Of a DNA stretch of 64,000 nucleotides, positions 1 through 64,000 are shown one piece after another. Made by a program: the position numbers and the translations under genes. The notes beneath the pieces were generated by a model, which saw nothing but the letters and a program-made list of their open reading frames with translations, was not told where the DNA came from and made no database searches. The number at the start of each line of letters is the position of its first letter. Position 1 is the stretch's first letter. The stretch comes from a virus. The stretch covers positions 1 through 64,000 of IMG/VR virus record IMGVR_UViG_3300033156_000392. The stretch is one strand, 5' to 3'.

Positions 1-1
1 C

Positions 2-1654
2 GAGTATTTGCTCAAGAATATCGGAAAAGGATTCAGAGCAGAAGAAAAAAGTCGTCAACCCCCTTCTTGGATTAGTGTCTCCGGGGTGGTCAAACCTGGT
101 GAGGTGGGTGCAGGAGTAAAAGTCCCGGGTGAGTTCACCATTCTGACTGGTACAGCGAAAGACAAGAAAGCCAAGTGCTGGGTGGGAACACAGAAGCCCT
201 ACTTCCACGAGTACTTCCTAAAAGACTCTAAGTACTTCAAGGACTGGACAAGAGTCGTGATACGAGGAGTGAGAGTTCCCAAGCTCGATCCAGACACCAA
301 GCAGCCCATAAAAGGAAAGTACGAAATAATGTGGAGATTCATGATACCAAAGGATCAAATGCCGTACGCTCTCTCTGAGAGAGCCATGAAGAAGGGATGG
401 AAGCCGCCAAAGGGTGTGGTTCCCTTCCCGGAGGAGTGGGCTAGAGAGAAGTTCTCTGAGCGATACGAGAAGTGGAAGGAGTACATGAAGAAGAAAGAGG
501 CTGCCGCTCTCTCCAGAGCCAAAATAGTGATCAAAGAGCACTCTTGGATGGGCCCTGTCCACGTCAGAGCTACTCCCGTCCGAGAGTATCATCTTCTGAT
601 AGACGACGGGAAAGAGAAAGTGATGGACTTCATGTCTCTCCAGAACCCTGTCTTCGAGTTCCCTGCAGCTTTTACCTTTGAAGGGAGAGTTTCCAAGAAA
701 TGGATGGACTTTGAAGGAAAACTGAGACCAGGACAGTTCTGGAACTCTCTAAAAGAGATGAAATCCAACGTCTTAACAATATTCGAGTCCTCTGTTACAC
801 TGGAACGAGAAAAGGAGGATGGCCTGACCGTATTTTACCTTAAAATACCCAAACTTGGCTCTATCAGGCTCAAGCAGGAAGAAGCTGGCTCCGTCTTCTA
901 TGAGTGGTCGAAGGAGAGTGAGATGGAGGAGAGACAGGGCTTCTTCGTTCTCGACAAGCATTCTATGGGGGGCGGAGAGCACTACGACGTGAGATTCAAG
1001 CTCCCGGACTGGGGATATCTGATGGAGGCTACTGGGATGGAGGAAGACCCCTCTAAGAAAGAGAAAGGAGAGAGACAGAGAGTCGTTTTCAAGCACTGCT
1101 TCGACTTGGAGTGGCTGAACAAGGAGTTTAAGAAAGGAAAGAGAAAGGTTGCGGGAGAGTGGACAGAAGTAGAGAGGCTGGATCAAGGCGAATTCACTCT
1201 TCTTGAGCAGAATCCCTACTTCTGGAGCTTCATATTCGCTGGGAGAAAGCTACGTGGTTACTATGCGTTAAAGAAAGAAGGAGGAAAGTGGTATTTCTTC
1301 AAGAGTAGACTTCCTTCAGCTCTCTCAGATCCTCTGAAAGGGGAGCCTCTCTCTCCACCAAGAGTCACTGAGAAGAAAGGGTGGCCATACTTCAGGGTCG
1401 ACATATACGATCCAAGAGACTTCACCAGGACCGAGCCTGACGAGAAAGTGTCTCTCTACTTGAAAGACGTCAAAGTTCCAGAGGGAGTGAAAGTGCTGAT
1501 TGGTCTGTATCCAAGGCCGGACAGAATTCACGGAGCGAGAGTGATGTCCGTCTTCTTCGACACAGACAAGTGGAGCAAGGAGGAGGCCCTCGAGTGGATA
1601 AAGAAGAACAAGCTGGCGGAGAAGGAGTGGGACATGGTCAGGCGAAAGGCTTAA
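2..1654 (+). CDS. C-terminal part (5'-truncated) of a large multidomain protein with repeated LigD 3'-phosphoesterase-like domains
   Basis: The frame is open from the window edge. FVLDKHSMGGGEHYDVRF resembles the LigD PE H-x-H-x-D-x-R motif. Further PE-like segments: WMDFEGKLRPG, VVKPGEVGAG and GRKLRGYYALKK..W. Confidence 0.6.
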   Translation, partial: EYLLKNIGKGFRAEEKSRQPPSWISVSGVVKPGEVGAGVKVPGEFTILTGTAKDKKAKCWVGTQKPYFHEYFLKDSKYFKDWTRVVIRGVRVPKLDPDTKQPIKGKYEIMWRFMIPKDQMPYALSERAMKKGWKPPKGVVPFPEEWAREKFSERYEKWKEYMKKKEAAALSRAKIVIKEHSWMGPVHVRATPVREYHLLIDDGKEKVMDFMSLQNPVFEFPAAFTFEGRVSKKWMDFEGKLRPGQFWNSLKEMKSNVLTIFESSVTLEREKEDGLTVFYLKIPKLGSIRLKQEEAGSVFYEWSKESEMEERQGFFVLDKHSMGGGEHYDVRFKLPDWGYLMEATGMEEDPSKKEKGERQRVVFKHCFDLEWLNKEFKKGKRKVAGEWTEVERLDQGEFTLLEQNPYFWSFIFAGRKLRGYYALKKEGGKWYFFKSRLPSALSDPLKGEPLSPPRVTEKKGWPYFRVDIYDPRDFTRTEPDEKVSLYLKDVKVPEGVKVLIGLYPRPDRIHGARVMSVFFDTDKWSKEEALEWIKKNKLAEKEWDMVRRKA

Positions 1655-1692
1655 AAAAGAGGAGAAGAAAGGTGTGATATGGAGGTGTAGGT

Positions 1693-2676
1693 GTGGACTT
1701 TCCCAGGCCGGACGACAGGCTTGAGCATCACCTGATAGGAGTGGGCAAAGTAGCTTTCAACACCGTCTACGAGTCACTTGGTGAGGATCCTCTGGTCATA
1801 CGTGGGATAGCCATCACTCAAGGGAAGTGGAACGGCCTCTACTACCCCTCAGAGGTTCTAAAGAAAGTCTCGAACAGCAAGAGAAAGCTTCCCATACTCG
1901 TGGAGCATGCTAGGACAGCCAAGTTCCTGGACTCTCCGGTCGGCTACGTGAGAACGTGGAAGTATGACGACACCATAAAAGGTATCATATTCGATGCTGT
2001 CATCAGTGACGAGGGAGTCAAGGAGCTGATCAAGGGAGGGAAGCTCCCAGGAGTGTCTATTTCGGCATACGTCGAAACCAGACCAGAGAACTCCCATGAG
2101 GTCGTGACGGACTTGGTCATGAGAGAGCTCTCTCTGGTGAAGAACCCAGCGTGTCACGTCTCCCTGATAGCCTTTAATAGGAGAAACGGTAATGTAAAAC
2201 TGGGAGGTGGAGATAGAATGTCTGAACAGGAACTCTCGGAGATCGAGTACTTGGAGGACTTGGAGAGAGACGAAGTGGAGGAGGCCAAGAAAAGGAAGAG
2301 AGGGTATCCATACTACCCGTACCCCTATCCATACCCGGGGTACGGCTATCCGTATCCCTATCCGTATCCGTACTACTACGGATATCCGGGTAGGAAGGGA
2401 CGATATCCCTATCCGTATGGATATCCAAGGAAGAAGCTCTCTGAGGAAGAGGAGGAGCTTCTGATGTCCTTCCTTGCAGAGATCGAGGAAGAGCTGCAGA
2501 AGACTTTCAAGTGCCCAGCATGCGGGAAGGAGTTCAACACGTGGAGAGACTTCTTCATACACTGGCAGAAAGAGCATGCCGAGGAGTACGGCGTCTACAA
2601 GAAAAAAGAAGAGTCCTCTGAGCTGAAGACTCTGTCCGAGAGGATAGAAGCCTTGGAGAAGAAGCTCGGCCTATGA
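1693..2676 (+). CDS. HK97-type prohead maturation protease fused to a scaffold-like C-terminus (Tyr-Pro repeat, C2H2 finger, coiled coil)
   Basis: Motifs PILVEH...PVG, GVSIS and ELSLVKNPAC; lies upstream of MCP; RBS GGAGGTG. Confidence 0.85.
   Translation: MDFPRPDDRLEHHLIGVGKVAFNTVYESLGEDPLVIRGIAITQGKWNGLYYPSEVLKKVSNSKRKLPILVEHARTAKFLDSPVGYVRTWKYDDTIKGIIFDAVISDEGVKELIKGGKLPGVSISAYVETRPENSHEVVTDLVMRELSLVKNPACHVSLIAFNRRNGNVKLGGGDRMSEQELSEIEYLEDLERDEVEEAKKRKRGYPYYPYPYPYPGYGYPYPYPYPYYYGYPGRKGRYPYPYGYPRKKLSEEEEELLMSFLAEIEEELQKTFKCPACGKEFNTWRDFFIHWQKEHAEEYGVYKKKEESSELKTLSERIEALEKKLGL
2305..2427 (+). repeat. Low-complexity coding repeat (TAYCCN)n encoding a Tyr-Pro/Gly tract
   Basis: Encodes YPYYPYPYPYPGYGYPYPYPYPYYYGYPG...YPYPYGYP. 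Confidence 0.9.
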
Positions 2677-2709
2677 AGATCATCCATAAACAATAGGGAG
2701 GTGATATAA

Positions 2710-3252
2710 ATGGCTGAAGAAGGAAAGACAGTGGCTGAGAGACTGGATGCTCTGGAGAAGAAAGTAGACGAGATTCTGAAGAAGGCTTCCGCCGTCTCTT
2801 CCACGGAGGAAAAGGAAGAGAAAGCAGAGGAGAGGAAGGAAGACGAGGGAGAGAAAGTCGAGAAGAAGGAGGAGAAAGCGGAAGAAAAGACAGAGACGGA
2901 AGCGGAGAAGACAGAGGAAACAAAGACTGAGGAGAAGGAGAGTGCCCATGAGAAGAAAGAGGAAGAGACGTCTTCTGAGACTCCTAAGAAGGAGAGTGAG
3001 CCAGTGAAAGAGGAGAAGAAGGAAGAGAGTGGCACAACGGAGGAAAAAGACGTGCAAGAGACTCCAAAAGAGGAAAAGAAGGAAGAGAAAGTCTCAGAGG
3101 AGAAAAAAGAGAGCAAAGAGGTAACTACAGAGGCACCCGCTCCAGCGAAGGAAGAGAAGGAAGAGGAACGGAAGACAGGGGAGAAAGTAGACACAAAGGG
3201 TCTTACAGCCGCAGAAGTCATCATTGGGCACTACAGGAGGAAGAAGCATTGA
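2710..3252 (+). CDS. Acidic E/K-rich putative scaffolding protein
   Basis: Lies between protease and MCP; N-terminal coiled coil, disordered E/K middle; RBS GGAGGTGA. Confidence 0.65.
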   Translation: MAEEGKTVAERLDALEKKVDEILKKASAVSSTEEKEEKAEERKEDEGEKVEKKEEKAEEKTETEAEKTEETKTEEKESAHEKKEEETSSETPKKESEPVKEEKKEESGTTEEKDVQETPKEEKKEEKVSEEKKESKEVTTEAPAPAKEEKEEERKTGEKVDTKGLTAAEVIIGHYRRKKH

Positions 3253-3257
3253 CCGAT

Positions 3258-3431
3258 ATGACTGAGCTGGAAGAGAGGATAGAGGAGCTTGAGGAAAGGA
3301 TCAGGAAGCTTGAGGAGCTTCTGGAGCGTCCGGTGGTCCTTTCTGCAAGAGACGAGCCCCTTGAGCCCGAATTGGAGAACATAACGGCTGGAGAGGCTCT
3401 TTTCAGAGCAAGAAGTAGTGGAAGGCTCTAA
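3258..3431 (+). CDS. Small coiled-coil head-assembly protein (putative)
   Basis: ELEERIEELEERIRKLEELL heptads; C-terminal ITAGEAL resembles LTAAEVI in the upstream protein. Confidence 0.55.
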   Translation: MTELEERIEELEERIRKLEELLERPVVLSARDEPLEPELENITAGEALFRARSSGRL

Positions 3432-3486
3432 AGACACAAATAAGGTCTCTCTGTCCTCCATTTCTTCTTTTATTCTTTTTACGGGT

Positions 3487-3502
3487 AGAAAAACTTATAA
3501 AC
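3487..3502 (+). promoter_or_regulatory. BRE/TATA promoter of the major capsid gene
   Basis: AGAAAAACTTATAAAC about 35-50 nt upstream of GTG 3536, after a T-rich tract. Confidence 0.6.
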
Positions 3503-3535
3503 ACCTTTCTTTGAATTTATTCTGGAGGTGTTAAA

Positions 3536-4381
3536 GTGAAGAGTTTGGAAGAGCTAGCAACAATCACGACCACTGACATCAGCTCAGTCCTTCCGAAGAT
3601 TATCTTGGATCAGGTGGAGGCTGCAGCCAGACCGAAGAGAGTCATGAGGAGCCTTGTTCGGATCAACAGAGACTTGATCCAGACAAAGGGTCGCTCGATC
3701 TTCGTACCGAAGCGAGGGACTCTCTCTGCATCTGACGTCACTGAGGGTTCTTCACTCACTCCATCGAAGCCTTCTCCGGTCTACTCCACCGTGGAGATAG
3801 TACCGAAGAAAGTGGGAGTGGGAGTGGCAATTACTCAGGAAGCCATTGACGGTGTGGAGCTCGACGTGGTCAACGACATGATCACTGAGGCTGGTGAGGC
3901 TCTGGCTCAGAAGGAGGACACGGACATCCGTGACACCTTCCTGACGGCTGGAGTGGCTGGTCACACCATCAATGCGACTACGTCTGGGACTCTCTCGTAC
4001 GAGGACATCATCTCAGCTCGGTCTGCCATCCTGCAGTCGAACTTCAATCCACAGATTCTGGTCATCCACCCAGACCAGGAGGGTGACCTTCTGAAAGACA
4101 GCAGATTCATCGATGCATCGAAGTTCGGTGACAGAGAGCCTATTCTGAACGGTCAGATAGGAAAGGTGGCTGGGCTGAAGGTCCTGGTTTCCTCGAACAT
4201 GACGTCTGGACTTGCTCTCGTGGTCGATCCTGACAGGGCAGCCTGGATGGCGATCAAGAGAGAGACCGACGTCAAAAAGAAAGAGGAGCCCTCGACCGAC
4301 TCCGTTGAGCTCTACTTCTACAGAGAGTACGGAGTCAAAGTGGTCAACTCTGACGCTGTAGCGGTCATCTCCGGCTGCTAG
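3536..4381 (+). CDS. Major capsid protein (HK97 fold)
   Basis: 281 aa; HK97-like segments ITQEAID...ALAQKEDTD, LVIHP, NGQIGKVAGLKVLVS, YGVKVVNSDA; gene position. Confidence 0.92.
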   Translation: MKSLEELATITTTDISSVLPKIILDQVEAAARPKRVMRSLVRINRDLIQTKGRSIFVPKRGTLSASDVTEGSSLTPSKPSPVYSTVEIVPKKVGVGVAITQEAIDGVELDVVNDMITEAGEALAQKEDTDIRDTFLTAGVAGHTINATTSGTLSYEDIISARSAILQSNFNPQILVIHPDQEGDLLKDSRFIDASKFGDREPILNGQIGKVAGLKVLVSSNMTSGLALVVDPDRAAWMAIKRETDVKKKEEPSTDSVELYFYREYGVKVVNSDAVAVISGC

Positions 4382-4411
4382 AGCAGTCAACAGACTCCGG
4401 GTCTTTGAAAA

Positions 4412-4466
4412 AGTTGCCCTCTCCTCTTTTGAAGGAGAGTGGCAACTGTTTTATATTTCTTTTTTC
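4412..4466 (+). terminator. Hairpin plus T-rich tract after MCP
   Basis: AGTTGCCCTCTCCT pairs with AGGAGAG(T)GGCAACT (4412-4447), followed by T runs. Confidence 0.6.
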
Positions 4467-4493
4467 ATACCTTTCTTTGGAGGTGTGTAGCAA

Positions 4494-5159
4494 ATGCCGT
4501 ATGCTACTCCGGACGAGGTGAGAGAGCTGATCCTTGGTGTAGATGCTGAGGACGCTCCAGATCACGTCTTGAACAGATACATAGAGTACGCACAGCAGAT
4601 AGTCATTAGAGATATCTCTTCTCGTGTGATGGATGAGACTCCTACTGGGACTATAGACGGGTCAAACAAGCTCTTCCAGCTCGAGAACAAGTACTTGGCC
4701 GACCTAGATGGTGACGGAGAAGTAGGTCCGAACGACATCACGGTCAAAGGTTGGAAGTCTGATGGGACGTACGACACTCTCCAAGTTTCCAGAGTTATGT
4801 CTGATGCAGGCATGTTCGAGCTCCAGACCGCTCCAGACTCGGAGTACACGAAAATAACCGTAGACTATGCATACTACCAGAGGAAGGTCGACTACGAGCT
4901 CGTCAGACTGGCTGTACAGATATACTCAGCCGTCCTGTATCTGATTAGAGAGCACTCTCTCATGCCTCTCAAGTTCAAGATAGGAGGAAGAAAAGGTGTC
5001 GAATGGGGATACGGGTACACCTATCCCACCTACCCGTTCGATAAATTCTTGGAGAGGTACAGAGAGATCATATCTAAGCTCACCACCATGACCAGGAAGA
5101 CAGAATGGACCTCCCAGACCACTCCCCAGAGGACACCAGTGGGTGAGGACGATCCATGA
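4494..5159 (+). CDS. Head-tail adaptor protein
   Basis: Starts MPYATPDEVR, typical of adaptors; first gene after MCP. Confidence 0.7.
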   Translation: MPYATPDEVRELILGVDAEDAPDHVLNRYIEYAQQIVIRDISSRVMDETPTGTIDGSNKLFQLENKYLADLDGDGEVGPNDITVKGWKSDGTYDTLQVSRVMSDAGMFELQTAPDSEYTKITVDYAYYQRKVDYELVRLAVQIYSAVLYLIREHSLMPLKFKIGGRKGVEWGYGYTYPTYPFDKFLERYREIISKLTTMTRKTEWTSQTTPQRTPVGEDDP

Positions 5160-5536
5160 CGGTCTATCTCGGGAAGAAAGCTATAACGGTCTTGAAGAAG
5201 TACATGAAAGACAAGTTCACTCTCAGGAAGGTGACGAGAGGAGAAGATTCAGACTGGGGACAGCCTGCTATTTCTTACACGGAGTACGAAATCAGAGGAG
5301 TGGCGTATCCGATCAACTATGAGGATCTGACTTTCTACCCACCTGGAGTGGTGAAGGAAGGTGACATCCAGATCACCTTTCTCCCGAAGTACAAGATAGG
5401 AGATGAGGAGGTCGTTCCGGAGAACTTTGACAGAATAGTGTACGGAGGAGCAGAGTTCGAGATCAGAAACGTGAGAGACATGGTGGACGGTAACGTGACT
5501 ATAGCTAGGACCGCATTTGGGAGGCGACTGGAGTGA
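5156..5536 (+). CDS. Head closure protein (SPP1 gp16-like)
   Basis: Size, position and D-x-WG...DRIVYGG.EFEI pattern. Confidence 0.65.
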   Translation: MTVYLGKKAITVLKKYMKDKFTLRKVTRGEDSDWGQPAISYTEYEIRGVAYPINYEDLTFYPPGVVKEGDIQITFLPKYKIGDEEVVPENFDRIVYGGAEFEIRNVRDMVDGNVTIARTAFGRRLE

Positions 5537-5991
5537 TCACAGTCTCTGGTTCCATTCTCAAGAAGTATCCAAAGAGGTTACAGAGGCTGGTAGACCAGGG
5601 AGCATATGACGGCATCGTTCTCACGGCTTTCGATGCTGCCGTACACTTGAAGAGAGTCTGTCCGATAGGGACTTCTAGGAACGTGAAGGGGATGCTTGGA
5701 GGAATGAGGCAGGGTGGCCTCCTGAGGAGCTCGATAGCTCCAAGATTCATATCAAAGAAGCCTCCAGTCTCAGCCGTCATCATGTACAAGTACGGGAGAA
5801 TTCTAGATTTTGGGATGGCAGGGCCACACAGACACTCCGAGAGGCACAAGGACTGGGTCTGGAACTGGGTGAGGGACGAGGGAAGAAAGCTCTTTCTGAG
5901 AAACATGAGAGAGAGCATCAGAAGGGCACTCCTCAAGGGTGTGAGGAAGGAGAGGTTCGTCATAAAGATAAAAGGAACGAGGAGGAGATAG
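5533..5991 (+). CDS. Neck protein (HK97 gp10-like)
   Basis: CPIGT...GLLRSSI...YGRILDFG pattern; basic; position. Confidence 0.6.
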   Translation: MITVSGSILKKYPKRLQRLVDQGAYDGIVLTAFDAAVHLKRVCPIGTSRNVKGMLGGMRQGGLLRSSIAPRFISKKPPVSAVIMYKYGRILDFGMAGPHRHSERHKDWVWNWVRDEGRKLFLRNMRESIRRALLKGVRKERFVIKIKGTRRR

Positions 5992-5993
5992 CT

Positions 5994-6455
5994 TTGGACT
6001 TCTCAAGGAAAATGCATGAGATAGTGAGGGACTTCCTGAGAGAGAAAGTCCCGGATCCGATATCCAGAGGGAAGAACTGGATATATCCTTCATATCCAAG
6101 GGAAGACGCCACCATGCCAAGGGTGAGCATAGTCGTCATAGGGACTTCTACAGACGAGTTCGGACTCGGCTTCAAGGGGCAGAGAGTCACTTCGAGAGTG
6201 GAGGTGAGTGTCTGGATAGACTCGAGGAGAGAGGGAGTGGTGGATGGGAAAAAGTACAGAGGATCGGGGCTGAGAGAGGCTCTTGGGGACAAGATCATCA
6301 ACGTCCTTCTGGAAGGGAGACCGGAGCTTCTCCAGAAGTACGACATAAAGGACGTCAGGCTTGCCACCACGTCCGTCTACGCATACGATCCCGCAAGAGA
6401 CATATACAGGAAGGATCTCTATTTTGACTTCATATGGGACACCAAAAAGACTTAA
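5994..6455 (+). CDS. Tail terminator protein (putative)
   Basis: Directly precedes the tail tube gene; YP...PRVSI pattern. Confidence 0.6.
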   Translation: MDFSRKMHEIVRDFLREKVPDPISRGKNWIYPSYPREDATMPRVSIVVIGTSTDEFGLGFKGQRVTSRVEVSVWIDSRREGVVDGKKYRGSGLREALGDKIINVLLEGRPELLQKYDIKDVRLATTSVYAYDPARDIYRKDLYFDFIWDTKKT

Positions 6456-6494
6456 ATATCCAAAAAGAGAGTTTCTGTAGGAGGTGTAACTCCG

Positions 6495-6932
6495 ATGGTA
6501 GTTGAGAACTTACCGACTAAGGGCTGGAACGTTAAGCTGACACTCGATGGCTCAGAGGTCGGCTATGCAAGTTCGGTGTCTTGGGACGTGGCCACCAACA
6601 TCGAGGAGTACTACGAGCTTGGGTCTCCTAAGCCAGCAGTCATAGTTGAGGGCAACTACGAGGTTTCGGGGACTCTGGAGAAGGCTTTCGTCGATGCCCC
6701 TCTTCTGACCTTGATAGCTGGGTCCAGTGGTCTGAACCTTGGGCAGACTTCTCTCACTCTGACCGCCACCGCACCGAAGAACGTGGAGAGTGGGAAAGAG
6801 TACTACGAGATCACTCTCAGCGGAGTGAAGCTCGAGACTGTCTCCAACGAGTTCCCCCAAGACGGCTTTCTCACAGACTCGATAGACTTCAAAGCCACAG
6901 ACATCAAGATAGAGAAGCTGACTGCTCCTTAG
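6495..6932 (+). CDS. Tail tube (major tail) protein
   Basis: Beta-rich acidic 145 aa (VGYASSVSW...YELGS...GNYEVSGTLE); own TATA near 6451 and RBS. Confidence 0.8.
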   Translation: MVVENLPTKGWNVKLTLDGSEVGYASSVSWDVATNIEEYYELGSPKPAVIVEGNYEVSGTLEKAFVDAPLLTLIAGSSGLNLGQTSLTLTATAPKNVESGKEYYEITLSGVKLETVSNEFPQDGFLTDSIDFKATDIKIEKLTAP

Positions 6933-6962
6933 TCTGGGTGTTGAGAAACTCCAAGAAAGGAG

Positions 6963-7319
6963 GTGATAAGCGTGCAAGAAAGCATGGACAAGTTAGCGAA
7001 GCTGCTGGAGCCAATGCCCACTGGCACAGTCAAGGATCCTATTTCTTCGGTCGAGATAAAGGTCAGAGGACTGACGTTCGGTGAGATAGGAGAGATTCTG
7101 GATGCAGCAAAGTCTTCTCGTTCCAATCTGACTCTCGGTGTGGTGACAAAAGCGACTGTCGATCCTCAGCTCACGTGGGAGAAAGCGAAGAAGCTGAAGG
7201 CACCAACCGTGAACGTCATTGTTTCAAAGGTCCTGGAGCTCTCGGGTTTTACGAAGGAGCTCCTGGAAGGGCTAGAGAACTTGCCAGAGACGATTTCTGC
7301 AGAACGGCCTTCATTGTGA
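6963..7319 (+). CDS. Tail assembly chaperone (gpG-like)
   Basis: Lies between tail tube and tape measure; overlapping -1 frame ORF. Confidence 0.75.
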   Translation: MISVQESMDKLAKLLEPMPTGTVKDPISSVEIKVRGLTFGEIGEILDAAKSSRSNLTLGVVTKATVDPQLTWEKAKKLKAPTVNVIVSKVLELSGFTKELLEGLENLPETISAERPSL

Positions 7320-7453
7320 TGAGAGAGATGGGATACACCTTTCGGGAGCTCAGAGAGATGTCACCTACACAGCTAGCGTTCCTAGCGGAGTCCATAAAGC
7401 TTTATTACAAGGAGCAAGAAAGAGCTATTAGGAGAAGTAGGAGGAGAAGATAG
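7244..7453 (+). CDS. -1 frameshift extension of the tail chaperone (gpGT-like)
   Basis: In-phase slippery heptamer G GGT TTT at 7244-7250; the -1 frame encodes ...MGYTFRELREMSPTQLAFL and ends just before the tape measure gene. Confidence 0.65.
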   Translation, partial: GFYEGAPGRARELARDDFCRTAFIVMREMGYTFRELREMSPTQLAFLAESIKLYYKEQERAIRRSRRRR

Positions 7454-7455
7454 AT

Positions 7456-9102
7456 ATGCCAGCCAATCAGATAGAGGAGATTGTCAGGTTCGAGGTAGAC
7501 ATCACACAGATGGACAGAGCAATGGGCAAGATCCTGAACCAGGGTGACAGAGTAGACAGACAGATGAGATGGATAGGCAGGGACTTTCTCAGGATAGCCT
7601 CCTTCGTGAGAGAGTGGGGCAGGAAGCTCGACCAGGTCTTTGGAGCCATGCAGAAGTCCTCCCTCACTCTCGGAGCCTCGATCCAAGACATCCACTGGGC
7701 CTTTGAGGGAATAGCCGCTGAGATAGGTGACGCTCTCTCTCCCTTGTTCGACGCTCTTGGCGACACCGCTGAGAGAGTTCTCTCCTTCTTTGAAGACATG
7801 CCACAGTCTCTCAAGGCTCTGATAGGGATGGGAGTCTTGATGGGGAAGATATTCTTCTCCGTCATAGGATGGTGGCTCCAGCTTGCAGGTACTTTCATGC
7901 TCTTCCGCTTCGGAGCAATGATGCTCATGGCGGAGCTTGGTCCTCTCGGTCTCTCCTTCGGGAAGTTCGGAGGAACGATAATGGGAATCGGTAAAGTTCT
8001 GGGTGTTGTCACACCTGGGATGCAGGAGTTCATGGGCTCCGCTTTTGCTGCTAAGAACATCATGTACTCCTTCGTCAAGTCCGGGAAGCTCACGGAGGTG
8101 CAGTTCTACAAACTTCAGAAGGCTCTAGCCACTACCGGAAAAACGACCAAGTTCGTGACGGCTGTAGATTCCGGCATGATCACCAACACCAGGAGCATGT
8201 GGAGATGGATGGAGAAGGAAGGGCTGGCTGTCAGAAAGGGAACAAAGAGAATGATCGTCCTCGGAAAGACTCAGAAGAAGGTGGAGAAAGCACAGAAAGG
8301 ACTACTGTCGAATCTCGGAGGCTTCGTTCCCAAGCTGGCTGCAGGCTTCATAGGCTTCTCTCTTCTAGGATACGCTATCGAGAAGGCAATTCCTGCTCTT
8401 GAGAATCTTGGAATAGATCTATGGCTCTTCGGAGATCTCTTCGAGTGGTTCATCGAGCTGGATCCTGTGTCTATCATTCTCCTTCTCGGTGGAGCCTTCG
8501 GGATGCTGAGATATGCTCTCGGAGGAACTACTGCAGACGTCTTGACTATGATGGGTAAGTTCTGGCAGTTCTATCTCATAGCACAAGTCATAACTGGTAT
8601 CTTCAACATCTGGAAGGATGGATGGAAAGGAGTCGCAAGAGTTGTGATAGCTGTTCTGGCTCTTCTGGCTTGGCACTTCAGAGCGTTCATCATCAAGAAA
8701 GTTACCACGTGGCTGGGAGTCTTGCAAGCTACCACGTGGAAAGCTACTGCCGCTGTGTGGGGCTTGAGAGCTGCCCTGATGGGGTTGCCCTTCTTTGCAC
8801 TCTTCGCCCTTGCAGGTCTCGGTGCTGGAGCTGGTGCTCCAAGAGCTCCTGGAGGAGGTGGAATACCTGCCATTCCCGCCACAGCTTACGCACAAGGTGG
8901 TGGCTTCGTGGCAAGAGGAGGTCTGGCTGTCATACATCCGGGAGAGCTCATTCTCCCTGCTGGAGCATGGGGAGGAGGCCTTGGGAACGTCACGGTGAAC
9001 ATCCAGTCAGCCATCATTAGGGAGGAGGAAGACATAAGAAGCCTGGCTGATGAGATATCTATGGCAGTGGCTGACAGACTTAGGAGGAGAGGGAAATGGT
9101 GA
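7456..9102 (+). CDS. Tape measure protein
   Basis: Helical, A/G-rich with hydrophobic segments; C-terminal AQGGG.V..GGLAVIHPGELILP; position. Confidence 0.85.
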   Translation: MPANQIEEIVRFEVDITQMDRAMGKILNQGDRVDRQMRWIGRDFLRIASFVREWGRKLDQVFGAMQKSSLTLGASIQDIHWAFEGIAAEIGDALSPLFDALGDTAERVLSFFEDMPQSLKALIGMGVLMGKIFFSVIGWWLQLAGTFMLFRFGAMMLMAELGPLGLSFGKFGGTIMGIGKVLGVVTPGMQEFMGSAFAAKNIMYSFVKSGKLTEVQFYKLQKALATTGKTTKFVTAVDSGMITNTRSMWRWMEKEGLAVRKGTKRMIVLGKTQKKVEKAQKGLLSNLGGFVPKLAAGFIGFSLLGYAIEKAIPALENLGIDLWLFGDLFEWFIELDPVSIILLLGGAFGMLRYALGGTTADVLTMMGKFWQFYLIAQVITGIFNIWKDGWKGVARVVIAVLALLAWHFRAFIIKKVTTWLGVLQATTWKATAAVWGLRAALMGLPFFALFALAGLGAGAGAPRAPGGGGIPAIPATAYAQGGGFVARGGLAVIHPGELILPAGAWGGGLGNVTVNIQSAIIREEEDIRSLADEISMAVADRLRRRGKW

Positions 9103-9740
9103 GGTATCTGATGCTGGAGCCTAGGATGGAAGCTGGAGCCATGAGAGATCCGAAAGACTCCTCATGGCACTACGCCTTCTACTATCCGTCTAAGAATCCG
9201 ACAGAGTACTATCTCTTTGCCTTCCAGCTTCTCCCCGAGAGAGCCAGGTTCCAGAGTGGGACTGAGTGGAGAGTCAAGTGGGTGGCTAAGAGACCTTTCA
9301 AGAGGTATAGATACAGGACGAGAGGAGAAATGTCACTGGAAGTGGAGGGACTCCTTCCCATAACAGACATCTCACACTTGGACAGGATGGTCAGAGCTTC
9401 ATCAATAGTTTCGTATGGGACAGGAGGTGTAGACATAGGAGCTGTTTTACGATTCAGATACTTCGACCCAGAAACTGTTCCTGGGTTCGTGAGTAAGGAG
9501 GGTGCAATTGTGACTTTCTCCACGCTCTCAAACTATCCGACTGTTCCAGATGACGAGGAGAACTCCTATCTGAGAGGAATACTGGGTGTAGACGCTAGGT
9601 TCTGGTTCGTATGCTCCAAGAGAACCACTCTGGAGCCTCTCAACAGGTGGGTGAGTATAGACGGAACGAATACTCGTCTTGGGAAGTACACTTTGAGAGG
9701 AGAGATGATATACTATGGTCAAGACGGACAGCTTATTTAA
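9096..9740 (+). CDS. Distal tail protein (putative)
   Basis: Position right after the tape measure gene only. Confidence 0.45.
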   Translation: MVRYLMLEPRMEAGAMRDPKDSSWHYAFYYPSKNPTEYYLFAFQLLPERARFQSGTEWRVKWVAKRPFKRYRYRTRGEMSLEVEGLLPITDISHLDRMVRASSIVSYGTGGVDIGAVLRFRYFDPETVPGFVSKEGAIVTFSTLSNYPTVPDDEENSYLRGILGVDARFWFVCSKRTTLEPLNRWVSIDGTNTRLGKYTLRGEMIYYGQDGQLI

Positions 9741-9752
9741 GGAGGTGAGAAA

Positions 9753-10040
9753 GTGATAGGAGACTCCAAGTCCGGTGTGGCAACTCTTACTCCCTCCGAG
9801 ACGTATGACATCAAGCCTTCGGGAGTGAGAGAAGAGTGGATAGTGACCAATCTGTACACCACTGGTGCATCGACGTTCGAGGTGACCGATGGGACCGACT
9901 CCGTTCCCTTCTGGGAGCCTACAGGCAGTGACAGGCTGAAGGGAGAGAGCTTTCACCTGTCTAGCAGCTACTGGATCAAGGTCACCAACACCGGGTCGAC
10001 GGAGATCAAGATAGCCTGGGACGGAGTGCAGAGCAGGTAG
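9753..10040 (+). CDS. Small beta-rich tail-module protein
   Basis: Strong RBS; S/T-rich; within the tail operon. Confidence 0.55.
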   Translation: MIGDSKSGVATLTPSETYDIKPSGVREEWIVTNLYTTGASTFEVTDGTDSVPFWEPTGSDRLKGESFHLSSSYWIKVTNTGSTEIKIAWDGVQSR

Positions 10041-10052
10041 GGGGAGAGAACT

Positions 10053-10472
10053 ATGCCTGACATGCTCTCCGAGACCGGGAAGAGAGTTTGGACACTCTCT
10101 GAGACTGGAGAATGGCTCTTCACCTCCATACTGGAAACTGGAGAAACTGCCTTTCCTCTTGGCACTCTCGTTTCTCTCTACATGGAAGCTCATCTCCATG
10201 GCTGGGAGACTAGATCCACTTCTCTCTCTCTCGAGGCTCATATGGACAAGTTCGAGGTCCTGACACTGGACATACCTCTTGAGACGTCTCTGGAGACTCT
10301 CCCACCTCAGCTCGTCCTTTCGCCTTTTGGAGAGCTCTTCTTCGGAGCAGTGTCTGAGAGAGGGAGAGAGATGATACACACACTTGCTGAGACTGGAGAG
10401 AGACTGAGAATACCAGTTCCGGTTCCCTCAGTCGGGATGCCAAGTCCCACAGTTCTGGTGGTGAGGAGGTGA
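10053..10472 (+). CDS. Tail-module protein with L-x-ETG repeats
   Basis: LSETGK, LSETGE, ILETGE, LAETGE. Confidence 0.55.
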   Translation: MPDMLSETGKRVWTLSETGEWLFTSILETGETAFPLGTLVSLYMEAHLHGWETRSTSLSLEAHMDKFEVLTLDIPLETSLETLPPQLVLSPFGELFFGAVSERGREMIHTLAETGERLRIPVPVPSVGMPSPTVLVVRR

Positions 10473-10476
10473 GAAA

Positions 10477-13299
10477 GTGCCAGTAACACCAGGATACTAC
10501 ATCCCGGAAGATTCCATAGTCTACGTTCTCTCGGAAAGAAAAATAGACGAAGTTCCGAGGTTCGAGATAAGAGTCTGGGATCCCATCAAGAAGGGAGGGT
10601 CGATGGGAGAGATAGAGGCTGACATAGAGATCGGGGAGCCAGTGGAGATTAGACTGGCTTCTCCAGAGGAGAGTCCGAGACCACTTGTGAAAGGACTGGT
10701 GTACTCCATAAAGAGAGAGGATGAGGAGATTATAGTTTCTGGCTATGGCTTCGAGAAGATGCTGACTAACTTGACAATTACTTTTGATGACGAGGAGAAG
10801 GAAGCGGAGCACTTCTGGAACAAGGACTACTCATATTTGTTGGAGTTTTTGATAGAAGTCTGGGTGAACGGGAGAAACTTGAACGACTGGGTGGCCTATA
10901 AGAACGGAGAAGGAAGTGAGCCTCCTGCAGAGCATTACGTAATAGACACCACGGAGCTTGGAGCACAGCCTTTGGGAACAAAAGGATATTTCAAGATAAA
11001 GAAGGACGATAACCTGTGGGAAACCATTCTGTCACTGTGTAAGGAGCTGAAGGCTATTTTCTACTTAGACACCGTGATAGAATGGAACGAATCAGAGAAC
11101 AAGTACGAGTTCAATCACACGGCCAGACTCAGATTCTACAGAGGTGGACCAAACTTTGACGTAGAAGGTACAAGACTGGTTGAGGGAGACTGGGAGATTA
11201 CGGACTTGGTTTTATCAAAGAGTCTTGAAAGGAGTCAGGATGATCCATATTCCATCATCATAGTGAGTGGAGGGACTGACGGCTTCGCTGAGGAGTTCAA
11301 TAAGGGTATTCTTGACTCTAGATGGTCATATCAAGAAGGGAGTGTCGAGTGGAGGAAGGATCCTACTTTCTCTTCTGAGGGAGAGTATGGTGTCCAAGGT
11401 ACTTCTGAGGGACTCTCTCTCTTCCAGACGAAAGGAGTGTATGGCTACGGAACCTATGAGTTTGAGGCTGTTCTCGATGCTGGAGCTCCTTCATGGGACT
11501 GGAAGACACCGCTAATAGTCATTTCTCCTCTCTTCAGTCTGTACATCCAAGGGAGAGGAATTCCTGGATCTTCTCCTCCAGCATACCAGTGGAGATTCAC
11601 TTTCTCCCGCTCCGTCTACACCTCACTTGAAGAGCATACGTTCGGAGAGGAGTCAAGGACTCGGGAAGTGACGAGATATTCCTCGACTTCAAAGGTGAAA
11701 GTAGTTCTCCAGGTCAAGAGGAAAGAGGTCAGCTACCAGCTCTACATAGACGGCTCAAAAGACTTGGAGGATTCTTTCACTCTGCAGGAGGAGCCGGAGA
11801 GTCCGAGTGAAACGTTAAAGTTCTATTTGACGGACAAGTCCTTCCTCGATAGAGTCGTGGTTGCCAGTGACGAATCTATCATCTACACGATCATCGACTC
11901 CTATGCACTCGAAAGGTTCGGTCCCACCACCAAGAGAATATACATCCCCTCAGTGAGCACTCTGGAGGAAGCCAAGGAGCTGGCACAGTGGTATCAGGAG
12001 AGAGCCAGAGAGGGATTCTGGTCTGGGACTTTCGTCATTCCAGGCTCCCTCGACGTCAAGCTTGGAGACACTGTCTATTATCAAGGAAGAGGATACTTCG
12101 TGACCGGGATCAAGCACACTCTCGATCCTTCTTTCGAGACCACTCTGGAGGTGGAGGAAGCACGTCCAGACTTGGTGAAAGAAATAAAAGACACCAATCA
12201 AGCTACTCTTGACAGACTATCCACCGATGAGTTCAAGAGAGACACTGTGATAGTTTCTCCAAAGATAGAGTCTGGAAGCTCTCTTCCGTCTACCGGAAGG
12301 CCGGGAGAGGTGTACTACAACGACTCTGACAGCAAGCTCTACGTCTACAAGAAGCAGGAAGATGGAAGCTATGCTTGGACGGAGATATTCGACACAGAGT
12401 CAACCTACTCAGTTCCTGGGACTTCTACAGTCGATCCGAACACCGTCCCTCTCTCAGTAGTCTCTTCTCCCACTAACATTTCCATCCAAGACTCAACCAC
12501 CAACGTCAGTAACGTTTCTAATAACACTGGCTTGGGAGTAGGCAGTTCCAGTCTTCCTTCAGCCCAGACGGTGTCCTCTGCTACAGGTCTTACCTCGGTC
12601 TGGGTGCCTCAAAGTATTTACAAGAATCCCTCTCTCACTCTCTCTGGTTGGAACGAGTACACGGGAGCGATTTCCTCTCTCTACTGTAACAAAGTTCTGG
12701 ATTTCTTTGTCAGAGTTTCAGGAGTTGGCTCTGATACCAAAAAGAGATGGTTCCATATGGCTTTCCTTGGCACGTCTTTTACCGTTTCCAAGAAGCCTAT
12801 CGTCCTGGGTATTCTGATACGCAGCACCGACTCCTCCGGAACCCTTGGGAGCATAGCTCTCAGCGAGCAAAAGATGGTTTCTTCCTACGAAACTTCTCAG
12901 GAGCCAGATGGCACAGTCAGTCTGTCAGATTTCTCCTGGATAGTCCCCGTTAGTTGCAAGGACGGTGACTATTTCGTGGTAAGACTCCTTGCTAGAGACA
13001 AAGACGCCGTCGGAATGTCGTACACAGGAACTTCGGTAGTTTCTTTTTCAATAGCAAGTGGAGCACACGACCACAACATAGGTCCTATATCCGTCACTAA
13101 TACCTCTCATGGACATGGTACGTCAGATCCTGGACACTCACACGGTGTCAACGATCCTGGACATACTCACACCCCTTCTGATCCCGGACATTACCACTCT
13201 CTGGATCAGGAGGCTCACACTCACACGGTCTCAACTTCTGGTGGCGGTCTTGAAACAAAGAAGAGAAAGTATCTCAACATGGAGGTGTATTTGAAATGA
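10477..13299 (+). CDS. Tail tip/baseplate hub fused to a receptor-binding fibre
   Basis: 940 aa; hub-like N-half (ALERFG...TLEEAKELA...VKLGDTV...YFVTGIKH); C-terminal DPGHxH repeats typical of fibre tips. Confidence 0.75.
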   Translation: MPVTPGYYIPEDSIVYVLSERKIDEVPRFEIRVWDPIKKGGSMGEIEADIEIGEPVEIRLASPEESPRPLVKGLVYSIKREDEEIIVSGYGFEKMLTNLTITFDDEEKEAEHFWNKDYSYLLEFLIEVWVNGRNLNDWVAYKNGEGSEPPAEHYVIDTTELGAQPLGTKGYFKIKKDDNLWETILSLCKELKAIFYLDTVIEWNESENKYEFNHTARLRFYRGGPNFDVEGTRLVEGDWEITDLVLSKSLERSQDDPYSIIIVSGGTDGFAEEFNKGILDSRWSYQEGSVEWRKDPTFSSEGEYGVQGTSEGLSLFQTKGVYGYGTYEFEAVLDAGAPSWDWKTPLIVISPLFSLYIQGRGIPGSSPPAYQWRFTFSRSVYTSLEEHTFGEESRTREVTRYSSTSKVKVVLQVKRKEVSYQLYIDGSKDLEDSFTLQEEPESPSETLKFYLTDKSFLDRVVVASDESIIYTIIDSYALERFGPTTKRIYIPSVSTLEEAKELAQWYQERAREGFWSGTFVIPGSLDVKLGDTVYYQGRGYFVTGIKHTLDPSFETTLEVEEARPDLVKEIKDTNQATLDRLSTDEFKRDTVIVSPKIESGSSLPSTGRPGEVYYNDSDSKLYVYKKQEDGSYAWTEIFDTESTYSVPGTSTVDPNTVPLSVVSSPTNISIQDSTTNVSNVSNNTGLGVGSSSLPSAQTVSSATGLTSVWVPQSIYKNPSLTLSGWNEYTGAISSLYCNKVLDFFVRVSGVGSDTKKRWFHMAFLGTSFTVSKKPIVLGILIRSTDSSGTLGSIALSEQKMVSSYETSQEPDGTVSLSDFSWIVPVSCKDGDYFVVRLLARDKDAVGMSYTGTSVVSFSIASGAHDHNIGPISVTNTSHGHGTSDPGHSHGVNDPGHTHTPSDPGHYHSLDQEAHTHTVSTSGGGLETKKRKYLNMEVYLK

Positions 13300-13532
13300 C
13301 GTGGAAGTGTCCAAACACGGGGAGTGAGTACGATCAGGAAACGCAGGACAAGATAGACTCAGCTGGACCAGGAGCGACCGTCAGAGTCGACTGCTCCTTC
13401 TGTGGAGAGACACACTTCTTCACTCCTCCCCTTCCTTGGGAGATCGGAGACAGAGGGAAAGTGAAGGAAACGTACACTTTCAAGACAGTTCTCGTCATGG
13501 AGTCATTTCTTAAGGACAATGAGGACGCCTGA
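13296..13532 (+). CDS. Small zinc-binding protein ending the tail operon
   Basis: WKCP...CSFCGETH; overlaps the upstream stop. Confidence 0.55.
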   Translation: MTWKCPNTGSEYDQETQDKIDSAGPGATVRVDCSFCGETHFFTPPLPWEIGDRGKVKETYTFKTVLVMESFLKDNEDA

Positions 13533-13757
13533 GTGCTCTCTCCCACTTTCGTCACTCTGCTTGATCGTCTCTATAGAGGAGAGAGTCACTCCGAAGAGTC
13601 TCTTAGCTCTCTCAGCCAGCTCATAGGCTTTCTCCATCCCGGTTCCGAAGGCTGTCACTCTCACCTCATCGTACTTCCCGAGCTTCACTGCTACAGCCGT
13701 CAAGTAGTTCCCTATGGGCTTCCTGGCTACTCTCACCAAGTTGTCATCACTCCTCAT
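13503..13757 (-). CDS. alba: Alba (Sac10b family) nucleic-acid-binding protein
   Basis: VRVARKPIGNYLTAV...EVRVTAFGTGMEKAYELAE...SGVLIVLKK follows the Alba pattern VxIGKKPVMNYVLA...EVVIKARGRAISKAVDVAE...STIEIVL. Confidence 0.75.
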   Translation of the reverse strand: MRSDDNLVRVARKPIGNYLTAVAVKLGKYDEVRVTAFGTGMEKAYELAERAKRLFGVTLSSIETIKQSDESGREHSGVLIVLKK

Positions 13758-15021
13758 TTTCCTCACCTTCCTCATCTTTGGAGAAGAACCTCATGCTTGG
13801 GTGTCCTCTGGCTAGCTTGTCTCTCTTCTCCCTCTCTTCCTCAGTGTTCGGTATCTGAGGTAGTCCCTCTAGAGATCTTATCAGGTTCTCAGTCTCTATG
13901 TCTCTGGTCAGGAGACCAGCTCTGGTCAGAATACCAAGCCTTCTGGCCATCGAGAGTCTCGTGGTGGGAGAGTACTCTACAAAGCTTATCCTCGGTATGC
14001 TCTTGAGATTGTAGACAGGTGATATCTTCTCGAATATTTGCTCCTCTATCTGCTCCGCTAACTCGTTCTGTAGAGCTCTTATGGTTCTCTCGTAGTCAAT
14101 GAGAGTGGTGTCTCTCCCTTTTTCCTCTGTTTCTATCCTTGGAAAACCAAGACACTCTCTTATGATGTTGGAGAAGTAGTGCAAGTACGTCTCCACTCTC
14201 TCTGGCTTTCCAAGCTCCATTGCTCTCATGTTTATCCAGTAAGGAAAGATGAAAGCACTCTTCGACGTCAGATTCTTCAAGTCTCCCTCCAGCTTGGTTA
14301 CCAGTTCCTCTGATGGAGGGTGCTTGTCGTCTCCCACCGAGAGTATGATGGGTGGGAAGCCAATCCTCCAGACAGACTCTCCCACTCCCTCTTCCATGTT
14401 GAGCTTGAAGAGAATGGGCTTGTAGAGGATTTCGAGTGGAGATATGCCCATTCTTCCCTCCTCAAGGCTGTAGAGTGTGAAGAAAGCAACCTTTGAGACA
14501 GGGAGAGTTATTTTCTTCCCTCTCGAAGTAGTCTGGACGAACTCCGTCGGATATCCGTACTCGTCCTGCTTTATACTCCCATTCGGCTCTCTTCCGTAGT
14601 CTATGGTCTTCGGATCCACTCTCAGTATCTTCAGGACCTCTGTGTTGGCTCTGTTGGGTATTATCTCGTATATGGCGAACCCGTATATCAAACAGTCTCT
14701 TATGACGGTTCTAAGGAACTTACCGAACCCTCTCTTCCTGTCTCTACAGAAGTTCTCCACTATTCTCCTGCTCTCTTCATCCTCAGAGGTTATTGTGTAT
14801 CCTCCAGACACTACGTCTCTGGCGTACTTGTTGACAAGTCCGAAGACCAGTCCGTCCATCCTGTATATTTTTTCCAAAAGAGAGAGTCTCGCCTTTGGGG
14901 TTTCTCCTCTCTTCGAGAGAACTTCACCGCTACCTTCCACAGCAAGGCTTCTGACGAGTCTCCTTACTTCTCCTTCAGTTTCAACCCTCTTGGTGGGGAC
15001 TTCCTCTCTCCTGAATCCCAC
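13747..15021 (-). CDS. Portal protein
   Basis: DGLVFGLVNK, IRDCLIYGFAIYEI, LRVDPKTI, MGISPLE and LQNELAEQIEEQIF fit portal proteins; 424 aa. Confidence 0.85.
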   Translation of the reverse strand: MGFRREEVPTKRVETEGEVRRLVRSLAVEGSGEVLSKRGETPKARLSLLEKIYRMDGLVFGLVNKYARDVVSGGYTITSEDEESRRIVENFCRDRKRGFGKFLRTVIRDCLIYGFAIYEIIPNRANTEVLKILRVDPKTIDYGREPNGSIKQDEYGYPTEFVQTTSRGKKITLPVSKVAFFTLYSLEEGRMGISPLEILYKPILFKLNMEEGVGESVWRIGFPPIILSVGDDKHPPSEELVTKLEGDLKNLTSKSAFIFPYWINMRAMELGKPERVETYLHYFSNIIRECLGFPRIETEEKGRDTTLIDYERTIRALQNELAEQIEEQIFEKISPVYNLKSIPRISFVEYSPTTRLSMARRLGILTRAGLLTRDIETENLIRSLEGLPQIPNTEEEREKRDKLARGHPSMRFFSKDEEGEENEE

Positions 15022-15026
15022 TCACA

Positions 15027-15143
15027 TCACCCTGTCCTTGAGCAGAGAGGGCACTCTTGGAGAGTTCCTACTATCTCCGTACCTTCTGAAACTTGAATTC
15101 TCCAAGTTGCTCCACAGCTTTGACACTTTATGTCTGTTTCCAT
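15027..15143 (-). CDS. 38-aa zinc-ribbon protein (not in ORF track)
   Basis: METDIKCQSCG...ECPLCSRTG with RBS GAGGTGA. Confidence 0.6.
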   Translation of the reverse strand: METDIKCQSCGATWRIQVSEGTEIVGTLQECPLCSRTG

Positions 15144-15179
15144 TCTTTCACCTCTTCACACTTCTCTCTACTTCTCGGT

Positions 15180-15362
15180 TTAAATACGTTTCTTGCATTT
15201 GTCACACATAACCGTTCTCTTTATACCTAACAGAGTGCTCTCCTTGTCCCTGGAGAGCCATAGAAGCTTCTGGTACTCTTGCCACTCGTGAAGTGTCATG
15301 GTGGCTTCTCTCACTTTCCCACATACTGGACAGGGCTTCAGTCTGACCTTCACCTCAGTCAT
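15180..15362 (-). CDS. Small zinc-finger protein
   Basis: CPVC...CDKC; RBS. Confidence 0.6.
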   Translation of the reverse strand: MTEVKVRLKPCPVCGKVREATMTLHEWQEYQKLLWLSRDKESTLLGIKRTVMCDKCKKRI

Positions 15363-15364
15363 TT

Positions 15365-16300
15365 CTACACCTCCTTCGGTCTTCTATATCGGACTTGAGT
15401 GGTTCTCCCGAACCTGTCTAGAATCAGCCATCCGACCTGTGCTACATATCCCTTCCCAAGCAGATATGAGGACTCTTTCTGCAGGCATCCAGCCTCTATC
15501 AGCAGCTTGTTTCTCTCCGGAGTGAGAGCCAGGAGCTGATGTCTGTGTCCTGTGACAAGTATGTCTGGCTTGGGCTCGGGGAGCCTTCTGAATATGTTGA
15601 GAAGAGTGGAGCCTATCGAAACGGATACGCCTGCAGAGTGCATCATCATCAGCCTCCACCTTCCGTTTACTTTCAGGTTGGCCACTGAGCCGTAGTATCT
15701 GACGTTTCTAACCGAGTTTGCCACTGTCTTGAGAGGATCCAAGCCTACCTGATATCTACCTTTTATTTTCTCCTCATGCCCCCCTATTACCATGTGGACT
15801 CTACATCTTCTAGGAAGCATCTTCAGATGCTCTATCATCTCCTCTATCTGGTACTCTATCTTTGGCTCTTTAAGGTCCATTAGCTCTATCCTGTACACAC
15901 CAAGACCCTGAAGCAGATCTCCAGCAGCTAGTATGTCTCTGATTCTTTCTCTTCTCACGTCCCTGACGAGTTCTCTCCAAGCCATCTCCGAGAAGTATGT
16001 GCTTCCTATGTGCCAGTCAGACGTGATCAGAAAGGGAGTGGAAACCTTTCCTTGGATGTTGTAGGAGAAACCTGATCTGAGCATGGAGAGCTTTCGAACT
16101 CCACTGTCGACATGCTCTTGGATGTCATATCCAGCGTCTCTCAGATTCTTCACTGTCGTTCTGATGCTCCTCTTGCTCACTCTCACTCCTATTTGATGGA
16201 AGAGTCTTCTCTGTATTTCTCTCTCAGCCATAGGTCCGGGATTGTCTTTTAGAATTCTTATAATGAGACTCTCCAGAGACGGTAATTGAGACAGACGCAT
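15365..16300 (-). CDS. Calcineurin-like metallophosphoesterase with N-terminal winged HTH
   Basis: SDWH, GDLLQG, GGHE, MMH, GHRH motifs. Confidence 0.85.
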   Translation of the reverse strand: MRLSQLPSLESLIIRILKDNPGPMAEREIQRRLFHQIGVRVSKRSIRTTVKNLRDAGYDIQEHVDSGVRKLSMLRSGFSYNIQGKVSTPFLITSDWHIGSTYFSEMAWRELVRDVRRERIRDILAAGDLLQGLGVYRIELMDLKEPKIEYQIEEMIEHLKMLPRRCRVHMVIGGHEEKIKGRYQVGLDPLKTVANSVRNVRYYGSVANLKVNGRWRLMMMHSAGVSVSIGSTLLNIFRRLPEPKPDILVTGHRHQLLALTPERNKLLIEAGCLQKESSYLLGKGYVAQVGWLILDRFGRTTQVRYRRPKEV

Positions 16301-16305
16301 CTTAT

Positions 16306-16563
16306 CTATCCTCTCAGCTTCTTTCTAGCCCTTTTAATAGTCTCCGGTAGTCCATATAAAACCCACCTAGATAGCTTCAGACTCTCTATTTTTCCTTCTT
16401 TCACGAGCTTTCTTGCAGTAAGAGAAACGTGTCCCTGACTTCTACCAAGACGTCTGGAGAGCTCCGAGCCAGTAAAAACCTCATTTTTGTGTTTCCTGAT
16501 ATACTTCAATATTTGCTTCTCCAGAGGATCTTTCCATAGTTTCTTTACTTCTTGGAGTTTCAT
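16306..16563 (-). CDS. Winged-helix DNA-binding protein
   Basis: TGSELSRRLGRSQGHVSLTARKLVKEGKI. Confidence 0.75.
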   Translation of the reverse strand: MKLQEVKKLWKDPLEKQILKYIRKHKNEVFTGSELSRRLGRSQGHVSLTARKLVKEGKIESLKLSRWVLYGLPETIKRARKKLRG

Positions 16564-16646
16564 ACATTTTTCACTTCCTTTGGTTCCTTTTAAAGGTATC
16601 GGAAATTTATAAAAAGGAGAAAATCTAACGATATATTAGTGGGAGA

Positions 16647-16850
16647 ATGAGCAAAAAGTACACTCTGGAGAACGTCTTGAAGCAGCTCGAGAAGATATCT
16701 GAGAAGCAGGACAACGTTCTGGAGAGACTCACCAGACTCGAGGTAGGATTCAATAATCACCTTGCCACACACGACAAAATATTCAAAGTCTTCCTAGCCT
16801 TCTTTTCCGTCGTCCTTGGTTTTGTTCTCAAGGTTCTTCTCTTCCCCTAG
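16647..16850 (+). CDS. Small coiled-coil protein with C-terminal TM helix (possible lysis role)
   Basis: ERLTRLE coiled coil followed by a hydrophobic tail; TATA TTTATAAA near 16606. Confidence 0.5.
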   Translation: MSKKYTLENVLKQLEKISEKQDNVLERLTRLEVGFNNHLATHDKIFKVFLAFFSVVLGFVLKVLLFP

Positions 16851-19139
16851 ATACATGAACAAAGACGTCTGACCGTCTCTTATGCTCTCAAAAGGCTTGT
16901 CTATCAGCTTCAGAAGCTCGTCAACTATGTTGGCGAACCTTTTCTTGTAGAAGTCCACGTCTACTCTCTTTTTCAGCTTCTTTCTGATCTTCTTCTCAAG
17001 TGCTTCGTTGAGAGCTATCCAGTTCACGTATCCGAACTCTCTACACGGTCTGACTCTCACTATCACGGGCTTCGACCCTTTTCCGAACCTCGTCTTGAAG
17101 AGAGTGTTGGACGCCTCTATGGCTCTCAGGTGTGCTGGCTTCCTACTTGGTATGTACTCCGATGGAGGCTTCTTCACCTGTACTGGTCTCCCTAGATCCA
17201 TCAGAGAGGAGAAGGAGAGCTTCTTGAGCTTCTCGTACCTCTCTAGGACTAAAGAAACTATTTCTTTAGGCTCTTTCTTCTGCAGAATAGCTTGAGAGAG
17301 GAGCTCCTGAGTCCCTGCAAGAAACTCCTCAGAGTCCGATCTAACGAACTGTATTCCTTTCTTCCAGACTCTTCCCTCAGAGTCTATTCCAGCGTATCTC
17401 TTCTTGGTGAGGAAGAAAATTCTCTTGAAGACCGTCTGAGCTTCAAGGAGCAGGCCAGGTGGGGAGTTCTTCTCCACTAGAGAGACGATTTCCTCATATT
17501 GTTTCTCTGGAGCGTATAAGAAAGCAGAGTCCGTGTCTGCATAGAGAACTCTCACACCCTCACTCTCCACTTTCTCGATGAACTCCTTGATGTGCTTTCT
17601 TCCAGCAGCCGTTATAGATTCTGCTATCCAGGGCATTCTAGCTCTCAGATTGTGTCTTGTAGCTCCATAGAAGCTGTTCAAGACTCTTTTTACCGCCTCA
17701 TGTTTCGTTTTGAGTCTCTGATACTCTTCTCCGGTGCTCTTTCTCATCTTTCTCTTGAGGCTCTCTTTTAGTCTCTTCACTTTCTCTACTGCTTGGGGGA
17801 GCAGACCTTTTGGCTTCGAGACGAAGGAGTAGTTCTCTATTCTGAGGTCTCCATCATGGTCATACGTCTCCGGAGAGATGTTATAGAGGATGATGAGTGA
17901 GGGATAGAAGCCTGAGAAGTCCACCAGCACTACGTTCTCGAAGATTCCGACCTCTGGCTCTCTCACGTAAGCTCCCTCGTATCTGTCTTCTTCCTCTTCT
18001 TTCTTCGGCTTGTTCTCCAGGACTTTTCCTTTCTCCTTTGCCAGTCTCAGAAGAACTATGTCCACGAGAGTAGACTTGTGGAAGACGTCTTCCCACTGAG
18101 ACCCAGTCACTCCTCTCACCTCGTCAAAGAAGTCGAATATTCCGAGTATTTCTTCAAGCTCTAAGAGTCCTTTCACGTCGTTCTCACACCTCTTTACTAG
18201 CTTCTCTGGGTTCTTTTTCCACGTTTCCTCGAACGTTCCTTCAATCTCTATTTTCTCCACCGGGACGGAGTGTCTCTTCAATATCTCTCCGAGAGCCTCG
18301 TTCCAAGAGCTCCTCAGCTCTCTCCCAACCCATTCTCGGTAGATTCTCGAGTAGTCTAGAACTGTTCTTCCCTTCACGGTCCATCTTCCTTCCTCGTCTC
18401 TCCTGACGAATCTCAGAGGAGAGAGAGCCCTGACGTAAGGGACTTTCAGCTTCCTGCATCTCTCGACCAAGTAGGGAAGGTCGAAGTTCTCTACGTTGAA
18501 CCCTGTTATAATGTCTGGATCTATTCTGTCTATCTCCTGTATGAACTTTCTGAGCATTTGCTTCTCACTCTTGAAGTCCGTTAGCTTGAGCGTCCTCACT
18601 TTCCTCTCCCAGTTGTCCACGTAGGAAATCACGACTATCGGCCTCTTCTTTTCCTCCATGAGAGTGTCTATCCCTTCCTCTCCTGCAGGAACTTCTATGT
18701 CGAAATAGAGGACTTTAAAGAGAGATTTTCCGTTATTGACTGGTCTGAACCGTCTTTTCTCCAAATCAAGCTCTATAAACTTATGTATTCCGGAATCAAT
18801 CATATATCTCCTAGTAAATGGAATATCAGACTCATATGTGGCTACTTTCCTCTGCAGAGAGTTGTTTCTGAGCCTCTTTATGTCTGTAGGATTACGTGTG
18901 AATATCTTTATGAGCTCGTCACTGGAGGTGAGAAGCTTCTCTCTGCATATCTCTGACGCCGTTATGTAGACTCTCGGCACTCTCCCCGAGATGTAGTCTC
19001 TCTTCTTCACGTAGCAGTAGGGTCTGAAGTCGTCTACTTTTATGACTACTCTCTCTTTCTCCTCTGACCATCCAAAAAGAAAAAGAAAAGGTCTCTCCTG
19101 ACGTGTGACGTACTCCACTCTGTTCACACAGACTCTCAT
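16794..19139 (-). CDS. polB: Family B DNA polymerase with proofreading exonuclease
   Basis: FDIE, GFNVENFDLPYL, DFSGFYPS, KRVLNSFYG, YADTDS, KKRY; C-terminal PIP-like QTSLFMYL. Confidence 0.97.
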   Translation of the reverse strand: MRVCVNRVEYVTRQERPFLFLFGWSEEKERVVIKVDDFRPYCYVKKRDYISGRVPRVYITASEICREKLLTSSDELIKIFTRNPTDIKRLRNNSLQRKVATYESDIPFTRRYMIDSGIHKFIELDLEKRRFRPVNNGKSLFKVLYFDIEVPAGEEGIDTLMEEKKRPIVVISYVDNWERKVRTLKLTDFKSEKQMLRKFIQEIDRIDPDIITGFNVENFDLPYLVERCRKLKVPYVRALSPLRFVRRDEEGRWTVKGRTVLDYSRIYREWVGRELRSSWNEALGEILKRHSVPVEKIEIEGTFEETWKKNPEKLVKRCENDVKGLLELEEILGIFDFFDEVRGVTGSQWEDVFHKSTLVDIVLLRLAKEKGKVLENKPKKEEEEDRYEGAYVREPEVGIFENVVLVDFSGFYPSLIILYNISPETYDHDGDLRIENYSFVSKPKGLLPQAVEKVKRLKESLKRKMRKSTGEEYQRLKTKHEAVKRVLNSFYGATRHNLRARMPWIAESITAAGRKHIKEFIEKVESEGVRVLYADTDSAFLYAPEKQYEEIVSLVEKNSPPGLLLEAQTVFKRIFFLTKKRYAGIDSEGRVWKKGIQFVRSDSEEFLAGTQELLSQAILQKKEPKEIVSLVLERYEKLKKLSFSSLMDLGRPVQVKKPPSEYIPSRKPAHLRAIEASNTLFKTRFGKGSKPVIVRVRPCREFGYVNWIALNEALEKKIRKKLKKRVDVDFYKKRFANIVDELLKLIDKPFESIRDGQTSLFMYLGEEKNLENKTKDDGKEG

Positions 19140-20089
19140 CCTATCACACGTGGGATGGAGAGCTCCGGTATAGGATAGATGCCTATGGTTTCCATGTAGA
19201 ATCTGTCTCCAGACGACCAGAGTCTTCCTGTGGCAACCACCGTCGAGTCTTCGTCAACGGTCAGAGGTACCCACGGATAGAGTCTGCATCTGAGAGAGAT
19301 GTCAGGCTCTTCCACGTCTACCAGATCCACGGAGAATCTTCCGTTCTCTCCTCTAGGCTCTCGGATCCTGTAGATCACACCCTCCACGAAGGTGTATCTC
19401 TGGTTCCTTCGAGCCTTCGTGTGCTCGGGGAGCTGGTATATGGGCACCAGCACTTTCTGGTTGCTCAGAATGTCTCTGACGTCCGGCACTGCCCCTTCCT
19501 TAGCCGTAAACTCGGTGTGCTCAGAGGAGTCCAGACGGAGAACGCCGTTCACGACGTTTCCCTCCAGTGCCTTGAAGGAATAGAGACCGTTGGGCTTCGG
19601 TCCTTCCTCTGAAGCCTTCTCACCGTACATGGTCAGCCAGAAAGGCATCCACGCTCCTCCTCTCTTCAGGGCACCGAGTATGTCTCTGACGTACTCGTAC
19701 CCGGAGAGAGGCTGTCCGTGGTTGGGATTGGGTCTTCCACGTACGTACGGCCTCCAGTCGATGGGAGTACCGTCTGGATCGACCATCCCTCTCTTTATGG
19801 CTGCCTGTAGGTCTTTCTTCGAGAAGCCTTCTGCTATTCTCTTCATCTCTTCTATCACGTTCCTGAGCTCCGAAACACCGAGAATCACACCCTCGAAGTC
19901 CACTGCAGTTCTCCTTGCCATTCTCTCTCTTCGCAGCTTGTTCACTGTCTTGTTCAGAGCAAGCTTCTCCTTGTTCCCTGACTCTGGGAGAGTGGACAGC
20001 ACCTCGTTGTAGATTTTCTCCACTTCGTCAAGAGAGACACCAAACTTGTTGGAGACTTTCTCCAACTTTGTTTTCACTTTTTCATCCAT
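19136..20089 (-). CDS. Putative single-stranded DNA-binding (RPA-like OB-fold) protein
   Basis: Helical N-terminus like archaeal RPA, two predicted beta-barrel regions, adjacent to polB. Confidence 0.5.
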   Translation of the reverse strand: MDEKVKTKLEKVSNKFGVSLDEVEKIYNEVLSTLPESGNKEKLALNKTVNKLRRERMARRTAVDFEGVILGVSELRNVIEEMKRIAEGFSKKDLQAAIKRGMVDPDGTPIDWRPYVRGRPNPNHGQPLSGYEYVRDILGALKRGGAWMPFWLTMYGEKASEEGPKPNGLYSFKALEGNVVNGVLRLDSSEHTEFTAKEGAVPDVRDILSNQKVLVPIYQLPEHTKARRNQRYTFVEGVIYRIREPRGENGRFSVDLVDVEEPDISLRCRLYPWVPLTVDEDSTVVATGRLWSSGDRFYMETIGIYPIPELSIPRVIG

Positions 20090-20188
20090 ATGTTCACCAC
20101 TCCTTCTTGGGAACTTCTCTTTTAAAGCCTTTCTGAAATTTATAAAGAAAGGACACCTTTAAATATCCTTCTGCTCTATCTAATACGG

Positions 20189-21145
20189 ATGAACATGAAG
20201 AAAGAAGTTAGCACAATAAGTAAGGAAGAAGCGGAAGAGCTCCTGGGAGGGAAGGCACACAACGTTTCTTCACACTCCGATGCGGACGGTATTTCTGCAG
20301 CAGTTCTCTTCAGTTTGGCTTGGAAAGTCAACTCCATAAGGTTTCCAGAGAGGTTCGGTGACGTGAAGAACGGAGAGACTGTCCTGGATATGACTCCTCT
20401 GGAGGAGGGATTTGAGGGGATTATCATAGATCACCACATCCCAAGGTGTGAGTACCCGAACGCCGTCTATCTGCACGGTGACGAGCCAGCCACCTATTTG
20501 GTCTACTCACTCTCCAAGGAGAGAATACCACCGGAGCAGAGATGGAAGGTAGTCATCGGGTGTGTGGGTGACGGATCGGAGGAAGTCGTTCCTCCAGACG
20601 TGTGGATAAAAAACAAAGACTTGATAGTCGAGATGTCACAGGTGTACAGTGGGAGAGGAGGGATAGATCTCTATCCAAGACCTCTCTTCGAGAAGCTCTC
20701 ACCAGCTCTCAATGCCTTCGCAAGGACTGGACATCCTGATATAGGATACAGAGTCCTTATGCAGTCTGCTACTCCTAGAGACTTCTTGTCACACACTCTG
20801 GTAGACGAGCACAAGAAAATGCTCCAGCAGGAGGAGAGCAGAGTCCTTAAAGAATACCCGGTGAGAGAGGTGGGTCCCGTCTACTACTGGGAGATCAACA
20901 CTTCTTTCCACATGTCGTACTTGGCTTCCAAGCTCCTCTCCAAGAAGCACAAGACAGTCATTCTGGTGAACGCCTACAACAACAGTCTGTCTATAAGAGG
21001 TCCTCTTGCGGAGGTAGCCAGAGTCTTTCTCTCCGACATATGTGATCTCGGTGGCCACAGAGGGTTCATAGGAGGGAGCATAAAGGCTGGAGTAGATAGA
21101 AAAGAAGTTCTACGTACCTTCATCCGTAAATGGTGGAGCACTTGA
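20189..21145 (+). CDS. DHH-family phosphoesterase (RecJ-like)
   Basis: HSDADG, LDM, IDHH, GGH motifs. Confidence 0.85.
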   Translation: MNMKKEVSTISKEEAEELLGGKAHNVSSHSDADGISAAVLFSLAWKVNSIRFPERFGDVKNGETVLDMTPLEEGFEGIIIDHHIPRCEYPNAVYLHGDEPATYLVYSLSKERIPPEQRWKVVIGCVGDGSEEVVPPDVWIKNKDLIVEMSQVYSGRGGIDLYPRPLFEKLSPALNAFARTGHPDIGYRVLMQSATPRDFLSHTLVDEHKKMLQQEESRVLKEYPVREVGPVYYWEINTSFHMSYLASKLLSKKHKTVILVNAYNNSLSIRGPLAEVARVFLSDICDLGGHRGFIGGSIKAGVDRKEVLRTFIRKWWST

Positions 21146-21366
21146 GAGTGGAGAAGGTAGCGTATAGAGTTTGGTCAGTGAGTGATGAGAATGGGGAGCA
21201 CTACGTCACCGTGGAGAGGGGAAACTGGAAGTGCATCTCGTGCCTGGAGTTTCTCCGGAAGAGATCCTGTCCTCACATTAGGAGAGTGTGGGAGTACCTT
21301 AAGGAGGAGAGAAAGTGGGACGGAAGTGTAGTGTCTGCGGAAGGAGAAAGGAAGGAGCAGAGGTGA
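21130..21366 (+). CDS. SWIM-like zinc-finger protein
   Basis: HYVTV...WKCISC...SCPHI. Confidence 0.65.
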   Translation: MVEHLRVEKVAYRVWSVSDENGEHYVTVERGNWKCISCLEFLRKRSCPHIRRVWEYLKEERKWDGSVVSAEGERKEQR

Positions 21367-21554
21367 ACGGTGTGTACTACTGCATGAGCCATCTGCAGGG
21401 TCTAAGGGTCGTCTGTCCTCTCTGCAAGGAGTCTTTCATAGTCGCCAACTCGGAGAAGTACAGACATCTGGTTTACTCTAAGAACGGAGTTCTCAAGATA
21501 GTTTGTCCTCTTAAAATAAGAAAGAAAGGAGGTGAGAGAAAGTGCCTTCGCTGA
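21315..21554 (+). CDS. Cys-rich zinc-finger protein
   Basis: CSVC...YCMSH...CPLC...C. Confidence 0.55.
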   Translation: MGRKCSVCGRRKEGAEVNGVYYCMSHLQGLRVVCPLCKESFIVANSEKYRHLVYSKNGVLKIVCPLKIRKKGGERKCLR

Positions 21555-22513
21555 AGGACATAAAAGGGCTAGGGCCGAAGAGCATAGCAAAGCTTGAGGA
21601 GAACGGTATAACCAGCATAGACCAGATAGCGGGGATGGATCCTACTGAACTCATGAGAATCACTAGCTGGGGAAAGGCTCTGTGTGAGAGAGTGATAAAG
21701 GACGCAAAAGCTCTCTCCATAGACAACCTTATCCCACTACGGACAGCTGCAGAGGTCGAGGAAGAGAGAAAGAGCAAAGTCAAGTACTACTCCACTGGCT
21801 GTGTAGACCTGGACAAGATTCTCGGTGGTGGAGTGGAGACGGACTGCATACTCGGAGTAGCAGGACATTTGGGCTCTGGGAAGACCAACTTCTGCTTCTC
21901 AGTGGGAGTTTCATGCATCCAAGAGGGAAGAAAAGTCGTCTACATCGAGACTGAGCCTGGGATATTCAGGCTCGACAGAGTCCTGGAGATAGCAAAGAAC
22001 AGGAACGTCGACATGGATCCCAACGACTTTCTTGTGGTCGATGCAAAGGTCATAGACAACGACCCAGAGAAGCTCCTTCTCTCGTATGACAGAGTGGAGA
22101 AGGCAGTGAAGAACGGAATGGACATAGGTCTTCTCTGTGTGGACTCCTTTGCGGCTCCCATCAGGTCTTTCTACGTCGGAAGACAGTCTCTCGGAGACAG
22201 ATCAAAGATGATATCGAGGCACATCAGATCTCTGCAGAAGCTGGCTGCCAAGCACAATCTGGCCGTCATCCTGACCGACCAAGTGATGTCCCAGCCAGTG
22301 GCGGAGCCTGCTCTGCAAGCAATGACCGAGGCTATCTACGGCACACATAAGATACCAGTGCTCGGAGACACTCTCCTGCACTCAGTGACCATATGGCTCT
22401 CTCTTGAGAGAAGAGGAAAGAAGAAGTGGAGAGGGATAGCCTTCGATGCACCACACTTGCCCATTGGAGAGGCTTTCTTCTGCATAGGTCCAGCCGGAAT
22501 ACAGAAAATATAG
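21542..22513 (+). CDS. radA: RadA/Rad51-like recombinase
   Basis: N-terminal HhH (IKGLGPKS), LDKILGGG, Walker A GHLGSGKT, Walker B LLCVDS. Confidence 0.9.
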   Translation: MPSLKDIKGLGPKSIAKLEENGITSIDQIAGMDPTELMRITSWGKALCERVIKDAKALSIDNLIPLRTAAEVEEERKSKVKYYSTGCVDLDKILGGGVETDCILGVAGHLGSGKTNFCFSVGVSCIQEGRKVVYIETEPGIFRLDRVLEIAKNRNVDMDPNDFLVVDAKVIDNDPEKLLLSYDRVEKAVKNGMDIGLLCVDSFAAPIRSFYVGRQSLGDRSKMISRHIRSLQKLAAKHNLAVILTDQVMSQPVAEPALQAMTEAIYGTHKIPVLGDTLLHSVTIWLSLERRGKKKWRGIAFDAPHLPIGEAFFCIGPAGIQKI

Positions 22514-22514
22514 A

Positions 22515-23165
22515 GTGGCGGGTGAGAGAGTGCAGATACTGGTGGACGTCAAGGAGCCTCCAGTGATGAGAGAGAGGCTCGTGGAGCTGGGCTTCGACGT
22601 TAAGGTGGAGAAGCTCCAAGTGGGAGACTACCAAGTCGGAGAGTACGTGGTGGAGAGAAAGACAGTAAAGGACTTTCTCTCGTCCATACTGGACAGAAAG
22701 AGACCCGACAGATTCAGAGTGCAGCTGATGAACTTGGCAGACGTGGAGAAGAGAGCTCTGATCATAGAGGGGTACAGACCTTCCAGAAGGGAGAAGATAT
22801 ACAAGACGTACATAGGATGGATGGTGGGAATAGAGGACGGATGGAAGATACCAGTGTACGAGACGAGAGACGAGACGGAGACGGCTCTCCTCCTCCATTT
22901 CTTGTACAGGAGATCAAAGAAGAAAGAGTTCCTGAGACCAGTCAGGAAGAGAGGTACGTCTCTCAGAGAGAGGAAGGAGGACATTCTCTGCTGTGTCCCG
23001 GGAATAGGGAGGAAGCAAGCTAGAGCTCTCTTGGCTAGGGAGCCCGTCATAGGGAAGCTTCTCTCCCTCCCGAGAGAGGAGCTGGAGAAAATAGAGGGTG
23101 TGAGAAAGAGGTCCATAGACGAGCTCTTGAAGCACTTCTGGGAGAGTGGTGAAGATGATAGTTAA
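22515..23165 (+). CDS. xpf: XPF/ERCC4 structure-specific endonuclease (short form, nuclease plus HhH)
   Basis: GDY...VERKTVKDF motif; VPGIGRKQA HhH. Confidence 0.9.
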   Translation: MAGERVQILVDVKEPPVMRERLVELGFDVKVEKLQVGDYQVGEYVVERKTVKDFLSSILDRKRPDRFRVQLMNLADVEKRALIIEGYRPSRREKIYKTYIGWMVGIEDGWKIPVYETRDETETALLLHFLYRRSKKKEFLRPVRKRGTSLRERKEDILCCVPGIGRKQARALLAREPVIGKLLSLPREELEKIEGVRKRSIDELLKHFWESGEDDS

Positions 23166-23292
23166 GTACGTCTGTGGAGTCTGTGGATACACAAGTCCCG
23201 AAGTCAGGACAGACTCTCTCCTCACCGAGAGCAAGACGTGTCCAATTTGCTTCAGTCCTCTTGAGGTGGAGGTGGTGGAGGTGACGTCATGA
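23155..23292 (+). CDS. 45-aa zinc-ribbon protein (not in ORF track)
   Basis: YVCGVCG...TCPICF; translationally coupled on both sides. Confidence 0.6.
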   Translation: MIVKYVCGVCGYTSPEVRTDSLLTESKTCPICFSPLEVEVVEVTS

Positions 23293-24434
23293 AGATACTC
23301 CTTCTGGCAGCCTCTCCCTTCCTCCAGACGGCGTATGGGTACATAGGGAGGTGTCTCGGGAAGACTCTCGCTCTGAAGCACGAGGTGTACTACTTCGGAG
23401 CAAAGTACTACGGTCTCCCCTACTCGAGAGACGGGTACGTCCTTCTTCCCACTGCTCTCTCTTCCTCTGGCCAAGAGATAAAGACAGGGACGGAGAGAGC
23501 CATAGCAGCCATCAACAGAATAAAGCCTGACATCTTAGTTACTCTCGGGGACCTTCTCTTCCTCAAGTATCTTGAGGTCGTGAGAGAGAGGCCGTACTGG
23601 ATAGGATACTTCCCGGTGGAGTCCGATCCCTTCAGACCCTCAGAGATAGGAACCGCTAGAAAGATGGACTTAGCCGTTGTCCCGACTAAGTGGGGGCAGA
23701 GAGTGCTCAAGAGAGACGGTGTGGAGGCTGAGTACATACCACATCCCTTGAATCCCTCTTTCTACCACGTACGGAAGGAGAAAGCTAGGTCTATGCTCCT
23801 CACTACGGAGGACAGAGACCTAAAGAAACAGTTTATTTTCGGGTACTGTGGGACCAACGTCGAGAGGAAGAGAATAGACAGGCTGATGGAGGCTTTCAAG
23901 AGTGCTTTCAAAGGGGAGGAGGACGTTCTTCTCTGGCTGAACACTCCCACAACGGATCCTCTTGGCTGGGATCTGCCGTACATGTCAAAGGTGCTGGGGA
24001 TAGAGAAGCAGGTAGTCTTCACCTCATACATCGACTTCTTCCCTCCCTCTGAGGAGGAGCTGAACACCATCTACAACTCGTGGGACGTCCACGTCACAGC
24101 ATCCTCCGGAGAGGGATTCTGCCTCCCCGTCCTCGAGACTATGTCTCTCGGGAAGCCACAGATAGGGACGAAATACTCCTCTCTCCCGGAGCTGATAGGA
24201 GACTCCGGGATACTGGTTCCTCCTAGAGAGATAGTCTTCGGAAATCTTGGGCACAGAGCTCTGGTCGACATAGACCTTCTCGCAGAGGCTATGAGAAAGA
24301 TGTACGAGAACGAGGAAGCAAGGAGAGTTTTCTCTGCCAGAGCAGAGGAGAGAGGGAAGGAGTACGAGTACAAGAGAGTGATGACGCAGTGGCTCTCTCT
24401 CCTTGACAGAGTGGAGGAGGATCTCTTTGGCTAG
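23289..24434 (+). CDS. GT4-like (GT-B) glycosyltransferase
   Basis: GTNVERKRID, SSGEGFCLPVLETMSLGKP. Confidence 0.9.
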   Translation: MKILLLAASPFLQTAYGYIGRCLGKTLALKHEVYYFGAKYYGLPYSRDGYVLLPTALSSSGQEIKTGTERAIAAINRIKPDILVTLGDLLFLKYLEVVRERPYWIGYFPVESDPFRPSEIGTARKMDLAVVPTKWGQRVLKRDGVEAEYIPHPLNPSFYHVRKEKARSMLLTTEDRDLKKQFIFGYCGTNVERKRIDRLMEAFKSAFKGEEDVLLWLNTPTTDPLGWDLPYMSKVLGIEKQVVFTSYIDFFPPSEEELNTIYNSWDVHVTASSGEGFCLPVLETMSLGKPQIGTKYSSLPELIGDSGILVPPREIVFGNLGHRALVDIDLLAEAMRKMYENEEARRVFSARAEERGKEYEYKRVMTQWLSLLDRVEEDLFG

Positions 24435-25581
24435 GATACTGGTTCTCTCCAACTCTCCCTTGAACCCCTCCGGGTTCGGGACTGCATGTGACGTCATATG
24501 TAGGTCTCTGGCTGACAGACATGAGGTGATGGCTCTCCCCCTCTTCCTCCCTTCTCCGTCTCCTCTCTCCTTCAACGGCTACCAGGTCCTTCCTACAAGA
24601 CAGGGATTCTACTCTCTCATGAGAGAGAAGGAAGGAAAGTACCTGCTGGACTACTACTCTCCGGACTTGGTCATAACCATGTGTGATCTCTATCTCTTCT
24701 CCGGATTCAGACCCAAAGTTCCTTGGATAGCATGCTTCCCGGTCGACGGTGACCCTCCGAGACCCTCAGAGAGAGAAGTCTCAAAGATTCCAGACGTACT
24801 GGTAGCCATATCCAAGTTCGGGAAGAGAATGGTCAGGAAGTACTGGGGAGAAGACGCCGTCTACATTCCTCACGCCGTCTTGGACGACTTCAGGCCAGTA
24901 CGGAAAAAGAGAGCAAAGGAGGCGTTCGGAATAGACGCTGAGAAGATAGTATTCGGCTACAACGGGTCGAACGACGTGAGGAAGCTCCTGAACGTCCTTC
25001 TCCAAGCTTGGAAGAGAGCGTTCGGTGACAGTGATGACACTCTCCTCCTCCTGAACACTCCTCGTGTCAGGAACTCTCCGAGATCTTTCGACACCACTGC
25101 TCTCATAGAGGGACTCCAAGTAGAGAACTGTCTGATACCTTTCGAGACTCTCGTCAGACCTCCCTCAAGAGCAGAGATCAATCTTTTCTACAACGCTCTG
25201 GACGTCCACGTGATGGTGACTGGAGGAGAGGGATTCGGACTACCGATAGCCGAGAGCATGGCCTGTGGAGTCCCCAACATAGGGACGAACTTCTCTGCCA
25301 TCCCCGAGATCATGGGTGGAGGAGGGGTCAAGGTGAGAGTCAGAACCGTTCTCTTGGACACTTTCGGATCGGGGAAAGCCATACCGGAGGTCTCTGACGT
25401 AGCCAGGAAGATGAAGCTCCTGAAGGAGAGAGAGGAGCTGAGAAAGGAGCTCGGAAACTGTGCTCTCATGGAGGCTGACAGGTACAGAATGGAAAAGGTA
25501 GCTCCTCTCTGGGAGGACTTGGTGGAGAGAGTCCTCCAAGAAAAGTATATAAGGGGTAAGAGAAAGACTCTTCATAGGTGA
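24427..25581 (+). CDS. GT4-like glycosyltransferase, paralogue of the upstream gene
   Basis: GSNDVRK, GGEGFGLPIAESMACGVP; start assigned to TTG 24427. Confidence 0.9.
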   Translation: MARILVLSNSPLNPSGFGTACDVICRSLADRHEVMALPLFLPSPSPLSFNGYQVLPTRQGFYSLMREKEGKYLLDYYSPDLVITMCDLYLFSGFRPKVPWIACFPVDGDPPRPSEREVSKIPDVLVAISKFGKRMVRKYWGEDAVYIPHAVLDDFRPVRKKRAKEAFGIDAEKIVFGYNGSNDVRKLLNVLLQAWKRAFGDSDDTLLLLNTPRVRNSPRSFDTTALIEGLQVENCLIPFETLVRPPSRAEINLFYNALDVHVMVTGGEGFGLPIAESMACGVPNIGTNFSAIPEIMGGGGVKVRVRTVLLDTFGSGKAIPEVSDVARKMKLLKEREELRKELGNCALMEADRYRMEKVAPLWEDLVERVLQEKYIRGKRKTLHR

Positions 25582-25582
25582 T

Positions 25583-25744
25583 ATGATGGAAGAAATAACA
25601 GAAAAGAAAGTCGTACTAGGGAGCGTTCTGGCTGGCTTCGCTCTAGTGGGGTACGTTCTGAACTTCCACGAGCTGACAGCCATCATGATAGCTCTCTTGG
25701 CTGGTCTCTTCGGCTTGGAAGGGTACAACAAGCTCAAGAAATAG
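25583..25744 (+). CDS. 53-aa two-TM membrane protein (holin-like size; not in ORF track)
   Basis: MMEEITEKKVVLGSVLAGFALVGYVL...IMIALLAGLFGLEGYNKLKK with RBS AGGTGA. Confidence 0.55.
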   Translation: MMEEITEKKVVLGSVLAGFALVGYVLNFHELTAIMIALLAGLFGLEGYNKLKK

Positions 25745-25762
25745 ACAGAGAGAGGACTACAA

Positions 25763-27355
25763 ATGCCTTTTCGGATAGTCGTCGTCAATGCGTCTGGATA
25801 CGGAAACGCAGGTGACGATGCTCTGAACGAGGCTATTTTTTCCTACTTAAGAGAGCAGTTTCCAAGAGACTTTGTGGAGATAGAGAGGAAACACCCTGCT
25901 GATCCCTTGCCGGACTGTGACTTTCTCATCATAGGTGGAGGAGGACTGATATACGAGGAGCCCTTTGCCAACGTGGAGAACTACACCGGATACGCCTTTG
26001 AGGCGAAGAAGAGAGGAGTTCCATACTGCTACTTCGGCATAGGTGTCCAGTCTCCCATCAGGAAGTCGAGAGCGGTAGAAGCGTACAGAAAGGCTCTCTC
26101 CTCTGCCTTATTTGTCTCAGTAAGGAATCCTCACAGCCTGAATAGGCTAAAGGAGATAGGAATTCACTCCTTTCTTGGAGAGGACACTGGATGGCTCCTG
26201 AATCTCGGAAATAAGGGAGTAGAGAGCTCCAACGGTGTAAGAGTGGGTCTAGCGGCTAGAAACTTTCCGGAAGCAGAGTCTATAATGGAGAAGCATCTGA
26301 GGGGAATCGTCTCTTCTCTGAAAGGATACGACCTTCTTCTCTTCTCTCAGTCAAGAGTAGACGATGACGAGGTGATGGAGAGGCTCTCCGAGGAGCTCGG
26401 TGCCCCTCTCTTCAAGTACTCCGAGATGGAGGGGAGGCCGAGTGACTTTTTCTCTCTCCTGGGGAGCGTCGACGTCTTGGTTTCTTCTAGATTCCACTCC
26501 GCCCTCTACGCTCTGAAGATGGGTGTTCCCGTGGTCGGGATGACTGGTGGAGGAGGGAAGCTCTTCTCGCTCCTCTCGAGAGTCGGACTCGACGACTACA
26601 TGGTCAGGAAGACGGAGACGGAGAGAGTGGGTGAGAAAGTGGAGAAGATGCTGAGAGAGAGGAGCACCGCCAGACAGAGAATTGCTTCTTCTCTCCCTCT
26701 TCTCATGGAGAAGTGTAGAGAGAACTATCGTCTTCTGATGGAGTATTTGTATCCCTCGTATTTGGAGAAGGCGTACTCGTCCTCGTACTATAACGAGAGG
26801 AGCACCGGATGGTCTGGAGGATACAGGGAGGAGAGCCTGAGAGGAGCTATGGAGAGCTTCCTGGACGAGTGCAGAGAGAAGGGAATGCACCCGGAAGGTA
26901 AGACTCTGGTGGTGGGGTGTGCCAAAGGACTGATGGTCAAGATCCTGAAGGAGAGAGGTGTGGAAGCGACTGGTGTGGAAGTCTCTGCCGACGCTGTCAG
27001 AGAGAAAATGACGGAGCGGGTCGTGCAGGGGAGTATTCTCTCCGTTCCCTTCGGAGACTCGTCTTTCTCATGCACCGTCTGCTCAGACGTCTTGGAGCAT
27101 GTCCCAAGAGTCTTCTTACAGAGAGCTCTGGGTGAGCTTTCAAGAGTGACGGAGAGCTTGGTTATAGTCAAAGTCCCTGGGCCCAGAGTCACCTTTGATC
27201 CTACTCACATTTCCCTCTTTGACAGAGACGAGTGGCTCTCTCTTCTATCATCTAAGTTCTTCCTCCTGGGAGAGACGGAGTGGGCAGGGAACTTTGTCTT
27301 CTTTTTAAAGCCCAGAAAGGTTTTATACCACCCGGGGAGAGCTTTAGAGAGGTAG
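25763..27355 (+). CDS. Polysaccharide pyruvyltransferase-like domain fused to a class I SAM methyltransferase
   Basis: GYGNAGDD, IGGGGLI, SVRN, SSRFHS; then LVVGCAKG, GVEVS, SDVLEHV. Confidence 0.85.
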   Translation: MPFRIVVVNASGYGNAGDDALNEAIFSYLREQFPRDFVEIERKHPADPLPDCDFLIIGGGGLIYEEPFANVENYTGYAFEAKKRGVPYCYFGIGVQSPIRKSRAVEAYRKALSSALFVSVRNPHSLNRLKEIGIHSFLGEDTGWLLNLGNKGVESSNGVRVGLAARNFPEAESIMEKHLRGIVSSLKGYDLLLFSQSRVDDDEVMERLSEELGAPLFKYSEMEGRPSDFFSLLGSVDVLVSSRFHSALYALKMGVPVVGMTGGGGKLFSLLSRVGLDDYMVRKTETERVGEKVEKMLRERSTARQRIASSLPLLMEKCRENYRLLMEYLYPSYLEKAYSSSYYNERSTGWSGGYREESLRGAMESFLDECREKGMHPEGKTLVVGCAKGLMVKILKERGVEATGVEVSADAVREKMTERVVQGSILSVPFGDSSFSCTVCSDVLEHVPRVFLQRALGELSRVTESLVIVKVPGPRVTFDPTHISLFDRDEWLSLLSSKFFLLGETEWAGNFVFFLKPRKVLYHPGRALER

Positions 27356-27356
27356 A

Positions 27357-28337
27357 ATGAGAGACTCTGAGATCAAGAAAGTCCTTCTCCGCTACCAGAA
27401 GGAGCTCATGTCCTATCCGAACGTGGTGGGAGTCTGTGTGGCAAGGAAGGTGGTGAGGGGAAAGAGGACGAGAGAAAAAGCCATCCAGGTTCTGGTGAGA
27501 GAGAAAGTCCCCGAGAAGTACCTGAGACCAGCACATGTTCTCCCGAAGAGGGTGGAGGAGGTGCAGACGGACGTTCTGGAGGTGGGTGAGATAAGAGCTC
27601 TTGGTCTCAGCGTCAGACCGTACTTGGAGAGAAAGAGAAAGTACAGACCCGTCGTCGGTGGAGTCTCGTGTGGGAATCCGTACATCACGGCTGGAACTCT
27701 TGGAGGATTCGTGGAGAAAGGAGGAAAGACATACATTCTCTCGAACTGGCACGTCCTTGGAGACGGTGCGAAGAAAGGGGATCCTATCCTGCAGCCTGGG
27801 AGATACGACTCTGGGACTCTTGCTGACGAAGTAGCCGTCCTGTCGGAGAAGATAGACGTGAGAACGAGGAGAGGACTTCTCTCTCTGATTCTCAGAAGGA
27901 AGGTGGAGAACAGGATAGACGCTTCCATAGCCGAGATGGTTACAGAGTACGATCCTAAGATTCTTGAGATAGGGTATCTGACGTCCGATCCTGTGAGAGC
28001 CAGAATAGGCGACAAAGTCCGGAAGTCCGGGAGAACCACTGGATACACGGAGGGAGAGGTGCTGTCAGACTCAGCCACCGTGAGAGTGAGCTATGACGAC
28101 GGTACGGCTCTCTTCACTGAGCAGATAATGACCTCTCCCATCCTGAAGCCTGGAGACTCAGGCTCATGGCTGGTGAGGGGGAAGAGCGTCTGTGGCTTGT
28201 GCTTTGCAGGATCTGACAGAGTGGGTCTCGCTAATCATGTCTCTGACGTCTTCACTGCCTTCAAGATAGAGAGAGTAGCTACTGGAGCGGACGTCCCAAA
28301 GAGGAGAAGAGTCGATCTCAGATTCTGTCCAGAGTGA
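27357..28337 (+). CDS. Trypsin-like (Nal1-type) serine protease
   Basis: AGTLG, LSNWHV, LQPG, DASIA, KSGRTTG, PGDSGS. Confidence 0.85.
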   Translation: MRDSEIKKVLLRYQKELMSYPNVVGVCVARKVVRGKRTREKAIQVLVREKVPEKYLRPAHVLPKRVEEVQTDVLEVGEIRALGLSVRPYLERKRKYRPVVGGVSCGNPYITAGTLGGFVEKGGKTYILSNWHVLGDGAKKGDPILQPGRYDSGTLADEVAVLSEKIDVRTRRGLLSLILRRKVENRIDASIAEMVTEYDPKILEIGYLTSDPVRARIGDKVRKSGRTTGYTEGEVLSDSATVRVSYDDGTALFTEQIMTSPILKPGDSGSWLVRGKSVCGLCFAGSDRVGLANHVSDVFTAFKIERVATGADVPKRRRVDLRFCPE

Positions 28338-28830
28338 GGTACTTCTCGCTCGCTCTTATCTCTCTCACCATCCTCTGGAGCTCATGAGAGAGGAGCTCTG
28401 CCTTGTGTACGGGTAGAAAGAGAGTTTCTCTCCCCACCCCTATCTTTATTCCTGTGTCGAGCTTGGTGACCGTCACTATCTTTGTAAGTGCTTTCCCTTC
28501 CTTGTAGAAGACTCCTCTGTACTTCTTCCTGTCCCTATCATCTCTCTTCTTAGGTTTCTTCGGAAGCATCTTCACCACCGGAGGAGAGGAGGTGTGTAGC
28601 CAGTGCTCCAAACACCTCTTTCTCTATCTTCTCCCAGCACTCCTCACACATTCTGATCTCCATGCTCAGGGACTTTCCCTCCAGAAGGACTCTGACCGTT
28701 CCTTGCTTCCCACACTTGCACTTGAACGCCCTGTTCTCGGTGTCAGCAAGCTTCCATTTGACGTCTGTAGACCAAGAATACCAAGGGTAGTGCTCGTAGG
28801 TGGTAGAGGGAATGTCTGTGCTCTCAGAAG

Positions 28831-29730
28831 TCATTTTTTACTCCTCCTCAGAGGCTTGTACACGCTTTGGAGCCAGTTACTCTTCAAGGGTAACACACGT
28901 ATCTTGTGGTGAGCCTTCCCAAGGTCGTTTTCTTTCGGAAAGAGAACCCATCTTGGTGTCCTAGCTATGTTCTGCATCTTCTCATAGACTCTAAGGAGTA
29001 CTCTCCTGTCTCCTTTTCCGTTATTCTCCTTGATATAGTCTTTTATCTGGTGTTTAAGGTCTATGAAGAGTCTTCTTGCGTATAACCACTTGTTAACACC
29101 TCTGATCAGTAAAATCTCCCTTACTAGCTCCTCTTCCTCCGTACTGAGAGAAAAGAGATCGGATATGTCTCTCACGACCAGCTCGGGGTGGTTCTGGGCG
29201 TAGCTGTCTATGGTGGAGGGAGAGGCTCTCGACAGCTCGTCAAGAACTCTCTTTCTCCTGTAAACTATGCTTTCTATTTTCTTCTCTATCTCACTGTCTT
29301 CCTTCTTCAAGTCTTCTGAAGTGAGGATGAGAACGCTCAGACCGAGTCTTGAGAGCCATTTCTGCCTCCTTCTGTCTTTCTCCTCTGCGTCTCCAAGTCT
29401 ATGCCATATCTTTGGTGAAACTTCTATCACGAGTCTCCAGTAGGGGAGAAGAAAGTCGAGAGAGTAGTATCCAGTCTGTTTCTCGTTCTGTATCTTGAAG
29501 TTGTGGTAGAAGTCCTCCCCTTCCACCAGACCCATTCTCTCTAGTATTCTCTTTATTCTCTTCTCCTCGGAGCTCCACTTCCCGTTCCGTTCGAAGCGGT
29601 GCATCACCTCCCCACACAGAACTCTGAAGTTTGCTCTCTTGATTCTCCCTTTCTTGACGTCTTCTATCACTCTCTTCTCCAGACGTCTGATTCTCTCTCT
29701 CAGCCTCTGAATCTCTTTTTCTTTCTTCAT
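28831..29730 (-). CDS. DUF559/Vsr-like endonuclease domain protein
   Basis: SSEEKRI...YSLDFLL...LVIEV...WH...KDRRRQKWLSRLGLSVL. Confidence 0.7.
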   Translation of the reverse strand: MKKEKEIQRLRERIRRLEKRVIEDVKKGRIKRANFRVLCGEVMHRFERNGKWSSEEKRIKRILERMGLVEGEDFYHNFKIQNEKQTGYYSLDFLLPYWRLVIEVSPKIWHRLGDAEEKDRRRQKWLSRLGLSVLILTSEDLKKEDSEIEKKIESIVYRRKRVLDELSRASPSTIDSYAQNHPELVVRDISDLFSLSTEEEELVREILLIRGVNKWLYARRLFIDLKHQIKDYIKENNGKGDRRVLLRVYEKMQNIARTPRWVLFPKENDLGKAHHKIRVLPLKSNWLQSVYKPLRRSKK

Positions 29731-29858
29731 TCAGCCTTCACCCTCTTCACTCTCTCCTCTCTCGTCTTCCAGAATATCCTTCCCCCACAGTAGGGACATA
29801 TGGGCTTCTCGAGCTTCTCGAACTTTCTCCAGCATCTTTCACACTTGTACACCTTCAT
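29727..29858 (-). CDS. RNA polymerase subunit Rpo12 (RpoP)-like zinc ribbon, 43 aa (not in ORF track)
   Basis: MKVYKCERCWRKFEKLEKPICPYCGGRIFWKTREERVKRVKAE; RBS GAGGAGG; coupled to the next gene. Confidence 0.7.
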   Translation of the reverse strand: MKVYKCERCWRKFEKLEKPICPYCGGRIFWKTREERVKRVKAE

Positions 29859-30688
29859 CCCTCCTCCTCACAGAAGTCTAAAAAAATAGTTACTTTAGGA
29901 GTGTCTGTGTCACTTTTCATGAGTAACATTCTTCTGTTCTTGGACTTTGTCACTTCGTCACTCTCCCAAGTTTCTTTTTTTTCACCCAGTTTTTAAGTCT
30001 AGTGATTGTTTATAAACTCTTGAAGAGTTCTCTGAGGTAGGAGAGCCTGAACCTCCGTTCCTTTCCACAGTGTGAGCAGTAGAGAAGAGTCGTCTTTCCG
30101 TTTCCTTCTTTCAGAGTCTCTTCTCTCGTCAGAATGTTGGTCGAGACTCTCATGCATCTCTTGCATACCCACTTCAGAGCTATCATGTTTTTCATATCTA
30201 CTCCTCCCTTTTTCCTTTATCCGAGGACCAGAACGAAACGTACTTCCATCCTTTCTTCAGAAGCTTGGAGAGATTTACCTCCGTTTCCCACTTCAGCTCG
30301 ACATCGTATCCGTATTTCTTGAAGATGTAGAGGACGAGATAGGGCTCTCTCAGCCACTCATCTCCGAGAGGCCAGAGATTGTCGGCTATGAGAAGAAGGG
30401 TCTTCAAGTCAGTCATAGTCAGATCCTTGTACTTCTTCTCCATCACGTCCAGTGCATCTTCGGAGGCTCTTTCGAAGGTGGAGAAGGAGTTCAGGACTCT
30501 CTCCCACTCTTCTTCCTCAATATGGATGTTTCCGAGATCCCATACCAGTTTCAGAGTGGGAACCAAGAGGTACTGATGAGTGCTCATGCTTCATGCACCT
30601 CGTCCTCAAAGGACGAACTCTGTTCTCTTGCTTCTGTCTTCTCCATCGGGTAAACCTCTCCCAAGAGTAATAAAAGGGTTGTGGTTGT

Positions 30689-31249
30689 TTATAAACTGGG
30701 AAAGGACCATACGTCGGAATAACGGAGAAAGAGAGTCGTATAGTAGAGAGCGTCGTCCAGAGCTCTGTGTCTTCTTCCTTGCATCGGTACTTCTCGGTAG
30801 ACAACACTGTTTATTTCTCTCGGTCTTACTCCTCTTGACGAGGCCAGCTGGTGCTTCAGACTTATGTGTCTATCCAAGAGGCGAAGAATGGATCCCTCAT
30901 ATCCTTTCATCTTTGCTTCTCGGAGAATTTGTTTCTTGTCATAGAAGCCCCAAGAGCACATGACGGTTTTCTCTTTCCCTATCCATTTCTCGAACTCTTG
31001 CATGGCCTCGTGGAATACTTTTCCTCCGTCCACGTCCTTCTGCTCTATGCCAGTGAGCCTAGTGCAGTACTCGGAAAGTACCGGATTGAGAACTGGTCTG
31101 ACTAGGAGATTGAAGGTGTCCGCTCGCTCTGGTGGAGAGCCCAGCACTCTCACGGCTCCTATCTCTATGATTTCGCTGCTGTGCCTTTGTTTTTCTTTAT
31201 CCGCCCAGCACGTCGCCTCCAGATCGAATATTATGTACTGTGTCATCAT
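30689..31249 (-). CDS. DEDDh 3'-5' exonuclease (ERI1/KapD-like)
   Basis: FDLEATC, EIIEIGAV, WGFYD, HRALDDA. Confidence 0.9.
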   Translation of the reverse strand: MMTQYIIFDLEATCWADKEKQRHSSEIIEIGAVRVLGSPPERADTFNLLVRPVLNPVLSEYCTRLTGIEQKDVDGGKVFHEAMQEFEKWIGKEKTVMCSWGFYDKKQILREAKMKGYEGSILRLLDRHISLKHQLASSRGVRPREINSVVYREVPMQGRRHRALDDALYYTTLFLRYSDVWSFPSL

Positions 31250-33076
31250 ATCACCTTTTGGTTCGGACCTGTATAAAACAGTGTCTGAAGATTTATAAAC
31301 TTCTCTCTTTTTCTCTTCTAAGGAGAGAGGCTATCCTGTCGCAGATAGTACAGGGCAGGAGTCCTCTCTTTTTCCCTTCCTTGTTCAGAGACTCGTATCC
31401 GTGCTCAATGAGAGCGGCCATGTGAGAGAATTCTACCGAGTCAAGCTTCAGGACGTAGTTCCCGAACAGAGTTCTTTTTATCTTCATGTCCTCACTTCAA
31501 GACTTTTTCTTGCCTCCCTCATACTTGAGTCTTAGAAGAGCGTTGGTCAGCTGGAAAACTATTCTGTTTCTCTCCTTCCAGCTCTCAGAGAGGAGAAGGA
31601 GTTCGAGAAGCTCGTGCACCAGGACTCTCTCGTTTGACGCCCCCACGATAAAGTGTCTCTCGTTCACTCCCTCTCTGACGTACCCCTCCCAGCCCTCTGT
31701 TCTCTCAAGCTCCACTCCGAGATCACAGAGCCCGAGTCTGTGCTGCCACTCCTCAAGGAGATACATGAGCTCCTCCATCGTCACTTCTCCCTCGCTCTTC
31801 TTGCACCACTCAGGCTTGTTACTCTTGATGAGTAACTTTCTCTTTTTGGCTCTACTCATGCTCCTCTCCTCTCTTCTTCTTTTTCAGACGAACTATCTTT
31901 GAGGCTATCAGGTAGACTATGGCCGCCTTGTGCTGTATCTCTTTCTCTTCCGGCTTCCTTGGATAGCAGGTGCCCATGACGTACAGAGCACTGGCGTACG
32001 CCACTATCTTGGAGAGACCCTTAACTTTTTTCTCACTTATCTCTAAACATCTCTTGAAGAGATCTATGTTCCCTAGATAGTACAGGTTCTTTCTCTTTCT
32101 CTTGATCTCTCCCTCTCTGACCATGTCTTCCAAGAGAGTCCCGAAGTACTGACACTCTCTGTCACCACATATCCAGCACTTTCTCTTTCTCACTTTCTCA
32201 CCAGCTTGTTCCAGAACCTCTTTCCGACCTTCTTCAGGAGTCTGGCCGAGGGCTTCTTTCTCGAGACGGAGACGTATCCGTTGTACCAGCCCCACAGGTA
32301 CGTCTCTAGCAGTGTCTTGTCAATAGTGAGGAGAAGGATGGCTAGCTCTTTCTCTTCCCCGCTCTTTCTCATGCAGAGAGCACCTCCATCTTCTTGTTTC
32401 TCTCTCTGCAGTACCTTCTCAGCTCTCTCAGATAGTACGACTTGATGTCTTTCTCGATCCTTATGATCTCATCCTCCACGAAGTGAACACCCCTGACCGT
32501 GAGCACCATGAGAGTTCTGGTGTACGAGAGCTTTCTCGGTCCTCTGAACCTGGCTCTGAAGGAAACGTTTCTATTTTCCTTCTTCTCCAGGTAGGACTTT
32601 AGCTTCTTCTTGAAAGTCTTGAAGAAGCCTTTTGGACCGTACTTCATGTACAGATACACGTCTACGACAAACACTCTCAGACCTCCAGAACCGTCACTCT
32701 GTCAACGAAGAGGCGACAGGAGAGAGGAGTCGTGAAAGATCTCTTCCTTCTTCCCGTATAGACGTCCAGTGGGTGCAGGAGTTTCTCTAACATTCTCTCT
32801 CCCTCTGGGAGGACGTTTCTCTTCTCCTTCACTATCTTCATGGTGTATCCGTTGTTGACACTCGCCGTAACTAGGTAGGCAGTTCTGCAAGGAAGATCGA
32901 AGTCGATGCATACGTTCAGATAGGAAGTGGTATCGAAAGAAACTGACTTGTTCTCTCTCAGGAGAGAGCTGTACGCCTTGCTCTTCTCTCTTATCCACTT
33001 CTCTCTAGCAGTCTTAGAGCCTATCAAGAAGTAGTACTCCGCCTTGCCGTTGACCGTCACAGTCACCAGAGAGTAC

Positions 33077-33436
33077 TCACCCTTCTCCAATCTTCTGGTC
33101 ATGCAGCTCCCCCTTTCCGTGCCTTTCTCTCTTATGCTCTCTCACTTCCTCCCATGTTAAGAATTCTTTCCCACACTCTCCACATACAAAGACGCTCTCT
33201 ATGTGGAGCTTCAGAAGGTAGATGAAGTAGAGAAAGGTGAGAAGGATGAGAAAGAGAAAAGAGAATCCTAGTACGTACGCACCATTCCCGAGCATGAAGC
33301 AAGAAGCGATAAGTGAAAGGGCAAGTCCTATCGAATAGAAGAACTGAAGGCACTTCATGGGGTTTAGGATGTGGAGAAAGTCTTTTTTAAAACCTTTCCA
33401 CAGCCACTTCCAGAATCCTCTCTCCATGCTACTCAC
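33077..33436 (-). CDS. Two-TM membrane protein with C-terminal C2H2 zinc finger
   Basis: Hydrophobic pair followed by FVCGECGKEFLTWEEVREHKRERH. Confidence 0.6.
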   Translation of the reverse strand: MSSMERGFWKWLWKGFKKDFLHILNPMKCLQFFYSIGLALSLIASCFMLGNGAYVLGFSFLFLILLTFLYFIYLLKLHIESVFVCGECGKEFLTWEEVREHKRERHGKGELHDQKIGEG

Positions 33437-34818
33437 CTCCTTTCTTTGAAGTCTGGTTTCGTGACTTCTTTGCTCTCTCGCTCTTCTCTCTCACTTTCAG
33501 GAGTTCTCTGAGCATGAGCTTCCATACTTCGCAGAGAATGTAGAATTTCTTTATAAACAGTCTTTTTACGACAGAAGCTTTCTCACTGTATCCGATCACG
33601 TACACCTTTCCGTTCTTCTCTCGATAGAAGCCGACAAAGAAGATTTCCTCCGGCTCGAGAGTGACTCTGAACGTCATTTCCTTCCCTCGATCACTGACAT
33701 GTGAGCATACTTTCTTCTTTCTATTGACTCTAACTTTCGATCTCTTGGTGTTTCTCCCACTTCTTTCTGGTGGACAGATTGTAGCGGGGAGAGGACAGGA
33801 CTTCTTCTTGCATCCTTTACATCTTGAGTGTATCATTCGTTCACCTCTCTCAGCTTCTCAGCAGCTTTGCATAGCAGAAAGACTAGTGCGAAAACCGGGA
33901 GGAAGAAGTAGTATACGAAAGTCTCCCACTTTGAAGGATAGTATACTCTGAAAGGATGGTCTACGGCCAACAGACCAGCTAGGAAGTATGCCACAAGACC
34001 AGTGACGATCCAGTCGATCCAGCTCACACGTTCACCTCCTCATTTTCTTGAATGAATTTCTGAATCTTCTTATGACTCTTCATTCGCTTCCAGTGTTTTT
34101 CAAGAACTTCAAGAATTTTCGAGGCAAGATTGGCACTTCTCATATCTTTTGTTAATAAAGCGGTCGCCTGAAGTTGGGCGTAAATCAAATTCAACTCATG
34201 TAAGTTCAGTTCAATTCTCACAGTAGTTTGTTTCTGCTCATTCTCAAATTCAGATAGAAGTTTTGCATACTCCTTGCCTAACTGAAACTCTTTTTGAATT
34301 TGTTTCCAATCTTCAAGATTTATTCCATTCACCCGCTCACCTCCTCATCTTCCATCATTTGTTCAATTTCATCTTCACTGAAAGTCGTTCGGCATCGAGG
34401 ACAAATTCCTCTGCCACTCGGAAGTTGCTCGATGTATGAATTTTGGCAGTTGGGACAGATTAGAGTTAATTCAGCCATCACCGCTCACCTCCTCATCTCC
34501 TAACCTTTCCACAACTTCAACTATGAAAAACGGAACTGTTTTGTAGTGGCTTCTGAAAAATGCTTCAGCACAAAGCTTTGCGTCGTCCAAATTATCATAC
34601 GCTCCTATCAGTTCTAAAGAGGTGCATTTTGAACAAGTTTCTTTGACAACCCAATATTTCCGTTTTATGAGTTCACTCACGACGGTTCACCTCTTCGTAG
34701 TCCATACACTCACCTTCGTCGTTTATAGTAATTACACGTTTCTCACAGAATTTCCTCTCTCCAGTGAGTGATAGAGCAGTTCTGTGTACACACTTTTCTC
34801 GATAGCATCTGATACTCG

Positions 34819-35340
34819 TCATTTCTCAACCTCCACTACCTTTACCTTGTCAGCCCAATCAAGACACATCCCCATCTTGAAGGCTTCTTCGAGAATCTTC
34901 TGAATAGTCGCTGGAGCAACAAAGCTCATGAAGATCCTGAACTTCTCCTCATCGGAGCGTAGGAACTTGTCAGTGAACTGTCTCGCCTCTATCTCCAGCT
35001 GTCTGACGTAGGATGTGGAGTATCTTCCCTTTCGTTCTTTTCTCTCTGTCCTCTTGACTTCGTGGATGTAGCCCCAGTCGCTCTCTCTCATACCGAGTTC
35101 TCGGATAGCCTCTTTCCATTCTCTCAAAGACTTGAAACCGGAGTCTTTCACGAACAGATGGAGCATAGAGGGACTTGCCTCCGTCCTCCAAACGACCTCG
35201 ATGTCACATATCTTTTTCCCTCCTCTCCTGTCAGTCGCCCAGTCTCTTCCGTACTTGTGGGGCTTCTTTCTGAACGTGTAGACCACACCCTTCTCGAGGA
35301 GCTGTCTTCTGGCTTTCTCGTTCTGGAATATCATCACCAT
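34819..35340 (-). CDS. ASCH/PUA-like domain protein
   Basis: LLEKGVVYTFRK...DSGFKSLREW pattern. Confidence 0.5.
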   Translation of the reverse strand: MVMIFQNEKARRQLLEKGVVYTFRKKPHKYGRDWATDRRGGKKICDIEVVWRTEASPSMLHLFVKDSGFKSLREWKEAIRELGMRESDWGYIHEVKRTERKERKGRYSTSYVRQLEIEARQFTDKFLRSDEEKFRIFMSFVAPATIQKILEEAFKMGMCLDWADKVKVVEVEK

Positions 35341-35563
35341 TTGTCACTACCTCCTCTCACCGATCACGACTGTTATTTCTTCACCGTTCTTTACTGGAAA
35401 GTTGTTCTTTTCCACGAAGGCAGTCCATTCCTTCGTTTCTTTCGACCAAAAGAAGTTCACAAGTCTCTTTGCCAGTTCCTTCCTGTATTCAATCGGTATT
35501 CTCCCACTGAACTCGAGAACCACTTTTATTTGAAGCTTATTGTGATCCATGAGAGTACCTCCT

Positions 35564-35749
35564 TCAATCAACTCCGAGGAGTGACTTTAGTACCTGGAAG
35601 AGAATTACTATCGTCTCGTCTCTGTCTATCTCCACACTCGTTCTCTCTCCTTCGTCTTTCAGTACGATGGAGTAGCAGATTCCTCTCTCCGGTCCTCCAT
35701 AGAAGCGGTGTATTTCTATTTTGTCGGTATCGTACACCTTCATCTTCAT
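35564..35749 (-). CDS. Hypothetical protein, paralogue A (RFxGG..RG.CYS)
   Basis: Similar to 37032-37235. Confidence 0.6.
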   Translation of the reverse strand: MKMKVYDTDKIEIHRFYGGPERGICYSIVLKDEGERTSVEIDRDETIVILFQVLKSLLGVD

Positions 35750-35891
35750 CAGACTCTATTACTCACATGGTTTTATAAGCGTATTCAAAGTTTATAAACA
35801 AGGAGAAGTGTTATAAGGCGTTATGCTTTCTTTCTCTCTCCCCTGAAAAGTATTTAAGGACTGAATCAAGAAGTTAGAGAGGTGAGTACAA

Positions 35892-36197
35892 GTGCCAAAG
35901 AACGACATTCTCGCCTGGGACAGAAAGTCTGGAGCGGGAAGCATAACGGCTTCTGTGAACTGCTTGGACGTCACCAACAACCGAGTCTTTCCCCATCTTG
36001 AGGTCTTTGTAGCTTCTACCACGGCTAACGACTTCTACGTCGAGTGCTCCACCGACAACAGTGTCTGGAGACTGGCTGAGACCATATCTGTGTCTGGTAC
36101 GTCTGAGATGAGAGGATACTTGAACGCCTACCCGTTCGTAAGAGTCAGATCTGGGAGTCAGGGAACCAACGAGGTGGAAGTCGTAGCCTCGGGGTGA
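35892..36197 (+). CDS. Putative virion accessory protein
   Basis: Beta-rich; first gene of a + cassette with TATA (TATTTAAG near 35851) and RBS. Confidence 0.55.
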   Translation: MPKNDILAWDRKSGAGSITASVNCLDVTNNRVFPHLEVFVASTTANDFYVECSTDNSVWRLAETISVSGTSEMRGYLNAYPFVRVRSGSQGTNEVEVVASG

Positions 36198-36201
36198 TGC
36201 T

Positions 36202-36576
36202 TTGCCGTTTAGCTTCATAAGGAGAAGAGGAGACAAGATAGTGGGACAGATAGAGATGGTCACCACTGACCCAGTGATACAGATGACGAACGATGACGGA
36301 GTCTCTGGTGGCATAGCAGTCACCTCTGAAGGGTTCAACATGAGCTCTGGAGACACTTCTGTCCAAGTCTCTGAAGATGGTCCAGTCCTGCTCACTCCCG
36401 CTCCAAGTTATGGGATCAAGTTCGACACGTCTGGTACTATGCCGACTGCTGAAGAAACGTACAGAGGGCAGCTCTTCATAGTCTACGATGACCAGCCTGA
36501 GGGAAAAGACAGAGTGTACATTTGCCTGAAGTCTGCATCTGACAACTTCAACTGGGTCGAGATAGCAAGAGGATAG
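36202..36576 (+). CDS. Putative fibre/adhesin-type protein
   Basis: MPTAEETYRGQLFIV...RVYICLK...NWVEI resembles LPSTGRPGEVYY...LYVYK...AWTEI in the tail tip protein. Confidence 0.55.
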   Translation: MPFSFIRRRGDKIVGQIEMVTTDPVIQMTNDDGVSGGIAVTSEGFNMSSGDTSVQVSEDGPVLLTPAPSYGIKFDTSGTMPTAEETYRGQLFIVYDDQPEGKDRVYICLKSASDNFNWVEIARG

Positions 36577-36587
36577 GAGGTGTTAGG

Positions 36588-36854
36588 ATGGGTGTTACTC
36601 CTAAAGGATTCAGGACTCCTGACGAGAAGGTCATCATAGAGGACGGTAAAGTCCTGAGTAGGGGTGTACAGGTCAAGGACGAGGCTGAAGTGACTGTCTT
36701 TGAAGTAACGGGAGAAGGAAGTGTTTTCCATGGTAAGTCCAAGCATGAGCAAGATCCCTCGGTACTCGGTGGAATCGTCATGTACTCACCGACGAAGAAG
36801 TGGAGACTTACGGTTTCCGATACTGGACAGATCGTCACGACTCAAATCGAGTAG
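36588..36854 (+). CDS. Putative virion/fibre protein
   Basis: C-terminal GIVMYSPTKKWRLTVSDTGQIVT resembles short fibre repeat motifs; RBS. Confidence 0.5.
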   Translation: MGVTPKGFRTPDEKVIIEDGKVLSRGVQVKDEAEVTVFEVTGEGSVFHGKSKHEQDPSVLGGIVMYSPTKKWRLTVSDTGQIVTTQIE

Positions 36855-36857
36855 GAG

Positions 36858-37046
36858 GTGAGTGAAGTGCCTGACATGGTTGAGAGGACTGGTGGAGAAA
36901 CATGGGGAAAGAAAGACGTCACCCTCAATGAGGGACAGACCATAGAAATCCGTGTCGACGGAGTAGCTACAATCACCGCTACTGTCCCTACAGGGAAGAA
37001 GTTTGTCGGAACCTACGGCTACTGGGGCGTCCTAGCTTCTCTCTGA
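36858..37046 (+). CDS. Small beta-rich protein
   Basis: RBS; last gene of the + cassette. Confidence 0.5.
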   Translation: MSEVPDMVERTGGETWGKKDVTLNEGQTIEIRVDGVATITATVPTGKKFVGTYGYWGVLASL

Positions 37047-37235
37047 GCCCTTCAGTCCCTCCGTCCAGTTCAGCTCGTGCAACAATCTTAGGACAATCTG
37101 GAACAGCTCATCCTTTCTGAACTCTGTGTATCTTCTCGAGTCCTTCACCGTCAGAGAGTAGCATGTTCCTCTCTGTATGCCTCCCCAGAAACGCTTTATT
37201 GTTATTTTCTCGTTATCTATGATTTCTGTTCCCAT
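37032..37235 (-). CDS. Hypothetical protein, paralogue B (RFxGG..RG.CYS)
   Basis: Similar to 35564-35749; RBS. Confidence 0.6.
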   Translation of the reverse strand: MGTEIIDNEKITIKRFWGGIQRGTCYSLTVKDSRRYTEFRKDELFQIVLRLLHELNWTEGLKGSERS

Positions 37236-37257
37236 GCTCTACACCTCCTTCTTTTTT

Positions 37258-37740
37258 TTATCTCTCCACTTTCAGCTTCTCAGCCACACTTTTCTTTTCG
37301 GTGGAGAGAAAGACCAAGATCATTCCGAAGACCGATCCAGCCATTGAAGCCATTCCTAGGTCCACCCCTCCCACCCAGAAGTGAATTCCCTCCAGTATCC
37401 CGTACGCCAGCTGAGTTCCAAGCCAGTACAGGCATGCCAGTCTTGCGTAGTAGTCCGGAGCCTCGTCAAGCCACCACAGGTAGAAATACAGGAAGAGAAG
37501 GAAGCATCCAAGACCTCCTATAAATGCTACTGCCACCAGTGTCGCTCCTGAGAGTCCGTCTATGACCGTGTATCCGGAGAAGAAGAGATACTTCACCTCT
37601 GCAGTTCCTCCAAGGGCTCTTGTTAGAGTTGCGTGTCCGTACTCATGGAAAGCTACAGTGACCATGGAGAAGACCAGAAACGCAGTGAGGAAATCGACAA
37701 GGTGAATTATTCGCTCTTTGTTCTTCTTGCTGAGTTTCAT
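37258..37740 (-). CDS. Membrane-embedded zinc metalloprotease-like protein (M50-like)
   Basis: FHEYGH within a TM segment; about 4 TM helices. Confidence 0.65.
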   Translation of the reverse strand: MKLSKKNKERIIHLVDFLTAFLVFSMVTVAFHEYGHATLTRALGGTAEVKYLFFSGYTVIDGLSGATLVAVAFIGGLGCFLLFLYFYLWWLDEAPDYYARLACLYWLGTQLAYGILEGIHFWVGGVDLGMASMAGSVFGMILVFLSTEKKSVAEKLKVER

Positions 37741-38155
37741 AACATCACCTCTCGGTAGCTACTCTTCTCTTTCTCTTATAAGAGCTATGATTGTTTATAA
37801 ACTTCTCGTACTGCTTGGCTGTCCAGCATGCTCCGCAGAGAGGACCTTTCTCGTCTCTGAAGGCATAGACGCCTCCCGGAAGGTCGGAGTGGCACTTATT
37901 ACACTTGTATCCTGTCACAATGCACCCCATCCCTTTCTCTCCATCTCTCTGAGAGCTATTCTCAGACACTTCCTGCACTCCTTCTCGTCACCGTTCGCCA
38001 GTGCCTCTATCGACCAAGCCAGCCACTCTATGCTCTCGGAGTACCAGTCCTTGTCAGCGACTCTCTCTGGGTCAGAGAGTCTTGCTATGAGTCTTGCCAG
38101 ACCAGCTATCAGCTCTCTTCTCTCCCTGTCAGAGTGTAGCTTCATCCTCCTCTCC

Positions 38156-38462
38156 TCAGAATCTCTTTCCGTGCTTGTACTCTCTCTTCTTGTTTCTCTC
38201 CATCTTCTCCAGAATAGCTTTCTCTATGTCCATCTTCCATGCATGGCAGAAGTCCAGAATCCGTATGATGCAGTCAGCAAACTCCTCAGCTATTCTCTCT
38301 TTCCTGTACAATGGTCTTCTGAACTTCTCCAGAGCCTCTGAGAGCTCTGAGTGCATCAGAGCTATGCACTCACCAGGGGCTTCTCTCCGATTCCCAGAAA
38401 CCTTTCTCTACAGCTATTCTGTGTGCCTCCTCCGCAAGCTCTGTGATGCTTTTGTATGTCAT
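38156..38462 (-). pseudogene. MazG-like NTP pyrophosphohydrolase split by a +1 frameshift
   Basis: ATG 38462 reads MTYK...EKGFWESERSP and stops at 38370. The +1 frame continues GECIALMHSELSEALE...EEFADCIIRILD...KMERNKKR. Confidence 0.7.
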
Positions 38463-38549
38463 AAACTCACCTCCTTGAGTGGATAGTGAACATTCTTCGC
38501 TTCTTCCCTTTCCCCACCCAGAACCTGACTTTCTTTCCTTTCTCTCTCC

Positions 38550-38819
38550 TCACTTCTTCACCTTCTTTATTATTTCTCTGAAGAGAGTGGAGTTGTCAAG
38601 CAGGTACTCAGACCCTTTCTCGTCGACAAGTACGGTCCACTTTATTCCTATGTACTTTATTCTCCCTCTCACTCCCATAGCTTCTATGACGTCTCCCGGG
38701 AGGAGCAAAGGATGCATCATCAGTATTAAGCCAGTTAGGAAGTCCACTATTACGTCTTTCAGGACGTACAGGAGAGCTCCAGCAAGAGCGAGAGCCAAGA
38801 CGTCGCTCAAGAGAGTCAC
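38550..38819 (-). CDS. Minimal MscS-like protein (TM plus beta domain)
   Basis: DFLTGLILMMHPLLLPGDVIE..GVRGRIKYIGIKWTVL...LLDNSTL matches the MscS TM3/middle domain pattern. Confidence 0.65.
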   Translation of the reverse strand: MTLLSDVLALALAGALLYVLKDVIVDFLTGLILMMHPLLLPGDVIEAMGVRGRIKYIGIKWTVLVDEKGSEYLLDNSTLFREIIKKVKK

Positions 38820-40482
38820 CTCTTGGAGAGTGGAGATCGGTGAAAGGAAAAGTGACTGAGGCTCATAGAGACGGAATCACCTCCAATGTCTGTGCCGTCT
38901 CTCACCAAAGGGTGGTGATGTGAAACGGTAACCCACGCATTTACCATCCACCGACCTCCAGAGAATGTATGTCTTTCCTCTCTTAAAAGGTTACTGTTGT
39001 TTATAAACTCTGAGTAGTTACTCTTTTATTTCCATGAAAAGAGTATAATCTGATGGAAGAGAAAATATGCTACATATGGCGGTGTCCGAGAAGGGCTGTA
39101 GCTTCTGTAAGAGGTATCTATCTCTGTGAGGAGCACCTAAAGGAGCTCTCTGAGGGCTTCAGAACGGTAGAGCCTAAGAAGAAGGGAAAGTAGCTTCCTG
39201 TGCCTGTAGCTCCAGACCAGTCCTCTTGGAGTGAGTATACTTCTCAGCATCCCTCTGAACTCAGCAGTAGTCCTTATAAGTCTTTTCCCTTCGTCTCTAC
39301 GTCTGTAAGCTGTAGCTGTTGCGGTTTCTTCTTCTGCTCCATGAGGAAGGAGAAGAGGTTCCTCAAGTCTTCCTTGTCAACTGGCTCCATCGTCACTTTC
39401 AGGGCTCCGAGGAGCTTTGTCACGTACGCCACTCCCGCTGGGCACTGCTTTCTGAGTGTTTCTATCTCTTCTATGCTCTCTTTCTTAAGAGGGAAGTATA
39501 TAAGGAATCTGTTCTTGTCGTTCTTCAGTGTTATCTCCCAGTCTATAATTTCCTTCAGCTTCTCCTTCAAGTGGAATCACCTCCCAGTCTTGCTATCACC
39601 AAGCTGTTCACGGATTCTTGGAGTGAGAGAGTTTCTTCTTCCACCCTGAAGTAGAAGGGTGGGTTCCATTTTTCCATGCTCTCGTATCTGAAGGAGTAGA
39701 CCATCTGCCACGCCCCTCTGGCTACTCCGTATAGGAGAAGATACTTCGGGCCTGGACTCTTCAGTGAGAGGAGCTTCATCAGTATCTCTGAGAAAGTGGA
39801 GAGGTCCTCTGGGACGGTGTGCAGAGGAATCTCTATCTTGAACTCACTGGAGGTATAGTTCTTGTTAGCTATCTTGAGAACTACGGGGAGAGTTATGACG
39901 TCTTCGTAGCTCTTCATCTCTTCCTTTCTGACGAAGTCTTTCTTGTCCCTGCTGTAGAGAGCCACTCCCTGTAGCATCTGCTTTCTCACTTTCTCTCCTC
40001 CATCCATCTCTTGAGATCGTACTTGATGTCTCCACACTTCACACAGTGGAAGTATCCTATGCTCTCCATTGGCAGATAGTCATGCTGGCACATGAGTCTA
40101 CTTTTTCTGTAGCTGAGAACGCTCTCAACCTCTCTCTGACACTCCGTACACAGACTGTACAGACTGCAGCTCCCTCTCCTTCCACACCCGTCACACTCTT
40201 CCGTCATCTCTCTTCTCCTCCTCTTTTTTCTTCTCTCTTCTCACCTTCTCGACCTCCTCTGGGAAGAGCTCTGCGAGTACTCCCTGTATCGAGACTGGCT
40301 GGCCACACTTGTCACACTCCAGAGACATGGCCATGCTCTCTCCAAGCTTGTATCCCACGGCCTTGACTCTCTTTGATCCACATCTCTTGCACTTGTACAC
40401 CCTTCTCTCTCCGTGTCTGAAGTCCACCAGCTTGAGCTTCTCTTTCGGTACGTTCAATATCACCATACACATTCACCTCCTT

Positions 40483-41583
40483 TCACTCCTCACTCTCGAA
40501 GACCATAGGAATTTCTATGTTCAGCATAGTTTCTCCCTCCTCTTCCTCCTCTATAGTCTCCTCATCCAAGTCGTCTAAAGAAATTGTTTTTTTATCTTCT
40601 CTCTCCCTTCTGTCTCCGAGTACGGCAATCTCGTACGAAGTCCATTTCTGCTCAGCCATAAATCTTCTCAGCTTGAAGACGAAGACAACGGGAATAGGAA
40701 GGAGAGAGTATGCTCCGAGAAAGGGTAGAAGGACGTAGATGAATCCTGATATAAGAGTTCCGTAGAAGATTGCTGATATGAAGGCGTAGGGAAGCTCCTT
40801 TAGAAGTATCTCGAACATCTGGAGAGGCGTCTTCTTCTTGACTACTTTCTTCCATCCAACGACGTCGTACTCCTCGTCTCCCTTTTTGAGAGTCCCTATG
40901 CTCTCCTCTCTCACCTCCGTCAGGTAGTTTCTCTCCGCCATCCCTGTCTTCAACCACTTCACGTCTCCGGTCTTGTTTATGACCATTGAGTACTGGTAGA
41001 GCTCTCTGTTCAGGAGCTTGTTCTGATCTATTCTGGCCAGTGTCTGTATGGCTCTCTCTCCGGCGTACTGCTTCAGAAAGTCTCTGTCATACTTGTTGTC
41101 TGGACAGCTCTTGCAGACTATGAAGTCGAAGTTGGTTCTCATCTCTACTGGTAATCCATGAAATCTATGTAATCCCATTATAGTGAGAATGTATCCATTA
41201 GTCCTATTACCTAATTCTCTGAATTCATGTCTTATTCTGAAGAACTTGGCCAAGGCTTCCTTCTCCTGTGGGACGAGAGTGACGTCGTCCACGAAGACTA
41301 TCTGGATGGGTTTCTCGTTCAGTGCTCCGTAGCACAGATCGAGTCTTCCAGCCTTTATCTCGAGAGCGTTGACGTTCTTCTCTCCGTATATCTTGCATGC
41401 TTCCTCCACCAGCTTCCTAACTAGCTCCGACTTTCCAGCTCCTTGTCCACCGTAGAGAATGACGTTTCTCCAAATTATGTTGTTGGGCTTGTACGGGAGA
41501 TCGTCTCTTACTGGTATCACCACTTTGTTGTAAGGGGGAAATATCTCTCTCAGAATCTCTCTGTTTCTCGGCTTAGGAGGCAC
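40483..41583 (-). CDS. P-loop ATPase (A32/Zot-like) with C-terminal TM helices
   Basis: YGGQGAGKS, IVFVDD, RIRH, LPVEMRTNFDF; hydrophobic hairpin near the C-terminus. Confidence 0.65.
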   Translation of the reverse strand: MPPKPRNREILREIFPPYNKVVIPVRDDLPYKPNNIIWRNVILYGGQGAGKSELVRKLVEEACKIYGEKNVNALEIKAGRLDLCYGALNEKPIQIVFVDDVTLVPQEKEALAKFFRIRHEFRELGNRTNGYILTIMGLHRFHGLPVEMRTNFDFIVCKSCPDNKYDRDFLKQYAGERAIQTLARIDQNKLLNRELYQYSMVINKTGDVKWLKTGMAERNYLTEVREESIGTLKKGDEEYDVVGWKKVVKKKTPLQMFEILLKELPYAFISAIFYGTLISGFIYVLLPFLGAYSLLPIPVVFVFKLRRFMAEQKWTSYEIAVLGDRREREDKKTISLDDLDEETIEEEEEGETMLNIEIPMVFESEE

Positions 41584-42059
41584 CTCAAGTCACCCACAAC
41601 TCTTTGTCGTCCCTCTCTATCTCCAAGATGAGGGACTTTATTTTTGTTCTCCGTCCTTTCTTGTCGACAGCCTCCACTCTCTTTATTTCTCCGAGGCTGG
41701 AGAGAGAAGTCTCTTGGAGAAGCTCCTTAAGCTCTCTCTCAGTGAGGACGGTCTTCATCTCACCACATGTTTCACTCTTCCTTCCAGATTTATAAACCTT
41801 CACACCATCCACTCTCCGGGAGTCCCTATTTCTCTCCATTTCTTCTTGAGTGACCGTGCCTTTTCCACGGCCTCTTTCTCCTCCCCGAAGACGTGTCTCT
41901 CCTCGTATCTGGCTACCCCTTTCTCGGTCAGACCAGTGGCAACGAGAGTGACTATGCTTCTCTCACCGAACTTCTCTCTCTCTTTCTCGACGTATATTCT
42001 GTAGTGTATACTTTCTGGAAACGCCTTGAAGAGGAAGTCGTCTTCCACGTCAAGAGCCT

Positions 42060-42080
42060 CTAAAATAACTGTTATTTTAG
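42060..42080. promoter_or_regulatory. 21-bp palindromic operator-like site (perfect copy)
   Basis: CTAAAATAAC-T-GTTATTTTAG just upstream of gene start 42048. Confidence 0.75.
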
Positions 42081-42289
42081 CACCTCCTTCTTTCTCTTTC
42101 TCACGTGTATCACCAGTGTTTTCTTCTCTCTGTCGACTACTATTCTCCCCTCAAGATCGTCTTCCTTCTTGAATCCGAGCTGTCTCAAGTAGAACCAAGC
42201 TATGGGGAAGATTCTTGACGCCTTCACTCTCACGAACTTCTTCCACTGCTTCTCTTCATATTTGTTTGTGGAGTCTGTATCCATTCCTA

Positions 42290-42640
42290 TCACGACCCAG
42301 ACTTAACTACTCCGAGTATTCCCAAGTTGAGGATGACGCCAGCTATGAAGGCGAAGGCGAAGAGAACTGCCGTGAGATTGGTAGCCCATATGCCAGTGAG
42401 AGAGAAGACAAAAGGCTCCGCTACCTTCCAAGCGACTAAGAGCTGTAGGAGAACTCCTATGAGAGGGATTAGAGCAAGCAAGACCGTCAAGCTCAAGAAG
42501 AAGCTGTAGAGAAGGGTTGCGAGAAAGCCCGAGACTCCTCCGTATACGAAGTATCCAAGGGAGCCGAGAACTATCCATATTGGTGTGGCTTCCCAACTCT
42601 CCCATATTTTTTTCACTTTTGTCCACTCTCCTACGTTCAT
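42290..42640 (-). CDS. Multi-pass membrane protein
   Basis: 3-4 hydrophobic segments. Confidence 0.6.
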   Translation of the reverse strand: MNVGEWTKVKKIWESWEATPIWIVLGSLGYFVYGGVSGFLATLLYSFFLSLTVLLALIPLIGVLLQLLVAWKVAEPFVFSLTGIWATNLTAVLFAFAFIAGVILNLGILGVVKSGS

Positions 42641-44041
42641 CAGACACCTATCGTCTTCTTGGTTTATAAACCTATTCTTTGTTTATAAACTTCCGTACTT
42701 CTTTTATACGAGAAGCTGGATGCGAAGTGACCTTCTTGTAACGTGTGCGGGAGGAAGGATGAGAGAGATGGTGAGGAGAGGTCTCCAGCACTCTCTCCTG
42801 CACTGTATGAAAGCCGTGTGGAGCCTCTCCTTACCCTTCTTTCTCTCCCAGCTGGCATGTATGTCACCCTCTCTCACCTCTACTCAGAGGCGTTCTCAGT
42901 AGTATTCCTTACCGTCTCCGCTCTGGTCGGCTATGTCCTGTGGCGTAAGGCCGTAGAATCTCACCAAGTCTCTGAGAACGTGTACCTTTGCCTCGTCTCT
43001 GATTAGCTGTTCCACTGGCAGGGTGAAGAAGCCCATGAATATTGATCTCGCCAGCACGTACTTCTTTCTCTCGTCGATGTTCATCTTCTTTATTCTGTCC
43101 AGCACTCTGAACAGCTTGTGTACGAACTCTGAGCAGGCTTTTCCTGTTTCATCGACTAGCTTCCTGATGTCGTCCCTGTCCTTCTCCTCCACTTTCAGGT
43201 CGTTCAGAACCAAGTCCAGAGGGTCTACTCTCTCCTCTGTCTTCTTTTCCTCCACTTCTGTCACTTTCTCTCACCTCCTTTTTCTTTCTCCTTCTCAAGA
43301 CTTTCTTGAGACAGTCCTCGTGGTAGATGCCCACTATTCTCATTGGATTGTATCTGTTTCTTGAGAAGGTTGCCTGAACGAGAGCGTATCCTCTCTCCGT
43401 CTTCTCACCACAGACGGTGCAGAGGAGATTGCTCTCAGACTTCACTTCTCTCTTTCTTGACATCCATCAACCACCTCCTTATTCTGTTGTGCTCTCTTGA
43501 CAGATTGAGAAGTGAGAGTGCCGCTCTTTCACTCTTCCTCTCCACCATCATCATTATCTTGTCCAGATACTCTTTATACGCTTTCACGACGTTCTCCAGG
43601 ATTTCCTCAGTAGAGCTTCCCTCAGTTTCTATCCGCACCGGAGGCACACTCTCCAGTCCAAGAGTCTGCATATATCTCGGCTCTGGATACCATATCGAGA
43701 TGTATTTCTTGAGTGTACGAGCTATCTCTTTCACTTCTTCTCCAAGCTCTTTGAGACTCTCTCTTTTTTTCATTCTTCCTCCTCCCAGATTCTTCTGATG
43801 GTCGTGACCATGTACTTCAAGAGAGCCTTTGCCGGATTCTTTCTGACCTCGTCCTCGTTGACGTCCGCTAGAAGCTCTCCGAGAGTGTAGAGAGACTCTG
43901 CCTGATCGGAGGCTCTGACTATGTCTCTCTCTGAAAGACCTCCATTGAAAGCCTCCACTGCCTCTCTCACTAGGTCTAGAACTAGCTCTTCTATCTCCAT
44001 CTCTCTCTCTTTCCTCCTCTCTCTTTGTTACTCTTCATGGC

Positions 44042-44815
44042 TCACTCCGTCTTCGGTAGGAGAAGGTCGAGAGCCACCGTCTCCAGAATTCTCTCTGCCA
44101 GTAGGTCCAGCTTCTTCTGCTTGTGTATCTCTGACTTGTACTTTCTACTGGTTATGGCTGAAACTATCCTCTGGAAGCAGTCCCAGACAGTCATGTCCTC
44201 TATTTCCTTCTTTTGATGGTCTACGGCTATTCTCTGCTCTATTTTCTCTTTAAGTCTCTCTCCAGCCTTTATTCTCTGAAGAATGGCTGTATACTCCTCG
44301 TAATCAAGTTTTCTCTGTGCTAGCTTCTCCACTATCGGTTTCCAGAGCTCTACGACCTTGTTTACCACCTTGAAGTAGTCCTGTACAGCGACGTCTATCT
44401 TTCCTCTGTGGGTCTTTCTGAAGGGTCTGGTGGCGGCCTTTGGGAGCTTGTAGTGGAAGCCTGTTACTCTGTGCACGAAGTCTATTTTGAGAGCGTTCTT
44501 GCCGTCAGCGGTGTTCATGACCTTTATCCCGACGTCGCTCTCCAGTGGGTACACCGTCATCTGCCCTCTTCCTTCCCAATATATCACTCTCCCCTCGATC
44601 TCCTCCGGAAGGTTCTTGAGTGCCTCTCTGTAGAGATCTCTGAACTGCACCAGCTTGTAGTACTTCGAGACCACCGATATGGCTTTCTTCTTCCCTTTCT
44701 CTCTTATGGCTCTGAGCTCCTTCTGCCTCTCCCAGCTTCCGTTGTCGTCTATGGCTATGTCCGTCATCTCAAGCTCCGGTAGCTCTGCAACTCTCTCCAG
44801 TAGCTCTTTCTTCAC
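44042..44815 (-). CDS. DUF932-like domain protein (putative)
   Basis: ISVVSKYYKLVQF, MNTADG and MTVWDCFQ echo DUF932/945 patterns. Confidence 0.45.
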   Translation of the reverse strand: MKKELLERVAELPELEMTDIAIDDNGSWERQKELRAIREKGKKKAISVVSKYYKLVQFRDLYREALKNLPEEIEGRVIYWEGRGQMTVYPLESDVGIKVMNTADGKNALKIDFVHRVTGFHYKLPKAATRPFRKTHRGKIDVAVQDYFKVVNKVVELWKPIVEKLAQRKLDYEEYTAILQRIKAGERLKEKIEQRIAVDHQKKEIEDMTVWDCFQRIVSAITSRKYKSEIHKQKKLDLLAERILETVALDLLLPKTE

Positions 44816-44828
44816 TTTCTACCACCTC

Positions 44829-45488
44829 CTAATTTAATAGTTTCTTTAGCTCATCTTTAGGGATGAGAGCAATCTTGTCTGAGAACTTCTTCTTACTCTT
44901 CAGGATGAAGGCCTCTCCCTTCCTCAAGACACGTCTGTACTCTCCGAGAAGCTTCTTTCTCCTCTCTACAGCCCTATCGAAGTCCAGCAGGATGTTGAGT
45001 ATCTTTCTATCACTAAGGTCTTCTATGTCCCTTCCACAATTCAGAGACCAGTAGAACTTTTGTACTTTCTTCATAATCTTTATCCCTTCCAATATCACGT
45101 CACCGAACTCCTCCAGTCCTTTCTCTCTGAGCCCGAAGAAGAACGTGTCTGGAAGTCCTTCTGAGAGAACATCTATCCTCTGGACGGTCCGGTACTTGTA
45201 TATTCCACCACGTCTCAGAGTGTACTCTGAGTAGATGGATATTCTATTCTCCCAAGCAATGGCAGAGGCTATGAGATGTACAGTTTCTTCCATTCTCTCC
45301 ATAAGGTCTCTGAGAACGGCTGGACTGATCTCTTTCTCTATCTCTTTCAGTGTCACCACTTTCTCTCTCCTCTCCGATACCAGCCTCTTGTACTCCTTCT
45401 CTTTGAAGAGGTTCACACGTTTCTGGAGGAGGCTTAGAGCCTTCAGCCTCTTCTTGAGCTCTTGGTCAATCATCCTCATCTCTCCCAA
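44829..45488 (-). CDS. Coiled-coil paralogue family member 1
   Basis: DQELKKRLKAL...MEETVHLIASA...LRRGGIY...KKFSDKIALI. Confidence 0.75.
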   Translation of the reverse strand: MGEMRMIDQELKKRLKALSLLQKRVNLFKEKEYKRLVSERREKVVTLKEIEKEISPAVLRDLMERMEETVHLIASAIAWENRISIYSEYTLRRGGIYKYRTVQRIDVLSEGLPDTFFFGLREKGLEEFGDVILEGIKIMKKVQKFYWSLNCGRDIEDLSDRKILNILLDFDRAVERRKKLLGEYRRVLRKGEAFILKSKKKFSDKIALIPKDELKKLLN

Positions 45489-46116
45489 GTGAGTTCAGAG
45501 CTATCTCTGTTGAGAACTTATCGATGATCTCCTCTCTCAGCTCGTCTATCTTCTGTTTCAGAGGGAGTGTTCGTCTGTCTATCTTTCTGAGCTCTCTGAG
45601 CAGCTTCTCCCCTTCTATGAGCGTTTCAAGAGTGTTGTCGAGTGTGTCAACCTTGAAGTAGATAGAGTCCTTCCATACCTTCTTGAAGAGCGTGTCCACG
45701 TGCTTTCTGAGCTTGAGAGAGTATCTGAGAAGCTCTTTCATCCTCTTCATCTTCGTCTTTCTGAGCAGCTCTCGCAAATCTTCTTCATCTATTACGAGAA
45801 GATGTACTCTCTCTGGAGAGTCAGACCAGAATATCCCTTCTCTCGGGACGTATGTGATAGCGTAGTCATCTAACTCCACTTTCACTTTCTCCGTGACCAT
45901 AGCACCAGCCACTCTGTGTATCAGACCTTCTATGGCGTCTGGAAGAGGTGTAACTCTTTCCATCAGCTTCCTCCTGAGTGCAACCAGTTCATCAAGGAGC
46001 TCTCTCTTCTCCTCTTTCATTCTCTTCTTCTCGTCCTCTACGTACTTCTGGAACTCCTTCTCAAGCCTCTGGAGAGTCTTGACTCTCCTCTGTAAATTCC
46101 TGTCCGTTTCTCCCAC
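45466..46116 (-). CDS. Coiled-coil paralogue family member 2
   Basis: IEGLIHRVAG...VPREGIF...DKFSTEIALNSL. Confidence 0.75.
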   Translation of the reverse strand: MGETDRNLQRRVKTLQRLEKEFQKYVEDEKKRMKEEKRELLDELVALRRKLMERVTPLPDAIEGLIHRVAGAMVTEKVKVELDDYAITYVPREGIFWSDSPERVHLLVIDEEDLRELLRKTKMKRMKELLRYSLKLRKHVDTLFKKVWKDSIYFKVDTLDNTLETLIEGEKLLRELRKIDRRTLPLKQKIDELREEIIDKFSTEIALNSLGRDEDD

Positions 46117-46545
46117 CTCTCTATCAGAGTACGTCGGGGTACCTCTCCAGGAGGTACGATGCTGGGTATGGTCTCCCGTCGACTTTCTTCCCGTCTCTCA
46201 GGAGTATTATCACAGCTATTTCGTTGACGTTGTCCAAGAGTATGACGTCACTGGCCAGCTCTGAGGCAATGTTCTCAAAGACCTCCTCTCTAAGCTCTGC
46301 ACCATATCTTTCCAACATTCTCTGGTCCACTCTCATCTCGGTTAGGATGCCCATTCGCAGGCCTTCTATCTCTCTCACTCACTCTACCTCTGTGGTCCAT
46401 AAATAGATGCAAGCGTTTCCACGTTCCATTTCTTCTCTGTACCCACGTTTGAGTTTCTTTCTCTTTTTCTCTGCATCCTTCCTTCTCTTGAATACATAGA
46501 CCTCTTCAACGAGCCCTCTCCACTCCAGAATTACTGCGTACACTT

Positions 46546-47244
46546 TCAAACTATCACCTCCTTTTTTTCTCGTTCTCGTCTTGAAGGAAGAAGAGCCAAG
46601 ATGTGAGAGAATTTCTCCAAGCTCCTCCTGATGAACTCGTCCGCCTCTCTAATAGCTTTCTTCCCTTTCTCCCTCCTTTTCAGCAGCTTCTCTCTCAGTT
46701 CATCATAGTGTATCAGGATGTCTACTATTCGGTCCTCTCCGAGGTCCACTCCAAGAGTCGTTAAGTCCAAATTCTCCAAGGGAGCGAAACGTTCGTGTAA
46801 GGAAGTGTAACGTGCTAGCCCCTTCAGCTTCCTTGCTATCTTTCTTCCTCTCTTGATGCATTGACCATACTGTATCAGGAGTTCGTCGTCCACAGTCCCA
46901 AGAAGGTACAGCTCTGGAAACTCTCTCTCGTCGGAGAGAATGTCCACTGCGTAACGTGCTCCGTACCGATATATCCCATCTTTTCTTATACTGTAGCTCC
47001 TGCCGAGAATGACTTTGCCCTTCACTAAGAAAATGGCAGAAGCTATGACGTCCATCGTCTCTTCCATCTCCTCCAGCTTCTCTGCAAACAGAGTCGTTTC
47101 ACTCTCTCTGTAAAGAGCTCTGAGAGCTCTCAGGTCTTCTCTTCTCTCTCTGATGATCCGTTTGTGCTCCCTCTCGATCATTCTCTCCACTCTCCTCCGG
47201 AGCTTTTCAAGAGCCTCTACTCGCTTCTTCAGCTCTCTGTCCAT
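46546..47244 (-). CDS. Coiled-coil paralogue family member 3
   Basis: MDRELKKRVEAL...MEETMDVIASA...IRKDGIY...EKFSHILALL. Confidence 0.75.
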   Translation of the reverse strand: MDRELKKRVEALEKLRRRVERMIEREHKRIIRERREDLRALRALYRESETTLFAEKLEEMEETMDVIASAIFLVKGKVILGRSYSIRKDGIYRYGARYAVDILSDEREFPELYLLGTVDDELLIQYGQCIKRGRKIARKLKGLARYTSLHERFAPLENLDLTTLGVDLGEDRIVDILIHYDELREKLLKRREKGKKAIREADEFIRRSLEKFSHILALLPSRREREKKEVIV

Positions 47245-47245
47245 G

Positions 47246-47872
47246 TTACGACACTCTCCCTCTCTTGAGCGTTGACAGAGCAAGCTCCTCCGAGAACTCC
47301 TCCATCATTCTCTCCTTCAGCTTCTCCAGTCTCTCTTCTATCTCTCTTCTCTTCTCTAAGTGTGCGTTGAGCTTCTCGAGAATTGTGTCGGCGTTCTGGA
47401 GTGCCTCTATCTGGCCGTGTAGGTAGCCAAGAGATGGTATGTCTGAAGGTTGTCCGGAACTTCTGTAGCTCCGATAGTTCGCCATTATCCTTTGGTACTC
47501 TTCCAAGCACTCTCCGAGTACTTCAAGTTTCCTCTCTCCGGACTCCTTGAGATATTTCAACACTGGTGAGGAGAAGTATTTCAAGTAGATTGGGTACTTA
47601 TGTCTGTAGTAGAAAATCCCTCTCCCGGGTCTGAGGCTAATCTGCTGGCTCACTGTCTTCGTCTCTGTATACATGTTTCCGGCTATCTGATGGAACATTC
47701 GTTCTATGTCTTCTCCCAAGTCTTTGTACACCTCTGCTTTCTTCTCCTCTATTTCCTTCAGGACGTCTTCTCTCTCCTTGACCAGCTCCATCTTCCTCTT
47801 CTCTATGAACTCCTCAACCCTCTCTCTGAGAGTTTCAAGCCTCTTGAGCTCCTCATTCAGCTTCTCATCCAT
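47246..47872 (-). CDS. Coiled-coil paralogue family member 4
   Basis: IERMFHQIAG...LRPGRGIF...EEFSEELALSTL. Confidence 0.75.
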   Translation of the reverse strand: MDEKLNEELKRLETLRERVEEFIEKRKMELVKEREDVLKEIEEKKAEVYKDLGEDIERMFHQIAGNMYTETKTVSQQISLRPGRGIFYYRHKYPIYLKYFSSPVLKYLKESGERKLEVLGECLEEYQRIMANYRSYRSSGQPSDIPSLGYLHGQIEALQNADTILEKLNAHLEKRREIEERLEKLKERMMEEFSEELALSTLKRGRVS

Positions 47873-48518
47873 TCTTCTTCCTCCTCAACGAGTACATACT
47901 CGCTTCCTCAGAGAATTTCTCCAGCATTTCTCCTCTCAGCTTCTCGATTTCTCTCTCAATCCTGTCTTTCTCTCTCAGAGCTTCTTCCAGTCTCTCTTTC
48001 TCCTCGTCTATCGTCGACAAGTACTCTATCATCTCTATCCCGTGGTAGTCCGGTCCAGCGTAGTATGGAGGGCTCTCAAAGCTATGATACAGAGCCCGTA
48101 GTCCCTCGTACAAGCAGGAGAGTCTGTGTATGTAGAAGCCGAGAGCTCTCACTCTCTCGTTCTCAGAGCTCATCATACTTCTTCCAGCTCCATCGTCATA
48201 GAATATCGGTGCTCTGTGTTTCTTTCTGTGGTAGAAAATTCCTCCGTTCGGTCTTATCACTAAGTATTCGGAGTTCAGATAGGGCTTCTGTAGAGGTATC
48301 TTGATGAGCTTGTTGCTCATCTCTCCAGCTATTCCGTGTATCAGTTCTTCCATCTCGTTTGTCGAGGGTGGAGAGAGTTCTTTATATAGCTCTCTCACCC
48401 TCATTAGCTCTTCGTGCTTGGAGTTCACGATTGTGTCTATCCTGCTGTATATGAAGTTTCTCACTCTCACCTTCAGTGTCTTCAGCCTTTCAGCCTCTTT
48501 GACAAGCTTAACGTCCAC
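47865..48518 (-). CDS. Coiled-coil paralogue family member 5
   Basis: MEELIHGIAG...IRPNGGIF...EKFSEEASMYSL. Confidence 0.75.
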   Translation of the reverse strand: MDVKLVKEAERLKTLKVRVRNFIYSRIDTIVNSKHEELMRVRELYKELSPPSTNEMEELIHGIAGEMSNKLIKIPLQKPYLNSEYLVIRPNGGIFYHRKKHRAPIFYDDGAGRSMMSSENERVRALGFYIHRLSCLYEGLRALYHSFESPPYYAGPDYHGIEMIEYLSTIDEEKERLEEALREKDRIEREIEKLRGEMLEKFSEEASMYSLRRKKNG

Positions 48519-48519
48519 A

Positions 48520-49137
48520 CTATCTCCTCCTCTCCTTCAGGAAGTAGAAGGTGGCCTCGGTACTCATCTTCTCCAGAAGTCGTCCTATCTCTCTCCAGAT
48601 TTCTCTGAACGTCTTCTTCTTGAATTTTAGGACTTCTCTTCCGTACTTCAGGTGACTGTCCAAGCGAGCAATGAAGTACAACCTCTCTCTCTTCTGCTCA
48701 GGGACGGCTGGAAGAAGGTTTCTTACCGAGAAATAGGAGTCCAGCAGTCCACGGACTCTTCCAAGAGTCTTAGCAATCTCTCTTACCTTCTCGTTCTTCG
48801 AGTTCAGCATCCCAGCTATCCCAATCAACGAGAGTACGTCGACTCTCAAAATCTTCTCTCTCTTCTTTCCTCCGTACAGTCCTTTCCCCGGACGTATGAC
48901 CAATTTTCCACACCGGACTGGCTTCTCTGCTATCTGCCCAAGCAAGCCCTGTATGAGGTCCTCCACCTTTAATATCTCAGGATAAGGGTTTGTTTTATCT
49001 ATTAGCTCTGTGTATTTCTTGAGCTTCCTCATTCTCCTTCTCTCCAGCTTCTCCATCTCTTTCTCCACAAAGGTAAACATGGCTGTCTCAAGCTTCTCCA
49101 GAGACTTAACTCTCGCAAGGAAGTCCTCATCTCTCAC
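48520..49137 (-). CDS. Coiled-coil paralogue family member 6
   Basis: VEDLIQGLLG...IRPGKGLY...EKMSTEATFYFL. Confidence 0.75.
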   Translation of the reverse strand: MRDEDFLARVKSLEKLETAMFTFVEKEMEKLERRRMRKLKKYTELIDKTNPYPEILKVEDLIQGLLGQIAEKPVRCGKLVIRPGKGLYGGKKREKILRVDVLSLIGIAGMLNSKNEKVREIAKTLGRVRGLLDSYFSVRNLLPAVPEQKRERLYFIARLDSHLKYGREVLKFKKKTFREIWREIGRLLEKMSTEATFYFLKERRR

Positions 49138-49756
49138 GTTTCTCCCTCGACAGCAGATAGAGAGGAAGGTCTTCTGAGAACTCGCTATAGACCTCTCTCT
49201 CGATCTCTCTAATCATCTCCTCAATTTTTCTTTTCCTTCTCAGCTTTCTTTTGAGTTCTCTCAGTACGGTCTTGTGGTTGAGAGCCAAAGACGCTTTCTC
49301 CTCCTCCGAAGTATTCTCTATCAACCAGACTCCGTACAGACAGGCATCCAGTTTCTCGTACAAAGCAGAAATTCTCTCCGAGAAGTCCGCCACCCTTATC
49401 GCTCTCTTCTCACCAGTTTCTCTGAGCTTCTTTATGAGCGTCTTAGAGGGGTAGTACGTAAGCAACATTCCTCCCTCATCCGAGAGTCTGACTCCTCTCC
49501 CCGGAACGATGAGTAGACTCAGACCGTTTATCTCTCCAAGATACACAATTTCTCTCAGGTCGGCAGAGAGAACGTACTGCAGGAAGTCCTCCAAGTTTCT
49601 CCTGACTCTCCATAGGTGTCCGTCCAATAGCTCGTGTGCGACTCTCTCTATCTTTCTAAGCTCTACTCTGTGCTCTCTCAGTATCCTCTTTATTTCAGCT
49701 TTCTTCCTGTAGACGTACTCTTCAAAAGTTAGTCCCTTCTCACGCTTCAAAGTCAT
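49127..49756 (-). CDS. Coiled-coil paralogue family member 7
   Basis: LEDFLQYVL...IVPGRGV...SEFSEDLPLYLL. Confidence 0.7.
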   Translation of the reverse strand: MTLKREKGLTFEEYVYRKKAEIKRILREHRVELRKIERVAHELLDGHLWRVRRNLEDFLQYVLSADLREIVYLGEINGLSLLIVPGRGVRLSDEGGMLLTYYPSKTLIKKLRETGEKRAIRVADFSERISALYEKLDACLYGVWLIENTSEEEKASLALNHKTVLRELKRKLRRKRKIEEMIREIEREVYSEFSEDLPLYLLSREKRER

Positions 49757-50423
49757 CCCTCCTTCTGAGAGCGTACATAGAAATCTCTGTGGGGAACTCG
49801 CTCGTGAGTTTCTCCACTAGCTTCGCTAGCTCCATTCTCAAGTGTCTCGCTTCCTCAGCCGCCTTCTCTGCTCTTTCCATCTTGAAGTCTATGAAAGCCA
49901 AGAACCAGAGTCGTTCGACTGTGTCAGAGGGTATCTCTGGCACTGAGCCCCTTATTTCTCTGTATCCCTGGACGATCTCGAGGAACGTATCCAGTCTCTC
50001 TCCCAGTTTTTTCTGCTTCTTGTCCTTACTTCCGTATAGCTCTATGATGACGTTTGTGATTTCTCTTATCGGAAGAGTCAGCAGAACGTACTTTATTCCC
50101 AAGTTTATCCCTACTTCGGGACTCTCTGCCGTCTTCACCATCCTCTCCAGCCGTATTTTGCCTCTCGTCACCTCTGTCAACAGTTCTCGTAGGAGAGATT
50201 CAACAAGACATAGCTCGTCTCCGAGTTTCTCCAAGTCTTTCAGAGTGTCGATGTACTCTCTCATTTTCTTCTCTCCTTCTTTCAGCATTCTCTCCTTCTC
50301 GCTGAGTATGAAGCCTCTCATTCCTCTCTCAAGCCTCTCAAGGGCGACCAGTGTTTTCATAATACTCCTCTCCGGCATTTGTTCTTTTTTCTCCATTCTA
50401 CCAGCCACTACTTCAGAAGCCAT
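49740..50423 (-). CDS. Coiled-coil paralogue family member 8
   Basis: LERLERGMRGF...VESLLRELL...SPEVGI...SEFPTEISMYAL. Confidence 0.7.
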   Translation of the reverse strand: MASEVVAGRMEKKEQMPERSIMKTLVALERLERGMRGFILSEKERMLKEGEKKMREYIDTLKDLEKLGDELCLVESLLRELLTEVTRGKIRLERMVKTAESPEVGINLGIKYVLLTLPIREITNVIIELYGSKDKKQKKLGERLDTFLEIVQGYREIRGSVPEIPSDTVERLWFLAFIDFKMERAEKAAEEARHLRMELAKLVEKLTSEFPTEISMYALRRRDDFEA

Positions 50424-50953
50424 ATACAGAGCCTCTCTGAGTGCTTCATAACGAAGTCCTTGAGAATTTCTTCCGCCTCCTCCGCTTTCTCTCTCGTTTC
50501 CATCAGCATCTTCGCTAGCTCTCTCTCTATTCTCTTCCTATGTCTATAGAAGCACTCATAAGAGGTTGGGTCCTCCGGGTTAATAAATCTCTCTCCTCTC
50601 TTTATTCGGAGTTTAGAGTCTATAATGAGGGTAAATTCACTATTTAGTCGTTTCTCTCTCTTCTTTAGAGTAAATATCTTGTTTATTTTTCTGTATATGG
50701 AAAATAGTCCCTTTATGACCTCTATTTTGTCTTTACTGAGAGAATATATATCTATTCGTTCGCCTTCCCAAGTGTAGATGCCGTTTCTCCTAAGTAGCAC
50801 CTCTCTCTCCAGCTCACTCTCTATCAACTTGAGTACTTTGGCTACTATATTCCTGTGTGCTCTTCTCCAGATGCCCTCCACGTACAGGTGGAGCTCGCTC
50901 AGATGTTGGTAGACGCTCCATTCTCTCAACCAGAAGGCTTCTTCTCTTCTCAC
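50408..50953 (-). CDS. Divergent possible member 9 of the paralogue family
   Basis: LLRRNGIY...MKHSERLCIWLL. Confidence 0.5.
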   Translation of the reverse strand: MRREEAFWLREWSVYQHLSELHLYVEGIWRRAHRNIVAKVLKLIESELEREVLLRRNGIYTWEGERIDIYSLSKDKIEVIKGLFSIYRKINKIFTLKKREKRLNSEFTLIIDSKLRIKRGERFINPEDPTSYECFYRHRKRIERELAKMLMETREKAEEAEEILKDFVMKHSERLCIWLLK

Positions 50954-51375
50954 ACAATCTCACCTATCTTCTTTTCAGGAGCTTCCAGAGTCCAAGCTTC
51001 CCTATGAAGGTCCAGTACTTTTCTCTCCCCAAGAATCTCTCTCCCCATCTCTCGGAGAAGGCTTTGGGGCAGTCTATGACGTGCTTCGGGAGAGTTTCTA
51101 TGATGTATTTCTTCAGTTTCTCCTCGCTCTCGAAGCTCAAGTAGAAGCTCTTGTCTTTTCCGGCTACTCTGACTATCTCTGCTTTCTTGTCCAGAGCACC
51201 TCTCAGTATCTCTGACGCTATCGAAGGGTCTATGGACTTGAAGGGGAAGCTGAGTATCCTCCACTCTCCCTCGTAGGCTCTGTGAACCCAGAGAGCCTCT
51301 CTCCACGTGGGGAGGAGTCCCTCTATGTAGCACAGCAGTTTCTTCCTACTCATACTTCTTCCTCGCTCTGTAATC

Positions 51376-51396
51376 CTAAAATAATCATTATTTTAG
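51376..51396. promoter_or_regulatory. 21-bp palindromic operator-like site
   Basis: CTAAAATAAT-C-ATTATTTTAG, intergenic. Confidence 0.75.
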
Positions 51397-51400
51397 CTCT

Positions 51401-51772
51401 CTACTGCTGGCTCGCTCCCTCTGACAGGATCTCAATCGCTATGTTCTGGTATATCTCGTCCCAGTCCTCATCAGTCATTCCAAGCACTGTTTTGCTCTCT
51501 CTTATGAACTTCTTCGTGTACTTCTTCATATATTTGGAGAGGTACTTGATGAACTCTATCATTTTCTTTCTCCTCTTGAATATGAAGAATATGTACGATT
51601 TCTTCACAAGCGGAATTTCTATTTCTCCCCTCAGTGCTATTCCTCTCTTCACTATCTCCGTAAGCGTCTCACTCCTAAAGCCGTACGCTTTGAAAAACAC
51701 TCCGTTAAAGCCGGAATTGTACCACAAGAGAGTCCCGAATATCTTCATTTCTCCTATCACTTTGTCCACCAT
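51401..51772 (-). CDS. Hypothetical protein, paralogue of 51815-52189
   Basis: KKFIRESKTVLGMTDEDWDEIYQNIAIEILSE. Confidence 0.65.
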   Translation of the reverse strand: MVDKVIGEMKIFGTLLWYNSGFNGVFFKAYGFRSETLTEIVKRGIALRGEIEIPLVKKSYIFFIFKRRKKMIEFIKYLSKYMKKYTKKFIRESKTVLGMTDEDWDEIYQNIAIEILSEGASQQ

Positions 51773-51791
51773 CTCACCTCTCTTTCTTTTG

Positions 51792-51812
51792 CTAAAATAA
51801 CAGTTATTTTAG
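51792..51812. promoter_or_regulatory. 21-bp palindromic operator-like site
   Basis: CTAAAATAAC-A-GTTATTTTAG, intergenic. Confidence 0.75.
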
Positions 51813-51814
51813 GA

Positions 51815-52189
51815 CTACTGAGTCCTCTCAGCAAGCCTGTTTACGACGACGTTGCTCTCTATAGTCTGGTACTCCTCCTCACTCAGTCCAAGTTTCTCTC
51901 TTCCTTCGAGTCTGAACTTCCTCGTAAGACTCCTCAGAACGGTGCTGAGGTAGAGGAGAAACTCTCTCAATTTCTCCATACGTTGAAACCGGAGAACCAG
52001 CGTCGCTCTCGACTTAGACCGAAACGCTGACGTGAACAGCAGGAGAGTCGCTCCTCTCTCCACACCCTCTTTCACTATGTCCGTGAGAGCCTGTGCCGGA
52101 AGGGTGTCTGCTCTGAAACTTATGTCTCTCTCCATCTCGAACCAGACCGGAATCTTCTTCTCGGTCATTCTGCCTATCATCAGAGTCAT
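51815..52189 (-). CDS. Hypothetical protein, paralogue of 51401-51772
   Basis: RKFRLEGREKLGLSEEEYQTIESNVVVNRLAE. Confidence 0.65.
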   Translation of the reverse strand: MTLMIGRMTEKKIPVWFEMERDISFRADTLPAQALTDIVKEGVERGATLLLFTSAFRSKSRATLVLRFQRMEKLREFLLYLSTVLRSLTRKFRLEGREKLGLSEEEYQTIESNVVVNRLAERTQ

Positions 52190-52208
52190 ATGCTCGCCTC
52201 TCTCTTCC

Positions 52209-53468
52209 TCACTCTTCCTTCCGTATTCTGGTAGTTCTCCCAAATGGTACTTCTTCCTCTGCCTTACCGTCTGGTGTCAGTATCCAGAGTGTCTCGTGTC
52301 TTCCTCTCCTCTCTGGGAAGTCTCCGTACCCGTCGGTGAAGTAAATCAGCAGTTTCGCTCTCTTCTTATGCTCTCTTATCCACTCGAAGACTGGTCTGAA
52401 GTCCGTCCCACCGTATCCAGTCCTCTTGAAGACTCTCTTTCTGGAGACCTTCTCAAGAGGTTCTGCCATCTTGATGCTGGCGTCGCACTCTATGTATGTC
52501 CCTCTCAGTGTGTCTCTGTGTATGTCGAATATTCTCCTAATCTCTCCCATAAACTGAGAGTAGTCCTCGTCAGATATTGACCCAGACGTGTCCACCGCTA
52601 TCACTATGTCTATCTTCTCCTTGAGTACTGATGGGAAGTATGTCCCGAGTGTCTGAGAACGTTTGTGCGGTCTTCGCCAAGTGTAGTCTTTTGGTATCTC
52701 TTTCGTGATGTATCTCCATAGCATCTGCTTCCACCCAAGTTTAGACGGTAGTATCTTGTCTATCAGTTTCTGTAGTCCTGCTGGCAGTTTTCCCTGTACC
52801 TTAGCGAATGTGGCGGCCTTGATGGTGATGTCCTTCCAGAACTCTCCTATGTCCGTCTCCGGATGTTTAAAAGGCTCTTCGTTGCCTCCGGAGCCCTTCT
52901 CGTCCTTCTTTCCCTCGTTGTCTTCTCCCTCTTCGCCATAGAACCCTTCTTTCTTGTCGTTGTGGGTGTCGAACTGCTTCTGGAGTATTCCCTTTCCTTC
53001 TCTGTCTCCCTTTCCGTCTCCACCACTTCCAGAGACGGGTATGTGTATCTTCTTTGCGTTCTTCATCAAGTAGTCGTAGACCGCCTCTACCACCTTGCCT
53101 CTGAACGTCTCCAGCGGCTGTATTGCGAAGTCTGGCACTGGACTCCCAGACTCGTAGAGCATAGTGTTCACGACGTAGTCTCCCGCTATATTCCAGACGA
53201 CTGGCTCTCTCCCCTGTCTCCTCAACAAGTGCTCAAGTATCAGATGGAGTATCTCGTGCTTTATGACGAACTGTAGTTCTATGTCTCCCAGCTTCTTCAC
53301 GAAGTCTGGATTGTACGGTACGTTTCCGTATCTGTCTACTCCCATCGTCGGTATCTTCTTGTTCTCTCTGAACTTCAGGTATGTGGCTATGTAGGAGAAG
53401 AACGGCTCTTCTTCCTGTAGGAGAACTATGGCTCTCGTTATTCTCTCTCTTGGAGTCAGTTGAAACAC
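52209..53468 (-). CDS. Metallopeptidase-like (HExxH) plus vWA domain protein (DUF2201-type)
   Basis: PTMGVD, KHEILH, WNIAGD; MIDAS DTSGSI, GGTDFRP, YFTDGYG. Confidence 0.9.
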   Translation of the reverse strand: MFQLTPRERITRAIVLLQEEEPFFSYIATYLKFRENKKIPTMGVDRYGNVPYNPDFVKKLGDIELQFVIKHEILHLILEHLLRRQGREPVVWNIAGDYVVNTMLYESGSPVPDFAIQPLETFRGKVVEAVYDYLMKNAKKIHIPVSGSGGDGKGDREGKGILQKQFDTHNDKKEGFYGEEGEDNEGKKDEKGSGGNEEPFKHPETDIGEFWKDITIKAATFAKVQGKLPAGLQKLIDKILPSKLGWKQMLWRYITKEIPKDYTWRRPHKRSQTLGTYFPSVLKEKIDIVIAVDTSGSISDEDYSQFMGEIRRIFDIHRDTLRGTYIECDASIKMAEPLEKVSRKRVFKRTGYGGTDFRPVFEWIREHKKRAKLLIYFTDGYGDFPERRGRHETLWILTPDGKAEEEVPFGRTTRIRKEE

Positions 53469-53545
53469 TTTCTACCACCTCCTTATCTTTCTCTCTCAAA
53501 CTATGTATGGGGATCGCTAATAAAGTGTATGGGAGAGAGACGTTC

Positions 53546-54280
53546 TTACTTGTCTCTCTCCAGAAGTTTCACGGAGACGTATGGTGCGGCTATCATATAG
53601 GCCGCCCTCACTCTTTCCTCTAAGTCGTCTCTGAACTTCCTGAACTCCTCTACTCTCTTTCTGACTTCCTGTCTGATGAACTCCTCGTGTATGTAGAAGA
53701 GAGTCAGAGAGTCGAGGTCGCTGTAGAGTCGTGTCCTTATACCGTAAAGTTTGCTCTGAACCTCTATGCTTGTGTACGGAAACGCTATCCACAGTTCGAC
53801 TGTCTCTGTCTCCACTGTATACTTCGTCTTCCACTCCACGCCCTTCACTTGCTTCAGACACTCTATCAGAGTCTTCAGCATTTCCTTCTTTGTGGGTCTG
53901 ACGTTCGCTCTCGCTTCCTCTGTCTGGAGAAGGTCTATGAACTTCTCTATCTTATATGACCTCGCATAGACGCTGTCGTCGTATACCTTGAACTCAAACA
54001 CACTCCCTCGCCCACTGTTGTAGTACCCTTTGTAGACGAGTCCCGTGTTCGTTATGGCGACGTCGTCAAGGTCTGCTCTCTTCCTCATCAGCCCTCTCGA
54101 CAGTGTTCTTATCAGTTTCTCGTAGTTTGTACAGAGAGTATGTACGTCTTGGGAAATCTTCGTCACCTCTTTGTCCACCTCGCTCTTCCACTCCGTCAGT
54201 TCGTCTCTGAGTTCGTCTACCTCTCTCCAGAACTCGAAGTTCTGGGGCTGTGTGTACTCCTGCTCAGGCATCTCCACCAC
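53546..54280 (-). CDS. Coiled-coil-flanked hypothetical protein between the AAA and vWA genes
   Basis: Helix/beta/helix layout similar to the array; ends PYVSVKLL. Confidence 0.6.
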   Translation of the reverse strand: MVEMPEQEYTQPQNFEFWREVDELRDELTEWKSEVDKEVTKISQDVHTLCTNYEKLIRTLSRGLMRKRADLDDVAITNTGLVYKGYYNSGRGSVFEFKVYDDSVYARSYKIEKFIDLLQTEEARANVRPTKKEMLKTLIECLKQVKGVEWKTKYTVETETVELWIAFPYTSIEVQSKLYGIRTRLYSDLDSLTLFYIHEEFIRQEVRKRVEEFRKFRDDLEERVRAAYMIAAPYVSVKLLERDK

Positions 54281-54286
54281 TCTGTC

Positions 54287-55384
54287 TCAGAAGGTGTACT
54301 TGACTATCGTCTTTGAAATCTCCTTCCACTCCGGTATCTTTGCTGAGACTCTCCGTACGTACTTCTGGTGTCTGAGTACCAAGTTTCTCATCAGGACTAT
54401 TCCGAACTCTGGTTTTTCCCACGCTGTCTCTGTCAACTGTGCTATCTTACAGTATGCTCTGAAGAACTTCTCGTCCTCTTTGAAGAAGTGTATCAGAGCA
54501 GATGTCAGAGCCCATCTCTCGTTGAGAGCAGTTATGTCTCTCACTCTGTTGGGGTCTCTCACGAAGTCCTCCACCTTGTACTTCTTGACCAGTCGTGAGA
54601 ACTCTATGAACTCCTTCGCTATGCCGTTGCCCACCGATGACGCCACGAGTATCTCTATCTCTTTCTCGTCCTCTACGTCAGAGATTAGTTTAGAGGCTCT
54701 CCACCAACTCCTCGGAGTCGGGAAGGCTCTCTCCTCAGTGTTCTCTTCCAACTTGAAGAGATAGTCTGCTCTGAAGTTCAGAAATGCCTGTATCCTGTGG
54801 TCTACACCGTTCTTCATAGCCCACCGTGTCCAGATGTTTATGTGTGGCACTCTGAGTTCAACCCAGTCAAATCTGTTCTCAAGTGGCTTGGCCATCTCGA
54901 AGGTGTGTGCTCTGTCTTCCTCTTTGTTTCCAGCACCTATCACCACGTATCCCTCTGGGAGTACGTAGTCTCCGAGTTGTCTGTCCAGAATCAACTGGTA
55001 GCACGCACTCTGTATGCTCGGTGGGGCTAAGTTTATCTCGTCTAAGAAGATAATCCCTGCCCCTGTCTTTGGGAACCAAGATGGGGGTATCCACTTGGTT
55101 ATTCCACCGTGTCCGTTCTCCATTATCTTAGGCAGTCCGAGAAGGTCGCTTGGCTCTAACTGAGAAACTCTCCTGTCTATAAGGCAGAAGTGCTTCTCAG
55201 AGTTTATGTCCTCTGGTCGCTCTGAGTACTCGAGTTTCATAGACTCCGCTATCTCTTTGGCAGTCTTCCTGACTGTGTCCGACTTGCCTATCCCTGTCCT
55301 CCCCTGTATACAGAGAGGTATCCTCTTCTCATAGTGTCTCCGTATGACTCTCTCGAGTTCTTCGTGGTTCACTTCTCTCACCAT
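54287..55384 (-). CDS. MoxR-like AAA+ ATPase
   Basis: GRTGIGKS, DLLGLP, IIFLDEIN, GAGN, PLENRF, FPTPRSW. Confidence 0.9.
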   Translation of the reverse strand: MVREVNHEELERVIRRHYEKRIPLCIQGRTGIGKSDTVRKTAKEIAESMKLEYSERPEDINSEKHFCLIDRRVSQLEPSDLLGLPKIMENGHGGITKWIPPSWFPKTGAGIIFLDEINLAPPSIQSACYQLILDRQLGDYVLPEGYVVIGAGNKEEDRAHTFEMAKPLENRFDWVELRVPHINIWTRWAMKNGVDHRIQAFLNFRADYLFKLEENTEERAFPTPRSWWRASKLISDVEDEKEIEILVASSVGNGIAKEFIEFSRLVKKYKVEDFVRDPNRVRDITALNERWALTSALIHFFKEDEKFFRAYCKIAQLTETAWEKPEFGIVLMRNLVLRHQKYVRRVSAKIPEWKEISKTIVKYTF

Positions 55385-56692
55385 TTCACATCACCTCACT
55401 TTCTTTCTCCTCCTTCTTGTATGCCCGTATCATCGAGGCTGTGCCTCTCTATGGCCGTGAAGTCTACTCGTTCTTATCCTCTCCCTACTCTGCTGTACTC
55501 TCTCCAGCACTCCAAGTGTGTCATAGGTAACTCTCTTCTCTCGTACTTGAAGGTGTCTCTCCGGACTCTCCCTCTGTCTATGACCACCACTCTGTCGCCT
55601 TCCTTGAGTCTTCCTCCACATACGGGACAACGTATATCTCCCAAACTCATCACTCTCCTTTCTACTCTCGTTTAAATGTGTGCTCACCAGTCATCGGTCT
55701 TAGCACACTTTGAGCAGTAGTTTCCGTATCTCTCTTTCTCGTACTCCGTCAAGTGCTCTCCACAAGTCAGACATTTTTTCACCTTTCCACCTCTTTCTCT
55801 CTCAGTCTATTATTTTGATGTCTTTCTCCCACTCTCTCACGAGTTCTTCGACCGACTTGTTCTCTCCAAAAAACTCTGGATATTTCTTAATCTGTTCGAT
55901 GATGGAAGTCGTCTTAGGCTTCTCTTCCGTCTCTATGTGGACGTTCGCTGGGACTTTGTATTTCAGCGTTCCAGTGTCATCAACTACTGGGACTGTTTTC
56001 TCTTTGTCGATGTAAGGGAGTTCTTCGTACTCTCTACAGGAGATTAGTTTCCATTCCGTCACTTCTTCTTCACCTCCTATCTCTTTCTTTGTATGTCATT
56101 GAGGCTATGCCTCTCCATACTCGTGATGCTTCAGTCTGCTCTTCAGTATTCTCTCGGTCTGCTTCATATACTCCAGACGCCTGAGAACCCGCTTCTTCTT
56201 CTCTCTCAGTTTCTCCACTATGTCGTCAATCACTTCTACGAGTCTCTCTGCGTTCTTCTTGTACTCTTCTATGCTCTCCAGAACAGACTCTATTGTTTCT
56301 CTCTCCTTCTTGTTCAGAGAATCACCACTACAAGCCACAAGCCTTTCTGAATCTCTCTTCGTCGAAGTTCGGGTTGTCGTAGGCGAAGAGATTGCTGAAG
56401 GCTCTAACTGCTCTCTCCTTGACACTCTGTACGTCTATCGTCTTCAGAATCTCTGCCACCTGCTTGTAGTGTCTCCTTTGGAAGTCAGGCATTTGCTCTC
56501 ACCTCTCTTTATTTTCTATTCACAGGGTCTATCTTGTATATCTTCCTGAGCCTGTGTAGGAGTTGCTTCTCATTCCTTGCGTGTATCTCTCCCACTTTGT
56601 TTCCTCTGTCCCATATCTCCACGTCTCTAAGGCTCAGGCAGACCAACACGTAGTTTCTCACGGTTTCACCTCTCTCTTCCTCTCTCCGGATC

Positions 56693-56866
56693 TCACTCCA
56701 TCGCTATCTCCAGCAGGAGAGTGATGAGCGTCCCTGCCACAACTCCTCTCAAGAGGGCTGTGGGGCTCTCTCTCCAGCCGAGCACAAGTTGTATTCCCAG
56801 CACCAAGACCAGAGCCGCCACCAGTAGCACCGTCTCTCTAAGAGTCGGTTTCTCTCTCTTTTTCAT
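56693..56866 (-). CDS. 57-aa two-TM membrane protein (not in ORF track)
   Basis: MKKREKPTLRETVLLVAALVLVLGIQLVLG...GVVAGTLITLLLEIAME; palindrome copy just upstream. Confidence 0.5.
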   Translation of the reverse strand: MKKREKPTLRETVLLVAALVLVLGIQLVLGWRESPTALLRGVVAGTLITLLLEIAME

Positions 56867-57220
56867 ATCTCTATCTCCTAAAATAACTGTTTCTTTACGA
56901 CCATCTCAACTCTCCGAACATCACTATCTCAGGCGTTATGAGAGGCGTTATGGAGAGTGGTATGCCGGAGTGTCTCATAACGTCTATACCGTCAAATGAG
57001 CACTCTATCAGCACCAGAGTGGACGAGGAGAATAGTGTATTCCTCACCTCTCTCCTCTCTCCCTCTACTCCTACTCCACTCTCTCTAACGCCTCTAACGC
57101 CTCTCTTTCCTTCTTTTCTCACTATATCTCCTCTTTTCTCTCTACGAATGCTAAAAAAACAATTGCTTTAGGCTTCTCTCAGGCAGTTTCTACCGTAGGG
57201 CGGCTAAAATAACTGTTTCT

Positions 57221-57959
57221 TTAGTCTCCGTTTGCTATGAAAATGACTCTGTGCCATCGCTTCAGATGTATCTCCGGGTGCTGTGGGTGCTTTATTTTTT
57301 CCTTTTACGTAGATGCCTGTCAGTCTGTATTCTTCCAGATGTTCTATGTCTTGGACGGCTCTCACTCTGATTTCCTCCGCCTTGTGGTATCCGAGTTGCC
57401 ACTTCACCGACTTTCTCAAATGAAGTCTCACTGCCTTCGGAATTCTCTGTCTCGGTGGTCTCTCCGGTACGAGGTACAGGTCTCCCTGTCTCTTTACTTC
57501 CTTCTCTCTCTTCAGGACTTCCTCTGGGAAGAGTTTCTTTAGTATCTCTGACGGCTTGTCTTTCTTTCCCTTCTCCCTGAAGTAGAGTCTGCTCTCTGTG
57601 TACTGCTCTCCGTCTTTCAGTACGACGAGACACACCGGGGTTGTTGTCTGGAAGTAATAAATCTCCAGACCGAACTTTCGGAAAATCTTTCCCTCTTTTG
57701 CTGATTGTAGTGTCTGGTAGTTTTTCACAAGGTATCCAGCGAGTACTCTCTGCGTCTCCTCGTCCACGTCTTTGAACAACTCTCTCACTTTCGTTAGAGC
57801 CCTCTCTCCGATGCTCTGCTTCTCTGAGACCCACTCTGCTGGCACTCTCCACCTCAGTTTCCCTTTCTCGTCCACGAAGGGTATTGCTCTCTCTTGCTTG
57901 CTCCAGTTTAGTCTATTGTACTCTCTCCTCCCTATCGTAGTCCACTCCATCGCTTTCAC
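57221..57959 (-). CDS. RQGD/HxxH-motif phage protein, apparently frameshifted near the C-terminus
   Basis: VKRQGDLYLVP. Removing one A from the run at 57295-57300 gives GKIKHPQHPEIHLKRWHRVIFIANGD* ending at 57221. Confidence 0.55.
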
Positions 57960-59156
57960 CTCCTCCCACTCTCTCTTGGAGTGAGTATGAACTCGCTCTC
58001 TCTCATCTGTAGCACTCTCTCAAGGCTCTCAAGGCTCTTCGTCGCTACTCCCTCTCCGTCTATCACGACTGCCAAGACGACTCTATCTCTGTCTCTCACG
58101 ATCTCCCTCTCTCCGTTTCTTCTCTCATCAGAGCCTTGCTCTCTGGAGGTATCTTGATATTTGCTCCAGAGTGCTCTCACGGTCTCTATCCATCCACCTC
58201 ACCTGTGTGCTATCTGTATCCTTCTCAGACACAAGGGACAGACCGGACGTCCTCTCCAGTCTCTCATAGAGTCTGCAGTCCAGACTCTCTCGCAGGTGGG
58301 ACACTTCACTATCTCTATCCGTCTGCCCGTGAGTCTCTCGCTCTCGTTAAGAAGTTCTCCTTCCATATCTCTCACCTCTCTACTCCCATATATCGTGGTT
58401 GTTAACACAGTCGCAACAGTTCTGTACTATCCAGTCTTCGTCCGTCTCGCTTGCTCTGTACTCATTCCCACATACCGGGCACGTCCACACTTCTTCTTTC
58501 TCCATTTATCTCACTCCTTCTCTCACAGTCTCTTCTTCTCCACCTTCTCCATCAGACTGTCTCCGACTTTGATTTCCTCGCTCCCGACGTAGTTTATCCA
58601 GAGTTTGCCCCGTACCTCTTCCACGAATACCAGCCCTATATGTTCACTGCTGAAGGCGTTCTCTCTTCTCACCTCAAGACAGACGTAGTTCCCTTTCTTC
58701 ATCTCGTCTATCCGAATCTCTAAACCCATTCACATCACCTCTCTATCTCTTCGTCTCTCTAAGAAGTTGCTAAAATAACAGTTATTTTATCTCTTTCTCT
58801 TCTTCTCTCTCGTCGCTCTCTCCACCAGCATCGCTATCTCCCACGCTATCGCTACCGCCAGACTCGGAGAGTCCACATAACCCATCTCTAAGACCTTATC
58901 ACTTTCCATCTCAATACCTCTCCCTCGTCTATGCTCGCTGGTGGTCTATAAGGCTTTCTCCCTCTCCCTCTGTGGGGCTTTGCGTGTCCTTCTCCTCCTC
59001 CCCACGTCCTGAGTTGCTTCTTTGCTTGCTTTCTCCTCGCTCTCTCTTCGTCTATCTCCATCTTCTTTATTGTCTTCTGTACTATGTCTATCATAAAAGA
59101 GCAGTTAATCTTTCTGTAATACTCTAACTTCTCTTTCAGTAGGTCTTTAAGGTCTT

Positions 59157-59474
59157 TCATTCCAAACACCGAAATAGATAAGGAAGACAAAAGTAGTCTG
59201 GACACGTCCTTATATAGCGGTCTATCTCTCTTATGTTCTCGTACTCTACTTTGAAGTCTCTTATGGTCTTCTGTCTTCCGTGAGATAACTCCCTCATCAG
59301 TTTGAGATATGGGTTAACGGACTCTACGGATAAGACTATCTCCTCTCTTCTCCTCTCCTCTCTCCTCTCATCATCGGTCTGGAATATGGGAGAGAGGTTA
59401 AGGGGTCTCTCGACTATGAAGTCTGTTATTCTCGTCTGCCGTGTCTTTCCCGTTCTCATCATCATCATCTCCAT
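59157..59474 (-). CDS. Small protein with an N-terminal PIP-box-like motif
   Basis: RQTRITDFI. Confidence 0.45.
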   Translation of the reverse strand: MEMMMMRTGKTRQTRITDFIVERPLNLSPIFQTDDERREERRREEIVLSVESVNPYLKLMRELSHGRQKTIRDFKVEYENIREIDRYIRTCPDYFCLPYLFRCLE

Positions 59475-59528
59475 TTCAAACTAACACAAAAAATAAAGGA
59501 AAGGGAGAGGTTGGGGCGTGTTCTCTCC

Positions 59529-59834
59529 CTATAACTTCTTAGGTCTCACTAAGACTTGGGCGGGGTTCTGTTTGTATGACACTCGCCAGTTTGGATATTT
59601 TCTCTTCAACTGTTGTGCTACACTCCTCACGTTCTCTGTTTTGATTGGTGCGGTTGTGTGTTCTTTGAAAACGTCAAAAGGAATAGCCACGAACTCATCA
59701 GTTTTCTTGACGTTCTGTATAGCGTTGTTTATGGCAGTCTTCAGCGTCTCATCAATATCCCACTTTGTCGAGATTGGTTTAACGACAACCTCGAGCGTCA
59801 ACTGAACCCCTTCATTTTTGTTGTTGTTCTTCAT
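59529..59834 (-). CDS. Hypothetical protein, first gene of the leftward arm (possible regulator)
   Basis: TATA (CTTAAATA on - strand, near 59868-59875) and palindrome 59881-59901 upstream. Confidence 0.55.
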   Translation of the reverse strand: MKNNNKNEGVQLTLEVVVKPISTKWDIDETLKTAINNAIQNVKKTDEFVAIPFDVFKEHTTAPIKTENVRSVAQQLKRKYPNWRVSYKQNPAQVLVRPKKL

Positions 59835-60122
59835 TTTCGTCTCACCGAGTAGGTATCGACACGTGAGTATTTAAGTCTTTCTAAAATAATAATTTCTTTA
59901 GGCAATTGTCGAAGTGTGCCTTCTTTATATACTCTCGTAAAATAAGACTAATGTTATGTTCTAACGCCTTTATAACGCCTTTAACGTTTTGTCTGGGTTT
60001 GGGGGAAAATGAGACAAAACCCCTCTTTAAATACTCTTTAGACAGTTGTCGACATTACGCTTTATGGGTGAATTGAGCAAAAGACTTTTAACCCTACACG
60101 AGAAGGGTTAGCGGTGATGTGA

Positions 60123-60782
60123 ATGGTAAGGCCACGAAAAGACGCAACAATCGGGGTCTTGGAAGCGTACGAGATTTACAGAACCAACCCAACCCGAGCC
60201 ATAGAGGGTTTGGGTGGGTTGTCGGCGAAGACGTGGTTGAGAAGATTTCGAGAGAACGGATTAAAGATAAGACAACAGCGTAAGCGGAAGGTACACAATA
60301 ACGACTATGTGAACGTTGAGGAGTTGGAGAAGTGGGTTAGCGTTGATATAGACGAGATAACCTTTAAGCCCCTCCACACCAAGCATCAACGTGTTGTTAA
60401 AGAACTCGATGCCCAACTCGTAAAGGTCGGACTACACGAAGACGATGAGCATAAAGCGTTTGTGTTGATTACGCCGAGAACGTTAAGCAAACGAATAGCA
60501 CAACGGATTTTAGAGATTTACAGAGAGAAGGGTTTTAGCACAGTAGCGGATAAGGAGTTTGAAGCAGAGTTTAACGTTCGACACGGCACACGTGGGAAAG
60601 CACTTGTAGAAAACATAACGGCACGAATTAAAAACCTTGTCTATATGAACCTGCGACTCTTCAAGAAGGACGAGAGAAGCAGAGTTATCCAAGACTTATA
60701 CGAGAACGCAATAAAGACACTATGCGATGAGCCACCAGCCGAGATTAAACGATTAGTTGAAGACCCCCGAGCACTCTTTTAG
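60123..60782 (+). CDS. Putative HTH DNA-binding protein (regulator candidate)
   Basis: GLSAKTWLRRFRENGLKIR resembles an HTH; divergent from the leftward arm. Confidence 0.5.
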   Translation: MVRPRKDATIGVLEAYEIYRTNPTRAIEGLGGLSAKTWLRRFRENGLKIRQQRKRKVHNNDYVNVEELEKWVSVDIDEITFKPLHTKHQRVVKELDAQLVKVGLHEDDEHKAFVLITPRTLSKRIAQRILEIYREKGFSTVADKEFEAEFNVRHGTRGKALVENITARIKNLVYMNLRLFKKDERSRVIQDLYENAIKTLCDEPPAEIKRLVEDPRALF

Positions 60783-60784
60783 CA

Positions 60785-60816
60785 CTTCTTTTTTTCTTTT
60801 TCTTTTTTTCTTTTCT
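60785..60816 (+). terminator. Archaeal oligo-T terminator
   Basis: Several T runs directly after stop 60782. Confidence 0.65.
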
Positions 60817-61127
60817 CTCCTCTAACTCTCTACACGTCATAACACTTCATAACACCCCTTATCTTCTCCTACACTAAAAAAATTCAAATAATGATTATTT
60901 TAACAGTCCACCCCCGGTTCTAGTCACGACACACAATCATAACACACTGATCACAACAGATTATCATACACCTTCTAGAACGAGAACTTTCAAAGAAAGC
61001 AGACGGCATGCATAAAAGTGTGTATTTAGAAAAAACTTCCAGAAAGGAGTGTTAGACCCTCTCTCTGTTCCATCTTTGTTTATAAACAACAGAGAAGATA
61101 TATAAGAGAGGTGTTATAAAGCGTTAT

Positions 61128-61670
61128 GTGATGCCGTACCTCTGTAACTGTCAGTGCAAGATAGGAAAGTCTCCCAATAGAGATCTCTACCACGATCTGA
61201 GAGTCAAGGAGAGATACTCCTACGAGAGGCTCTCGCAGGTGGCTAGAGAGAAAGGGGAAGATATTTCTCCCATGGCCTTCCACAGACACTTCACCAAGCA
61301 CGTCAAGCCTGCACTGGAGGAGTACGTAAAGATGAATGCGTCAGAGGCTTGGCTCAGGGAGAGAGCCAGAGAAGAGGTCAACTTGTACCACGAGATTCTA
61401 TCTAACCTAGTTCTGCTCAGAGAGAAGGTCGAGGAAGCGTGTAGACTCCCTCTCTCATCCTCCAACATCACTGCACTCACCAATCTTCTGGGTGAGATAA
61501 GAAAGACTATCGTATACATCGCACAGCATAAAGACCAGCTTGTCGGGATAAGAGGAGAGATGAGTGAAGACATAACTCTCTCCTATCTCTTCGAGATCAT
61601 AGACGAGCTTCCGGAAGACAAGAGACAGAAGCTGAAGGCGAAGCTTCAGGCTCTGGTGGGTCTGACATGA
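61128..61670 (+). CDS. Terminase small subunit (putative)
   Basis: HTH-like SYERLSQ...ISPMAFHRH followed by helices; directly upstream of and overlapping TerL. Confidence 0.6.
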   Translation: MMPYLCNCQCKIGKSPNRDLYHDLRVKERYSYERLSQVAREKGEDISPMAFHRHFTKHVKPALEEYVKMNASEAWLRERAREEVNLYHEILSNLVLLREKVEEACRLPLSSSNITALTNLLGEIRKTIVYIAQHKDQLVGIRGEMSEDITLSYLFEIIDELPEDKRQKLKAKLQALVGLT

Positions 61671-62950
61671 ACATAGCGTGGAAGGCATATAAAATATGGG
61701 AATGGTACAGTGCTCCGTCCATCTACTTCAAGGACGTGACGGGACAGGATCCCATAAAAGGACAGAAGCATATAATGGACTTTCTACCGACCAACGAGAA
61801 CAGGTTGCTGGTGTGTGCCGCCTCTGGAGCCGGGAAGACGAGAGTGCTGGCTGCTGCAGCTCTCTGGGAGTGTACGGTACTACCTACCATCATCAGGAGG
61901 CCAGTCAAGGCACTGGTTCTTTCTGGATCTTTGGAGCAGTCAAAAGTTCTCTACGACTACACCTCAGAATACATCAAGAGGTGCAGCATAGTCGGTGACA
62001 TGGTACAGACCAGATTGAAGACTGAAACGAGATTCAAGAACGGCTCTCTTTTGAAGGCTCTTCCCTGCTCCGAGAGAGCCTTCTACGGTAAGCATGTAGA
62101 CCTACTGATCATAGACGAGGCAGCTCTAAAAGACATACCAGAAACGATCATAGACCATGCTCTGTCCATAGTGGCTCCAGTAAAAGGCTCCAAGCTCATG
62201 ATGTCTTCGACTCCCTATGAGCCTTCCTCAAGGTTCGTGAAGATGTGGGAGAAGGCACCAGAGGAGGGGTGGCTGAGGATAAACTGGTCGGCTGAGGAGT
62301 GCAACTGGATTCCGAAGAGTGTGATAGAGGAGGCACGGAGGACTCTCTCAGAGACGGAGTTCAGAATAAGGTGGAAGGGAGAGATAGTTACACCTTCAGA
62401 CACGTACTTCAGACGGGAGAGTATAAAGCAGTGTTTGATCAGTCAAAAGCCAAGGAGGGGAGAAGGAGAGATATTTGGAGGACTTGACTGGGGCTTCAAA
62501 CATTCGACTGTTCTTACTCTTGTCCAGTCTGAGGGTGAAGAAATTAACGTATTACTCACGAAGGAGTGGAAGAGAGAACGAATAGACAAAATATACGCCG
62601 ATATTCTCACTATTTGTAACGAGTATCATCCGAGACTCATCAATGCAGACTCTTCTCACGTCTTCGAGAACAACAAGTTAAAGGAGCTTGGAGTCCCTTT
62701 GGAGCCTATATCCTTTGCTAAGGAGAAGGAGAATATGCTGAACAATCTCGCCTCTCTTTTGGAGCACGGGAAGCTCTCCATCTGGGAAGAGGAAACTACT
62801 CTCATCTCCCAACTGAGGGACTACAAGAAGGGACTTCGTGGAGGGGACGACTTCGTTGACTCTCTCATGCTTGCGGTGAAAGACGTCTACAGTCCCACAT
62901 ATTCCGTACCAGCTGAGAAAGTACCTTTCAAGGTGGTAAAATACTTATAG
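61667..62950 (+). CDS. terL: Terminase large subunit
   Basis: ASGAGKT, LLIIDEAA, MSSTP, GLDWG, DDFVDS. Confidence 0.93.
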   Translation: MNIAWKAYKIWEWYSAPSIYFKDVTGQDPIKGQKHIMDFLPTNENRLLVCAASGAGKTRVLAAAALWECTVLPTIIRRPVKALVLSGSLEQSKVLYDYTSEYIKRCSIVGDMVQTRLKTETRFKNGSLLKALPCSERAFYGKHVDLLIIDEAALKDIPETIIDHALSIVAPVKGSKLMMSSTPYEPSSRFVKMWEKAPEEGWLRINWSAEECNWIPKSVIEEARRTLSETEFRIRWKGEIVTPSDTYFRRESIKQCLISQKPRRGEGEIFGGLDWGFKHSTVLTLVQSEGEEINVLLTKEWKRERIDKIYADILTICNEYHPRLINADSSHVFENNKLKELGVPLEPISFAKEKENMLNNLASLLEHGKLSIWEEETTLISQLRDYKKGLRGGDDFVDSLMLAVKDVYSPTYSVPAEKVPFKVVKYL

Positions 62951-62971
62951 ATAGGAAGGAGAGTGTCTTTG

Positions 62972-64000
62972 ATGACAAGAGTTAAAGTTCTTGGGTCAAG
63001 AGGTCTCATAGACGAGAAAGACAGACTGATTAGAAGGCACTCTGGCCTCTTGATAGACGAGAGAATACTGGTCGACTGTGGAGAAAAAGAGTTTCTGGGT
63101 ACTAAGCCAGATGTCTGTTTTCTTACTCATGCACACCCAGATCACTGGTTCCCTGTTAAGGAAAAAGTAGAGAAAGTTCCTCTCTCAGTGTACTGCTCTG
63201 GGAGAACTGCACAATTGCTGAATACTGAAATAGAACAAATTAGAGTATTCAAGAGGTTATCTATTTCTAGAATCAGAAGTCCTGACTACACTGTCTACAC
63301 CTACCCTGTCGTCCATTCGATAAAGGCACCTGCGAACGGATACGTTCTGAGTCTCGGTAGCTCAAAGATAGTCATTCCGGGTGACGTACTTTCAGTGAAG
63401 GAGAGGATAAGAGAGAAGCTGTGGACAGATGCTCTAGTCTACGTGGGTGACGGTTCATCCATAGAGAGGGAGCTAGTTCGTAGAAAGGAGGGAGAGATAT
63501 ACGGACACGCCTCTGTCATGAGACAGCTTGGATGGTGTAACCAAGGAAAGATAGAAGTAGCCGTACTCAGACACTGGGGCTCTGAAACTGTCAAGAAGGG
63601 AATCAGATGGGCGAGAAGAAGGATAGAGCAGTTACTGGATGAGAAAGACTGGAGTTACCCATCAAGAGTAATTTTGGCTACCGACGGTGCGACTCTGGAC
63701 ATCGACAGCCTCCAAGTGAAGACTCCAGACGTTTCTCCGGTGGAGCCTAAGAGATTCATAAAAAGAGTACCAAGGGCTGGCTTGTATCTCACTCCTCCAC
63801 ACGGAGAGTTGATTTGGGAGAGGAAAAAGACTTTGATAGTCAAGAGCAAGAAGTTCGAGAAGTACGTTGGAGAGCCTCTCTACCTTCTCTCTGACGGAAA
63901 GTGCTATGGAATTCTGAGTCTTCGCTCTCCCTACAAGATAGATAGGAATGAGTTTGAGAAGCTGAGAGACAAGCACAGGATCTCTGATGAGGAAGTTAAA
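62972..64000 (+). CDS. 3'-truncated multidomain protein: metallo-beta-lactamase-fold hydrolase plus ASCH-like domain (not in ORF track)
   Basis: Manual translation is open to the window end: MTRVKVLGSRG...ILVDCG...LTHAHPDH...VVHS...PGD...GHAS...RHWG; then GLYLTPPHGELIWERKKTLIVKS...PLYL...CYG. Confidence 0.8.
   Translation, partial: MTRVKVLGSRGLIDEKDRLIRRHSGLLIDERILVDCGEKEFLGTKPDVCFLTHAHPDHWFPVKEKVEKVPLSVYCSGRTAQLLNTEIEQIRVFKRLSISRIRSPDYTVYTYPVVHSIKAPANGYVLSLGSSKIVIPGDVLSVKERIREKLWTDALVYVGDGSSIERELVRRKEGEIYGHASVMRQLGWCNQGKIEVAVLRHWGSETVKKGIRWARRRIEQLLDEKDWSYPSRVILATDGATLDIDSLQVKTPDVSPVEPKRFIKRVPRAGLYLTPPHGELIWERKKTLIVKSKKFEKYVGEPLYLLSDGKCYGILSLRSPYKIDRNEFEKLRDKHRISDEEVK

Follow-up and report, generated by a model that had tools for sequence, protein, structure and literature searches.

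A virus of a heat-loving archaeon carries a diverged homologue of the RNA polymerase subunit Rpo12/RpoP

Viral proteins that act on the host RNA polymerase (RNAP) without being subunits of it include ORF145/RIP of ATV in archaea, and AsiA, gp33 and gp55 of T4 in bacteria. To our knowledge, few viral regulators of RNAP have been reported for archaeal viruses, all of them acting on the enzyme from outside. The protein described here would resemble these factors in its putative purpose, that of a small viral protein binding the host RNAP and redirecting or shutting down transcription. They are, however, unrelated to RNAP subunits, whereas the viral protein is a homologue of a core subunit of the assembly platform, and it would thus act by substitution or stoichiometric imbalance instead of external inhibition. 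A review describes archaeal viruses as encoding no RNAP and relying wholly on the host enzyme (PMC5569661). Nucleocytoplasmic large DNA viruses, such as ASFV and vaccinia, are described as encoding a multisubunit RNAP that comprises its catalytic core and the majority of its small subunits but no RPB12, an absence which that account gives as typical of large DNA viruses of eukaryotes that have full polymerases (PMC10881513). The locus analysed here shares with ASFV and vaccinia the presence of a virus-borne homologue of an archaeo-eukaryotic RNAP subunit, but in the inverse arrangement, with Rpo12 alone and no catalytic subunit among the ORFs scanned.

The window (the whole stretch of 64,000 nucleotides analysed) belongs to an IMG/VR record that corresponds to a complete 73,253-bp virus with 114-bp terminal repeats. 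The genome carries genes for capsid, tube, portal, terminase, PolB and RadA, and its source is a tailed virus of a heat-loving archaeon. The features of the locus are the following.

29727..29858, minus strand: 43-aa ORF (stop included in the span), a diverged Rpo12/RpoP homologue according to the ORF list, NCBIfam, PDB and an HMM of cellular RpoPs
29787..29843, minus strand: zinc ribbon, C6 to C24 (CxxC, 11 residues, CPYC), placed by alignment to 65 cellular RpoPs
29730..29768, minus strand: basic C-terminal tail, K31 to E43, including the invariant K31 and R33, placed by the same alignment
29859-29869, minus strand: Shine-Dalgarno-like purine run GAGGAGGAGGG, abutting the ATG of the RpoP-like ORF, read from the sequence
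29878..29898, minus strand: 21-bp palindrome of the CTAAA-N11-TTTAG family, 20 nt 5' of the RpoP-like start codon
28831..29730, minus strand: 299-aa gene with a DUF559 (Vsr-like endonuclease) domain (Pfam, E 1.2e-6), joined to the RpoP-like ORF by an ATGA overlap

The RpoP-like ORF is a real gene. Its ATG is unambiguous, since the frame (46 aa in all) remains open for just three codons further 5', and its stop overlaps the start of the downstream 299-aa ORF as ATGA. The purine-rich bias of the coding strand is 0.70 at this ORF, similar to that of neighbouring genes, and contigs of a ~98%-identical strain variant carry the gene intact. These contigs, which derive from X1 and X2 (possibly a single data set), present at most one substitution within 29745-30078 and a 1-nt deletion at 29975, a variation too sparse for a selection test. 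An earlier note, made from the sequence alone, had reported a 43-aa ORF preceded by a ribosome-binding site and a palindrome copy. All three were recovered: the ORF list contains the identical residues at 29727..29858, the purine-rich run, a strong ribosome-binding site, lies directly 5' of the ATG, and the palindrome is a genuine repeat, with seven copies in the window (up to 3 mismatches) versus 0 expected from 100 shuffles. The copy at 29878-29898 sits in a 151-nt gap between the RpoP-like ORF and the previous gene, and approximately 11 sites are found genome-wide, mostly 12-47 nt 5' of minus-strand gene starts. The palindrome probably serves as a promoter/operator, or else as an oligo-T terminator, and the RpoP-like ORF is probably expressed as the opening gene of a transcription unit starting in this gap.

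The viral gene is flanked by an unassigned 61-aa zinc-ribbon ORF and the DUF559 gene. Atlas neighbours of the 299-aa protein are DUF559 clusters, several of which sit as insertions within viral portal proteins or within inteins, and the DUF559 gene is probably a homing-endonuclease-like selfish gene, not a functional partner of the RpoP-like gene. In cells, rpoP lies in an exosome/ribosomal cluster, with rpl37ae immediately 5' (as in the cellular loci L010 and L009) and exosome/prefoldin genes nearby; this conserved neighbourhood is absent around the virus-encoded copy.

The protein was compared with family models (NCBIfam NF001604-NF001608 and Pfam PF03604) and with proteins of known structure. 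The five top NCBIfam matches were all RpoP equivalogs (E 6.5e-10 to 1.4e-5, with the next family at E 0.036), and the RpoP alignment was full-length, spanning model positions 2-44 of 44. The four top PDB chains were Rpo12 of Saccharolobus/Sulfolobus, Thermococcus and Pyrococcus (E 1.6e-6 to 8.6e-5). An exhaustive phmmer search over 1.84 billion representatives returned four short matches, 42-44 aa long and 45-50% identical, three of them named RpoP by NCBI or JGI and assigned to Hadarchaeota or Aenigmatarchaeota, and one unnamed. Of the 80 genome loci retained, 79 were archaeal ORFs of RpoP size, and the viral protein and RpoP/Rpo12 are reciprocal best matches. An HMM built solely from cellular RpoPs scored the viral protein at 54.2 bits (E 3.4e-17), the lowest training sequence scoring 63.3. 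Run over the whole viral genome (1643 frames), this HMM assigned 53.9 bits to the RpoP-like frame and 14.2 to the next best. It did not match any of the nine other small CxxC...CxxC ORFs of the virus, eight of which returned generic zinc-ribbon families or nothing against NCBIfam. Identity to any cellular RpoP does not exceed 61%, and a profile search (A3) yielded 1227 RpoP-like proteins, with none of the 120 listed above 59% identity to the viral protein. By sequence comparison, the 43-aa protein is a genuine, though diverged, homologue of Rpo12/RpoP from archaea.

The earlier note had held that the assignment would fall if the protein scored no better against Rpo12 than against generic zinc ribbons. 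This comparison divided the libraries, with NCBIfam upholding the RpoP assignment through its top five matches and Pfam opposing it. The Pfam model for Rpb12, PF03604, reached 14.9 bits (E 0.022), ranking eighth of 19 families and below its cut-off of 24, and it was outscored by the generic ribbons DZR_2 (PF18912, 23.1 bits) and Zn_ribbon_8 (PF09723, 21.2 bits). These also fell under their own cut-offs (27 and 34.4, respectively), and their matches were confined to the cysteine knuckles (residues 6-27 and 4-26), excluding the tail. No curated cut-off was reached in any library, with NCBIfam NF001606 at 38.7 versus 72. Cellular control RpoPs missed their cut-offs as well, both those adjoining rpl37ae (L010, 55.2 versus 63; L009, 52 versus 84) and those named by their sources (P0010, 34.6 versus 72; P0004, 41 versus 63), which indicates that RpoP cut-offs are too narrow for these lineages. 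On these sequence scores, the adverse Pfam result appears to be outweighed by the other libraries and the controls.

The alignment with 65 distinct cellular RpoPs revealed that the viral protein retains every invariant column. These comprise C6, C9, C21 and C24, together with P22 and the following G25, as well as K31 and R33, both present in 65 of 65 sequences. The family-specific residues (the Y before the first Cys, CPYCG, I28, K31 and R33) are each found in 63-65 of the 65 cellular proteins and all occur in the virus, although the conservation of CPYCG is partly true by construction, the sample having been chosen by motif patterns. At 43 aa and with C6/C9/C21/C24, the protein has the size and layout of a single-ribbon RpoP (~41-50 aa, CxxC...CxxC). 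The loop between its zinc knuckles equals that of the shortest cellular RpoP, with the virus gapped in five loop columns, and W10 and F13, absent from the 65 sequences, are present in Sulfolobales Rpo12 in the PDB alignment. The tail carries a net charge of +3 with three acidic residues, compared to +5 in 46 of the 65 cellular RpoPs, and contains the unusual residues E34 (0/65) and E35 (3/65). W30 and R36 are further diverged positions, alongside W10, F13, E34 and E35. The K31/R33 tail is the equivalent of the C-terminal peptide of Pyrococcus subunit P, bearing the conserved K37 and R39, which by itself reportedly sustains the basic functions of RNAP in vitro (PMC2680338); work cited in that report (Reich et al.) indicates that tail charge matters in yeast. 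Low tail charge was considered as a dominant-negative sign and rejected, since cellular RpoPs range from 0 to 6, which includes +3.

Compared with cellular archaeal Rpo12/RpoP (the short-loop proteins of Hadarchaeota and Aenigmatarchaeota; P0004, P0010 and P0011; L009-L014; and chains 2pmz_P, 7ok0_P, 4qiw_P and 8cro_P), the viral protein presents a size in the 41-48 aa range, the CxxC...CPYCG ribbon, the invariant Y, I, K and R, the basic KxR...K..KA tail and a matching predicted fold. It departs from them in its sequence divergence, in a terminal branch about 20 times longer and in its more acidic tail. Eukaryotic Rpb12 (RPABC4, common to Pol I, II and III) has a homologous zinc ribbon and basic tail, but it gives a far weaker sequence match (E 0.13-1.1) and carries an N-terminal extension.

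The predicted structure is consistent with this assignment. In Foldseek searches with an AlphaFold2 model of the 43-aa protein (pLDDT 75.4), ranks 1-12 were all Rpb12/Rpo12 (RNAP chains L or P; TMq 0.59-0.72, probability 0.85-0.99), with Rpb12 chains at ranks 1 and 3-9. The best E-value was 0.11 and none was at or below 0.001, as expected for 43 residues. The model hence predicts an Rpb12/Rpo12-like fold. The claim of the earlier note that the likeness to Rpo12 reaches beyond the cysteines into the basic tail is borne out by the RpoP-specific profiles, the PDB chains, the cellular best matches, K31 and R33, and this fold.

Modelling into archaeal RNAP, which the earlier note had proposed as a check, was run with a Hadarchaeota Rpo3 as stand-in for that of the host. 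The complex scored 0.44 versus 0.20 for the best of three controls, with at least 87% contact agreement between runs and a partner pLDDT of at least 66. Of 80 solved complexes, 58 reach the mark applied, as do two of 110 mismatched pairs; at scores of 0.60 or less, it is reached by seven of the 80 solved complexes and by both passing mismatches. Given that Rpo3-Rpo12 complexes have already been solved, the pass may mirror likeness to, or memory of, these structures instead of binding. The model lends weak support to binding of Rpo3 by the viral protein.

No RNAP family was detected in 96 viral ORFs (Pfam) or 23 small ORFs (NCBIfam), the last 9 kb being covered by the RpoP HMM alone. Catalytic Rpo1/Rpo2-like subunits, which would define a virus-encoded multisubunit RNAP, are hence absent from the ORFs scanned. 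Among viruses, the RpoP-like gene was found in this genome alone. A first scan of IMG/VR with RpoP alignments gave 13 stretches, none of which was confirmed. In a second scan, the sole confirmed locus among 261 stretches (L094) encodes a protein of 104 aa that lacks the KxR tail, and it was rejected as an RpoP. Both scans detect just the motif CP[YH]CG[SG][RK]I, which Sulfolobales-type RpoPs would escape. Searches with tblastn against 50,697 GenBank phage and archaeal-virus records, in which matches under ~50% identity would be missed, returned chance matches only for the viral protein (E 7 or above) and nothing at E 0.1 or below for three cellular RpoPs. No RpoP in another virus was found in viral collections or in the literature, where supplementary tables of archaeal virome surveys might hold such annotations. 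An IMG/VR scan with the DUF559 neighbour protein identified no relative, and one with the capsid protein returned five distant loci alone (30-36% identity). The sole return of a metagenome scan with RadA was an identical 2.9-kb contig; RadA relatives exist at 74, 54 and 52% identity, and RadA, PolB and the protease of the virus have distant cellular or viral relatives only. The case rests on a single uncultured virus.

The detection of an RpoP homologue in a viral genome suggests its capture from a cellular lineage. In this scenario, a tailed archaeal virus would have acquired rpoP from a lineage with a short zinc-ribbon loop, for which the nearest candidates would be Hadarchaeota and Aenigmatarchaeota, and the captured gene would now be a fast-evolving paralogue of cellular Rpo12/RpoP. 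The RpoP tree, based on 48 columns, did not resolve, and no supported clade contained the virus, so that the phylogeny expected by the earlier note to suggest a host did not do so. In this tree, the viral branch measures 1.4 against a median of 0.068 (~20-fold), and the composition of the protein is odd. A comparison of positions 28000-47999 with 66 Hadarchaeota genomes, which scored four candidates per genome and constituted a poor spacer search, detected no DNA match. Terminase searches were negative in all 66 of these genomes and returned matches in two of 301 genomes from the phylum of G002, at merely 23-27% identity.

These data suggest that the virus alters host RNAP assembly or transcription initiation by means of its own copy of Rpo12, which ranks among the smallest subunits of the host enzyme. 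Most likely, the protein takes up the position of Rpo12 on host Rpo3, whether within newly made polymerase or by sequestering Rpo3. We assign a probability of roughly 0.55 to the reading in which the captured paralogue is expressed, docks where Rpo12 sits in the assembly platform of the host (on Rpo3, adjoining the Rpo2 wall) and replaces Rpo12 or traps Rpo3. In the first outcome, viral Rpo12 would take the place of host Rpo12 in newly assembled RNAP. This could shift initiation in favour of the virus, since Rpo12 is located near TBP in initiation complexes (PMC10881513) and RNAP devoid of subunit P has been reported not to form stable open complexes (PMC2680338). A swap into pre-existing RNAP is disfavoured because wild-type subunit P resists displacement from the assembled enzyme, according to the same report, in which archaeal RNAP was reconstituted both with and without this subunit (PMC2680338). 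In the second outcome, sheer dose would trap Rpo3 in dead-end Rpo3/Rpo12 complexes, lowering the assembly of new host RNAP. Over-expression of Rpo12 in M. maripaludis has been described to generate an Rpo3/12 subcomplex, with reduced holoenzyme and slow growth (PMC13556214). The proposal of the earlier note, redirection of transcription by swapping or titrating a host subunit, is plausible and has experimental precedent in the literature. The fuller scenario, in which virus-made Rpo12 enters host RNAP or poisons its assembly via Rpo3, alters promoter opening near TBP, favours the palindrome-marked viral units and curtails host RNAP biogenesis, is considerably more speculative and, taken as a whole, doubtful.

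Two alternative readings are each unlikely, at about one chance in five. According to the first, the gene is a passenger, a host rpoP picked up by the virus with no specialised role and contributing at most added Rpo12 dosage. It is the sole RNAP-related gene detected in the virus, RpoP was found in no other virus searched, its invariant positions are ordinary for the family, and it may have arrived together with the adjacent DUF559 gene, of a type often seen as a selfish insert. A recent neutral capture is nonetheless disfavoured by the long branch and the 61% ceiling on identity to cellular proteins, and, despite this divergence, the invariant residues, start codon, ribosome-binding site and operon coupling remain intact. 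Dosage is also unlikely to be neutral, since excess Rpo12 impairs the assembly of RNAP in the only archaeon in which this has been examined.

The second holds that the protein is a former Rpo12 that no longer binds RNAP and serves as a small zinc-ribbon factor binding nucleic acids or proteins, for instance acting on viral DNA or on the machinery of replication. Given the branch length and odd composition, the ability to bind RNAP could have disappeared, and the less basic tail with E34 and E35, the generic Pfam ribbons outscoring PF03604 and the weak support from the Rpo3 model all agree with such a loss; RpoP-like zinc modules have reportedly been recruited into DNA polymerases (PMC7544198). 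The non-cysteine residues retained, however, are the RpoP-specific Y4, P22, G25, I28, K31 and R33, a pattern that would be surprising had selection on the RNAP interface ceased, and the alignment to RpoP models spans the full length of the protein. That the ORF, at just 43 codons, is instead a chance frame in an intergenic or antisense stretch is effectively refuted by the homology statistics (NCBIfam, PDB, protein search and cellular-RpoP HMM), and is contradicted by its ribosome-binding site, ATGA coupling, purine bias and preservation in the strain variant.

Under the preferred reading, docking at the Rpo12 site of the host platform, the presence in a virus of a single core subunit from the archaeo-eukaryotic RNAP points to another route of interference with host transcription, through subunit substitution or stoichiometric sabotage. 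If the fuller scenario were true, it would provide the first example in archaea of a virus taking over its host by subunit substitution. If an effect on RNAP were confirmed, the viral protein would also provide a natural probe of the poorly understood role of Rpo12 in promoter opening and RNAP assembly.

A minus-strand ORF of 43 codons, for which an earlier note made from the sequence alone had proposed an Rpo12-like microprotein, was confirmed in the ORF list with exactly the residues quoted in that note. It lies in a 46-aa open frame that is closed three codons 5' of the ATG, making its start unambiguous, and the ribosome-binding site described just before it corresponds to a purine run. The ORF and its immediate surroundings comprise:

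29727-29858, minus strand: Rpo12/RpoP-like ORF, 43 codons (ORF list)
29859-29869, minus strand: GGAGG-type purine run of 11 nt preceding the Rpo12 ATG (read from sequence)
28831-29730, minus strand: DUF559 endonuclease-like gene, 299 aa, downstream of the Rpo12 ORF, with the DUF559 (Vsr-like) domain at residues 73-153

Sequence comparison supported the identification of the ORF product as an Rpo12 (RpoP) homologue. The five top-ranked NCBIfam families were all RpoP models (E 6.5e-10 to 1.4e-5), the sixth family reaching an E-value of only 0.036, and the best four PDB chains were Rpo12 of Saccharolobus/Sulfolobus, Thermococcus and Pyrococcus (E 1.6e-6 to 8.6e-5), in alignments extending through the C-terminal KxR...VKA tail. 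A filter-free phmmer search against 1.84 billion representatives returned 11 proteins at E <=0.001, namely the query, six longer proteins (159-3291 aa) aligned over partial stretches only, and four proteins of 42-44 aa, three of which are named by their source as RpoP of Hadarchaeota or Aenigmatarchaeota and one of which carries no name. All columns invariant in 65 distinct cellular RpoPs from the genome scan are kept (Y4, C6, C9, C21, P22, C24, G25, I28, K31 and R33), and the retention of K31 and R33 bears out the claim that the match continues beyond the cysteines into the basic tail. An HMM built from cellular RpoPs alone scored the viral protein at 54.2 bits and, against the 1643 frames of at least 25 aa in the viral genome, matched solely the Rpo12 frame (53.9 bits; next 14.2), with nine other small CxxC...CxxC ORFs of the virus serving as internal negative control. 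Eight of these nine, scanned against NCBIfam together with further small ORFs, matched generic zinc-ribbon families or nothing. An AlphaFold2 model (pLDDT 75.4) retrieved Rpb12/Rpo12 chains at all of Foldseek ranks 1-12 (TMq 0.59-0.72); that no Foldseek match reached E <=0.001 counts against the identification.

The Pfam Rpb12 model PF03604, in contrast, ranked eighth (14.9 bits, E 0.022) and was outscored by the generic DZR_2 (23.1 bits) and Zn_ribbon_8 (21.2 bits), whose matches span the cysteine knuckles alone (residues 4-27). The outcome that the earlier note had named as contrary to its proposal, a score no better against Rpo12 than against generic zinc ribbons, hence occurs in Pfam, whereas NCBIfam and the cellular-RpoP HMM favour RpoP. 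The viral protein also falls below every curated cut-off (38.7 against 72; 14.9 against 24). Four control RpoPs fall below every cut-off as well, with best scores of 55.2/63 (L010), 52/84 (L009), 41/63 (P0004) and 34.6/72 (P0010), and the viral 38.7 lies within their range. Loci L010 and L009 are both directly downstream of rpl37ae, L010 also amid exosome and prefoldin genes, and P0004 and P0010 carry the source name RpoP. Overall, we estimate at about 0.9 the probability that the viral protein is, by sequence, a diverged member of the Rpo12/RpoP family.

In the genome scan, 600 motif matches included 270 relatives, and the 80 best of these were retained; one scan locus, L061, was dropped from the RpoP set as a 321-aa bacterial protein matching residues 1-29 only. 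The top cellular identity was to the Aenigmarchaeota locus L009 (61% by tblastn; 59% over 41 aligned tree columns), followed by Hadarchaeota RpoPs (43-50% in the genome scan). Between its knuckles the viral protein has a loop no longer than that of the shortest cellular form, a trait which within the sample is common to Hadarchaeota, Aenigmatarchaeota and Micrarchaeota. Occurrence of W10 and F13 in 0 of 65 cellular sequences is not a family-wide property, because the sample was chosen by motif and Sulfolobales Rpo12 has both. In a maximum-likelihood tree (80 rows, 48 columns) the virus, deviant in composition, sat on an end branch of 1.4 (median 0.068) and belonged to no supported clade; the nearest rows by path length were Hadarchaeota. 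Given this long branch and lack of a supported clade, the phylogeny, which had been expected also to indicate the host, suggests only a donor neighbourhood, and direct host searches found no host.

The TGA stop of the Rpo12 ORF overlaps the ATG of the next gene as ATGA, so that the 299-aa DUF559 gene (28831-29730, minus strand) appears translationally coupled to it. Among the Atlas neighbours of the latter are DUF559 domains inserted in viral portal proteins and in inteins, suggesting an element of the homing-endonuclease type. On the other side, a 151-nt gap separates the Rpo12 ORF from the previous gene (30010-30195) and contains the palindrome copy that the earlier note had reported there; every detail of that note's observation is thereby borne out. 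Expression of the ORF is something we infer solely from the ribosome-binding site, operon coupling and upstream repeat. A strain about 98% identical over window positions 27000-33000 is present in contigs from sequencing runs X1 and X2, which may be a single data set filed twice. Its substitutions cluster at 28160-28541 and at 32339-32430, and one nucleotide is deleted at 29975, within the gap and upstream of the palindrome; the contigs cover the Rpo12 ORF, which is undisrupted.

The palindrome belongs to a 21-bp family of the form CTAAA-N11-TTTAG, whose commonest version is a perfect inverted repeat about a single central base. Allowing <=3 mismatches, the window contains 7 copies, with 0 expected from 100 shuffles. 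Genome-wide there are about 11 sites, most lying 12-47 nt upstream of minus-strand start codons; two copies lie within genes and two overlap gene ends. The copies are:

29878-29898, 42060-42080, 51376-51396, 51792-51812, 56878-56898, 57151-57171
57204-57224, 58770-58790, 59881-59901; also 44829-44849, 17249-17269, 40575-40595

The family marks junctions of minus-strand transcription units, where it may serve as a promoter element, as an oligo-T terminator or as the operator of a dimeric regulator.

The 73,253-bp IMG/VR virus record, of which the window is the first 64 kb, bears a direct terminal repeat of 114 bp and is estimated to be 100% complete. Among its genes are those for an HK97-type capsid, tail tube, Mu-like portal and large terminase, for family-B DNA polymerase, RadA and an ERCC4 nuclease, and for Alba, sugar-modifying enzymes, and a MoxR-type ATPase accompanied by a VWA-like (DUF2201) metallopeptidase:

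13503-13775, minus strand: Alba chromatin protein homologue (Pfam Alba E 7.7e-9; NCBIfam Alba below cut-off)
16794-19139, minus strand: family-B DNA polymerase
21542-23165, plus strand: RadA recombinase, directly followed by ERCC4 (Hef/XPF-like) nuclease
23289-27355, plus strand: two GT1 glycosyltransferases and a polysaccharide pyruvyl-transferase/methyltransferase fusion
27357-28337, plus strand: 326-aa protease (phrog_20754, E 9.5e-64)
44829-50423, minus strand: tandem paralogous array, about 205-245 aa each, seven linked by BLASTP (E 1e-29 to 8e-4)
52209-53468, minus strand: DUF2201 metallopeptidase/VWA-like protein (Pfam)
53546-54280, minus strand: 244-aa ORF between the MoxR ATPase and the DUF2201 protein
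54287-55384, minus strand: MoxR-type AAA ATPase (Pfam)

With Alba, the virus has a second small nucleic-acid-binding protein of host type, and the MoxR ATPase and DUF2201 protein form a paired module (52209-55384). The array genes have coiled-coil-like, E/K/R-rich N-termini and matched no meaningful Pfam family, one member showing a sub-threshold CHASE3 hit. The sugar-enzyme cluster, located between the replication and early-gene blocks, suggests that glycans of the virion or of the host surface are modified. The viral PolB shares 25% identity with its counterparts in haloarchaeal tailed viruses, and RadA relatives on other contigs (P0024-P0026; 74, 54 and 52% identity) probably denote related viruses. 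The protease, 31.5% identical to a putative serine protease of Aeropyrum coil-shaped virus, links the virus to those of hyperthermophilic Thermoproteota. The proteome of the whole genome, G000, is extremely rich in E, K and R (10.6%, 9.4% and 9.0%), with strongly purine-rich coding strands and an IVYWREL fraction of 0.483, a value inflated by crude gene calls that favoured purine-rich frames. Zeldovich et al. reportedly related this fraction to growth temperature, whereby the G000 value would point to a hyperthermophile; the composition is consistent with a hyperthermophilic host. To our knowledge, tailed viruses of such hosts have rarely been described.

Since scans of 96 ORFs (Pfam) and 23 ORFs (NCBIfam) revealed neither a further RNAP subunit nor a basal transcription factor, this is, judging by its predicted genes, a tailed archaeal virus with Rpo12 and nothing else of the polymerase. 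Searches with the viral protein and three cellular RpoPs (tblastn) against 50,697 GenBank phage and archaeal-virus records detected no other viral RpoP, 2.9 million IMG/VR contigs scanned twice by motif gave a single confirmed match, which is not RpoP, and word-based and profile protein searches gave no viral-looking close relative. Full-text literature searches yielded no report of an archaeal-virus Rpo12, the sensitivity of all these searches being limited for a 43-aa protein. According to a review abstract, archaeal viruses encode no RNAP, and passages of an archaeal virome survey name RNA polymerase only as RdRp. ASFV and vaccinia encode whole polymerases, yet, according to PMC10881513, without RPB12. 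Within these searches, the virus is the only one with an RpoP, a core RNAP subunit homologue that this archaeal virus encodes alone. Such singularity, like the selfish-looking DUF559 neighbour, would fit a neutral passenger gene, but this explanation is unlikely, agreeing poorly with long divergence combined with perfectly preserved family-specific residues.

In Pyrococcus, RNAP without subunit P assembles but does not form stable open complexes, and a C-terminal 17-residue P peptide with conserved K and R restores activity (PMC2680338). The viral protein retains the ribbon as well as the functional residues of the tail, and the most economical interpretation would have it dock on host Rpo3 at the Rpo12 site. 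Modelling of the complex, with a Hadarchaeota Rpo3 as stand-in, scored 0.44 against 0.20 for the best control, weak support that may simply reflect solved Rpo3-Rpo12 complexes. That weak score, the long branch and a more acidic tail (+3 against the usual +5) would suit a former Rpo12 that has acquired another partner; we consider this improbable, as it too accords poorly with the preserved family-specific residues. A non-gene reading of the 43-codon ORF is ruled out by homology.

Docking on Rpo3 could result in either a modified polymerase or an assembly block; the retained tail would favour incorporation. A zinc-ribbon mutant of P is loosely bound and displaced by wild-type P, which is itself not displaced (PMC2680338); owing to this resistance to exchange, only newly assembled enzyme would be affected. 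Two further reports indicate that Rpo12 lies near TBP in initiation complexes and that its absence loosens the Rpb2 wall (PMC10881513), and that Methanococcus maripaludis keeps its RNAP subunits balanced, excess Rpo12 generating a Rpo3/12 subcomplex, depleting Rpo3/11 and holoenzyme, and slowing growth (PMC13556214). The significance of the finding is tempered by its derivation from a single uncultured genome. The swap or titration of a host subunit raised in the earlier note is plausible, has precedent and is testable. In view of the dosage phenotype, even an ordinary Rpo12, if strongly expressed from a phage-like operon, would perturb the assembly of the host polymerase.

Follow-up and report, generated by a model that had tools for sequence, protein, structure and literature searches.

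In this virus a MoxR-like AAA+ ATPase, a vWA-peptidase and a tandem array of paralogous genes lie close together, and the question is whether the array works with the ATPase-vWA pair or represents a family in its own right. The locus lies in a window of 64,000 nt, which is part of a complete tailed-virus genome of 73,253 bp. The virus encodes an archaeal-type RadA and its host is probably a heat-loving archaeon. Every gene of the locus is an open frame on the minus strand, placed where a sequence-only reading had put it. That reading described them as one leftward run, which is true but not specific, since the whole block of ~28.8 to 59.8 kb runs leftward. This block, inside which both the array and the MoxR/vWA genes are found, also encodes an RNase T-like exonuclease, a DUF559 nuclease and an AAA protein, whilst the portal (13.7 kb), the terminase (61.7 kb) and the other large, rightward genes all lie outside it. 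The leftward block is non-structural.

The ATPase, the vWA-peptidase and the gene between them are as follows:
54287..55384, minus strand: MoxR-like AAA+ ATPase (AAA_5; midasin-CbbQ-MoxR clade), 365 aa, from Pfam, PHROG and motifs
53546..54280, minus strand: "linker" gene, 244 aa, an orphan with no family match
52209..53468, minus strand: DUF2201_N metallopeptidase and DUF2201 vWA-like protein, 419 aa, from Pfam, PHROG and motifs

The identities proposed for the outer two genes from sequence alone are borne out. The ATPase matches AAA_5 above the cut-off (25.9 bits against 22, E 1.1e-5) and phrog_1297 (1.4e-80), and its Walker A (G28, G31, G33, K34) and Walker B (D115, E116) residues are invariant in a 30-sequence alignment. 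Homologues are held by 835 phage records, coliphage N4 gp24 among them (28% identity, E 7e-28; a 380-aa gene adjoins N4 gp24). The HExxH and vWA protein matches DUF2201_N (PF13203, 2.5e-39) and DUF2201 (PF09967, 1.1e-19), both above cut-offs, as well as phrog_1314 (5.8e-85); its HExxH..H (H71, H75, H80) and MIDAS DxSxS (D293, S295, S297) motifs are intact and invariant across 36 sequences, and it has at least 3566 homologues at E<=1e-10. The two genes are thus members of the phage MoxR and DUF2201 pair (PHROGs 1297 and 1314) seen in N4 (gp24/gp25) and cyanophage S-TIM54, on whose function the literature that we found consists, in its accessible parts, of genome notes.

For comparison we used 81 IMG/VR loci around vWA homologues. 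MoxR is present in 74 of these, always on the same strand (74/74) and upstream in 73/74, which is also the order in this virus. The linker is an orphan: no Pfam family above cut-off, no PHROG, no match by phmmer in the 81 related loci, and only itself in a word-based search of 5.8 billion proteins. Such spacing is not rare, as a gap of 600-1400 nt separates the pair in 14/74 loci.

Downstream, the array and its surroundings read:
50408..50953, minus strand: p9, 181 aa, doubtful member
49740..50423, minus strand: p8, array paralogue, 227 aa; a later ATG at 50378 may be the start
49127..49756, minus strand: p7, array paralogue, 209 aa, the most divergent, by profile
48520..49137, minus strand: p6, array paralogue, 205 aa, by BLASTP and profile
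47865..48518, minus strand: p5, array paralogue, 217 aa, by BLASTP and profile
47246..47872, minus strand: p4, array paralogue, 208 aa, by BLASTP and profile; the copy modelled with AlphaFold2
46546..47244, minus strand: p3, array paralogue, 232 aa; start at ATG 47244, not TTG 47283
46124..46378, minus strand: small ORF s, 84 aa, interrupting the array, with a 167-nt gap upstream of it
45466..46116, minus strand: p2, array paralogue, 216 aa, by BLASTP and profile
44829..45488, minus strand: p1, array paralogue, 219 aa from TTG (database form 216 aa)
44042..44815, minus strand: gene past the array, 257 aa
43435..43773, minus strand: 112-aa ORF, possible half-length relative (C-terminal half), marginal

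Eight of the eight to nine paralogues first counted between 44829 and 50953 are genuine. Full-length BLASTP matches (E 1e-27 to 1e-3) join seven of them, and a profile built from these recovers p7 at E 9.3e-10 when run against the window's 652 six-frame ORFs. The array profile has 8 matches across the complete 73-kb genome, of which this is the largest paralogue family. The ninth, p9, is doubtful: hmmsearch is not significant (E 0.14) and a C-terminal motif profile finds no match in it, whilst hhalign is suggestive (P 0.0033, against at least 0.093 for eight other neighbouring proteins) over the central helix and hairpin only. It may be a degenerate member without the N-terminal helix. The small ORF s is not detectable as a member (hhalign P 0.093, and the C-terminal motif profile does not match it), and the 112-aa ORF matches profile positions 120-212 (E 0.0013 among 652 ORFs; hhalign P 0.0026). 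The gene at 44042..44815 matches only DUF932, and that below threshold (E 0.0046, 17.2 bits against a cut-off of 23).

The motifs that had drawn attention to these genes, namely an N-terminal helix, E..IH.IAG, IRPGxGI(F/Y) and a C-terminal F(S/P)xE...L, are all seen in the alignment, where they are kept across 17-32% identity. Terminal branches of the array tree measure 0.75-2.25 changes per column, and no DNA repeat within the array exceeds 44 nt, those present being at 60-76% identity; the duplications are old and the copies anciently diverged. Strain variants break off within the array at 47791/47824, 49199 and 50468, which fits turnover; the contigs of the two sequencing runs concerned are identical, and the runs may represent a single data set, or may be where the record itself came from. 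The earlier statement that no described family matches the array also stands. A profile search of 1.84 billion representative proteins and a word search of 5.8 billion return only the array's own proteins, and no Pfam, PHROG or PADLOC family or PDB sequence is matched. The family is a complete orphan.

Such isolation could be read as a sign that the array is non-functional, consisting of chance frames or decaying duplicates, and the lack of any outside homologue among 1.84 billion proteins is what that reading would predict. We consider it very improbable. All eight frames are intact at 205-232 aa, the motifs survive at low identity, genes abut or overlap with SD-like sequences ahead of most of them, and the strong strand-specific composition skew fits coding on the array's strand. 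Moreover, eight sequences alone sufficed for a confident AlphaFold2 model of p4 (pLDDT 85.6, pTM 0.71).

The model predicts p4 to be a helical bundle with one beta-hairpin (78-88), its helices spanning 3-48, 54-67, 103-109, 114-139, 151-159, 161-192 and 194-207. The best-conserved parts of the array proteins are the long N-terminal helix and the C-terminal helices, between which lie the hairpin (IRPGxGI) and two variable loops. The variable middle of the sequence-only reading is therefore real, as two indel loop regions (p4 ~89-102 and 140-150), but it is small and forms no separate tip domain. Foldseek found no match to the model at E<=0.001 in PDB or BFVD, and the model's best VIA Z, 7.8, was to designed helical bundles; there is no convincing structural relative.

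These properties bear on two further explanations. Five of the eight array proteins have a pI of 9.5-10.1, as might be expected of DNA or RNA binders, or of organisers of replication or transcription compartments, whose paralogues divide tasks over the infection cycle; a dispersed palindrome in this genome (see below) also needs a binding protein. The other three are neutral to acidic (pI 6.0-7.8), Pfam finds no HTH, RHH or zinc motif, and p4 has no striking resemblance in fold to DNA-binding proteins, so that we judge this role clearly improbable. The long helices and high charge of the array proteins would suit scaffolds, assembly chaperones or minor virion or ejection proteins, with MoxR/vWA possibly aiding maturation as when tails develop in Acidianus two-tailed virus (ATV). 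According to the available part of PMC4124505, the clients of ATV MoxR are virion proteins, and one of them, p800, can form long filaments. Against this, the array sits in the non-structural block far from the portal, terminase and large rightward genes, eight divergent copies would be unusual for structural parts, and the p4 model has no structural match among known virion proteins in PDB or BFVD. An assembly or virion role is therefore improbable.

The remaining alternative, which takes up the sequence-only reading, is that the MoxR-like ATPase and vWA-metallopeptidase use the paralogues as interchangeable adaptors, clients or substrates. Their N- and C-terminal helices would dock on the vWA/MIDAS or peptidase domain, and the variable parts would choose host targets, which are then remodelled or cleaved. 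Conserved ends with variable loops suit such a docking-plus-specificity design, and the array lies ~1.3 kb downstream of the vWA gene on the same strand. The intervening DNA contains:
51815..52243, minus strand: r2, first of a paralogous pair, by BLASTP against r1, with no Pfam or PHROG family; judged from start-codon context, translation more likely begins at the ATG at 52189
51792..51812, no strand: perfect palindrome CTAAAATAA-NNN-TTATTTTAG, between r2 and r1
51401..51772, minus strand: r1, second of the pair, 123 aa, with a palindrome on either side
51376..51396, no strand: perfect palindrome directly upstream of q, heading the array unit
50964..51353, minus strand: q, 129 aa, an orphan with no Pfam or PHROG family, the first gene past the palindrome
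and, beyond the array,
42060..42080, no strand: the next perfect palindrome downstream, with no copy between 51376 and 42080

That r1 and r2 are paralogues, as first suggested, is confirmed by BLASTP (E 3.5e-12, 27.5% identity over 120 aa); the r1 model is too poor for use (pLDDT 49.2), and q does not match the array profile (hhalign P 0.55). The palindrome is a dispersed 21-nt motif, with 4 perfect 19-nt cores in the genome against 0 expected and 10 sites with <=3 mismatches against 0.02 expected, each 11-40 nt ahead of a start codon. It is TATA-like and also precedes other gene groups of the non-structural block; folded as RNA, the 36-nt stretches give a weak hairpin (-2.2 to -10.3 kcal/mol at 37 C). 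We regard it as a putative regulatory motif. The array lies in a 9.3-kb stretch with the motif at both ends, which includes the 257-aa gene past the array and has none within the array unit. Two perfect palindromes stand between the vWA gene and the array, which argues for separate transcription units, although the motif could be an operator common to both and hence co-regulate them. The genes r2, r1 and q also separate the vWA gene from the array. As ~30 kb are all co-directional, the common strand of the array and MoxR/vWA says little.

Comparison with other loci does not favour a link. The array profile matches none of the 81 vWA loci (best E 0.25), only 4/81 hold any family of at least three paralogues, all unrelated to the array, and N4 and S-TIM54 carry the pair without it. 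Among the MoxR/DUF2201 loci examined, the downstream array occurs in this virus only; the pair is a widespread phage module that occurs elsewhere without such an array.

Known MoxR-vWA pairs do act on third proteins. The 30-sequence ATPase profile, searched against solved structures, is nearest midasin (1.4e-28, against 2.1e-6 for CbbQ and 1.6e-5 for chain 2r44), whose MIDAS domain pulls on client proteins. Midasin (Rea1/Mdn1) likewise partners an AAA_5-type ATPase with a MIDAS/vWA module, but it joins six AAA modules in one giant eukaryotic protein, whereas this virus has one AAA module and carries its vWA and peptidase domains on a second protein. In ATV, an archaeal virus with such a pair, MoxR p618 and vWA p892 bind p387, p653 and p800, as the available part of PMC4124505 describes. 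Two of these partners, p387 and p653, form a paralogous pair (56% identity, E 3e-142); unlike the array, ATV's partners lie scattered over the genome, have a greater length (387-800 aa) and are associated with the virion. Moreover, p892 is larger than the vWA protein here, and the array has no sequence similarity to p387 (hhalign P 0.25). MoxR-vWA-VMAP ternary conflict systems of multicellular bacteria share the idea of a chaperone core with a third, variable protein carrying effector or adaptor parts (Kaur, Burroughs, Iyer, Aravind 2020; PMC7159879, in the part available). As described there they are cellular, with effector domains fused to vWA or VMAP, a single VMAP in each system and no tandem array, and the array proteins match no Pfam family. 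By analogy with ATV, whose MoxR binds two paralogous virus proteins, the adjacency may be meaningful after all; on balance we consider the adaptor explanation unlikely.

Taken together, these data very probably identify the array as eight tandem copies, diverged long ago, of a soluble orphan protein of ~210 aa, with a possible ninth copy and a possible half-length copy, in a complete tailed virus. What they do is a more tentative matter. We suggest, at rather less than an even chance, a lineage-specific expansion of a non-structural, host-acting protein. The array resembles clustered, fast-diverging viral host-interaction families such as those of AcrID1, of whose homologues 26/35 are clustered in four rudiviruses, where early anti-defence genes are marked by the virus-specific regulatory sequence, including a TATA box, that they share (PMC11065993, in its available part). 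The likeness is one of organisation alone, in that many divergent paralogues lie close together behind a shared regulatory motif; the array has one upstream motif for the whole unit and not one for each gene. Most known Acrs are far smaller than the array proteins. With copies that are ancient and all intact, each of the eight could just as well have a housekeeping task of its own in the virus cycle.

The host-acting expansion is, as a whole, our best explanation, held with confidence a little short of even. Under it, MoxR and DUF2201 would be a separate, widespread phage module, and the array's position beside them would reflect a common early or middle gene block. The paralogues would form a lineage-specific, non-structural multigene family expressed as one unit. 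Their conserved end helices may hold the fold, or a shared partner, and through its divergent surfaces and loops each copy would bind a different host factor, for instance a defence or housekeeping protein.

The array and its neighbours are arranged as follows:

54287–55384 (−), MoxR-like ATPase
53546–54280 (−), "linker" gene, 244 aa
52209–53468 (−), DUF2201 vWA-peptidase
51815–52243 and 51401–51772 (−), r2 and r1, a small paralogous pair
50964–51353 (−), q
50408–50953 (−), p9, a doubtful array gene
44829–50423 (−), p1 to p8, the eight sure array paralogues
46124–46378, s, a small ORF interrupting the array
44042–44815 (−), 257-aa gene directly after the array

An all-against-all BLASTP comparison joined seven of the array genes over their full length (for example p1–p3 at 1e-27, p4–p5 at 5e-20, p5–p6 at 3e-12 and p6–p8 at 7e-10), whilst a profile of the other seven recovered p7 (49127–49756) from 652 six-frame ORFs at E 9.3e-10, with the best non-member at 0.0013. 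A profile of all eight matches exactly eight places in the 73-kb genome (E 1.8e-78 to 3.6e-55). The array is the genome's largest paralogue family, the next largest having three members and lying outside the window. The sequence-only reading had counted about nine tandem paralogues; eight are sure and the ninth, p9, is doubtful. Searched with hmmsearch it scores E 0.14, which is not significant, and hhalign aligns it on the central helix and hairpin at P 0.0033 (eight other neighbouring proteins gave at least 0.093). It is perhaps a degenerate copy without the N-terminal helix. Moreover, a 112-aa ORF (43435–43773) aligns marginally with the C-terminal half of the family and is a possible half-copy. 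The small ORF s was considered as a relic copy, and neither hhalign nor a profile of the C-terminal motif supported this.

Other small families accompany the array. Genes r1 and r2, already recognised as paralogous from the sequence, form a separate family (BLASTP E 3.5e-12) whose AlphaFold model is too poor (pLDDT 49.2) to be searched by fold; the two proteins are conceivable regulators that bind the palindrome described below. A further leftward pair, 55802–56062 and 57204–57959, relates an 86-aa protein to the N-terminus of a 251-aa protein (BLASTP E<=1e-4), and a three-member family (65476–66129, 66131–67462 and 67459–68139; +) lies in the rightward part of the genome, beyond the window. 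The 257-aa gene gives a sub-threshold match to DUF932 (E 0.0046, 17.2 bits against a cut-off of 23).

Identities among the array paralogues are 17–32%, and the terminal branches of their tree span 0.75–2.25 changes per column, the starred sister pairs being p1+p3, p6+p8 and p2+p7. DNA repeats within the array are at most 44 nt long, with 60–76% identity to their reference copies. Judged from these sequences, the duplications are old.

We searched widely for relatives of the array family. An eight-sequence HMMER profile run against 1.84 billion representative proteins found eight, each encoded letter for letter in the window, and among 5.8 billion clusters a word-indexed search returned three, each of them from the virus's own 73,253-bp record. 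None of the nine array genes has a Pfam match at the curated level; PHROG yielded only one weak coiled-coil-type match, PADLOC nothing better than E 0.0013 (such matches falling on helical stretches), NCBIfam none, and a PDB sequence search with the array profile a best E of 0.026. In the Atlas, p4 had no usable feature match and structural TM values of at most 0.50, and the scores for p3 (at most 0.84) were in the chance range. A literature search on tandem paralogues in archaeal viruses returned nothing relevant. The earlier statement that no described family matches this array thus stands.

AlphaFold2, given only the eight sequences, produced a confident model of p4 (mean pLDDT 85.6, pTM 0.71). 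The predicted fold begins with a 46-residue N-terminal helix, followed by a second helix carrying E..IH.IAG, a beta-hairpin at IRPGxGI and five more helices, of which the last is the FSxE...L helix. Foldseek with the whole model reached no better than E 1.5 in PDB and E 1.0 in BFVD, far from the threshold of E<=0.001, and an exhaustive VIA search with the whole model reached at best Z 7.8, against designed helical bundles, a value that helical proteins attain by chance according to the calibration of the tool. The N-terminal helix and the final two helices are the best conserved parts, and two loop regions, which carry indels, the least. Of the conserved scaffold and variable tip that had been proposed, the scaffold is therefore seen in the end helices, whilst the proposed tip comes down to two loops and an overall divergence of sequence. 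In sequence the family is new, and for the whole protein no structural relative could be recognised.

The record that carries it is a complete virus genome of 73,253 bp with direct terminal repeats (an exact 114-nt repeat), the window being its first 64,000 bases. The following genes are found in this tailed virus:

13747–15021, Mu-type portal
16794–19139, family B DNA polymerase
21542–22513, full-length RadA/Rad51-type recombinase
61667–62950, large terminase

By its Pfam scores (Rad51 2.8e-36 versus RecA 4.3e-9) the recombinase belongs to the archaeal/eukaryal type, and its best solved relatives are chains named rad51 (E 1.1e-42) and RadA (5.1e-38). The best match of the portal among 50,697 phage records is from an Altiarchaeum virus (23% identity, E 1e-11). 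Moreover, charged residues are very abundant in the virus's proteins, as is typical of thermophile proteins. Taken together, these data make an archaeal, thermophilic host likely. Close relatives of the virus were found neither by TerL word patterns in IMG/VR nor by RadA in genome contigs; there was no Rfam match in the window, and no tRNA was found.

We then consider the MoxR-like ATPase and its partner. The ATPase passes Pfam AAA_5 (PF07728; 25.9 bits against a gathering score of 22, E 1.1e-5), fails AAA_3 (PF07726), the model for MoxR proper (16 bits against a cut-off of 27), and matches no NCBIfam model. Walker A (GRTGIGKS; G28, G31, G33 and K34) and Walker B (IIFLDE; D115 and E116) residues are invariant across 30 sequences. 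A profile of 30 viral homologues finds midasin at 1.4e-28, then CbbQ at 2.1e-6 and chain 2r44 at 1.6e-5. The label MoxR-like, as first applied, is therefore correct only in the broad AAA_5 sense and not for MoxR proper, since AAA_3 is not reached and the profile is closer to midasin. The protein matches phrog_1297 at 1.4e-80 and has homologues in 835 GenBank phage records, including coliphage N4 gp24, some of those in cyanophages being annotated "MoxR-like ATPase". A second AAA-type gene occurs in the same leftward block (40483–41583, −; DUF815, E 9.1e-5, 22.2 bits against a cut-off of 23.8).

The vWA protein scores 136 bits against PF13203 (gathering score 23.2) and 71.2 bits against PF09967 (26.4). 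It has both the HExxH(x4)H motif and the MIDAS motif DxSxS..T..D; H71, H75, H80, D293, S295, S297, T355 and D379 are invariant in 36 sequences, and E72 of the zinc motif is nearly so. It also matches phrog_1314 at 5.8e-85, which PHROGs labels "HNH endonuclease"; this looks like a misnomer, since Pfam and the invariant motifs indicate a metallopeptidase plus vWA. At least 3566 homologues reach E<=1e-10, and 553 or more stretches in IMG/VR match the protein.

The vWA gene lies 818 nt downstream of the ATPase gene on the same strand, and the 244-aa gene separating them is an orphan. We compared 81 IMG/VR loci around vWA homologues, namely the best 80 of the 553 confirmed stretches and one from a single-protein scan. 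The ATPase is present in 74 of these, upstream in 73/74, on the same strand in 74/74, with a median gap of 238 nt. Therefore, the pair is an already known, ordinary and widespread phage module. In N4 and S-TIM54 it sits among early/middle or unannotated genes and, unlike here, without an array. The six loci with the closest pair (ATPase E 1e-55 to 1e-91) likewise place it within long runs of small genes that contain no arrays. Literature searches on DUF2201 and N4-like vWFA turned up genome notes only, and we found no assigned function for the pair.

The sequence-only reading had tied the array to this pair as an expanded set of adaptors or effectors. However, the array profile found no match in any of the 81 loci (best E 0.25 over 6884 ORFs), and neither did the linker, r1, r2, q, p9, s or the 257-aa gene. 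Tandem families of at least three paralogues occur in only four of the loci, all unrelated to the array:

L009, 828–5313 (+), about 12 tandem small Cys-rich paralogues (CxxC ... LPCG[CH] ... TPEELALALLMMEG) with no significant similarity to the array, 3.4 kb upstream of the MoxR (8713–9774) and vWA (9920–11197) pair
L026, large repeat proteins that look RCC1-like by eye
L030, 18744–20225 (+), seven tandem paralogues of about 70 aa (ELPDHPAR ... EALDxFY ... KML), 7.6 kb downstream of the vWA homologue
L070, three large Cys-rich proteins with a CxxxCxxC-type motif, suggestive of radical SAM enzymes

A C-terminal likeness between the array (FSxE(L/I)AL..L) and the Cys-rich family of L009 (..TPEELALALLM) was also considered and rejected, the motif profile giving E>=8.9 over 6884 ORF ends. 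The shared strand of array and pair carries little weight, because genes run leftward throughout the stretch of about 28.8–59.8 kb.

A dispersed palindrome also divides the array from the vWA gene. In the 73-kb genome this 21-nt element, CTAAAATAA-NNN-TTATTTTAG, occurs with a perfect 19-nt core four times against none expected, and with at most three mismatches at ten sites against 0.02 expected. The sites, 21 nt each, are:

29878, 42060, 51376, 51792, 56878, 57151, 57204, 58770, 59881 and 60883

All but the last belong to the leftward block, and that one, 60883, falls just beyond its right edge. Every site stands 11–40 nt ahead of a start codon, most of them directly after a stop. The palindrome could serve a virus-specific regulon as promoter, operator or terminator. 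The RNA hairpin that it would form is weak, and a role at the DNA level, as promoter or operator, therefore seems more likely. Two perfect copies bracket r1 and split MoxR, linker, vWA and r2 from a 9.3-kb unit that comprises q, p9, the array, the 257-aa gene and five small genes and ends at the next copy, 42060. If the palindrome is a promoter or terminator, the array would be transcribed as a unit by itself; an operator, by contrast, may place the array and MoxR/vWA units under joint control with the remainder of the block. On neither reading is MoxR/vWA marked out as the partner of the array. A functional link between the two is a hypothesis that context does not favour.

In its broad form, with the paralogues as adaptors or clients of the MoxR/vWA machine, that link strikes us as unlikely, the distribution across loci and the palindromes weighing against two precedents. 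A review describes a viral pair acting on several virus proteins in Acidianus two-tailed virus (ATV), where p618 (MoxR) binds p892 (vWA), p387, p653 and p800 (PMC4124505). In the ATV genome (NC_007409.1) we find p387 (48392–49555, +) and p653 (39432–41393, −) to be paralogous, with 56% identity over all of p387 (E 3e-142); this gives a precedent for a viral MoxR with paralogous partners. However, these two genes are dispersed, unlike the tandem array, and hhalign of the array profile with p387 gave P 0.25, no similarity to this ATV client. Cellular MoxR-vWA systems with a third, variable component have been described by Kaur et al. 2020 (PMC7159879). MoxR-vWA-VMAP systems are characterised by a VMAP protein with the conserved VMAP-C domain; the array proteins have no curated-level Pfam match. 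Less probable again is the boldest form. Here the virus would encode a remodelling or proteolytic machine into which the paralogues, eight to ten in number, plug as subunits that confer specificity. They would dock through their conserved end helices on the DUF2201 vWA/peptidase protein, force would come from the midasin-like ATPase, and each variable surface would recruit a different host protein, such as a defence component, for unfolding or cutting. If true, a very widespread phage module would gain its first assigned function, and the array would be the first "adaptor library" seen in a virus to serve an AAA+ machine.

Our best reading, held tentatively, is that a family of non-structural proteins interacting with the host may have undergone a lineage-specific expansion here, with the array expressed as a separate unit. 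Viral families of this kind have often proved to be host-interaction or anti-defence proteins. In organisation the array resembles what is described for rudiviruses, with their clustered paralogues of the anti-CRISPR AcrID1 and their motif-marked early genes (PMC11065993).

Lastly, two public runs (X1 and X2), labelled sediment and seawater metagenomes, each contain about half of the sampled words; no RNA run was among those listed as containing virus words. Contigs on 42000–58000 are short and the same in both runs, and the two therefore give no independent support; X1 and X2 may be a single data set, or the virus record may derive from them. In X1, 31 of 52 contigs have at least 99% identity and 8 less than 90% (31 of 51 and 8 in X2), and many continue into unlike sequence (shares 0.51 and 0.40). 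Loose contig ends, 12 of 56 being listed, include 42061 (at a palindrome), 47791/47824, 49199, 50468, 54218 and 55797. One contig in X1/X2 joins 55801 to 56086, omitting 55802–56085 and with it the 86-aa gene (55802–56062), which points to a strain variant without that gene. The longest contigs over r2 (1087 and 1528 letters) have 26–28 differences from the window; those listed cluster in r2 (51818–52293), far above neighbouring stretches, and r2 thus appears to be a strain-variable gene. These data suggest that related strains exist which differ in a mosaic fashion, in part within the array.

At present the array is an interesting orphan family in one uncultivated genome and not a demonstrated system. 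It is a clean example of deep, lineage-specific expansion with no relative in 1.84 billion representative sequences. Moreover, given that the MoxR-like/DUF2201 pair is found in hundreds of phages and yet we found no function assigned to it, any genome pointing to possible clients of the pair is of use, and this virus supplies a concrete set of candidates that can be tested.
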